NCBI GenBank assembly: GCA_028723545.1
Contig: JAQYER010000119.1
Location: forward strand, 1-33,719
From: Bacillales bacterium
GTDB lineage: Bacteria; Bacillota_I; Bacilli_A; RFN20; CAG-826
DNA length: 33,719 bases
Reading direction: 5' to 3'
This document shows, one piece after another, positions 1 through 33,719 of the stretch. Numbering within the stretch: position 1 is the stretch's first letter; each line of letters begins with the position of its first letter. The notes under the pieces were generated by a model. The model was not told where the DNA came from. It searched no databases and saw nothing but the letters and a program-made list of their open reading frames with translations. The translations under genes were made by a program, and so were the position numbers.

Positions 1-136
1 CAGACGAATTAGTATTAGTAATAGAAGAATTATCAATTGAAGAAGATGGTTCCCCACTACTTGTAGACGAAGCACACCCAGACATCAATAAACTTGATAA
101 TAATGTAATAAATAATAATTTTTGATTAGATTTCAT
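1..136 (-). CDS. Lipoprotein, N-terminal fragment; the gene runs off the window start
   Basis: The reverse complement reads GAGG-N6-ATG, then MKSNQKLLFITLLSSLLMSGCASSTSSGEPSSS. This is a signal peptide with lipobox LMSG|C followed by a Ser/Thr/Asn-rich linker. It is absent from the ORF track because the window edge truncates it. Confidence 0.6.
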   Translation of the reverse strand, partial: MKSNQKLLFITLLSSLLMSGCASSTSSGEPSSSIDNSSITNTNSS

Positions 137-261
137 AAAAAACCTCTAATTTTTTAACAATAATGTATTATACATTCATCGATTGAAATTAGTTAGAAAA
201 AAATTATTTATTATTTATATTTTTTCATCATCAAAATCACACTTAAAAAATGCGAATCAAA

Positions 262-293
262 GAAAAAACCTCCGTTTATCGGAAGAGCGGAGG
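262..293 (-). terminator. Rho-independent terminator of the 318..743 gene
   Basis: CCTCCG (269-274) pairs with CGGAGG (288-293). On the minus strand the hairpin is followed by TTTTTTC. Confidence 0.6.
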
Positions 294-317
294 TACATAT
301 AATAATTCTTATTTTAT

Positions 318-743
318 TTATTCAATGACTTTCTTATATGAATTTTTTAATATAAGCGCGCCTAGCATATAAACAATTGAGAATACTGATCCAACCAGAT
401 AACTCCAAATGGATGAGAATATTTCTTGAACATCATACGCTAAATCGACATAATGGATGACTTGGAAAACGATATCAATAATCATTAAAACTAAAAATAT
501 TGAAGCATAGCCCACTACACGGTTAACTCTTCTATTTGTGGCAATAAATAAACAAGATATACCAGCAAGTCCAGCAAATAAGGCAAAGAGATTCGCTAAA
601 ACATCAAATATCCATAAAGGAATATTTTCTCCAATAAGCCCAGTTTCGATTAATAATTGAATAGTTGGAATCAATGAGGCAATTCCAGTGACAAGCAAGG
701 CAATGCCTGATATTAATAACATTATTTTTCCAATGAATTTCAT
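318..743 (-). CDS. Small integral membrane protein (about 4 TM helices), function unknown
   Basis: The ORF is hydrophobic throughout. GGAGA lies 8 nt upstream of the internal ATG at 743 (MKFIGKIML...), so that start is preferred over 761. Confidence 0.6.
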   Translation of the reverse strand: MKFIGKIMLLISGIALLVTGIASLIPTIQLLIETGLIGENIPLWIFDVLANLFALFAGLAGISCLFIATNRRVNRVVGYASIFLVLMIIDIVFQVIHYVDLAYDVQEIFSSIWSYLVGSVFSIVYMLGALILKNSYKKVIE

Positions 744-824
744 AATTGTTTCTCCAAGCATTATTTTTGCACAAAACTATTAAATATCAATATTTTATTG
801 ATGATAAAGTGCTATAATAAAGCC

Positions 825-1184
825 ATGGAAACTTATGAATCAAGAGAAGATTATTTAGAAGCGATTCTAATTATCAGCAAAAGACAAGGATATTGCCGTA
901 GTATTGATGTGTCGATTGAATTAAGTTATTCAAAACCTTCAGTGTCAATCGCAATGAAAAAATTAAAAGACCATGGTTATATTTTAATCGATGAAAAAAA
1001 TCATATTATATTAACTGATATCGGCGAAGAAATCGCTAAAAGGATATATGATCGCCACCTAACATTAACCAAATATTTAATGTCAATTGGAGTCAGTGAA
1101 GAAACCGCTAAGACGGATGCTTGTAAAATTGAGCATGATCTTTCTGAAGAATCTTATAATGTAATTAAAAAATTAATTAAATAA
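825..1184 (+). CDS. DtxR/MntR-family metal-dependent transcriptional repressor (short form)
   Basis: METYESREDYLEAILIIS...SKPSVSIAMKKLKDHGYI matches the DtxR-family N-terminal wHTH (EDYLE motif). The ORF-track start at 798 (TTG) lies inside the TGcTATAAT promoter element, so the ATG at 825 is preferred. Confidence 0.8.
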   Translation: METYESREDYLEAILIISKRQGYCRSIDVSIELSYSKPSVSIAMKKLKDHGYILIDEKNHIILTDIGEEIAKRIYDRHLTLTKYLMSIGVSEETAKTDACKIEHDLSEESYNVIKKLIK

Positions 1185-1186
1185 TT

Positions 1187-1576
1187 ATGTCAAAAATAAT
1201 ATTAACCACTATGGTAAAAATCATCAAAGACAATGGTGATTTTTTAGTGCAAATTCGCACGAAAAAAGATTGGCCAGGATTAACTTTTCCAGGTGGTCAT
1301 GTCGAAGAAAATGAAGACATTGAACAATGTGCGATAAGAGAAATTAAAGAAGAAACTGGATTAACTATATCTAATTTAATTAATTGTGGATATATTGAAT
1401 GGAATATTATTAATGAGCAAGTTCGCCACTTATCAATTATTTTTAAAACTTATGATTTTGAAGGAGAAATAAAAGATTCTAGTGAAGGACATTTATTATG
1501 GGTTAATGATGAAAATGTTCACTCATATCCTTTCTCCAATGATTTTGATAAGATCTTATTAATTGCAAACAAATGA
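1187..1576 (+). CDS. NUDIX hydrolase
   Basis: Nudix box GGHVEENEDIEQCAIREIKEETGL. The gene starts 2 nt after the repressor stop. Confidence 0.8.
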   Translation: MSKIILTTMVKIIKDNGDFLVQIRTKKDWPGLTFPGGHVEENEDIEQCAIREIKEETGLTISNLINCGYIEWNIINEQVRHLSIIFKTYDFEGEIKDSSEGHLLWVNDENVHSYPFSNDFDKILLIANK

Positions 1577-1598
1577 TTATTGATTTATAAACAAAAAA

Positions 1599-1630
1599 AT
1601 ACCTAATAAATATTTTAATTAGGTATTTTT
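1599..1630. terminator. Bidirectional rho-independent terminator
   Basis: ATACCTAAT (1599-1607) pairs with ATTAGGTAT (1618-1626), a perfect 9-bp stem. An A-run lies 5' and a T-run 3'. It sits between the convergent NUDIX and yoeB genes. Confidence 0.6.
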
Positions 1631-1731
1631 GAATTTCATCGAAAATGATTGAGAATTATCTTGGATAAAACGATTAATCAAATTCCAATGACAAAACCAT
1701 GAACAATGAATCCAGACTATCAAGGATGTTA

Positions 1732-2001
1732 TTATTTGTCTGAATAATGATATCTACAAGAAATAATACAAATAGTGTTATTTTCAACTTTATAGACTAA
1801 TCTATCTTTATCGTTGATTCTCCTACTATAAAATCCTTTTAAATCACCAGTCAGTGGTTCTGGTTTCCCTACTCCATCGCCAGCACCATTTCTAGATATG
1901 TCCTTAAGTAATTCATTTATTTTTTTACGAGTTTTTTTGTCGTTTTCCTGCCAAAAGTTATAATCTTCCCAAGCATTAGGAGTAAATAAATAATTCATCA
2001 T
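1732..2001 (-). CDS. yoeB: YoeB/Txe-family type II toxin (ribosome-dependent mRNA interferase)
   Basis: FTPNAWEDYNFWQENDKKTRKKINELLKDISRN...GKPEPLTGDLKGFYSRRINDKDRLVY...CRYHY is near-collinear with E. coli YoeB. Confidence 0.9.
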   Translation of the reverse strand: MMNYLFTPNAWEDYNFWQENDKKTRKKINELLKDISRNGAGDGVGKPEPLTGDLKGFYSRRINDKDRLVYKVENNTICIISCRYHYSDK

Positions 2002-2256
2002 TTAATCCTCTTCAATTAATTGATGCAATTCTGCTTTGCTAGATTCTAATTGCTTTTTTGATTCCATTAACCAATCATAATTTGCCTTTTCTTTCAATAA
2101 ATACGCATTTTCAAGAAGATTGTTATATGCTTCTTCAGAAATAATAACGACATTTTTATCTTTTCTTGTAACAATGATCGTTTCAAAATCATATGTAGCT
2201 TTATCCATATATGTTTTCATGTTATCTCTTACTTGACTATAATTAACCGCAATCAT
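2002..2256 (-). CDS. yefM: YefM/Phd-family antitoxin
   Basis: MIAVNYSQVRDNMKTYMDKA...IVTRKDKNVVIISEEAYNNLLENAYLL is YefM-like. AGGAGG lies 6 nt upstream of the ATG at 2256. The stop abuts the yoeB start. Confidence 0.9.
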   Translation of the reverse strand: MIAVNYSQVRDNMKTYMDKATYDFETIIVTRKDKNVVIISEEAYNNLLENAYLLKEKANYDWLMESKKQLESSKAELHQLIEED

Positions 2257-2281
2257 ATGTGATCCTCCTATGTCTATATAA

Positions 2282-2310
2282 ATTATATTGTACAATTTCT
2301 TGTACGTCAA
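2282..2310 (-). promoter_or_regulatory. yefM-yoeB sigma-A promoter with overlapping TGTACA operator
   Basis: The minus strand reads TTGACG-17 nt-TATAAT. The spacer holds TGTACA (2289-2294) and TGTACG (2301-2306), 12 bp centre to centre, forming GTACAA-N4-TTGTAC. Confidence 0.6.
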
Positions 2311-2345
2311 GAATTGCTATATAATTTTTTTACTTGGCATATTTA

Positions 2346-2391
2346 TTGCAATTACGCAACCAAAAATACTTCGCAATTTTGCAATTACGCA
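2346..2391. repeat. Two copies of TTGCAATTACGCA, 33 nt apart, plus a partial copy
   Basis: Copies at 2346-2358 and 2379-2391 are identical. TCGCAATT at 2371-2378 is a partial copy. The region is non-coding, between the TA promoter and the plsC 3' end. Confidence 0.7.
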
Positions 2392-2452
2392 CATATAAAT
2401 AGGTTATTGGAGAAGAAAATATATCAAAAAAGTATTTTTTTAATATTGATAT

Positions 2453-3286
2453 TTATTTATTATTATCACTTAAATAATCGACATAATAATTTCTAACAAG
2501 AGATGATATTTCACCAGTTGTTAATTCTTTGAAATTATCATATGACAATACATCGAGAACATCCATGTGGACATGAGTTCTTTTAAATGGGAAATTTTTA
2601 GCAATTTGATATGTGTTTTTAAAGCCAATAATAACGATTGGAACTTCCGCTCGTTTAGCGACATTAAACACTCCTGCACGGAATGGAAGAAGCTCATGAG
2701 TTTTGCTTCTTGTCCCTTCTGGAGAAATACAAATTGAAACATTATAATTTTTAATAAAATCAATCGCTTTTAAAATCGCTTTCATTCCTTCTTTGTCATC
2801 TTCTCTATTTACTGGAATATATCCAGCTTTATAAATAAATGGTCCACAAATAGGAATTCTTAAATTCTCCGGTTTAGTCACACATATAATGTTTTTACGA
2901 TGTAATTTATCCATAATAAACATTGGATCAAATTTCGAAGTATGGTTATAAACAATTAAACATGGTCCATTAGGAATTTGACTTAATCCAGTTTTATGAA
3001 GGCGAACATTAGCAACTAAATTAATTTGAAAGACAACTTCATATACTAAAAAATTAGCGAATTTATTTGGTTTATCAACTGGTTTATTGCGGTTAATAAA
3101 AGCTGAGAAAAATAATAAGATTAATAAAGAAATCGCCATCCAAATATAATAAAACACTGGAATTGAAACAATGCTTATAACAAAGGAATACCAAGTTGTG
3201 CCAAGTCCATCAACAAAAAAGCCAAAATAATAAATTAATCCGGATGAAACCAAAGCTAAAATTGCTAAAATAATTGTTAACAACAT
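2453..3286 (-). CDS. plsC: 1-acyl-sn-glycerol-3-phosphate acyltransferase
   Basis: HX4D motif (NHTSKFDP), a PEGTRS motif and two N-terminal TM helices. Confidence 0.85.
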   Translation of the reverse strand: MLLTIILAILALVSSGLIYYFGFFVDGLGTTWYSFVISIVSIPVFYYIWMAISLLILLFFSAFINRNKPVDKPNKFANFLVYEVVFQINLVANVRLHKTGLSQIPNGPCLIVYNHTSKFDPMFIMDKLHRKNIICVTKPENLRIPICGPFIYKAGYIPVNREDDKEGMKAILKAIDFIKNYNVSICISPEGTRSKTHELLPFRAGVFNVAKRAEVPIVIIGFKNTYQIAKNFPFKRTHVHMDVLDVLSYDNFKELTTGEISSLVRNYYVDYLSDNNK

Positions 3287-3288
3287 AA

Positions 3289-4719
3289 TTAATACGCTCT
3301 CGCAAATAAGACAACCTTGTCAGCTTTTTTACCACAGCAAGGACATGTATCTCCAAATGGCTTTTGATTAAATGGCATACATCTAGATGTTGCTTGGTAA
3401 AGTTGTTTAATTTTATTTTCGCATTCTTCATTACCACACCACATCATTTCAGCGTAGCCACCTTTATTATCTAATGCGTCTTGTAATTGTTCTAATGAAT
3501 TAACTCTTGTCATGTGATGGTCTAAATATTGTTTTGCTTTGTTATACATCTCGGTGTGAATTGTTTTTAATAATTCATCAATTTTTGATAATAATTCATC
3601 ATCTTTAACAATGATTTTTTCACCAGTATTACGTTTAGCTAAAACAAAGACACCATTTTGAATATCGCGTGGTCCAACTTCAAGGCGAAGTGGCACTCCT
3701 TTCATTTCCCATTCAGAATATTTCCATCCAGGAGTGTTATTAGAATCATCTAATTTTACTCTAATACCCGCTTTCTTTAATGTTTGATAATATTCATTAG
3801 CTTTGTTCATTACTTCTTCTTTCTTTTGTTGAATTGGAATAATGACTACTTGGATTGGGGCGACATTTGGTGGAAGAACTAAACCATTATCGTCTCCGTG
3901 AACCATAATGATTGCACCTAATAAACGAGTTGAAACACCCCAAGAAGTTTCGTGAGGAGTATGAATTTTATTATCTTTTCCTAAATATTGAATATTGAAT
4001 GCTTTAGCAAATCCAGTGCCAAAATAATGGGTTGTACCACTTTGAAGGCCTTTTCCATCTGGCATTAATGCTTCAATTGAATATGTTTCTTCTGCTCCAG
4101 CAAATTTTTCTTTATCTGTTTTCTTTCCTTTAACAAAAGGAATTGCTAATAAATCACGACCACAATCATCATAAGTATTGAGCATTGTAATCGCATCATT
4201 TCTAGCTTCATCTTCGGTTTCATACATAGTATGACCTTCTTGCCACAAAAATTCACTGCCTCTTAAAAATGGACGTGTTGTTTTTTCCCAACGAACGACT
4301 GAACACCATTGGTTATATTGAAGTGGTAAATCACGATATGAAGAAATAATTTTTGCAAAATGATCACAAAATACAGTTTCAGAAGTTGGACGAATAATTA
4401 ATTTTTCTTCCAATTGATTTTTACCACCTTGAGTGGCAACTAAACATTCAGGAGCAAATCCTTCAATGTGATCTTTTTCTTTTTGAAGAAGTGATTCAGG
4501 GATGACTAAAGGCATATAAACATTTTGAACGCCTAATTCTTTAAATCTAGCATCAAGATCTTTTTGAATTAATTCCCACATTGCATAACCATATGGTCGA
4601 TAAATAATAAAACCCTTTGTGGAAGAATAATCCATTAATTCCGCTTTTTTGCATACATCAGTATACCATTGAGCGAAATCGTCTTCTTGTCTTGTAATTG
4701 ATTCGTTTTTGTTTTCCAT
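3289..4719 (-). CDS. proS: Proline--tRNA ligase, archaeal/eukaryotic-type (no INS editing domain, Zn-binding C-terminus)
   Basis: 476 aa with class II motifs and a ...CPCCGKKADKVVLFARAY C-terminus typical of the short ProRS form. The AGGAGA RBS overlaps the stop of the upstream gene. Confidence 0.95.
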   Translation of the reverse strand: MENKNESITRQEDDFAQWYTDVCKKAELMDYSSTKGFIIYRPYGYAMWELIQKDLDARFKELGVQNVYMPLVIPESLLQKEKDHIEGFAPECLVATQGGKNQLEEKLIIRPTSETVFCDHFAKIISSYRDLPLQYNQWCSVVRWEKTTRPFLRGSEFLWQEGHTMYETEDEARNDAITMLNTYDDCGRDLLAIPFVKGKKTDKEKFAGAEETYSIEALMPDGKGLQSGTTHYFGTGFAKAFNIQYLGKDNKIHTPHETSWGVSTRLLGAIIMVHGDDNGLVLPPNVAPIQVVIIPIQQKKEEVMNKANEYYQTLKKAGIRVKLDDSNNTPGWKYSEWEMKGVPLRLEVGPRDIQNGVFVLAKRNTGEKIIVKDDELLSKIDELLKTIHTEMYNKAKQYLDHHMTRVNSLEQLQDALDNKGGYAEMMWCGNEECENKIKQLYQATSRCMPFNQKPFGDTCPCCGKKADKVVLFARAY

Positions 4720-4733
4720 ATTTTTTATATCTC

Positions 4734-6452
4734 CTAGATATTATTAATTGAATTAATTTTCTTAATTGATTTTGGTGAAAGTGGTAATACCATTTCATCA
4801 CTTGGAGCGATGACATCTCCAGAAATATATTCGATTCCTAATTTCATCATCAATTCAGTCGCTGACCAGTTTGCGATATTAATTGTAATAATTTTTCTTT
4901 TAAATGGAAGTAATCTTTCAATTAATCCATGTAAAGAAGTAATATTTCTCGCAGTTGCGACTTGTTTGACACTAATATCGGAAACATCGATGAAGAAATA
5001 ATCACTCATTGCATATATTTCATGGGGGAGCGCTAATTGGGTGTCTTGAAGGAATATAGCGACTTCATAACCACGTGATTTAAATAGTCTTAATTGATTA
5101 GCAATTGAATCTTCAGCATTACCAAAAGAAGCATTTTCAAAATCAATTTCATCAAATGTTAATACAATGTTAATGTCTTTGACATCACTAATATGTGACA
5201 ATGTTCTAAATAAATAAGGTATTTCTTGGTATGAAACTGGGAAAAAGACTGTTGAAGATAAATCATTTTTTTCCGAAATGAATCTTGAAATAGCGTTTCT
5301 TGCTACTGTGGAAAATAATTCTTTATCATCTCCTGTTTTAGCAGCGTATTTTTTTAGTTCAAAAATATTATCGAATATTGTTTCAATTGGTTTAGTAATT
5401 GATTCATATCCTAATATCTTATTATTTGTTACATCGTAAATTGGTCTAAATAAATATTTAAGGCGTTTTTCTTTTATAATTCTTTCGACTTCAGTTCTTG
5501 ATTGTAAGTCACCTAATTCATCTAATTTCATTCCTTGTTGATACCAAGTTATTTCGACATTATCTTCTTTAGCGATATCGGCGACTGACACAATATTTGA
5601 AATCAATTCTTTTGCGTTTCCAATAAATAAATTATTTTCAGCTGCACCAAAAGAAAAAGAAATTAAATCAGATAATGAATGAAGAGTAAGGATTTTTAAA
5701 ATATCGTTACTAATTGTTTTAATAAATTGCATAGCTTTTGATTTGGTGTAAATCGAAAGATGAGAAATTAATATTTGATGATTTGAATATTCATTAAATA
5801 ATATTTCTTTTGAGCAATAATTTAATAAAACATCTTTAATTTTGGTAAATGCTAAATGGGATATTTCTTTATCAATGTATCCAGGGTTGGAATAATAGAA
5901 AATTAAACAAAAAGTCATTCCTTTTTGTTGCTTAGAATTTTCAATCGCTTTAATAAAATCTTCACGATTTAAGAAACGAACATTTTCTTTTCCTAAAGAA
6001 GAATGTCTAGTCATATATTTTAATAAATAAGAATTAATGTGAATAATTTGATTGTGATAATCAATTTTTTCCACTAAAAGCATTGAAAAATATGATTTCT
6101 TATTTTTGTTAACTAAAACATTAATATCTAAATATTTAGGCGCGTCTTTTGATGGATCGAGAAGATCGCCAATCCATAATATTAATCTTTGACGTTCTTC
6201 ACTAGGGAATTCATTATAAAATTGAGTAATTGTAGATTGTTTTTTTCTTGATAAATTTGAGCGATTAAATGAAATGCATTCACCGGATTTAATTTTTAAA
6301 ACAAACACTCTCAATGAGTTTTTTGTTTCAGCATATTCTAATTTAGTTTTACGAATATTTTTTCGATAAATGACAATTGAAAAAAGAATCGCTAATAAGC
6401 ATATGACGATTAATGTTATGGAAATAATGATTGTAATTTTTTCAATGGTCAT
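4734..6452 (-). CDS. Membrane-anchored protein with degenerate GGDEF-like and EAL-like domains
   Basis: N-terminal TM helix. The C-terminal half aligns by eye to EAL (LFRPIYDVTNNKILGYESITK for the YQPI...G.EAL.R motif, LTFDEID for the EitE motif, FFIDVS for the KiD motif, ISGDVIAP for the QGY.F..P motif). DDFG and EGVE are lost. The central region resembles GGDEF, but the GGDEF position reads YSNHQ. The ATG at 6452 is preferred because the TTG at 6476 lies upstream of a TATAAT at 6466-6471. Confidence 0.5.
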   Translation of the reverse strand: MTIEKITIIISITLIVICLLAILFSIVIYRKNIRKTKLEYAETKNSLRVFVLKIKSGECISFNRSNLSRKKQSTITQFYNEFPSEERQRLILWIGDLLDPSKDAPKYLDINVLVNKNKKSYFSMLLVEKIDYHNQIIHINSYLLKYMTRHSSLGKENVRFLNREDFIKAIENSKQQKGMTFCLIFYYSNPGYIDKEISHLAFTKIKDVLLNYCSKEILFNEYSNHQILISHLSIYTKSKAMQFIKTISNDILKILTLHSLSDLISFSFGAAENNLFIGNAKELISNIVSVADIAKEDNVEITWYQQGMKLDELGDLQSRTEVERIIKEKRLKYLFRPIYDVTNNKILGYESITKPIETIFDNIFELKKYAAKTGDDKELFSTVARNAISRFISEKNDLSSTVFFPVSYQEIPYLFRTLSHISDVKDINIVLTFDEIDFENASFGNAEDSIANQLRLFKSRGYEVAIFLQDTQLALPHEIYAMSDYFFIDVSDISVKQVATARNITSLHGLIERLLPFKRKIITINIANWSATELMMKLGIEYISGDVIAPSDEMVLPLSPKSIKKINSINNI

Positions 6453-6620
6453 AAATACGTTTAATATTATACTCAATAAAATGAGTATTACAAAATAAAG
6501 ATGATTTTAAAAAGATTTTTCAATTAAATATTTAATTGATTTTTTAAATTATTTCATCTTATTTATTCGTATTTTTTAAGCGAAAAAAATTAATGAAAAA
6601 AATAGAATTAATTATTTATT

Positions 6621-6644
6621 ATTAAAAAACACCCTTATGGGTGT
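6621..6644 (-). terminator. Rho-independent terminator of the yitT-like gene
   Basis: ACACCC-TTAT-GGGTGT (6629-6644) abuts the stop codon. On the minus strand it is followed by TTTTTTAAT. Confidence 0.55.
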
Positions 6645-7663
6645 TATTTAACTGGCTTAATAAAGAATCGACCATATACTTGCTGAAGCGATGTTACTCC
6701 AACGAAGCTATCTTTATCTAATTCTTTAATCAATTTAATGACATTTTTTAATTCGAGAGATTGAATAACCATATAGATGACAATGCGCTCTTCTCCAGAG
6801 AACGCTCCCTTGCCCTTAACGACGGTTGCCCCATGAGGAACTTGAGCCAATAAATAATTAGGTAAGTCCGGATTTTTGGTAATGATTTGCAATTGAATTT
6901 TCTTATTTCTAACATTGATAAAATCGATTATTAACATCGCGACTAACATATACATTACTGAATATAATAAACATGTTGCAGAAACTTCCCAAGAATCTCC
7001 TCTATTATCAATTAATACTAAAATTGTATATAATGCGATAATACCACTATTAATATATGTTGAATATTTTCCAACAGATGTTGATTTCTTTAATGCTAAA
7101 TAATAAGAAACAACATCAATTCCACCTGTTGAAGTTTCAACTTTAAATGCAATCGCGCTACTAAGACCAGTAAATACGCCACCAAATAAAGCACGGGAAA
7201 TATAGCCACCACCGTGAAGAGAAATATACATTGCTAATTTTGATAATTCATTAATAAAAAATGGAACGTTTCTAAATACGTATGTCGCACCTGAAACTAA
7301 AATAACATTTAAAACAGTAAATAATGAAAATCTTAATCCGATTCCTTTAAATGCAATAATTAATATTGGAAGATTTATCAAAGCGAAAGCAACTGAATAA
7401 ATAAAATGATATTCTTTTGTTGAAGGAGCAATAATGTTAATTAATAATTCCACTATTTGAGCGGCACCAGAAGCTCCACCAGTAACAAATGAACCTAATT
7501 CTGGGTTAGATGGAGAACAAAAAACGCAAATACCAAAGGCAAACAAAACTGCAGAAATAATTGTTGCAAATAATGTTGCCATATATTCAAGAGTCATTTT
7601 TAACCAAATGTGGTTATATAAGAATGACGATATTTTACTTTGTAATGTTCTTTTTTTAGCCAT
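6644..7663 (-). CDS. YitT-family membrane protein (C-terminal DUF2179 domain)
   Basis: Polytopic N-terminal part plus a soluble C-terminus, HGATVVKGKGAFSGEERIVIYMVIQSLELKNVIKLIKELDKDSFV, typical of YitT/DUF2179. Confidence 0.8.
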   Translation of the reverse strand: MAKKRTLQSKISSFLYNHIWLKMTLEYMATLFATIISAVLFAFGICVFCSPSNPELGSFVTGGASGAAQIVELLINIIAPSTKEYHFIYSVAFALINLPILIIAFKGIGLRFSLFTVLNVILVSGATYVFRNVPFFINELSKLAMYISLHGGGYISRALFGGVFTGLSSAIAFKVETSTGGIDVVSYYLALKKSTSVGKYSTYINSGIIALYTILVLIDNRGDSWEVSATCLLYSVMYMLVAMLIIDFINVRNKKIQLQIITKNPDLPNYLLAQVPHGATVVKGKGAFSGEERIVIYMVIQSLELKNVIKLIKELDKDSFVGVTSLQQVYGRFFIKPVK

Positions 7664-7789
7664 AATTTGTTATCAAACGCAAATATTCTACCAAAAAATA
7701 TTTATTTTTAAACAATATTTGTTAAAATGATAGCAATTAATTTGTTATCTAACTTTTGTTAGATGGAATTAATTAATTATTTTTGTTTG

Positions 7790-7818
7790 TTGATTTCTAT
7801 ATTTATATAGGTTAAAAT
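7790..7818 (+). promoter_or_regulatory. Sigma-A-type promoter for the 7853 gene
   Basis: TTGATT-17 nt-TAAAAT. AAGGAGG lies 10 nt upstream of the ATG at 7853. Confidence 0.45.
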
Positions 7819-7852
7819 TACAATCGTCGCTTTTTAAGGAGGCAGAAAATAT

Positions 7853-8608
7853 ATGGTAGTATTAAACGCAATTGGAGCATTCTTTAAGAAAATTTGGAAC
7901 TGGATTAAAGATACTGCTTGGATTCAACCACTTCTTATCGTTGGACTTATTTTTGGCATTATCTTCGCTATCCCTTCTATCGTTAAAGGAATTACTAAAT
8001 TAAATGATGATTTAAATTCAAGTGAAGCATATTATACAAAGTTCCAAAAAACACTTGTTGGTGGAAGCAAATCTGATGCTGATCAAATTACAAACGCTAT
8101 TGAAAATGAAGAAGTTGGCCAATATGGAGACAAATTCTTCCTCGTTTATGTTTCAAGCGATTGTTCTAGCTGTGTTGAAGCTAAAGAAGGATTCCAAGTA
8201 TTATCTGATGGATGGAACAGCAAATATTCTCCAAAAAATGCTGGTGAAAAATTTGCTATGTATACAATTTTCACTGATGAAGTAACAGATCAAACTACTT
8301 CATCAAAATCAGCTTTTGTTCAATATTTAGATCGCCACATTTATTTCTTTGAACAAGCTGCTGCAAATGCATTCGAATCTGATTATTATCGTAATGGAAA
8401 ACTCTCTGATGCTGACTTAACAGCGATGAGTGAAGCTTCAACTGATTTCCTTACCCCTACTATCCTTCTTATTGATAACACTGATTCAAACCCATCAGGC
8501 AATATCGTTTCTGAAGTAATGTTCGGTGTACCTGGAGACAAATCTTCAAATAAAGCTGACTTATTACTTGATTGTTGGAATCACGAAGGTGACTTCGCAA
8601 TTGAATAA
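7853..8608 (+). CDS. Membrane-anchored thioredoxin-fold-like protein (CSSC motif)
   Basis: N-terminal TM helix, FFLVYVSSDCSSCVEAK (CxxC after a beta strand) and a downstream TPTILLID (cis-Pro-like loop). The family is not recognised beyond this. Confidence 0.5.
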   Translation: MVVLNAIGAFFKKIWNWIKDTAWIQPLLIVGLIFGIIFAIPSIVKGITKLNDDLNSSEAYYTKFQKTLVGGSKSDADQITNAIENEEVGQYGDKFFLVYVSSDCSSCVEAKEGFQVLSDGWNSKYSPKNAGEKFAMYTIFTDEVTDQTTSSKSAFVQYLDRHIYFFEQAAANAFESDYYRNGKLSDADLTAMSEASTDFLTPTILLIDNTDSNPSGNIVSEVMFGVPGDKSSNKADLLLDCWNHEGDFAIE

Positions 8609-8628
8609 TAATCAATATATTTTATAGA

Positions 8629-8660
8629 AGAAAACCACATCGCACGATGTGGTTTTTTCT
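8629..8660. terminator. Bidirectional rho-independent terminator
   Basis: AAAACCACATCG-CA-CGATGTGGTTTT is a perfect 12-bp stem with a T-run 3' and an A-run 5'. It lies between convergent genes. Confidence 0.7.
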
Positions 8661-9129
8661 ATCTTTTTTTGTAGTGTTCAATAACTGAAGGTGGCACTAA
8701 CGGAGAAATATCAATTCCGTTTTGATATAGTTCATCAATCGTAGAAGATGAGATAAATGTTGTTTCTTTATGAGACATGAAGAAGACAATGTCGATATCT
8801 TTATCAATGAATTCATTAGCTTCACTAAATTGGAATTCGTATTCGAAATCAGTAACTGCTCTTAATCCTCTAATTAAATGAGTCGCGTGATGATCTTTTG
8901 CATATTTAACTGATAATCCAGAAGAATAATCAACTTTAACATTGTGATATTCTTTAACAGTCTCTTTAATCATTTCAACTCTTTCTTGAACACTGAAGCG
9001 ACTTTTCTTGTGAGGATTATCTGCTACTAAAATAATTATTTCATCAAAAATATTTAATGCTCTTTTCAATATATCGATATGACCAATTGTAATTGGATCA
9101 AAGCTTCCTGGATAAATAGCAATCTTCAT
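8659..9129 (-). CDS. coaD: Phosphopantetheine adenylyltransferase
   Basis: IAIYPGSFDPITIGHIDI (the T/HxGH nucleotidyltransferase motif), 156 aa. Confidence 0.95.
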   Translation of the reverse strand: MKIAIYPGSFDPITIGHIDILKRALNIFDEIIILVADNPHKKSRFSVQERVEMIKETVKEYHNVKVDYSSGLSVKYAKDHHATHLIRGLRAVTDFEYEFQFSEANEFIDKDIDIVFFMSHKETTFISSSTIDELYQNGIDISPLVPPSVIEHYKKR

Positions 9130-9134
9130 TTTTA

Positions 9135-9674
9135 TTATTTCCTTAATATTGTTATATATGCGAGTCCATATTTATATTGTTTTATTTTTTTAAAATATGG
9201 ATTAATTATATTTAAATTATTATCGCTTTCAAGAATTAATATTCCATTATCTTTCAATAATTCCTTATTAATAATAATAGATAATAAATCATTATATACA
9301 TCTAATTTATATGGAGGATCAGCAAAAATTATATCATATGACTGTGGTTTTGAATTGTTTAAAAAAGTTAAAACATCTTCTTTATATATTTCAATATTAT
9401 TTATTACTTGTAATCTTCCAGCGTTTCTTTGAATAACTCGATAAGCCTCGTCATTTAATTCTACAAACGAAGCATGACTCGCTCCTCTAGACAAACACTC
9501 AAAGCCAAAAGAGCCTGAACCAGCAAATAAATCTAAAACAACGGAATTATATATATCAAAATTAATCGCTGAAAACATTCCTGCACGAACACGGTCCATT
9601 GTTGGTTTTGTTGTTTGAACATTTGGGGTATCAATTGTTCTTCCACGAAATTTTCCAGCGATAATTCTAATCAT
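9135..9674 (-). CDS. rsmD: 16S rRNA (guanine966-N2)-methyltransferase
   Basis: DLFAGSGSFGFE SAM motif and the ADPPY motif. Sits upstream of coaD, as in the Bacillus ylbH-coaD arrangement. Confidence 0.9.
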   Translation of the reverse strand: MIRIIAGKFRGRTIDTPNVQTTKPTMDRVRAGMFSAINFDIYNSVVLDLFAGSGSFGFECLSRGASHASFVELNDEAYRVIQRNAGRLQVINNIEIYKEDVLTFLNNSKPQSYDIIFADPPYKLDVYNDLLSIIINKELLKDNGILILESDNNLNIINPYFKKIKQYKYGLAYITILRK

Positions 9675-10039
9675 GATTTATTCTCACAATTCTTATGATG
9701 AGTTCGAAAAATATAAAATAATTGATTATTTATTTCTTCGTACATTAATTTCACTTCTAAATAAGCTTTGTTATATTGTTTCACTAATGGATGGATATCT
9801 AAATTGTATTTTGATTCCGCTAATAATTTTTGAGCCTTTTGGATTTTATCTTGATCATCTTTAAAATATTTAATTACATCTTCATAATTCGCTAATGCGA
9901 CATCTTTTTTATATGATAAAACCATTACTTCTTCATTGTTTTCAATTTCTTTTTCTAATTGATTTAACAACAAAATTCGCGGATCTTTTTCAATCGCCTC
10001 TTTTAATAATTGACACTTATTTAATATTTGTTCATTCAT
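9671..10039 (-). CDS. YlbF/YmcA/YheA-family (UPF0342-like) helical protein
   Basis: About 120 aa, helical and K/E-rich. Its position upstream of rsmD-coaD mirrors Bacillus ylbF-ylbH-coaD. An ATGA overlap couples it to rsmD. The call rests on synteny and overall character, not a sharp motif. Confidence 0.5.
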   Translation of the reverse strand: MNEQILNKCQLLKEAIEKDPRILLLNQLEKEIENNEEVMVLSYKKDVALANYEDVIKYFKDDQDKIQKAQKLLAESKYNLDIHPLVKQYNKAYLEVKLMYEEINNQLFYIFRTHHKNCENKS

Positions 10040-10097
10040 CGTTTAATATTTTATCAAATTTATTTTATTTATGATACAATTTACTCGGTTGAGAAAT

Positions 10098-10655
10098 ATG
10101 CTATTTAAAATTGTTAAAGATAATAAACCATCACTAAGACAAAAGTGTGTTCCTGTTGAGGTTCCTTATACAAAAGAAGATAAGGAATTTGTTTTGGAAA
10201 TGGTTGATTATTTAAAGATTTCTCAAGATGAACAATTAAAAGAAAAATATAAAATTCGTGAAGGTGTTGGATTAGCCGCTCCACAAGTTGGAAGAAATAT
10301 TCGCGCTTTAGCGGTTCATTATCCTAAATATGATCAAAACGATAATGTCACATATGTGACTTATGCTTTATTAAATCCAAAAATTGTATCGAATTCAGTG
10401 AAAAAAGTCGCGTTATCTAATGGTGAAGGATGTCTTTCAGTTGATGATGACCACCAAGGCTATGTTTATCGTTATTTTAAAATAATCGTTAAAGCCTTTG
10501 ATGCAATTCAAGATAAAGAAATATTTATAACCGCAAGAGGTTATGATGCGATTGTATTACAACATGAATTAGACCATCTTGATGGCATATTATATTACGA
10601 CCATATTAATAAAAAAGACCCATTCTATAAAGATCCAAGTGGCCAATTAATTTAA
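10098..10655 (+). CDS. def: Peptide deformylase
   Basis: GVGLAAPQVG, EGCLS and HELDH motifs. The ORF-track start at 10071 lies inside a TGaTACAAT extended -10 element, so the ATG at 10098 is preferred. Confidence 0.9.
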   Translation: MLFKIVKDNKPSLRQKCVPVEVPYTKEDKEFVLEMVDYLKISQDEQLKEKYKIREGVGLAAPQVGRNIRALAVHYPKYDQNDNVTYVTYALLNPKIVSNSVKKVALSNGEGCLSVDDDHQGYVYRYFKIIVKAFDAIQDKEIFITARGYDAIVLQHELDHLDGILYYDHINKKDPFYKDPSGQLI

Positions 10656-10754
10656 AAATGTTTCCTTTTTAAAGCAATTTATTGCATTAAAAGTATTAAT
10701 TGGTATAATTCATTTGATTTTTGTTATTTTTGATTTATTTTGAAGGAGTGTGTT

Positions 10755-12410
10755 ATGGCAATTTCTAGCGAGCCAGTTTACATTTACGCCTTAGGCGGAC
10801 TATGTGAAGTGGGAAAAAATACTTATTGTATTGAAAATGAAAAAAACATCATCGTCATCGACGCAGGTGTTCGTTTTCCTGAAGCTAATTTACCGGGTGT
10901 TAATTATGTAATACCAGACTATACAAGACTTAAAAATAATCAAAGAAAAATCAAAGCTTTATTTATTACTCATGGCCACGAAGACCATATCGGTGGAATT
11001 CCTTTCTTACTTCAAACTTTATATATACCAGTTATATACGCTCCAAAATTAGCGGCAGCTTTAATCAAACATAAATTAGATGACATGAGAATTAAAACTC
11101 CAGTCGAAATTATTGTTTATGATGAAGATGATGTTATTTCTTGTGGTGATTTCACTGTTTCATTTTTCCATGTAACTCACTCTATCCCTGATTCCTATGG
11201 TATTTGTGTTGATACTCCACAAGGTCGAGTTGTCCATACTGGGGATTTTAAAATCGACTTAACTCCTGTTGGTGAAAATATTAATTTATCAAAAATTGCG
11301 ATGATTGGTTCATCAGGTGTTGATTTATTATTAAGCGATTCAACTAATGCTGAAATTGAAGGATATACTCCAAGTGAAAAAAATGTATATCAATCAATTT
11401 ACGATATTTTTGATACCGCTATCGGAAGAATATTATTTTCTACTTTCTCTTCCAACATTTCTCGTATCCAACAAATCGTTCAAGCTGCAATTGAACATGA
11501 CCGATATATTACTGTAATCGGAAGAAGTATGGAAACAGTTATTAATATTGCTCGTGATTTTGGATATATTAAAGTCCCTGATCGTTATATCGTACCTGTT
11601 TCTGATATTAATCAATATAAACCAAATCAAATATGTGTATTATGCACTGGATCACAAGGTGAACCAATGGCGGCTTTAAGCAAAATCGCAAACGGAGATA
11701 ATCCACATATGAGAATTAATCCTGGAGACACTGTGGTGTTTTCATCTTCCGCTATTCCGGGTAATGGAGTGTTAATTGATCGCGTAGTTAATAAAATCGC
11801 CCATCAAGGAGCGAATGTTCTAACTAATACAATATTAAAAGACGTCCACTCATCTGGCCACCCTTCAAAACAAGAATTAAGATTAATGCTTCGTTTAGTT
11901 AAACCAAAATATTTTATGCCAATTCACGGTGATTATCGCATGTTAAAAATTCATGGTGAAATTGCCACTACAGTTGGTGTTGATCCAAAAAATGTCTTTG
12001 TCTTAAAAAATGGAGAAACATTACAAATGATTAACCATCGTATCGTTGAAGGTAATTCTTTCCCAGCTGATCCAATATATATCGACGGTAAAAATATTGG
12101 AGCGGTATCACAATTTACTCTCCAAGAAAGAGAAGAGATGAAAAATGATGGATATATTAATGTTGTTTTGGCAATTAACAATAATAAAGTTGTTGTAAGT
12201 CCAGAAATTATCGTTAAAGGATTTATTTATAGTGATGCATTTATTTCTAGCATTAAAGAAATTGCGGATAAAGTCACATTATTAACGATTAAAGAAAAAA
12301 TGAATACGGAAGAAATTGAACATAATTTACGTCGCGAAATACGTAATTATGTTTATCGTAAAGTAGAACGTAAACCAACAGTTGTTGTTTCGGTATTAGA
12401 AAAATGTTAA
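10755..12410 (+). CDS. rnj: Ribonuclease J
   Basis: Metallo-beta-lactamase HGHEDHIGG motif, beta-CASP region and C-terminal domain, about 550 aa. GAAGGAG lies 7 nt before the ATG at 10755. Confidence 0.95.
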   Translation: MAISSEPVYIYALGGLCEVGKNTYCIENEKNIIVIDAGVRFPEANLPGVNYVIPDYTRLKNNQRKIKALFITHGHEDHIGGIPFLLQTLYIPVIYAPKLAAALIKHKLDDMRIKTPVEIIVYDEDDVISCGDFTVSFFHVTHSIPDSYGICVDTPQGRVVHTGDFKIDLTPVGENINLSKIAMIGSSGVDLLLSDSTNAEIEGYTPSEKNVYQSIYDIFDTAIGRILFSTFSSNISRIQQIVQAAIEHDRYITVIGRSMETVINIARDFGYIKVPDRYIVPVSDINQYKPNQICVLCTGSQGEPMAALSKIANGDNPHMRINPGDTVVFSSSAIPGNGVLIDRVVNKIAHQGANVLTNTILKDVHSSGHPSKQELRLMLRLVKPKYFMPIHGDYRMLKIHGEIATTVGVDPKNVFVLKNGETLQMINHRIVEGNSFPADPIYIDGKNIGAVSQFTLQEREEMKNDGYINVVLAINNNKVVVSPEIIVKGFIYSDAFISSIKEIADKVTLLTIKEKMNTEEIEHNLRREIRNYVYRKVERKPTVVVSVLEKC

Positions 12411-12952
12411 TTTTAGCTAGTCAATCTCCTCGAAGAAGAGAATTAATCAAACAAATTACTTCTGATTTTGTTGTAATTCCATCTAATGCAGATGAAAGTT
12501 CATTGCACGTTCCAGCATCAGATATGGCTTTAGAACTATCAAAATTAAAAGCCTATGATGTGGCGATGAAGCATCCAAATGATGACGTTTTAGCGTGCGA
12601 TACAGTTGTTATATATAACAACCTTGTATTAGGAAAACCAAAAAATGAAGAAGACGCTTATAATATGCTAAAAATGTTAAGTGGTCATAAACACGTTGTT
12701 ATTTCTGGTTATACATTTATTTCTAAAAATAAAGAAGTTTCAAGAAGTGTTAGAACATATGTTTATTTTAATGAATTAAGTGATGAATTAATTAAAGAAT
12801 ATATAAAAAGCGGCTCTCCAATGGATAAAGCCGGCGCGTATGGTATTCAAGATAAACAATTTAATTTAGTCAAATCAATTGAGGGAAGCTATTATAATGT
12901 TGTTGGCTTTCCATTAGAAGATATTAAAAGACATGTCTTTAATATCAAGTAA
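12404..12952 (+). CDS. maf: Maf-family nucleoside triphosphate pyrophosphatase
   Basis: LILASQSPRRRELI ... AGAYGIQ. Overlaps the rnj stop by 7 nt. Confidence 0.9.
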   Translation: MLILASQSPRRRELIKQITSDFVVIPSNADESSLHVPASDMALELSKLKAYDVAMKHPNDDVLACDTVVIYNNLVLGKPKNEEDAYNMLKMLSGHKHVVISGYTFISKNKEVSRSVRTYVYFNELSDELIKEYIKSGSPMDKAGAYGIQDKQFNLVKSIEGSYYNVVGFPLEDIKRHVFNIK

Positions 12953-13351
12953 TTATTCATTAAATATTCTTTTCGCTAATGATTCTAAATCACCTTCATA
13001 AACGAGGGTGATTTTATTTGACATTTTAATTACACTAGGAAATCCTAATTCATTTAATTTTTCAATATTGACAAGATCATAATTTTTTAAAATTAATGAT
13101 AATCGTGAACCATTGACAAAATGTTCAATAATATTATCTTTACCACCTAAAGAAATTAGCACTTCATCATTATCAATGTTATTAATTTGTGATTGTTTAT
13201 TTAATGATTTCTTTTTTAATAATGAAACAATTAAAAAGATTGATAAAACAATGACAATAATTAAAGCAAAACTAATGGCAATCCAAACACCATATTGTTT
13301 TAGAAAATTATTGAATGGACTTTCGGTTAAATCACTATAAAATATATTCAT
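12953..13351 (-). CDS. Membrane-anchored PTS EIIB(Glc)-like domain protein lacking the phospho-cysteine
   Basis: One TM helix, then LISLGGKDNIIEHFVNGSRLSLILKNYDLVNIEKLNELGFPSVIK. This matches the EIIB pattern (LGGkeNI..v.hCaTRLRl...vd...l..lg..gv), but the Cys position is Asn. The ATG at 13351 is preferred over the TTG at 13378. Confidence 0.5.
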   Translation of the reverse strand: MNIFYSDLTESPFNNFLKQYGVWIAISFALIIVIVLSIFLIVSLLKKKSLNKQSQINNIDNDEVLISLGGKDNIIEHFVNGSRLSLILKNYDLVNIEKLNELGFPSVIKMSNKITLVYEGDLESLAKRIFNE

Positions 13352-13379
13352 GACTTCATTATAGTGAAGAAAGGACAAT

Positions 13380-13943
13380 ATGGCAAATCATTTAGAATGT
13401 GAAATTAAATCAATGATCAATGAACAACAATATTTATATTTATATAATAAATATTTTCATTTAGGAAAATTGATTACACAAGAAAATATCTATTTTAATG
13501 ATCGAAATGATATTTTAAAAAATTTAAAGATATGTTTAAGAATTAGAACTAAACAAGATTCGATTAATTTATATGTTAAAGCCCCTATTAAAGAAGGTAA
13601 TTTAGAAATCAAGCAACCAATTGATTCATTTACAAGACAACAATTAATTCAAAAATGTATTTTGCCAAACGGAGAAATAAAAGATTATCTTCATCAAATT
13701 AATGTTGATGAGAAAGATTTATATTTATCAGGTTCATTAATTACTGAAAGATTATCTTTTTTAGATGGAAAATACTTAATTTGCATCGATAAAAGTTATT
13801 ACAAAAATATTGTCGATTATGAAATCGAAATTGAAGGTCCAACTTTATTAGAAGCTGAACAATACGCGAAAAGTTGGTTTAAAAAAGAAAATATCCCCTT
13901 TAAAGGAGATAATATTCCTAAATCTGTTCGAGCGACTTCTTAA
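13380..13943 (+). CDS. CYTH-domain protein (YjbK-like triphosphate tunnel metalloenzyme)
   Basis: N-terminal ExExK signature (LECEIK), about 187 aa, adjacent to spx as yjbK is near spx in Bacillus. Confidence 0.7.
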   Translation: MANHLECEIKSMINEQQYLYLYNKYFHLGKLITQENIYFNDRNDILKNLKICLRIRTKQDSINLYVKAPIKEGNLEIKQPIDSFTRQQLIQKCILPNGEIKDYLHQINVDEKDLYLSGSLITERLSFLDGKYLICIDKSYYKNIVDYEIEIEGPTLLEAEQYAKSWFKKENIPFKGDNIPKSVRATS

Positions 13944-14365
13944 TCATCATCTTCATCATTCCATGATTCGCCGCACATTCCTAAATGATCACATGCGATT
14001 TGAGCGATTCTTTTCGCGCGAGGAATGAATGTTCTGATTTCTTCTTTATTATAACCAACTTGCATTTTGTGGTCTTCGATCATAATTGGACGTTTTAAAA
14101 TGCTTGGGTTCTTGCGAATAAAATTAATTAATTGAGAAATAGTCATTGAATCAATATCGACGTTGCCTTCTTTAATTATTTTAGATTTTTTAGAAATAAT
14201 GTCATCCGTGCCATTCTCGGATTTGGTAATCATTTCTTTTAATTCATTTGGATTTAAAGTCGAATTAAAAATATTCTTTTCGACATAAGGGATCCCTTCT
14301 TCGTCAAAGAATTTTTTTACTTTACGGCAACTTGAGCAACTAGGCGATGTATATAATCTAATCAT
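13940..14365 (-). CDS. spx: Spx/ArsC-family redox-sensing transcriptional regulator
   Basis: MIRLYTSPSCSSCRKVKKFFDEEGIPY carries the N-terminal CxxC. 141 aa with an unusual C-terminal extension. Confidence 0.85.
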   Translation of the reverse strand: MIRLYTSPSCSSCRKVKKFFDEEGIPYVEKNIFNSTLNPNELKEMITKSENGTDDIISKKSKIIKEGNVDIDSMTISQLINFIRKNPSILKRPIMIEDHKMQVGYNKEEIRTFIPRAKRIAQIACDHLGMCGESWNDEDDD

Positions 14366-14431
14366 ATTGGTTCCTATCTCAAATAATATTATATCAATTG
14401 TAGCAAATTATTAAATGTTTATATTGATAAA

Positions 14432-14460
14432 TTGACCGAATAAAATATTAAGACTATAAT
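14432..14460 (+). promoter_or_regulatory. trpS sigma-A promoter
   Basis: TTGACC-17 nt-TATAAT, 28 nt upstream of the ATG. The -10 is embedded in the palindrome GACTATA-A-TATAGTC (14452-14466). Confidence 0.55.
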
Positions 14461-14488
14461 ATAGTCAATATTTTTTTAGGACACATTT

Positions 14489-15475
14489 ATGGCAAGAATT
14501 TTAAGCGGTATTAAACCAACAGGACAATTAACATTAGGAAATTATATTGGAGCAATTAAAAACTTCGCTCGCGTGCAACACGATGGAGAACCATTTATTT
14601 TTATCGCGGATCTCCACGCTTTGACTTTACCAATTGACCCAAAAACATTAAGAAACAATTCACGCGATATCGCTGCATATTATTTAGCAGCCGGACTCGA
14701 CCCAAAAACAACTACTATCTTTTTACAAAGTTCAGTTCATGAACATTCAGAATTAGCTATTATTTTACAAAATTATTTATATATGGGTGAATTATCAAGA
14801 ATGACTCAATATAAAGATAAAACTCAAAAGATGGATAACAATGCGATTGGATTAGGATTATTTGCTTATCCAGTTTTGATGGCTGCTGATATTGTTTTAT
14901 ATGATGCACCTCGAATTCCAGTTGGCGAAGACCAAGTTCAACACGTCGAATTAGCGCGTGATTTAGTCAAGCGTTTTAATAATCGTTATGGTGATGTTTT
15001 AGTTATGCCAAAAGCGGAAGTAACTAAAGTTGGTAAACGTATTATGTCATTATCTGATCCAACTAAGAAAATGTCTAAATCTGATCCTAAAGGCGATATT
15101 TATTTAAGCGATGATTTAAAAACAATGCGTAAAAAAATTATGTCTGCAGTCACTGATTTAGGACATGAAGTTAAATATGATGTTGTTAATAAGCCAGGTA
15201 TATCAAATTTAATGACGATATATTCAGCATTAACTAATAAAACAATGGAAGAAATCGAACAAGAATTCGCTAATAAAGGTTATGGCGATTTCAAAAGAAG
15301 TGTCGCTGATGCATTAATTAATGAAATGGAACCATTTAAAGCAAGATATGAACAAATTATTAATTCTGGCATCGTTGATGAAGTATTAAAAGAAGGACAA
15401 ATTCGCGCTTCAAAAGCCGCGAAAGAAACGCTTAAACGCGTTCAACAAGCGGTTGGATTATATACTTTAAAATAA
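14489..15475 (+). CDS. trpS: Tryptophan--tRNA ligase
   Basis: Class I synthetase with a KMSKS motif (KKMSKSDP) and a GIKPTG..TLGNYIGA N-terminus, 328 aa. Confidence 0.95.
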   Translation: MARILSGIKPTGQLTLGNYIGAIKNFARVQHDGEPFIFIADLHALTLPIDPKTLRNNSRDIAAYYLAAGLDPKTTTIFLQSSVHEHSELAIILQNYLYMGELSRMTQYKDKTQKMDNNAIGLGLFAYPVLMAADIVLYDAPRIPVGEDQVQHVELARDLVKRFNNRYGDVLVMPKAEVTKVGKRIMSLSDPTKKMSKSDPKGDIYLSDDLKTMRKKIMSAVTDLGHEVKYDVVNKPGISNLMTIYSALTNKTMEEIEQEFANKGYGDFKRSVADALINEMEPFKARYEQIINSGIVDEVLKEGQIRASKAAKETLKRVQQAVGLYTLK

Positions 15476-16284
15476 TGGATAAATGTTTAATTGTTCTTGA
15501 TATGGATGGAACTCTTCTTAATAAACGTAAGGAGATTTCTTTGTTAACTAAAAATTATTTATTGGAATTATCTAAACAAGGCCATAAAATCATTTTGGCT
15601 AGCGGTCGACCAGTTCGTTCAATGATTTCATATTATGACGAATTAAAATTAGATACTCCAATGATTTGTTATAATGGAGCGTTCGTCACTAATCCATATA
15701 ATAAAGAATATGATTCCACTGCTTTTACTTTTCCAATTGAAGATGTTAAACAAATTATTACCGATTTAGGAACAACAATTTGTAAAGTAATGTGTGAGTC
15801 AGAAACCAATATTTATTTAGATAAAGAAGATTCATATTTAAAAAATTATTTTTGGTATGAAGGAATGAATATGATTAAAGGAGATGTAAGAGATACATTA
15901 AAAGAACCTCCTTTAACTTTTATTGCGAGATTAAAAGGCACAATCGATAAAGATTTTATTTTTAACACTGTTAATAAGCACCATAATATTCGTGCGAGAT
16001 TTTGGACAGATGCGCCTTATTTTGAATTATATCGAATTGAGGCATCTAAAGGTGGATGTATGCTCGATATTGCGTCGATGTATGATATTGATAAAGACCA
16101 TATCATTGTTTATGGTGATGCAGATAACGATATTGAATTATTTGAACATGCTTCCATTTCTGTCGCTATGTCGAATTCAAAAAGCCGCGTAAAAGAAAGC
16201 GCGACAATTATTACTGAACACGATAATGACCACGATGGTATTTATTATTCTTTAAAAGAAATATTATCTAAGAGATTTTCTTAA
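15475..16284 (+). CDS. Cof-type HAD-IIB phosphatase
   Basis: LDMDGTLL motif I and GDADNDIELF motif IV. A TAATG overlap couples it to trpS. Confidence 0.85.
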   Translation: MDKCLIVLDMDGTLLNKRKEISLLTKNYLLELSKQGHKIILASGRPVRSMISYYDELKLDTPMICYNGAFVTNPYNKEYDSTAFTFPIEDVKQIITDLGTTICKVMCESETNIYLDKEDSYLKNYFWYEGMNMIKGDVRDTLKEPPLTFIARLKGTIDKDFIFNTVNKHHNIRARFWTDAPYFELYRIEASKGGCMLDIASMYDIDKDHIIVYGDADNDIELFEHASISVAMSNSKSRVKESATIITEHDNDHDGIYYSLKEILSKRFS

Positions 16285-17233
16285 TTAAGTCTAAATATTG
16301 TTTATTTAATTTAATTTCAAATGTTTTATTTGATAAATATGATAATTTCCCGCTTACATTTTTAAAGATAATTTTGTATGCGTGCAAAAATTGGTTTTCA
16401 AAATTGTATTGTTCTTTAAATTGGCGGTTAATCGTGAAATTACCGTATTTTGAATCACCAATAATTGGATGATTGATATATGAAAGATGAACACGAATTT
16501 GATGTGTTCTTCCAGTAATTAAATTAACATCTACTAAACTATATTGTTTAAAATTTTGATAAGGAACGACGATGCTTTTTGCAGATAACGCTCCATTTTT
16601 TACATTGCCAACTTTGACTAATCCAGTTTTTTCATTTTTAATTAGTGGAGCGTCAATTTCCATTGGTGAATCTATTTTTCCTACAACTAACGCTAAATAA
16701 TGCTTTTCAAGATTGTTTTTATCTTTTAATAACTGTTCTAATATTTGTAAAGATTCTAAATTTTTAGCAAACATAATAAGACCTGAAGTATTTCGATCTA
16801 ATCGATGAGCAGGTGCGGGAATAAATCCTTTATTATCTTTTGGATTATATTGTCCTTTAAAATATAAATAATTTAATACTTCATTGGCTAAAGTAATTCT
16901 TTTTTCATTTTGATCTCCGTGAACTAACACTCCACGAGGTTTATTAATAATTAATATATTTTCATCTTCATAAACAATCGGATAATTTAAATCTTTTTTC
17001 AAAGCTTCTTTTGGTTTATTAAATTCTTCTAATTGAGAATCAGTTACATATATTGAAACAACATCATTTTCTTGAATAATATAATTTTCTTTTACCCAAT
17101 GACCATTTACTTTAATATCTTTTTTACGAAATAAACGATAAATAAAGCTTAATGGAGCTTCATTTAAGTATTTGCGAACATATTTATCAATTCTTTGATT
17201 TGATTCTAAATTAGTTATAGTAATGTTTTTCAT
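16268..17233 (-). CDS. RluA-family (RluD/RluC-like) 23S rRNA pseudouridine synthase with an S4 domain
   Basis: HRLDRNTSGL and GRTHQIRVH motifs. The ATG at 17233 (MKNITITN...) is preferred because the longer ORF to 17308 runs into tRNA-Ser. Confidence 0.85.
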   Translation of the reverse strand: MKNITITNLESNQRIDKYVRKYLNEAPLSFIYRLFRKKDIKVNGHWVKENYIIQENDVVSIYVTDSQLEEFNKPKEALKKDLNYPIVYEDENILIINKPRGVLVHGDQNEKRITLANEVLNYLYFKGQYNPKDNKGFIPAPAHRLDRNTSGLIMFAKNLESLQILEQLLKDKNNLEKHYLALVVGKIDSPMEIDAPLIKNEKTGLVKVGNVKNGALSAKSIVVPYQNFKQYSLVDVNLITGRTHQIRVHLSYINHPIIGDSKYGNFTINRQFKEQYNFENQFLHAYKIIFKNVSGKLSYLSNKTFEIKLNKQYLDLIKKIS

Positions 17234-17294
17234 AAAATGATTAACAATATTGTATATTGAATTTTTGTTTTTTAACACATATAATTCAAAAAAC

Positions 17295-17383
17295 GGAGAA
17301 TTACCCAAGTGGCTGAAGGGGCGGGCTTGGAAAGCTCGTAGGCTTTAACCGGCGCTGGAGTTCGAATCTCCAATTCTCCGCCA
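17295..17383 (+). tRNA. tRNA-Ser (anticodon GGA), type II, CCA encoded
   Basis: Acceptor GGAGAAT/ATTCTCC, anticodon stem CGGGC/GCTCG, loop TTGGAAA, long variable arm and TTCGAAT T-loop. Confidence 0.9.
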
Positions 17384-17393
17384 TATTAGTAGA

Positions 17394-17437
17394 ATAGGTT
17401 TGATACAATGATTTCTATCAGTATCAAGCCTTTTTTT
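17394..17437 (+). repeat. Left direct repeat (putative attL core)
   Basis: ATAGGTTTGATACAATGATTTCTATCAGTATCAAGCCTTTTTTT. Confidence 0.8.
17397..17437 (+). terminator. tRNA-Ser terminator (also the left direct repeat)
   Basis: AGGTTTGATAC pairs with GTATCAAGCCT (11 bp, one G-U), followed by T7. Confidence 0.7.
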
Positions 17438-17541
17438 GTATTTAGAATAGGTGCGAACTTAGATAATAGGGTAATTCTGGTTTCTTTTTTGATTTCTAGA
17501 CAGCTAATTATTATAAGGATATTAAGAAGCTCTAAATCCTG

Positions 17542-17585
17542 TTTACACGATTTGAGGCTAGGGTGCTAAAAATTTTACACGATTT
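17542..17585 (+). repeat. Left-arm motif cluster: TTTACACGATTT - 7 nt - GGGTGCTAAAAATTTTACACGATTT
   Basis: TTTACACGATTT occurs at 17542-17553 and 17574-17585. GGGTGCTAAAAATT occurs at 17561-17574. Confidence 0.8.
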
Positions 17586-17616
17586 CCAATAAATTGATTT
17601 CATCATCACAGTTTAT

Positions 17617-17653
17617 CCCTCATTTATTCCCTCATTTATTCCCTCATTTTATT
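17617..17653 (+). repeat. Three tandem copies of the 12-nt unit CCCTCATTTATT
   Basis: Copies at 17617-17628 and 17629-17640 are exact. The copy at 17641-17653 has one extra T. The array ends 12 nt before a TGgTAATAT extended -10 for the cargo gene. Confidence 0.85.
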
Positions 17654-17706
17654 TAAAAAATAGTTGGTAATATGATATGATTTACGCATAAAGTGAGGAT
17701 AATAAG

Positions 17707-19119
17707 ATGCAAAAAGATTTCATTTTAGACTTAATAAATAACAATAATGAATGCGAGTGGATTGAATTTAAAGAGAATTGGTTTAATCCAGAGCAACTTG
17801 GTGAGTATATTTCTTCTTTATCAAATGGAGCTGCGCTAAAAGGACAACCATATGGCTATTTTATTTGGGGAGTTCAAGATAAAACAAGAACTATCGTAGG
17901 TACATCATTTAATTATCAAATTGATTATAAAAAAGAGCCTTTAGAAAACTATTTAGCTAGAAATCTTAATCCAAGTATTCACTTTAAATTTGAAGATTAT
18001 AAAGAATTGGGATTAGTCGTTTTAAAAATACCTTGTGCCGAAAAATATCCAACATCATTTAATGGCAAAAGATTTTTGAGAATCGATTCTAGTAAGGCAT
18101 GTTTAAACGATTATCCATATAGAGAAGTGGATCTATTTAAAATATTGAGTGAAGGTAAGCCATCATTAATAAAGGAAGAATCAAATAATCAAGAACTTAC
18201 ATTTGGTGGTTTATTAACTTATTATGCTTCTAAAGGTATATACCTCAATAACGATACATATAAGAAAAATTTGAAGCTAATTACTAACGATAAGTATAAT
18301 AAACTTGCGGAGCTTCTTTCTGATCAAAACCCATATACATTCAGGATCTCTACATTTGCTGGGAAAACAAAAGCTGATGTTCTCTATTCAGTGAAGGATT
18401 ATGGATATAAATGCATATTGTTATCTCTTGAAGAAATCCTATCATACTTTGAAGCAATAAACATTCCTCAAGCTGACGAAGAAAATAGAAAAGTTGAAAG
18501 ACTTGAAACACTTTTGTTTGATCCTGATGCGATTAGAGAAGCTATTGTTAATGCCGTTGTTCATAATAAATGGATTGATGGTAATGCACCTCAAATAGCA
18601 GTATTTACTGACAGAATAGAGATATTATCACATGGTGGAATACCATTTGGTCAAACACAAAAGGGCTTTTTATTAGGTGAAAGTAAACCTGTGAATAATG
18701 AATTATCTGACATATTTTTACAATTACATATTTCAGAAAGAACAGGGCGAGGCGTTCCTACTATCATTAAAGCTTTTGGTGAAAAGTCAATTCGATTCGA
18801 AGATAGCTTTATCATAGTTACCATTCCCTATAATTTTATTAATTCGATTAACACATCTGTTGTGTCAATCGGCACTGGAGTTAAGAATGAGGGAATTAAA
18901 GAAGGAATAACTGAGGGTATAAAATTGTATTTAAATCGAAATCAAGAACGTATTTTAAATGAGATAAGAAATAATCCTAATATCACTACAATAATGCTTG
19001 TTAATAAATTAAATGTAAGTGATGCAACTGTAGAACGTGCTTTAGCATTTTTGAAGAAAAATTCTATCATAAAACGTATCGGCTCAAATAAAACTGGTTA
19101 TTGGGAGGTATTAAAATGA
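17707..19119 (+). CDS. Schlafen/AlbA_2-domain + HATPase_c_4 + C-terminal wHTH protein; this family is often annotated as 'putative transcriptional regulator / RecG-like ATP-binding protein'
   Basis: The N-terminus ECEWIEFKENW...YFIWGVQD fits AlbA_2. REAIVNAVVHNKWIDGNAPQIAVFTDRIEILSHGGIPFG and ...ERTGRGVPTIIKAF fit HATPase_c_4. The C-terminus ILNEIRNNPNITTIMLVNKLNVSDATVERALAFLKKNSIIKRIG is a wHTH. GAGGA RBS. Confidence 0.65.
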   Translation: MQKDFILDLINNNNECEWIEFKENWFNPEQLGEYISSLSNGAALKGQPYGYFIWGVQDKTRTIVGTSFNYQIDYKKEPLENYLARNLNPSIHFKFEDYKELGLVVLKIPCAEKYPTSFNGKRFLRIDSSKACLNDYPYREVDLFKILSEGKPSLIKEESNNQELTFGGLLTYYASKGIYLNNDTYKKNLKLITNDKYNKLAELLSDQNPYTFRISTFAGKTKADVLYSVKDYGYKCILLSLEEILSYFEAINIPQADEENRKVERLETLLFDPDAIREAIVNAVVHNKWIDGNAPQIAVFTDRIEILSHGGIPFGQTQKGFLLGESKPVNNELSDIFLQLHISERTGRGVPTIIKAFGEKSIRFEDSFIIVTIPYNFINSINTSVVSIGTGVKNEGIKEGITEGIKLYLNRNQERILNEIRNNPNITTIMLVNKLNVSDATVERALAFLKKNSIIKRIGSNKTGYWEVLK

Positions 19120-19232
19120 TCAATAGTACCCTATTCGAAGGTGAATTATTATGAACAAATTGTGGCCAGAAAAAATAAAGAGATGCAAACACTAATATCG
19201 AAAGAAGCTACTTTTGATGCTGGTGTAGATAA

Positions 19233-19706
19233 ATTAATATCCCATTGAGAAATATATTATTTGAACAAATCACTCGAATATATAATGAGTTGTCTGTCGA
19301 TGATTTTAGTAAAATGCCATTTAAAAATGCGGATGGATATCATAGTAAGACAATAGCATATTCCATTTGGCATATTTTTAGAATTGAAGATATTGTTGCT
19401 CATGAATTGATTGAATAAAATAATCAAATTCTTTTTACTGATGATTACATAAAAAGAATCAATGCTCCTATTATTACACCTGGTAATGAATTAAAAGGTG
19501 TTGAGATTAGTGAAGTATGGTTAGTTAATTATTGGTGTAGTAAATATATAAAAGGATTAATTCAGATGCCATTTTCTCGCCATTGGATTATGTATATAGA
19601 AGCAATTAATCGAATTAAATCAAAATTATTAACGAAGGGTGCTAACTTTTTTACACGATTTAAAAGTAGAGGTGCTAAAAATTGTATTAAAACATTTCTA
19701 CTTTGA
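19233..19706 (+). pseudogene. DinB-superfamily-like gene remnant
   Basis: A single frame reads ...FEQITRIYNELSVDDFSKMPFKNADGYHSKTIAYSIWHIFRIEDIVAHELIE, then TAA at 19416-19418, then NNQILFTDDYIKRINAPIITPGNEL...FSRHWIMYIEAINRIKS. There is no start codon, the region upstream is frame-shifted, and there is one in-frame stop. Confidence 0.4.
19637..19683 (+). repeat. Right-arm motif cluster: GGGTGCTAACTTTTTTACACGATTT - 9 nt - GGTGCTAAAAATT
   Basis: The same two motifs as at 17542-17585, in the same orientation. Confidence 0.8.
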
Positions 19707-19718
19707 CATATAACGAGC

Positions 19719-19762
19719 ATAGGTTTGATACAATGATTTCAGTCAGTACCAAGCCTTTTTTT
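19719..19762 (+). repeat. Right direct repeat (putative attR core)
   Basis: ATAGGTTTGATACAATGATTTCAGTCAGTACCAAGCCTTTTTTT. It differs from the left copy at 3 positions, one of which breaks the hairpin. Confidence 0.8.
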
Positions 19763-19833
19763 CTTTTAGTTCAATTTAAGGCAAAAGAAAAATGTATTAA
19801 TCAAATGAATCGATCTTTAAGATAATTAATTAT

Positions 19834-19876
19834 AAAAAAGTGTTATAATTTTAAAAAAATTTTAATTTTATAACAC
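19834..19876 (-). terminator. Terminator of the methyltransferase gene
   Basis: GTGTTATAA (19840-19848) pairs with TTATAACAC (19868-19876), with further A/T pairing inside. On the minus strand it is followed by TTTTTTAT. Confidence 0.55.
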
Positions 19877-19927
19877 ATTAATGATAATTCTAATGAATGG
19901 TTTTATGTCACGTAAATAATATTTATA

Positions 19928-20725
19928 TTATTTTTTAACGATATCTAATACATGCGAACTCGCTCCAATAAGATCAGGACGTTCTGCAATTGAAAAATGA
20001 TATTTTACATATTCTTGGAATTGTTCTTCGCTTAATCTTGTTATTGCACTTCTAATATAATCTGACGCTCCATCTTGAGCGATAATTTTATATCTTTTTA
20101 AATTTAATAATCGGTTAAATTCATCAATATCTTCAATTCTCACCATTGTGTATAAATCACCATCAATTGGTTTTGTGTGATAATTTTCATCAAGTTGACC
20201 ATTATTTAAACATTCTAAAATATGTCCTTTCACTATCGCGTAAGTAATAACAGCATATTCATTCATATAATAACTTATTAAAATAAAGCCATCTTTTTTG
20301 GTAATTCTTTTAGCTTCACTTAAAGCTTTTAATTGTTCATCTTTATTTAATAAATGATACATTGGTCCAAACAATAAAGTTACATCAAAAGTATCATCAT
20401 TAAACATTGATAAATCTAAAGCGTTTCCTTGATGAATTTTCACATTCGATTTTTTATTTTTAAAAACATCAATATTGTGTTGAACTAATTCAACTGCGGT
20501 AACATCATATCCTAAAGAATCTAAATAAACACTATATCTTCCAGTACCTGCTCCGATATCAATTATCTTTTTTGATTTATCATTATTTAATATTTCTAAT
20601 ATATATTTGATTGTTGTTAAAAATTCGACTTGTCCATGTCTAGTACTTAAACGGTTTTCTTCTTCGAAATGATTATAATAATCTTCGATAAGGGAAATAT
20701 TAGGATTTGTTGATTTGAAATTCAT
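19928..20725 (-). CDS. Class I SAM-dependent methyltransferase
   Basis: IIDIGAGTGRYSVYL (motif I) and a DVTLLFGPMYHL region. The ATG at 20725 is preferred because the longer ORF would read through the upstream terminator hairpin. Confidence 0.8.
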   Translation of the reverse strand: MNFKSTNPNISLIEDYYNHFEEENRLSTRHGQVEFLTTIKYILEILNNDKSKKIIDIGAGTGRYSVYLDSLGYDVTAVELVQHNIDVFKNKKSNVKIHQGNALDLSMFNDDTFDVTLLFGPMYHLLNKDEQLKALSEAKRITKKDGFILISYYMNEYAVITYAIVKGHILECLNNGQLDENYHTKPIDGDLYTMVRIEDIDEFNRLLNLKRYKIIAQDGASDYIRSAITRLSEEQFQEYVKYHFSIAERPDLIGASSHVLDIVKK

Positions 20726-20742
20726 GATTATATTATAAATAT

Positions 20743-20765
20743 AAAAAAGCACTCTTTCGAGTGCT
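20743..20765 (-). terminator. Terminator of the 22917-20785 operon
   Basis: AGCACTC-TTTC-GAGTGCT, followed on the minus strand by TTTTTTAT. Confidence 0.7.
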
Positions 20766-20784
20766 AATTTATTTTTGTTAATAA

Positions 20785-21186
20785 TTATTCAGCTTTAGGT
20801 TGTTCTACTGGAGTAGCTTCAACAGTTTTTGGAGCGTTAGCAGCTTCGATTGCTTCAAGATTAATTGCTCCATGACGTGAAGCACGGCGTTGGCTTTTTT
20901 CACCAGCGCGATCAGCTTTTTTAGCATTTACGGCAAGAGAGATGACAAACCACGCAATGCCTACTGCGAAAAGGATTAATCCCATGATTCTAAAAAATCC
21001 CCAATCGCCTGTTGACCATTTTAACGCTTCAGCGATTTTAGCATCCGCTTGACGTAAAATAACGGAATTCGCTAAATTTTCAATTAAAGAAACAATAATT
21101 AAAGCAAATCCTGCTAAAGCAATTGTTCCACCACTAATATACCAAGCTAATTCTTTGCCGGAAACTGACACATTTTCTTTTGCCAT
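20785..21186 (-). CDS. Small two-TM membrane protein with a charged Ala/Glu-rich C-terminal tail
   Basis: AGGAGG lies 7 nt before the ATG at 21186 (MAKENVSVSGK...). Two hydrophobic helices, tail ...KKADRAGEKSQRRASRHGAINLEAIEAANAPKTVEATPVEQPKAE. No family recognised. Confidence 0.6.
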   Translation of the reverse strand: MAKENVSVSGKELAWYISGGTIALAGFALIIVSLIENLANSVILRQADAKIAEALKWSTGDWGFFRIMGLILFAVGIAWFVISLAVNAKKADRAGEKSQRRASRHGAINLEAIEAANAPKTVEATPVEQPKAE

Positions 21187-21215
21187 AATAATCCTCCTAC
21201 TCAATCAAGAGTTTA

Positions 21216-22067
21216 TTAAGCTTGTGGTTGGGCTTTTTGAGCTTCAGCACGAGCTTCTTCAATAAATTGATTCATGAATGGAATATAACATCCTTTCCAT
21301 TCATTTTCCCATCTAATTAAATGGTCAATAATAATTTTCTTTAATTCAGAAATAACTTGACCAAAGTTTTTACCTACAGGTAAATCACGTCTTCCACTAG
21401 TCATTTCAATAAGAGCGAATAATGGATCAACTACTTCATAATAATCTGATGAAGTAATGTGTGATTTTTGTCTTGTTAAATTGCAAAGATTAACAACTTT
21501 TGAAAGGTCATTTTGAATGAAATTAGATTGTGGAGTAATTCCGCCTTTAGCTTCTTGTCTTGCTTTATTGTATTCAGCGAATAAATAATCTAATTCATCA
21601 AGTAATAAACGGAATGCAAATCCACGATAATATAATTCATCGATTTTAAGAACTTGTTCTAAGACATTTTTTTCAAATTGTTGATTTTGAATCGCTCCAC
21701 TAACATGAGCATTAACAATGTCGTTAATAACTTCGTGTAATTGAATAGTTTGCTCTAAGATTGTAATATTTTGAGCGTGATCAACTGAAATTCCTTCTTG
21801 ACGATCTTTAACGATTGTTGAATCATCACCATAAATTTCATCATAGAAATTATTGATTTGTTCAAATACTTTTTGTCCTTGTTCACCAGAATTATCTAAG
21901 CAAACTTTTAAAGGTGTTTGATTTTCAATTTCGAGTTTTACTTCTTTTTTGCGAAGATCATAGAATTTTTTATCGTAACTTTCTTTACGAATGGCATATT
22001 CTAATGTGCCACGGATGACGTCATTATAATGAAGTAATGACGCGATTGTTTTTGAATAATTATTCAT
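21216..22067 (-). CDS. Hypothetical soluble, predicted-helical protein (about 283 aa)
   Basis: Long ORF whose ATG at 22067 sits inside the last codons of the upstream HAD gene (gATGAATAA), with GAAGGAAGGA upstream. No motif recognised. Confidence 0.6.
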   Translation of the reverse strand: MNNYSKTIASLLHYNDVIRGTLEYAIRKESYDKKFYDLRKKEVKLEIENQTPLKVCLDNSGEQGQKVFEQINNFYDEIYGDDSTIVKDRQEGISVDHAQNITILEQTIQLHEVINDIVNAHVSGAIQNQQFEKNVLEQVLKIDELYYRGFAFRLLLDELDYLFAEYNKARQEAKGGITPQSNFIQNDLSKVVNLCNLTRQKSHITSSDYYEVVDPLFALIEMTSGRRDLPVGKNFGQVISELKKIIIDHLIRWENEWKGCYIPFMNQFIEEARAEAQKAQPQA

Positions 22068-22917
22068 CAATTTTTCCTTCCTTCTTCATGACATAGTTTT
22101 CTAGGTCTTTGAATTTTTTCAACGTATGGCTAGCATACTTCGAAACCGATAGCGGTGCGTGAGCCATACAGAAACTGTTTTCTTTATATTCATTAAACAT
22201 GGATATGTCGTTACCAGAATCACCAACGACATAAATGTCGCTGTGATTAATATTAAAGTATTCTTCGTAAAATTTCAATCCATTAGCTTTAGAACATCCT
22301 TTTGGAGTAATTTCAATCATTTCTCCAGACCAGCTAAATTCAACTGAATCTTTGAATACTTCACGTAACTCTTTGTTGGCTTGTTTAGCTCTTTCTTTGT
22401 TTTTTTCACCTAAGCCAAACATAACCATAATCTTATAAACTTTACCATGATTGATTTCATTAATAAAACCAGTTTTTGAAATAGTGAATTTATCATTATA
22501 TACTCCTTGGAAGAAACTCCAAAGATTGTAACCAATATAATAAAACAATGTATCGAAATTGTATTTTGATAAAAATTCTTTATCTTCGCTCATTAACCAT
22601 ACCGCGCGTAATTTATAATGAGATTCCAAATATTCAATCACTGGATTAATATCGTTTGGATTAAAATAATCATCTTTTATTTTCTTTCCATCATGAACGA
22701 TAAATGAAGAATTACATCCAATAAAATCAACAGGTCTTTTTAATCTTTTAATGATGAGATTATTCGCGCGAATATTTCTTCCAGTAACACAGACGACTCT
22801 ATTTCCTGCATCGATAAATTTTCTTAAAAATCTAACAGATTTGCTAGAAATTAATCTTCTTGTTCTTTTAGGATAGAAAAGCGTTCCATCTAAATCAGTA
22901 GCTATTACTTTACACAT
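22060..22917 (-). CDS. Cof-type HAD-IIB phosphatase
   Basis: ATDLDGTLF motif I and GDSGNDISMF motif IV. Confidence 0.85.
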   Translation of the reverse strand: MCKVIATDLDGTLFYPKRTRRLISSKSVRFLRKFIDAGNRVVCVTGRNIRANNLIIKRLKRPVDFIGCNSSFIVHDGKKIKDDYFNPNDINPVIEYLESHYKLRAVWLMSEDKEFLSKYNFDTLFYYIGYNLWSFFQGVYNDKFTISKTGFINEINHGKVYKIMVMFGLGEKNKERAKQANKELREVFKDSVEFSWSGEMIEITPKGCSKANGLKFYEEYFNINHSDIYVVGDSGNDISMFNEYKENSFCMAHAPLSVSKYASHTLKKFKDLENYVMKKEGKIDE

Positions 22918-23038
22918 AACTTTTTATATTCTAAATATAAAATAAATTTTTATCAATATAAATCAAATTATTATTCAATAATTATTGATAATAATCGCAT
23001 AATTAATTGAAAATATCTGACAAAACGCCATTGCCATT

Positions 23039-23065
23039 AAAAAAGAGGTAGCTTTCGCCGCCTCT
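23039..23065 (-). terminator. hpf terminator
   Basis: On the minus strand AGAGGCGGC-GAAA-GCTACCTCT (one mismatch) is followed by TTTTTTAAT. Confidence 0.6.
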
Positions 23066-23084
23066 ATAAATTGATAGATATAAA

Positions 23085-23642
23085 TTACGCTAAATCGTTT
23101 TCTGCCTCTAAGACACCATATCCACCATCATCACGGCGATATACAACAGCGATTTTTCCATCTTCGTCATCAAGATACATATAGAAATCGTGATCGATTG
23201 CTTCCATTCTTGTGACTGCTTCATCAATGTTCATTGGTTCAAGGAAGACTGATTTAGTTCTTACAACTGTTTCTTCTTCCTCTGGTTCATCAACATATGG
23301 TTCAAAATTATCAATTGCGACCGCTTTACCTAAACCAATTTTTCCTGATTTTGAGCGATCCATTCTTGTTTTAAGTTTTCTCATTTGACCTTCGAGTTTG
23401 TCAATTGCGAGGTCAACACCAGCATATAGGTCATCATTTTTTACTTCTGCTCGGAAGTCCATTTGAGGAGTAAAGATTGTAACTTCAATTTTCGATCCTA
23501 CTTTGTAAGAGCGAACAACAACACGGCAAGTTACATCGTCGTTGATGACAAAATATTTGTCCATACGAGCAAGTTTCTTTTCAATAGAGGAGCGAATTCC
23601 GTCCGTGACTTCGATATTCTTCCCCAAGATTTGATATTTCAT
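23085..23642 (-). CDS. hpf: Ribosome hibernation promoting factor, long form
   Basis: MKYQILGKNIEVTDGIRSSIEKKLARMDKYF, plus the C-terminal dimerisation domain ...VVRTKSVFLEPMNIDEAVTRMEAIDHDFYMY. 185 aa. Confidence 0.9.
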   Translation of the reverse strand: MKYQILGKNIEVTDGIRSSIEKKLARMDKYFVINDDVTCRVVVRSYKVGSKIEVTIFTPQMDFRAEVKNDDLYAGVDLAIDKLEGQMRKLKTRMDRSKSGKIGLGKAVAIDNFEPYVDEPEEEETVVRTKSVFLEPMNIDEAVTRMEAIDHDFYMYLDDEDGKIAVVYRRDDGGYGVLEAENDLA

Positions 23643-23745
23643 AGAATATCCTCCTTCGATAGTAAATGTAGATTGATCTACACTTATATTATCTCATTTT
23701 TTTCTTAAATTTTCTTGTTATAAAAAAATACATTTTTTAAGCATA

Positions 23746-23772
23746 TAAAAAGTCCACCATATTTAGTGGACT
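23746..23772 (-). terminator. metK terminator
   Basis: AGTCCAC (23751-23757) pairs with GTGGACT (23766-23772). On the minus strand it is followed by TTTTTATAT. Confidence 0.65.
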
Positions 23773-23781
23773 TAATAAATA

Positions 23782-24948
23782 TTAATCTAATAATTTTTTA
23801 ATATCTTCAACCTTATCAAGTTTCTCCCAAGGAATATTTTGATCTGGTCTTCCAAGATGGCCATAATTACAAATTTCATGGTATTTGAATGTTGGCTTAC
23901 GAAGCGATAAATGTTCAATGATTTTTCCTGGTCTTAAATCAAAGATTTGATTAATGATTGATAAAATTTGTTCATCGGAATAATGAGATGTTCCAAATGT
24001 TGATATTCCAAGAGAAACTGGTTCAGAAACTCCAATTGCATATCCTAATTGAATTTCAAGTCGGTCAGCAACTCCTGCCGCGACTAAGTTTTTTGCAATA
24101 TATCTTGCCATATATGCGGCTGAACGATCAACTTTGGTTGGGTCTTTTCCAGAGAAGGCTCCACCACCATGACGAGACGCTCCACCATAAGTATCAACAA
24201 TAATTTTTCTACCAGTTAATCCAGTATCTCCCATTGGTCCACCAATAACAAAACTTCCAGTAGGATTAATTAATAATTGAAAATCTTCATTTAAGGAAAA
24301 AGATCTAACAACTGGTAAAATAACATCTTCTTTAACGTATTTTTTAAATTCATCCATGTTAATATCTGGATCATGTTGAATTGACATTAAAACAGTTACT
24401 AGACGAGGAGATTTATTATCTTCATAATCAATTGTCACTTGTGATTTCATATCTGGACGAGCATGAACGAATTTTCCTTCTTTTCTTAATTTAGTTGCCA
24501 CTCTAACTAATTTATGGGCTAAAGAAATAGCAAGAGGCATATAGCCTTCTGTTTCGTTTGATGCATAGCCAAACATAATTCCTTGATCACCTGCACCAAT
24601 TTTTGTTGAATCATTATTTTCAACTCCCATCGCGATATCAGGAGATTGAGTTTTAATTTTTACATCAACTTTGACAGTATCAGCATTAAAACCATATTCT
24701 GGCTTTGTATAGCCAATGTCACGAATTACTTCTCTTGCAATTTGATCATAATTAACATGTGCTTTTGTGGTAATTTCTCCACCAATCAAGCAATAATCAG
24801 TCGTAACAAATGTTTCACAAGCAACATGTGACATTGGGTCTTGTTCTAAACAAGCATCGAGAATTGCATCACTAATTTGATCAGCAACTTTGTCTGGATG
24901 TCCTTCTGATACAGATTCACTAGTAAATAGATTTAATTGTTTTTTCAT
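23782..24948 (-). CDS. metK: S-adenosylmethionine synthase
   Basis: LFTSESVSEGHPDKVADQISD, GAGDQGIMFGYA and GGGAFSGKDPTKVDRS. GGAGG lies 11 nt before the ATG at 24948. Confidence 0.95.
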   Translation of the reverse strand: MKKQLNLFTSESVSEGHPDKVADQISDAILDACLEQDPMSHVACETFVTTDYCLIGGEITTKAHVNYDQIAREVIRDIGYTKPEYGFNADTVKVDVKIKTQSPDIAMGVENNDSTKIGAGDQGIMFGYASNETEGYMPLAISLAHKLVRVATKLRKEGKFVHARPDMKSQVTIDYEDNKSPRLVTVLMSIQHDPDINMDEFKKYVKEDVILPVVRSFSLNEDFQLLINPTGSFVIGGPMGDTGLTGRKIIVDTYGGASRHGGGAFSGKDPTKVDRSAAYMARYIAKNLVAAGVADRLEIQLGYAIGVSEPVSLGISTFGTSHYSDEQILSIINQIFDLRPGKIIEHLSLRKPTFKYHEICNYGHLGRPDQNIPWEKLDKVEDIKKLLD

Positions 24949-24967
24949 TTTAAAGATAACCTCCAAT

Positions 24968-25125
24968 AAAAAATGGCCCCCACCCTTTGTGGAAAGCCAT
25001 TATCATTTTGGTTTTTCCTTTCTTATCGCTCGAAGGGGGTGGTCCTTCGCTAAGGAGAGCACTTACTAAATATTTAGAGTTGCTACCGCTTTTTTTCATC
25101 CTTATTAAGCGGTTCTTGATAAGAA
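24968..25125 (-). promoter_or_regulatory. SAM riboswitch (S-box/SAM-I-like aptamer 25020-25125 plus terminator 24968-25000)
   Basis: The minus-strand RNA reads UUCUUAUCAAGAA...GGAUGAA...GCAAC...AAGUGCU...GAUAAGAA. These are the P1 strands, a kink-turn-like GA, and the GCAAC and GUGC junctions. It continues AUGGCUUUCCAC-AAAGG-GUGGGGGCCAU plus U6. CCACCCCC in the aptamer 3' part can pair with GGGUGGGGG as an antiterminator. Confidence 0.75.
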
Positions 25126-25170
25126 CTGTAGATATATCTTAATAATAAGATAATGTTAAGTCAAATAAAA

Positions 25171-25425
25171 TTATATTGATTTTAATGCTTTAGCGATTTG
25201 GTCAGGGCAAGATGTTTCTCTTGTTCGACTTCCACGGCATTTAATTCCTTCTAATTTCGCTATTACTTCGTCTTTATTCATTCCTTTAACCAAAGATGAA
25301 ATACCTTGAAGATTGCCATGGCATCCGCCTAAAATTTTTAAATCAGTAACGACGTTATTATCATCGACAGTAATTTCAAATAATTGTGAACAGACGTTTA
25401 CTGGTTTATATTGAAATGTTTTCAT
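25171..25425 (-). CDS. TSCPD-domain protein (TIGR03905-like, about 84 aa)
   Basis: ...GGCHGNLQGISSLVKGM...GIKCRGSRTRETSCPDQIAKAL contains the eponymous TSCPD motif and conserved Cys residues. Confidence 0.75.
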   Translation of the reverse strand: MKTFQYKPVNVCSQLFEITVDDNNVVTDLKILGGCHGNLQGISSLVKGMNKDEVIAKLEGIKCRGSRTRETSCPDQIAKALKSI

Positions 25426-25997
25426 TATTTAACGATATCCCCGTAAACAACACCAGCACAGCAACCAGCATTGCATTCATCAGTATCAATATGCATTGCA
25501 AGAGCGTATTTTTCACTTACTCTAACAACTGTATCACCAAAGACGATATCACGTCCGGCATTAGTGTTAACATGAACAGAAACAATATCACCATTTTTAA
25601 CACCAAATTCTTCAGCATCACTTGGTGTCATATGAATATGACGTTTAGCAATAATTACTCCTTCTTCTAATGTAACTTCACCACATGGACCAACTAATTT
25701 ACATGGAGCGCTTCCTTTAACATCACCAGATTCTCTAACTGGAGCGACAATGCCGACTGTACGAGCATCAGTAAATGATAATTCAACTTGGTTAAGAGTG
25801 CGGCATGGACCTAAAATTGAGCAATTTAATTCTCCTTTTGGACCAACAACTTTAACTTTTTGATTTGAAGCGAATTGTCCAGGTTGTGAAAGCATTTTCT
25901 TTACTTCTAATTCAGCGCCTTCACCAAATAATGCGTGAAGAACTTCTTCTGTAACGTGAACGTGACGAGCACTTGTTTCAACTAAAATTTGTTTCAT
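25425..25997 (-). CDS. pduL: PduL-type phosphate acyltransferase (propanoyl/acetyl)
   Basis: Two PduL half-repeats: ETSARHVHVTEEVLHALFG and AKRHIHMTPSDAEEFGV. 190 aa. Its stop overlaps the TSCPD gene start by 1 nt. Confidence 0.85.
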   Translation of the reverse strand: MKQILVETSARHVHVTEEVLHALFGEGAELEVKKMLSQPGQFASNQKVKVVGPKGELNCSILGPCRTLNQVELSFTDARTVGIVAPVRESGDVKGSAPCKLVGPCGEVTLEEGVIIAKRHIHMTPSDAEEFGVKNGDIVSVHVNTNAGRDIVFGDTVVRVSEKYALAMHIDTDECNAGCCAGVVYGDIVK

Positions 25998-26131
25998 TTT
26001 TGTGTTTTTCTCCTTTAAAACGTGAATATTATAACATTGAATTGTTTAATATCATTAAAAAATGCTTTTTTTCTTTTAATTAATTTTACATAAAGTTAAA
26101 ATACGTTTAGTAATTGGAAGGAGGAACGTTT

Positions 26132-27583
26132 ATGGATGAAAATAACAAAGAAGAAGTTTTAACACCTGAACGATTAGAATATTTAATTGATAACAAAAAA
26201 GTTAAGATGATTCGAGAAATATTCGAAACTGTTCCTGCTTTAGATATTGCTGAAGTCGCTAACGAGATTGAAGATGTAAAAAAATTAGTTTTCCTTTTTA
26301 AAGTTGTTAAAAGTGAATATACAGCGGATTTTTATACTGAATTAAGTTCCGACACTAAAGAAAATTTAATTAAAACAATGTCCGATGACCAATTAGTGGA
26401 TCTTTTAGAAGACCAATTCACTGATGATATTGTCGATGATATTGAAGATTTACCAGCTAATTTAGTTTATCGTGTATTAAAAAACGTCAGTAAAGAAAAA
26501 AGAAAAGATATTAATCGTTTATTGAATTATCAAGAAAACACAGCTGGTTCAATTATGACTGTTGAATTTCTTGGTTTAAATCAAAATCTTGACCGTGAGC
26601 ATGCTTTATCAAGAATTCGTTCAATTGGTCGTAACAAAGAAACAGTTTTAACGACTTTCGTATTTGATAATCAACGAAAAATGGTTGGTACATTAAATCT
26701 TGATGATTTAATATTTGCTCGTGATGGAGAACTTGTTTCAGACATTATGAATCAAGACTTTGTCACTGTTGGTGTAAATACCGACCAAGAAGAAGTCGCT
26801 CAAATGTTTAAAGACTATGACTTAAATGCCATCGCGGTATTAAATGATGATGAACGCTTAGTTGGAATTATTACTATTGACGATATCGTCGACGTTATCG
26901 AAGAAGAAGCTACCGAAGATATGTCTAAGCTCGCTGGTGTTACCCCACTTGACAATTCATATCTTGAAACATCGGTTTTTAAGATGGCACTTAAATGCGC
27001 GCCATGGCTAATATGTTTATTAGTGTTAGGCACATTTTCTTCAATGATTTTAAATAAATTCGAGCATGCTTTATCTTGTTTACCAATTCTTGTTCCATTC
27101 GTTACAGTATTAATGGATACTGGAGGAAATGCTGGTGGACAAACAACTACATTAATGGTCCGCGGTCTTGCTGTTCAAGAATTTACTCCAAAAGATTATT
27201 TTAAAATTGTTTGGAAAGAACTTAGAGTAGCGGTTGTTACTGGATTAATGGTTTGTTTCTTTGCTTGTTTGTGGTTTATTGCAGAAATGTATTTAAACAT
27301 TATTGAATTCGATGGATCAATCTTGAATAGTGAAGCCCTAACTGGATTCCCACTGTTCTTAGCAAGATTTAAAGTAGCGGGATTAGTTTCTCTTACTTTA
27401 TTCTTGGGAATTATTGTTGCTAAATTTGTTGGTACATCATTACCAATGCTTGTCGCATCATTAAAGAAAGACCCAGCATTAATTTCATCACCATTTGTCA
27501 CAACAATTGTCGATGTTTGTTCATTATTAATTTATTTAGGATTTGCTTATTTAATTTTTGGTGAATTCCTTGGTGCGTTATAA
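26132..27583 (+). CDS. mgtE: Magnesium transporter MgtE
   Basis: MgtE N-domain, tandem CBS region (...VGIITIDDIVDVIEEEATEDM) and five C-terminal TM helices with the GNAGGQ motif. GGAGGA lies 7 nt before the ATG at 26132. Confidence 0.9.
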   Translation: MDENNKEEVLTPERLEYLIDNKKVKMIREIFETVPALDIAEVANEIEDVKKLVFLFKVVKSEYTADFYTELSSDTKENLIKTMSDDQLVDLLEDQFTDDIVDDIEDLPANLVYRVLKNVSKEKRKDINRLLNYQENTAGSIMTVEFLGLNQNLDREHALSRIRSIGRNKETVLTTFVFDNQRKMVGTLNLDDLIFARDGELVSDIMNQDFVTVGVNTDQEEVAQMFKDYDLNAIAVLNDDERLVGIITIDDIVDVIEEEATEDMSKLAGVTPLDNSYLETSVFKMALKCAPWLICLLVLGTFSSMILNKFEHALSCLPILVPFVTVLMDTGGNAGGQTTTLMVRGLAVQEFTPKDYFKIVWKELRVAVVTGLMVCFFACLWFIAEMYLNIIEFDGSILNSEALTGFPLFLARFKVAGLVSLTLFLGIIVAKFVGTSLPMLVASLKKDPALISSPFVTTIVDVCSLLIYLGFAYLIFGEFLGAL

Positions 27584-27683
27584 AAATTTGTCCTTTTATC
27601 TATCTTTTGATAAATAATCTTATCTATATAAAAATATTGCTTGTTAATAATTTTCGAAAAGTGTATATTAATATAGCATTTGT

Positions 27684-27768
27684 GCACTGGTGGCGGAACT
27701 GGTAGACGCGTACGTTTGAGGGGCGTATGGGGAGACCCGTGTGAGTTCGATTCTCATCCGGTGCACCA
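27684..27768 (+). tRNA. tRNA-Leu (anticodon GAG), type II, CCA encoded
   Basis: Acceptor GCACTGG/CCGGTGC (one G-U), anticodon loop TTGAGGG, variable arm TGGGGAGACCCGT and TTCGATT T-loop. Confidence 0.9.
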
Positions 27769-27781
27769 TTTTATTTAAAAT

Positions 27782-27818
27782 GGGGTGTTAAGTGAATAAA
27801 AATCTTAACACCCTTTTT
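27782..27818 (+). terminator. tRNA-Leu terminator
   Basis: GGGTGTTAAG pairs with CTTAACACCC (perfect 10 bp), followed by T5. Confidence 0.7.
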
Positions 27819-28010
27819 AATTACAATTTTTCAAAAACAACTATACTCTTAAGAAGTATATCTATCAAAAGCAAAAACATAAATTATTGTAGCGAATAAG
27901 CGATAGTAATTATAGCCTGGCCTTCTTCCAAGTCTAGATTTATTTTTGATGTATACTTTGCAAACTGGTAAAATTAATTTTCATCTTTTATAAAAATAAG
28001 GAAAGAAAAA

Positions 28011-28517
28011 ATGTTAATAATACCGATAATCCAAAATGATTTTCAAGGCAAGGTTGACTATACAAGACACGCATGTCGAGCAATTATTATTAACAAAGGA
28101 AAAATTCTTCTTTCATACGAATCTAAAAATGATAAATATTTAATTCCTGGTGGAGGAATCGAAGAAAACGAATCATTAATTGATTGCTGTAAAAGAGAAG
28201 TATTAGAAGAAACTGGATTAATTATTAGACCAATTGAAGAATATTTAACAATTAAAGAATATTTTTATTGGAATAAAAATTGGGAACACATTCAGCATTA
28301 TTTCATTTGTGAAATCGAAGAAGATACTGGAAAAATTAGTTTAACTGAAACCGAAAGAAAATCTGGAACAACAATTAAATGGGTTGATATTAATGAAGCA
28401 ATATCAATTTTTAGTACGTATAAACACTATGAAGAAATAGATAAAGCGTTGTATGGTTTATATCAAAGAGAATTAATTGCAATTCAAGAATATATAAAAA
28501 TTAATAGAAATAATTAA
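28011..28517 (+). CDS. NUDIX hydrolase
   Basis: Nudix box GGGIEENESLIDCCKREVLEETGL. Confidence 0.8.
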   Translation: MLIIPIIQNDFQGKVDYTRHACRAIIINKGKILLSYESKNDKYLIPGGGIEENESLIDCCKREVLEETGLIIRPIEEYLTIKEYFYWNKNWEHIQHYFICEIEEDTGKISLTETERKSGTTIKWVDINEAISIFSTYKHYEEIDKALYGLYQRELIAIQEYIKINRNN

Positions 28518-28617
28518 TTAATAAACTATGTCCAATTTAATAAATTACAATTGACAAATATATTGATTATTATTATTTTCAATAAATGAAATTAATTTAT
28601 AGAATCGAGGCAAATAT

Positions 28618-29394
28618 ATGATTAAAATTACTCTTATCACAGGAGCGACTTCCGGACTTGGTAAATCGCTAGCGAAAAAATATGTTGAAAATAACGAAAA
28701 CGTCCTATTAGTTGGAAGAAATATTGATAAATTAAAATCAGTAAAAGATGAATTATCAAACATTAATAAAAATGTTTTAATTGATATTTTCGCTGTTGAT
28801 TTAAGTGATAATTCACGACTCCATGAAATTAAAGAATATACTGATTCAAAGCAATATTTTGTTAATAATTTAGTGAATAATGCTGGATTTGGTGAAAGAA
28901 AAGACTTTGTTGATATGGATCCAGAAACACAAGTACAAATGACAAATGTTTGTTGTAATGCCGTAGTTTATTTATTAAATGTATATATTAAAGATATGCT
29001 AAAAAATGATGAAGGACATATTATTAATGTCGCTTCTATTGCTGGACTTGTTCCGGGTCCATATATGAGTACATATCACGCGGTTAAATCATATGTTGTT
29101 AGTTTAGGAGAAGCTGTTTCACACGAAATTCGTAAAACAAATGTTCATTTATTAACTCTTTGTCCTGGCCCATTTGATTCAGAATTCGTATCAAAAGCTC
29201 ACAATGACTATACATTCGCAAAACTGAAACCAATTAGCTCTGATGATGTAGCGAACATTGCTTATAATAAATCAATTAAAAATAAAAGATTTTATATTAT
29301 TGGAGCGAAAAATCGTTTCTTAATGTTCATCACTCGCTTTGTCAGCCGTAAATTCGCTGCAGCGTCCACTGCTAAAACAATTAAAAAAGAATAA
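28618..29394 (+). CDS. Short-chain dehydrogenase/reductase (SDR)
   Basis: TGATSGLGKSLA (the TGxxxGxG motif), NNAG and a catalytic YHAVK (YxxxK). Confidence 0.85.
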   Translation: MIKITLITGATSGLGKSLAKKYVENNENVLLVGRNIDKLKSVKDELSNINKNVLIDIFAVDLSDNSRLHEIKEYTDSKQYFVNNLVNNAGFGERKDFVDMDPETQVQMTNVCCNAVVYLLNVYIKDMLKNDEGHIINVASIAGLVPGPYMSTYHAVKSYVVSLGEAVSHEIRKTNVHLLTLCPGPFDSEFVSKAHNDYTFAKLKPISSDDVANIAYNKSIKNKRFYIIGAKNRFLMFITRFVSRKFAAASTAKTIKKE

Positions 29395-29400
29395 GAAATA

Positions 29401-29442
29401 AAGGGCAAAATATCGATTTTATCGGACTTTTGTCCTTTTTTT
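29401..29442 (+). terminator. Terminator after the SDR gene
   Basis: AAGGGCAAAA pairs with TTTTGTCCTT (one G-U), followed by T5. Confidence 0.65.
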
Positions 29443-29505
29443 GTTGTCAAAAATATTGAAAAACACTAAGCATTATATAATAATAATGCTAAGGAGGAAT
29501 TTGCT

Positions 29506-30348
29506 ATGCGAAAACCAATTATGGCCATCATGTATGACTTTGATAAAACTTTATGCACAACCGATATGCAAAATTATGGCTTTATCCCTGCTTTAGGGAT
29601 GACTCCAGAAGAATTTTGGAAGAAGACACAAGACTTCTCTAATGGAACTGGTGTAGAAAGAATTTTGTCATACATGTATATGATGATTAAACTCGGTAAA
29701 GAAAAGAATTTACCAATGACAAAAAAATGGTTCAATAAACTCGGAGAAAATATTGAATATTATCCTGGTGTATTAACTTGGTTTGATCGCATTAACAAAT
29801 ACGGAGAAAAAAACGGAGTAAAAATTGAGCATTATATTGTTAGCTCAGGAACAAAAGAAATTATTGAAGGAACTAAAATCGCAAAATATTTTAAAAAGAT
29901 TTATGGTTGTGAATTTTATTTTGGTCCAGGAGCGGAAGGCACACCACTATGGCCAAAATTAGCAATTAACTACACTCAAAAAACTCAATATTTCTTCCGC
30001 ATCTCAAAAGGTGTTATTAATCAAAGAGATGATAATCGTTTAAACGATGTTCAAGAAAAGAAAAGAATTCCACCAGAAAATATTGTTTATCTAGGTGATG
30101 GAATGACTGATATTCCTTGTATGGTATTAGTTAAGCAAAACGGCGGTAAATCTATCGCTATCTTTAATGATGATGGAAAAAGCATTAATCGTGCGAAATT
30201 AGCGAAGCGTGTTAATTATGCGTGCAAAGCTGATTATTCTTCCGATAGTGAATTAGAAAAAACCGTCAAATTAATTATTGATCACATTTCAGTTGAACAT
30301 TCTTTAAAAGAAAAAGAAGAAAAATTACGTAAATTGACATTAAAATAA
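29506..30348 (+). CDS. HAD-superfamily hydrolase-like protein
   Basis: MYDFDKTLCT (DxDxT motif I), VSSGT (motif II-like) and LGDGMTDIPCM (motif IV). AAGGAGG RBS. Confidence 0.6.
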   Translation: MRKPIMAIMYDFDKTLCTTDMQNYGFIPALGMTPEEFWKKTQDFSNGTGVERILSYMYMMIKLGKEKNLPMTKKWFNKLGENIEYYPGVLTWFDRINKYGEKNGVKIEHYIVSSGTKEIIEGTKIAKYFKKIYGCEFYFGPGAEGTPLWPKLAINYTQKTQYFFRISKGVINQRDDNRLNDVQEKKRIPPENIVYLGDGMTDIPCMVLVKQNGGKSIAIFNDDGKSINRAKLAKRVNYACKADYSSDSELEKTVKLIIDHISVEHSLKEKEEKLRKLTLK

Positions 30349-31022
30349 TGAATATTGCAATTATCTTATTTGGAGGAAATGGAACGCGTTTTGGTTATGA
30401 TTTACCAAAACAATTTTACAATTTAAAAAATCATCCTCTTTGTTATTATTCAATCAAATCTTTTAATGATTGTTCAAAAATTGATTCGATTGCGCTTGTT
30501 ATTGATAATAAATATTTAAATGAATATAAATCAATATGTGATCAATATCATTTCAACAAAGTTAAATATTATATTTCTGGTGGCGATAACCGTCAAAAAA
30601 GTTCATTTAATGGTTTGACATATTTAAAAGAATTTCTTAATAAAGATGACAATGTATTAATTCATGATGGTGACCGCTTAATTGTTGATGAACAAATAAT
30701 TATTAATAACATTGAACAATTAAATAATTATAATGGAGTTGTCACTGCGATTAAAAGCGAAGATACAATTGCGATAGGAAATAATAAAATAGAAAAATAT
30801 TTACCTCGTGAAAAAATATTTCGAATTCAAACACCACAAAGCTTTAAATATGGTGTAATATTATGTGCGCATCAGAAATATCAAAATGAATTATTTACTG
30901 ATGATGCTTCAATGATTATTAAAGACAATATAGATATTGGTATTGTTGAAGGTAATAAAAAATTAACAAAAATTACAACAAAAGAAGATATTGATTTTAT
31001 TAAGGATTATTTATATGAATAA
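30348..31022 (+). CDS. IspD/TarI-family cytidylyltransferase
   Basis: AIILFGGNGTRFGYDLPKQF matches the IspD/TarI N-terminal signature. 224 aa. A TAATG overlap couples it to the HAD gene. Confidence 0.7.
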   Translation: MNIAIILFGGNGTRFGYDLPKQFYNLKNHPLCYYSIKSFNDCSKIDSIALVIDNKYLNEYKSICDQYHFNKVKYYISGGDNRQKSSFNGLTYLKEFLNKDDNVLIHDGDRLIVDEQIIINNIEQLNNYNGVVTAIKSEDTIAIGNNKIEKYLPREKIFRIQTPQSFKYGVILCAHQKYQNELFTDDASMIIKDNIDIGIVEGNKKLTKITTKEDIDFIKDYLYE

Positions 31023-31386
31023 ATATCAAGTAAACGACATTATTGAAGGAACAGTTATTGAAATTAAGTCTTATGGGGCAATTCTTCTTTTTGATGGCGA
31101 AATAAAAGGATTATTACATATATCTGAAATTGCTAATTCATACATTCCTAATATTCGTAAATTTTTGTCTATTGGTTGCATTTACCAAGTAAAAGTTTTA
31201 AGTGTTGAAAATAATGGTTTCCTTCGCGTTTCCATTGCAAAAATAAGCGAAGAAGAAAGAAAAAAGATTCATTCTCCAGAAGCAAAGAAAAGAACACCGG
31301 TGAAAGAAGAAGATATTGATTTTTCACCAATAAAAGAAAAAATGCCAATCTGGATTAAAGAATTTAAGGAGAAACACAATGATTAA
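31015..31386 (+). CDS. S1 RNA-binding domain protein (YugI / general-stress-protein-13-like)
   Basis: VNDIIEGTVIEIKSYGAILLFDGEIKGLLHISEIANSYI...VKVLSVE is an S1 fold. The ATG at 31015 overlaps the upstream stop. Confidence 0.75.
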   Translation: MNKYQVNDIIEGTVIEIKSYGAILLFDGEIKGLLHISEIANSYIPNIRKFLSIGCIYQVKVLSVENNGFLRVSIAKISEEERKKIHSPEAKKRTPVKEEDIDFSPIKEKMPIWIKEFKEKHND

Positions 31387-32659
31387 ATTAGACGCGACAC
31401 ATTTAAATGCTGATATTGATTTTAAATCTTATCAAAGCAAAGTAAGCAAAATTAATGACATGATTGTCAACCGTAATGGTCCAGGCAACGATTATCTTGG
31501 ATGGTATAAATATCCAGAAACATATAATAAAGAAGAAGCTGAACAAATTAAAAAATACGCTGAATACGTTAGAAACAATTTCGAAGTATTAGTTGTATGT
31601 GGAATCGGCGGATCATATTTAGGCGCAAGAGCGGCCATTGAAGCAATCAATGGATTAAGACAAGATAATGGTTTAGAAATTATTTTCTTAGGCCAAACAT
31701 TCTCTACTGATTATGTTTATGATGTTTTGAATTACATTAAAGATAAGAAATTTGCGATTAATGTTATTTCAAAAAGCGGAACAACAACTGAAACCGCTAT
31801 CGCATTCCGCCTTGTAAAACAATTATTAGAAGAAAAAGTTGGAAAAGAAGAAGCTAGAAAAGCAATATTCGCAACAACTGATCCAGAAAAAGGAGCATTA
31901 AAACAATTATCTAATCAAGAAGGATATGTTACATTTGTTCTTCCTGGTGATGTTGGTGGAAGATATAGTGTCTTCACACCAGTCGGTTTATTCCCTTTAG
32001 CATGTGCAGGAATTAATATTGATGAATTAATGAAAGGCGCATATGATGCGATGACTGAATTTGATAATGATGATTTATCAACAAATACATGTTATCAATA
32101 CGCTGTTATTAGAGATTATTTCTATCGCCACAATAAACAAGTTGAAATGTTTGTTACATATGAACCACGTTTAGTTCAATTAGGTGAATGGTTCAAACAA
32201 TTATATGGTGAAAGCGAAGGAAAAGAACATAAAGGACTTCTTCCTGATTCTGCAACATTCTCAACTGATTTACATTCATTAGGACAATTTATTCAAGAAG
32301 GTTCTCCAGTCTTATTTGAAACATTATTTATTGTAAATAAACCAAATCATGAAATCATTATTCCTCACGATAATGATAATCTTGATGGATTAAATTATTT
32401 AGAAAACAAATCTTTAGCGTTCGTTAATGAAAAAGCTTATTTAGGAACTCTTGAAGCTCACACAAAAACTGGTGGAGTCCCTAATATCATTCTCGAAGTT
32501 GAAAAATTAGATACTTATACATTAGGATATTCATTCTATTTCTTCATGAAGGCTTGTGGAATGTCTGCTTATTTACTTGAAGTAAATCCATTTAACCAAC
32601 CAGGTGTTGAAGTATATAAAAAGAATATGTTCCATCTCCTTGGTAAAAAAGGTTATTAA
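31379..32659 (+). CDS. pgi: Glucose-6-phosphate isomerase (short Bacillus-type)
   Basis: VVCGIGGSYLGARA, ISKSGTTTET and GESEGK motifs. AAGGAG RBS. Confidence 0.95.
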   Translation: MIKLDATHLNADIDFKSYQSKVSKINDMIVNRNGPGNDYLGWYKYPETYNKEEAEQIKKYAEYVRNNFEVLVVCGIGGSYLGARAAIEAINGLRQDNGLEIIFLGQTFSTDYVYDVLNYIKDKKFAINVISKSGTTTETAIAFRLVKQLLEEKVGKEEARKAIFATTDPEKGALKQLSNQEGYVTFVLPGDVGGRYSVFTPVGLFPLACAGINIDELMKGAYDAMTEFDNDDLSTNTCYQYAVIRDYFYRHNKQVEMFVTYEPRLVQLGEWFKQLYGESEGKEHKGLLPDSATFSTDLHSLGQFIQEGSPVLFETLFIVNKPNHEIIIPHDNDNLDGLNYLENKSLAFVNEKAYLGTLEAHTKTGGVPNIILEVEKLDTYTLGYSFYFFMKACGMSAYLLEVNPFNQPGVEVYKKNMFHLLGKKGY

Positions 32660-32676
32660 TCTTACAAAATTCTTTA

Positions 32677-32705
32677 TTGACTAAATTATAACTCAATGTT
32701 ATATT
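32677..32705 (+). promoter_or_regulatory. Promoter of the tRNA-Val-Tyr-Gln cluster
   Basis: TTGACT-17 nt-TATATT, 32 nt upstream of tRNA-Val. Confidence 0.5.
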
Positions 32706-32737
32706 TATTAAGCACGTTTTCAATAATGCGCATATTA

Positions 32738-32813
32738 GGAAGTTTAGCTCAGCTGGGAGAGCGCTACCCTTACAAGGTAGATGTCATAGGTTCGAGCCCT
32801 ATAACTTCCACCA
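32738..32813 (+). tRNA. tRNA-Val (anticodon UAC), CCA encoded
   Basis: Acceptor GGAAGTT/AACTTCC, anticodon stem CTACC/GGTAG and loop CTTACAA. Confidence 0.9.
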
Positions 32814-32833
32814 TTCTTGAAAAATGCTTACGT

Positions 32834-32917
32834 GGGTAGATAGCGAAGCGGCCAAACGCGGCTGACTGTAAATCAGCTCCTACGGGTTCGGTGGTTCAAA
32901 TCCACCTCTGCCCACCA
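32834..32917 (+). tRNA. tRNA-Tyr (anticodon GUA), long variable arm, CCA encoded
   Basis: Acceptor GGGTAGA/TCTGCCC, anticodon stem GCTGA/TCAGC and loop CTGTAAA. Confidence 0.9.
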
Positions 32918-32920
32918 CGT

Positions 32921-32996
32921 TGGGGTGTAGCCAAGCGGTAAGGCAACAGACTTTGACTCTGTCATCTCGCTGGTTCGATCCCAGCCACCCCAACCA
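32921..32996 (+). tRNA. tRNA-Gln (anticodon UUG), U1-A72, CCA encoded
   Basis: Acceptor TGGGGTG/CACCCCA, anticodon stem ACAGA/TCTGT and loop CTTTGAC. Confidence 0.9.
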
Positions 32997-33007
32997 TTAT
33001 AAAAATA

Positions 33008-33036
33008 GTGTCGACAAAATCGGCACTTTTTATTTT
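33008..33036 (+). terminator. tRNA cluster terminator
   Basis: GTGTCGA-CAAAA-TCGGCAC (7 bp, one G-U), followed by TTTTTATTTT. Confidence 0.6.
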
Positions 33037-33039
33037 GCA

Positions 33040-33076
33040 GGGGAAATAAAGGGGGAAATAAAGGGGAAAAATAAAA
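33040..33076 (+). repeat. Three tandem copies of the 11-14-nt unit GGGG(G)AAATAAA
   Basis: GGGGAAATAAA, GGGGGAAATAAA and GGGGAAAAATAAAA, directly after the tRNA cluster terminator. Confidence 0.75.
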
Positions 33077-33616
33077 AAGAGTGTATTTCTTGCATATGTC
33101 AAAATTTAACGCCTTGTAATACAAAAAATATTTCAAACAATAATTTCTTATATAAGAGCAATATGTGAAGAAAATTATTCTCCATTGTTCAAACACGTAA
33201 GATAAACAATATAAATGTCGAACAATATTTTAAGTATGTTTTAGAAAATATTCATTGTGAAAGTATTGATTCATTACTTCCGTATTCAAGTGAAATAAAG
33301 AAAAATATAGTAATAGTCCAATTCCACCTGGCGTCATTTGGCAGATAAATTCAAATATATGAAGAGATTTTTCTCTTTATTTATTTTTGGTGTAGTGTTA
33401 TTTTTGACGTATACTGTTTAATTCTTTTATTTAAATAATAAAATGATAATGCTTTTATTGAAAAATCATTGTTTGAAATAGCTCAAAAATCAAACATTAC
33501 AAGAAACAAGTAAAATATAAATCATTTTTAAATAAAAAAAGTTAAAAAAAGTATGGAAAAAAATGTAAGTATATGCAATAATCTAAAAGCACTTTGTTAG
33601 AAAGTGTAAAAAATAG

Positions 33617-33646
33617 TTGAAATTAGCACTTCAAAATAGCTAAAAT
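33617..33646 (+). promoter_or_regulatory. Candidate promoter of tRNA-Lys
   Basis: TTGAAA-18 nt-TAAAAT, 20 nt upstream of the tRNA. Confidence 0.4.
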
Positions 33647-33666
33647 TCAACTTGTATTAATGCCAT

Positions 33667-33719
33667 CTCCCGTTAGCTCAGTTGGCTAGAGCACTTGACT
33701 TTTAATCAAGGGGTCGAAC
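33667..33719 (+). tRNA. tRNA-Lys (anticodon UUU), 5' part only; truncated by the window end
   Basis: TA-GCTC-AGTTGGCTA-GAGC D-arm, anticodon stem CTTGA/TCAAG and loop CTTTTAA. Counting back from U8, position 1 is a C (CTCCCGT), which is unusual. The 3' strand is not visible. Confidence 0.8.

Follow-up and report, generated by a model that had tools for sequence, protein, structure and literature searches.

A recombinase-less islet behind a tRNA-Ser gene and its apparent kinship with a family of serine-recombinase phages

Results

A 2,325-bp segment lies between direct repeats behind tRNA-Ser(GGA)

The locus was analysed within a stretch of 33,719 nucleotides, referred to as the window. ARAGORN identifies a tRNA-Ser(GGA) gene at 17295..17383 on the plus strand (Rfam tRNA, 48.8 bits), whose encoded CCA end forms the left boundary of an inserted element of 2,325 bp (17384..19708, +), running from the first base past CCA to a terminal ...CTTTGACA. 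Direct repeats of 44 nt, identical at 41 of 44 positions, flank the 2,325-bp segment; their coordinates and sequences, already reported in the initial annotation, match on re-reading of the window. By repeat search the pair can be lengthened to 61 nt with 85% identity (17382-17442 and 19707-19767; spacing 2325), and the 22-mer ATAGGTTTGATACAATGATTTC is present in two copies in the window versus none expected from 100 shuffles. The extended repeat begins at the CA of the tRNA-Ser CCA and is not a displaced tRNA 3′ fragment.

On the left side, the repeat copy at 17394..17437 (+, attL side) is followed, just past its T-run, by a second copy of TAGAATAGGT (17443..17452, +; read from the sequence), which is retained in subfamily relatives such as L192 (TAGAATAGG) and L139, with TAGAACAG in both copies. 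Left arm repeats occupy 17536..17585 (+): 17543-17553 is a half unit, TTACACGATTT, and 17560-17585 a complete 26-nt one, AGGGTGCTAAAAATTTTACACGATTT. Three tandem 12-nt units CCCTCATTTATT, found by repeat search, lie 5′ of the cargo gene (17609..17649, +); they are complementary to 18886-18917 within the cargo ORF (32 nt, 88%), and their copy number differs between strains. The right end (19636..19708, +) comprises a full arm unit at 19636-19661 and the terminal segment GGTGCTAAAAATTGTATTAAAACATTTCTACTTTGACA at 19671-19708, where the element stops at CA; near-identical right ends exist in L097, L139, L208 and others. The adjoining resident flank (19709..19795, +; attR side, B′) contains the right repeat copy at 19719-19762, continues to ...AAGGCAAAAGAAAAATG and is similar to the initial ~85 nt of left ends of the L141, L196 and L353 type. 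Further outside the element, a convergent gene for a SAM-dependent methyltransferase (19928..20725, −; Pfam) marks the chromosomal right flank.

Within the window the arm motif is confined to the element. An Rfam search of the islet returned no match except the tRNA, and no GC-content anomaly of the islet was found. An imperfect dyad surrounds the junction, recognized by eye only, reading CTTAGA-CA-TCTAAC in the L153 type and TTCTACTTTGA-CA-TATTAGTAGAA in the window type. We also considered the arm repeats as tandem sigma-70 promoters and rejected this, as TTTACA and TAAAAT are spaced by 20 nt and a promoter scanner flags none of the arms.

The islet carries one intact and one decayed gene

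Between the repeat copies we find one intact ORF of 470 aa and one decayed ORF, in line with the initial annotation. The intact gene (17707..19119, +) encodes AlbA_2 (Schlafen-like), HATPase_c_4 and winged-helix (wHTH) domains according to Pfam, and its product matches phrog_12156 over its full length (3e-53). Assignment of this AlbA_2 protein to a known defence gene was discarded, PADLOC yielding marginal matches only (E ~1e-4). The second gene (19239..19637, +) was delimited by tblastn with an intact 198-aa ORF of strain L036, relative to which it lacks ~54 codons and is interrupted by an in-frame stop. Its weak match to the MST/DinB-like fold stays under the cut-off and Pfam gives no support, so that we do not name it DinB.

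Nothing else than the AlbA_2-type ORF and the pseudogene is encoded between the element ends, and recombination or transfer functions are lacking. The islet had been described as free of integrase and recombinase genes, and this holds: Pfam analysis of the ORFs and tblastn of serine recombinases of the family described below against the whole 33.7-kb window revealed none, and no tyrosine integrase is found in the window by ORF list and Pfam.

The two repeat copies are distinct terminator hairpins

The left repeat copy folds at −17.4 kcal/mol (z = −4.9) into a hairpin followed by T7, confirming the terminator proposed there. It has the hallmarks of intrinsic terminators, namely a stable GC-containing hairpin, a subsequent U-run and a conserved structure, and was missed by a simple terminator scanner because its loop exceeds 8 nt. 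An RNAalifold analysis of 35 family hairpins detects compensatory changes in five of ten pairs and few broken pairs, indicating that the family hairpin is under structural selection. The right copy folds less stably (−11.9 kcal/mol, z = −3.2) and contains one internal mismatch. This stem-breaking substitution, noted initially, is thus present, but it does not reflect decay after insertion, because the empty-site allele is already mismatched at that position. The earlier view that the repeats duplicate the tRNA terminator needs refining, in that no fragment of the tRNA gene has been duplicated. The left repeat is best read as the element's own hairpin and T-run, now serving as terminator of the tRNA, and the right one as the displaced resident terminator.

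Empty alleles identify the segment as an insertion polymorphic within the species

The initial annotation predicted an empty site consisting of tRNA-Ser, a single repeat copy and CTTTTgGTTCAATTT. Exactly this arrangement is found in L352, a conspecific metagenome contig of ~98% identity over 13 kb, which is collinear with window positions 10278-17437 and 19707-25558; the two alignments share one 56-nt repeat copy. In L352 the methyltransferase gene directly abuts the tRNA flank, and the sequence 3′ of the tRNA is near-identical to the resident flank 19709..19795. A second empty allele is present in L361. The element 17384..19708 is absent from both contigs, its boundaries agree with the family consensus, and the insertion deduced from a tRNA 3′ flank with direct repeats is confirmed. 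The segment is an insertion that is polymorphic within the species. Other conspecific strains harbor different cassettes or right neighbours at the same tRNA (L358, L356, L046, L039-41, L353).

Empty sites were found solely via a variant RluD allele and not among contigs encoding an RluD or methyltransferase identical to that of the window; every contig with the window-identical RluD allele carries the element. The intervening genes are not conserved core genome, being absent from 24 of 24 related species representatives. These 24 GTDB relatives (53-68% amino acid identity) are too distant to provide an empty site, and the tRNA flank is a variable spot in them as well. L004 and L009 contain a recombinant attL, in which a B-type 10-mer is joined to a P′-type tail. 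Two contigs of ~2.3 kb that begin and end in repeats (L006, L010) were considered as circles and judged to be mixed-strain assembly breaks. No excised circle was observed, nor any attP-type contig fusing the right end directly to the left end outside a chromosomal array.

The same ends occur behind many tRNA genes and tmRNA

Both ends of the islet bear the 26-nt arm repeat GGGTGCTAA-N-TTTACACGATTT, a signature that four IMG/VR contigs contain in tandem and that recurs in at least 120 metagenome stretches, adjoining at least 12 different tRNAs and tmRNA. At 32 junctions the left end starts immediately past CCA, 29 of these lying behind the tRNA or tmRNA closest to the arms, and the distance from junction to first arm is 166-191 nt in 25 of the 32, most often 189. 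Left ends behind Leu-GAG, Ser-GGA and Gly-TCC are 94-95% identical over 260 nt, those behind tmRNA, Arg-CCG, Gln-CTG and His-GTG 89-94%. Right ends have a constant length and terminate in CA, the final ...CTTTGACA being the same whatever tRNA is used. Judged by these junctions, the family is not bound to a single tRNA.

Most complete copies measure 0.8-5 kb, are recombinase-less and often arranged in tandem (arrays in L212, L197, L136, L228). Complete small copies hold cargo only, often defence genes. At each of the 37 left ends the first ORF past the arms has plus orientation; an AlbA_2-type gene is the most frequent one at this position (5/37), and homologues of the 470-aa protein constitute the second most recurrent cluster among the family loci listed (11/124). 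The 41/44 identity between the two copies of the window is well above that of most family members. The islet is part of a widespread and apparently undescribed family of phage-derived elements.

Large members are tailed phages with large serine recombinases

Large serine recombinases (LSRs) are the most recurrent gene family, with 27 of 124 among the family loci listed. Of 72 arm sets that are right-end or unclassified, 14 are preceded by an LSR gene no more than four ORFs away. An LSR is nearby at only about one fifth of the right ends, which we count against the reading favoured below. In L131, L151, L169 and L191 the right arms directly adjoin a C-terminal LSR fragment, and in L187 and L176 such a fragment is found a short way upstream of them; these truncated 3′ ends look like deletion footprints.

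The large members, tailed temperate phages, carry two or three LSR genes just inside the right arms. The contig represented by L083 and L232 encodes portal, major head and tape-measure proteins and ends with LSR446, LSR526, HNH and right arms. The matching left half is seen in L340, with tRNA-Leu-CCA, the left end, a type III RM system, an ImmA-like protein and the same replication module. No full-size element was seen with both ends on one contig; a 40-kb IMG/VR contig and L340 each stop short of the opposite end. The LSRs combine Resolvase, Recombinase and Zn_ribbon_recom domains (Pfam; ORFs of L083 and L094) and match the phrog_95 integrase at 1e-115 to 1e-139. Their best NCBIfam match is CcrB at 139 bits, compared with an equivalog cut-off of 900, and orthology to CcrA, CcrB or CcrC is not indicated. 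No tyrosine recombinase was detected among the sampled family ORFs, comprising representatives of larger clusters and small-element cargo inspected by eye, and ~40 ORFs of six loci (L083, L097, L110, L232, L260, L340) examined by Pfam or PHROGs.

Hairpin, arms and terminal ...CA are common to the islet and the LSR-encoding phage contigs (L083/L232, L094, L181, L197, L340); by sequence comparison, the islet thus has its ends in common with recombinase-encoding relatives. In phages related by structural genes, the LSR/arm module is missing. The autonomous relatives are recognized as phages by portal, major head and tape-measure genes, and no conjugation genes were seen in them. They are temperate phages with large serine recombinases and not ICEs with tyrosine integrases. 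The CIME-type element, one of two options in the initial annotation, fits the family with respect to ends shared with recombinase-encoding relatives, tandem arrays and recombinase-less copies, but not with respect to ICE ancestry.

Discussion

We consider the segment 17384-19708 to be a miniature, recombinase-less derivative of a family of serine-recombinase phages that would be mobilised in trans, and assign this reading a probability of roughly 0.6. Weighing against it are the negative results for an excised circle or attP-type contig, for an LSR gene in the 33.7-kb window and for a full-size element with both ends on one contig. Members of the family would insert right behind the CCA encoded by tRNA and tmRNA genes, with a crossover presumably at or beside the CA|T junction. 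The incoming left end would equip the tRNA with a new hairpin/T-run terminator, behind which come 26-nt arm repeats and then plus-strand cargo, and the right end would contribute further arm repeats before stopping at ...CA. The resident terminator would be displaced to the far side of the element, beyond the element-borne one, thus giving rise to the 44-61-nt direct repeat. The copy in the window has retained both ends and two cargo genes, one of the AlbA_2/HATPase_c_4/wHTH type and one decayed and MST/DinB-like. A full-size relative residing in the same cell may provide, in trans, the LSRs that catalyse integration and excision, and the arm repeats are probably binding sites of a putative accessory protein.

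The most serious competitor, which we nevertheless regard as unlikely, is an immobile prophage remnant: an LSR phage at tRNA-Ser would have suffered an internal deletion from left-end cargo to right arms, the 2.3-kb piece would never have moved, and empty strains were either never lysogenised or lost the remnant when its repeats recombined with each other. Truncated LSR 3′ ends beside right arms elsewhere show that such deletions occur, the second cargo gene is decaying, and presence of the element in all contigs with the window-identical RluD allele fits vertical inheritance in a sublineage. However, the numerous small copies that have both ends intact, lie behind different tRNAs and often form tandems would require like deletions to have happened repeatedly, homologous AlbA_2 genes are the first cargo behind several different tRNAs, and several distinct small cassettes occupy this single site within the species. 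Moreover, the copy in the window is devoid of an LSR footprint.

We give little credence to a lambda-type element served by a tyrosine integrase encoded elsewhere, with the arms as arm-type sites for integrase or Xis and the 44-61-nt repeat as common core. Arm repeats in direct orientation do flank the junction, and long direct repeats at tRNA genes are its classical signature, but the recurrent recombinases are of the serine type and none of the tyrosine type appears among the sampled ORFs, the tRNA body is not duplicated, and a right end that is constant whatever the tRNA, together with near-identical left ends behind different tRNAs, is unlike tRNA-specific tyrosine integrases.

Equally improbable as a complete account is cassette exchange by homologous recombination after transformation or transduction, in which hairpin and arms act as homology anchors and no dedicated site-specific recombinase takes part. 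It leaves unexplained how the elements first reached positions behind a dozen different tRNAs in hosts whose GC content spans 27-41%, as well as the base-precise CCA|T junction and the fixed ...CA right end beside unrelated DNA (L114, L205), whereas the recombinant attL of L004 and L009, different cargo between the same ends (L046 versus the window; tmRNA loci L123, L130, L132) and the unusual likeness of the window's two copies speak for it. LSRs are not known to require arm-type repeats or long identity. From this, the high 41/44 identity and the recombinant attL, we conclude that the locus is additionally subject to homologous exchange or gene conversion, alongside the trans mobilisation that we favour. 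Finally, a chance or dispersed terminator/REP-like repeat around ordinary core genes can practically be dismissed: the repeat is a terminator-like hairpin, but within the window the 44-mer is restricted to the two junctions and it has no exact IMG/VR match, two copies of the 22-mer face none expected, the empty site has exactly one copy, the intervening genes are missing from all 24 related representatives, and the arm motif is found at element ends only.

Tandem islands behind tRNA genes and known recombination systems

In the usual account, tRNA-linked islands are inserted by tyrosine integrases, each recognising one tRNA gene. The family departs from this by a junction exactly at the CCA end, near-identical ends behind many tRNAs and tmRNA, and recombinases of the serine type. 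We tentatively extend this to a broader proposal, which is possible rather than probable: phage-borne LSRs might insert DNA at the universal CCA end of virtually every tRNA or tmRNA gene rather than of one particular gene, and stack recombinase-less cassettes with the same ends in trans, amounting to an undescribed system of uncultured low-GC gut and rumen Bacilli and an integron-like platform that shuffles defence genes behind tRNA genes, in which each cassette brings a replacement tRNA terminator. If the LSR link is true, it would explain the spread and pile-up of small recombinase-less defence and accessory genes behind tRNAs in the little-studied gut and rumen Bacilli, and would suggest serine integrases that recognise tDNA ends generically, an unusual target of practical interest to genome engineering. 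For annotation, the arm motif combined with the CCA|T...hairpin signature offers a simple delimiter of such islets in MAGs.

Integron cassettes and CALINs are likewise small, one-directional and recombinase-less, stacked at one site and bounded by a hairpin-forming sequence. The present family, in contrast, has neither IntI nor attC, its hairpin is an intrinsic terminator with a 10-11-bp stem rather than an R″-L″/L′-R′ structure, and arm repeats stand at both cassette ends. CIMEs related to ICESt1 and ICESt3 of Streptococcus thermophilus derive from ICEs with tyrosine integrases at the fda locus. Like the islet they are non-autonomous, possess att sites of a related autonomous element, lack recombination genes and accrete in tandem, whereas the relatives of the islet are LSR phages at tRNA ends. 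In staphylococci, SCCmec and pseudo-SCC elements rely on CcrAB or CcrC, and their composite tandem arrays also contain units that lack ccr but have the same repeats at their borders. Paired large serine recombinases and insertion at the 3′ terminus of a conserved gene related to RNA are common to both systems, but the SCC target is rlmH and not a tRNA, and SCC elements have no arm repeats or phage backbone.

The tycheposons of Prochlorococcus (bioRxiv 10.1101/2020.12.28.424599) resemble the family in placing cargo elements at several tRNA genes and forming tandem islands; they differ in phylum and in their ends. The ssrA genomic islands of Dehalococcoides encode DsiB, a CcrB-like large serine recombinase, and share with the family a tmRNA (tRNA-like) target, tandem arrays bounded by direct repeats, an LSR-based integration module and the existence of some module-less units, which have been proposed to be cis-mobilizable (PMC3146451). 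In those islands, however, a 20-bp stretch from the ssrA 3′ end makes up the repeat, crossover takes place in the T-loop, just one target gene is used and the module sits beside attL (PMC3146451). The family described here differs from them by a junction past CCA, the use of many tRNAs without duplication of the tRNA body, LSRs at the right end, arm repeats, and autonomous members that are tailed phages.

Direct repeats and gene content of the islet

Behind tRNA-Ser(GGA) (17295–17383), the initial annotation had described 44-nt direct repeats, the left of which forms a hairpin followed by T7, and our coordinates, copy count and fold agree with it. Both copies (ATAGGTTTGATACAATGATTTC-N5-GTAyCAAGCCTTTTTTT) lie in the same orientation at 17394–17437 and 19719–19762, and their 22-nt core occurs twice in the window against zero occurrences expected from shuffles. 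In a repeat search, the matching stretch lengthened to 61 nt (85% identity; 17382–17442 and 19707–19767, spacing 2325); similarity therefore begins at the CA of the tRNA's CCA. Upon folding, the left copy yields an 11-bp stem followed by T7 (−17.4 kcal/mol, z = −4.9), and the right copy is weaker (−11.9 kcal/mol) because of one internal mismatch. The mismatch noted earlier is thus present, but it is not decay after insertion: the empty-site hairpin described below is already mismatched at this position, the C of the window's right copy, so that the “stem-breaking substitution” is a resident polymorphism. Classification as a REP repeat was rejected on the test defining such repeats. On the other side, a 346-aa RluD-type ORF from mechanical listing (16268–17308, minus strand) overlaps the tRNA gene; the database form of RluD is the gene callers' 321-aa product (16268–17233, minus strand).

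Between the copies lie one intact and one decayed gene without an integrase, as first described. A 470-aa ORF with AlbA_2, HATPase_c_4 and winged-helix domains (17707–19119) is followed by the decayed gene (19239–19637), which differs from its counterpart, an intact 198-aa ORF in strain L036, by an in-frame stop codon and the loss of about 54 codons. Neither the islet nor the rest of the window contains a recombinase, and GC content is unremarkable. The AlbA_2 gene is preceded by a tandem array of three 12-nt units (CCCTCATTTATT, 17609–17649; four units in strains L036 and L039). Over 32 nt, this array shows 88% complementarity to a repeat within the linker region of the gene (18886–18925, encoding NEGIKEGITEG), which could be antisense pairing or two short tandem repeats coinciding. 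At the 9-mer AATTAATCG (19604–19612) in the decayed gene, some strains depart from the window on both sides (right tails of L004 and L009, left head of L048); this looks like an insertion with 9-bp target duplication, the ends of the insert reading TAAGCGTAAATAAATACC... and ...GGGGTTTATTGACGGATAC.

The islet is a polymorphic insertion

Metagenome contigs encoding an identical AlbA_2 protein, RluD or methyltransferase are 97–99% identical to the window, and the islet is present in all of them that span the tRNA. Contig L352, reached via a variant RluD allele (P0123), is collinear with window positions 10278–17437 (97.8%) and 19707–25558 (98.1%), the two alignments overlapping by 56 nt. Its junction, CTCCGCCA|TATAACGAGCATAGGTTTGATACAATGATTTCTGTCAGTAACAAGCCTTTTTTTCTTTTGGTTCAATTT, joins the tRNA, through only one copy of the repeat, to the flank on the methyltransferase side, exactly the empty site that had been predicted. 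A second empty allele is found in L361, with an IS66 inserted further on. The islet is an insertion, polymorphic in the species.

Conserved ends behind many tRNA genes

Close to both ends, the element carries direct 26-nt units (arms), AGGGTGCTAA-N-TTTACACGATTT, at 17560–17585 and 19636–19661, accompanied by half units; none occurs in the window outside the element. The motif is found in tandem in four IMG/VR contigs, and the double-arm pattern in at least 120 stretches of metagenomes (human gut, rumen and digesters); 124 oriented double-arm loci served as comparison set. At 29 junctions with a tRNA or tmRNA adjoining the arms, the left end is the first base after the encoded CCA, with tRNA-Ser(GGA/CGA/GCT), Leu(CAG/CAA/GAG), Gly(TCC), Arg(CCG), Gln(CTG), Ala(GGC), Trp, His, Thr and tmRNA as targets. 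The left-end consensus reads T-N3-A-N-TAGAATAGG, followed by hairpin, T-run and GTGC, and the first arm lies 166–191 nt from the CCA at 25 of these junctions (most commonly 189). Compensatory double changes in 5 of 10 pairs and few broken pairs among 35 hairpin variants accompany a hairpin that is conserved as a structure. Left ends behind Leu-GAG, Ser-GGA and Gly-TCC are 94–95% identical over 260 nt, those of a second subgroup (tmRNA, Arg-CCG, Gln-CTG, His-GTG) 89–94%. Left ends at different targets have diverged no further than those at one and the same target, so the family is not restricted to one tRNA.

Right ends comprise 2–3 arms and a terminal segment of fixed length (GGTGCTAAAATTGTATTAAA...) ending in CA, beyond which follows a family-like hairpin/T-run, the left end of a next element (tandem arrays in L212, L197, L136 and L228) or unrelated DNA. 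One class of right junctions (L114, L143, L146, L147, L157, L185, L194) continues after ...GACA/...AACA with GT(A/C/T)(A/G)AGT(A/G)A(A/C)GG(A/G)GGA(C/T)TTA(A/T)ACCC..., and at some of these loci a truncated serine recombinase gene lies beyond on the minus strand. The hairpin itself may be the target of another element: in L208 (about 4275–4400) and L170 (about 490–620), a minus-strand serine-recombinase element directly follows the resident stem (GGTTTGATAC-AA-GTATCAAGCC|CGTTAGGG...), replacing the T-run. A left-end variant in L141 (6980–7300) and L196 (300 nt after tmRNA) has long half-unit arrays, 4–5 x TTTTAACGATTTG and about 6–8 x TTACACGATT, before the full arms, which suggests ACACGATT as core of a putative protein-binding site.

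Occupancy of the tRNA-Ser flank varies within the species. Window-type elements are followed by a further family left end in L353 and by a LysR/Fe-ADH/CBAH block in L039–41, and in L046 a PNP_UDP_1 gene precedes a window-type right end. In L356 the hairpin is of another type, and L358 has a cassette of its own, which differs in its arm repeats and encodes a 442-aa AlbA_2 protein. In L358, a family-like hairpin lies within the first 520 nt after the tRNA, with five copies of CTATAAAAAACGATAGC, unlike family arms, and three of AATGGCGTAATAA ahead of the AlbA_2-type gene. In L353, read in the orientation of the window, the window-type element and a complete left end of the L141 type give way over the last ~400 nt to markedly GC-rich sequence, reflecting either foreign cargo or chimeric assembly. 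As the resident flank resembles the first ~85 nt of another family left-end type (L141, L196, L353), the “empty” site may itself be the stub of an older occupant.

Related species share the order MetK-HPF-HAD-hyp284-(hyp139)-tRNA-Ser-RluD, with nothing in between at the tRNA-Ser locus in 8 species representatives and unrelated cargo in others. In other species, a second, unrelated islet family occupies the tRNA-Ser(GGA) flank (L012, L025; also L011, L013, L018, L019, L024), located 0–1.7 kb downstream of the tRNA in L012. It contains a single AAA_14/DUF4143 ATPase gene and internal repeats of its own (TTTTCCCnACTTTCTTTTA) between copies of CCGCCA, flank and terminator, the right one decayed; its left flank is conserved despite differing tRNA sequences. 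Within the window, tRNA-Leu(GAG), a target in other hosts, and the Val-Tyr-Gln cluster ending in Gln(TTG) (27684–27768 and 32738–32996) appear unoccupied, with no arm motif nearby and an unrelated terminator following tRNA-Leu(GAG).

Serine recombinases and phage relatives

Complete single-contig copies span 0.8–5 kb and hold cargo only: AlbA_2-type proteins, type I and type III restriction-modification, PDC-S14, XRE and PadR regulators, GNAT, NUDIX, lipoproteins and peptidases. In 37 of 37 cases, the left arms are followed by a plus-strand ORF; this first gene most commonly belongs to the AlbA_2-type cluster (11 loci). Across the comparison set, large serine recombinases (LSRs) are the most recurrent gene family (27/124 loci), typically as a pair or trio just inside the right arms (plus-strand genes for 446 and 526 aa, in some cases joined by a minus-strand gene for 482 aa). 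Of 72 arm sets that are right-end or unclassified, 14 have an LSR among the four ORFs immediately preceding them. They match phrog_95 “integrase”, and their best NCBIfam match is CcrB, far below cut-off. C-terminal LSR fragments of 155–238 aa directly before the right arms (L131, L151, L169, L191), or close upstream of them (L187, L176), look like footprints of internal deletion.

L083 belongs to a 40-kb IMG/VR contig, a tailed phage that encodes portal, major head and tape-measure proteins and ends in an 83-aa HTH protein, LSR446, LSR526, an HNH protein and right arms. L340 provides the complementary left half: tRNA-Leu(GAG)-CCA, left end and arms, type III RM, PDC-S14 and an ImmA-like protein, then a DUF2800-AAA_24-helicase replication module as in the L083 phage. 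Phages that have the structural genes in common with the L083 phage but carry no LSR module lack the arms as well.

Proposed mechanism

The 2,325-bp unit (17384–19708) is inserted at CCA|T. Its own terminator now ends the tRNA transcript, and the resident terminator is displaced rightward, which produces the direct repeat. The direct-repeat islet is real, and its initial interpretation as an integration is supported and, with the empty site, more precisely stated. We consider it roughly 90% probable that the islet stems from a mobile element and was inserted site-specifically; LSR-mediated mobilisation in trans has about even odds. Full-size relatives would use their LSRs to integrate at the CA|T junction or beside it, and around this junction an imperfect dyad is discernible by eye (CTTAGA-CA-TCTAAC in the L153 type, TTCTACTTTGA-CA-TATTAGTAGAA in the window type). 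Miniatures such as the islet would be born by internal deletion and then be movable in trans, with the arms as putative binding sites of an accessory protein, one candidate being the 83-aa HTH protein whose gene lies upstream of those for the LSRs. Homologous exchange affects the repeats as well: the similarity of the two window copies is unusually high, and a recombinant attL with the B-type 10-mer is present in L004/L009.

Comparison with known systems

An integron cassette and a tyrosine-integrase tRNA island were both rejected on their defining tests. Full-text literature searches found no description of the islet family, a weak indication that none exists. Among described systems, the closest are streptococcal CIMEs, SCC/pseudo-SCC arrays and the Dehalococcoides ssrA islands; the last of these combine a CcrB-like LSR with tandem arrays and some cis-mobilizable units (PMC3146451). 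The islet family differs from all three in its CCA-precise junction, many tRNA targets, element-borne terminator, two-ended arms and phage backbone. It appears to be a family of LSR integrative elements and their cis-mobilizable derivatives, of which the islet is one new member.
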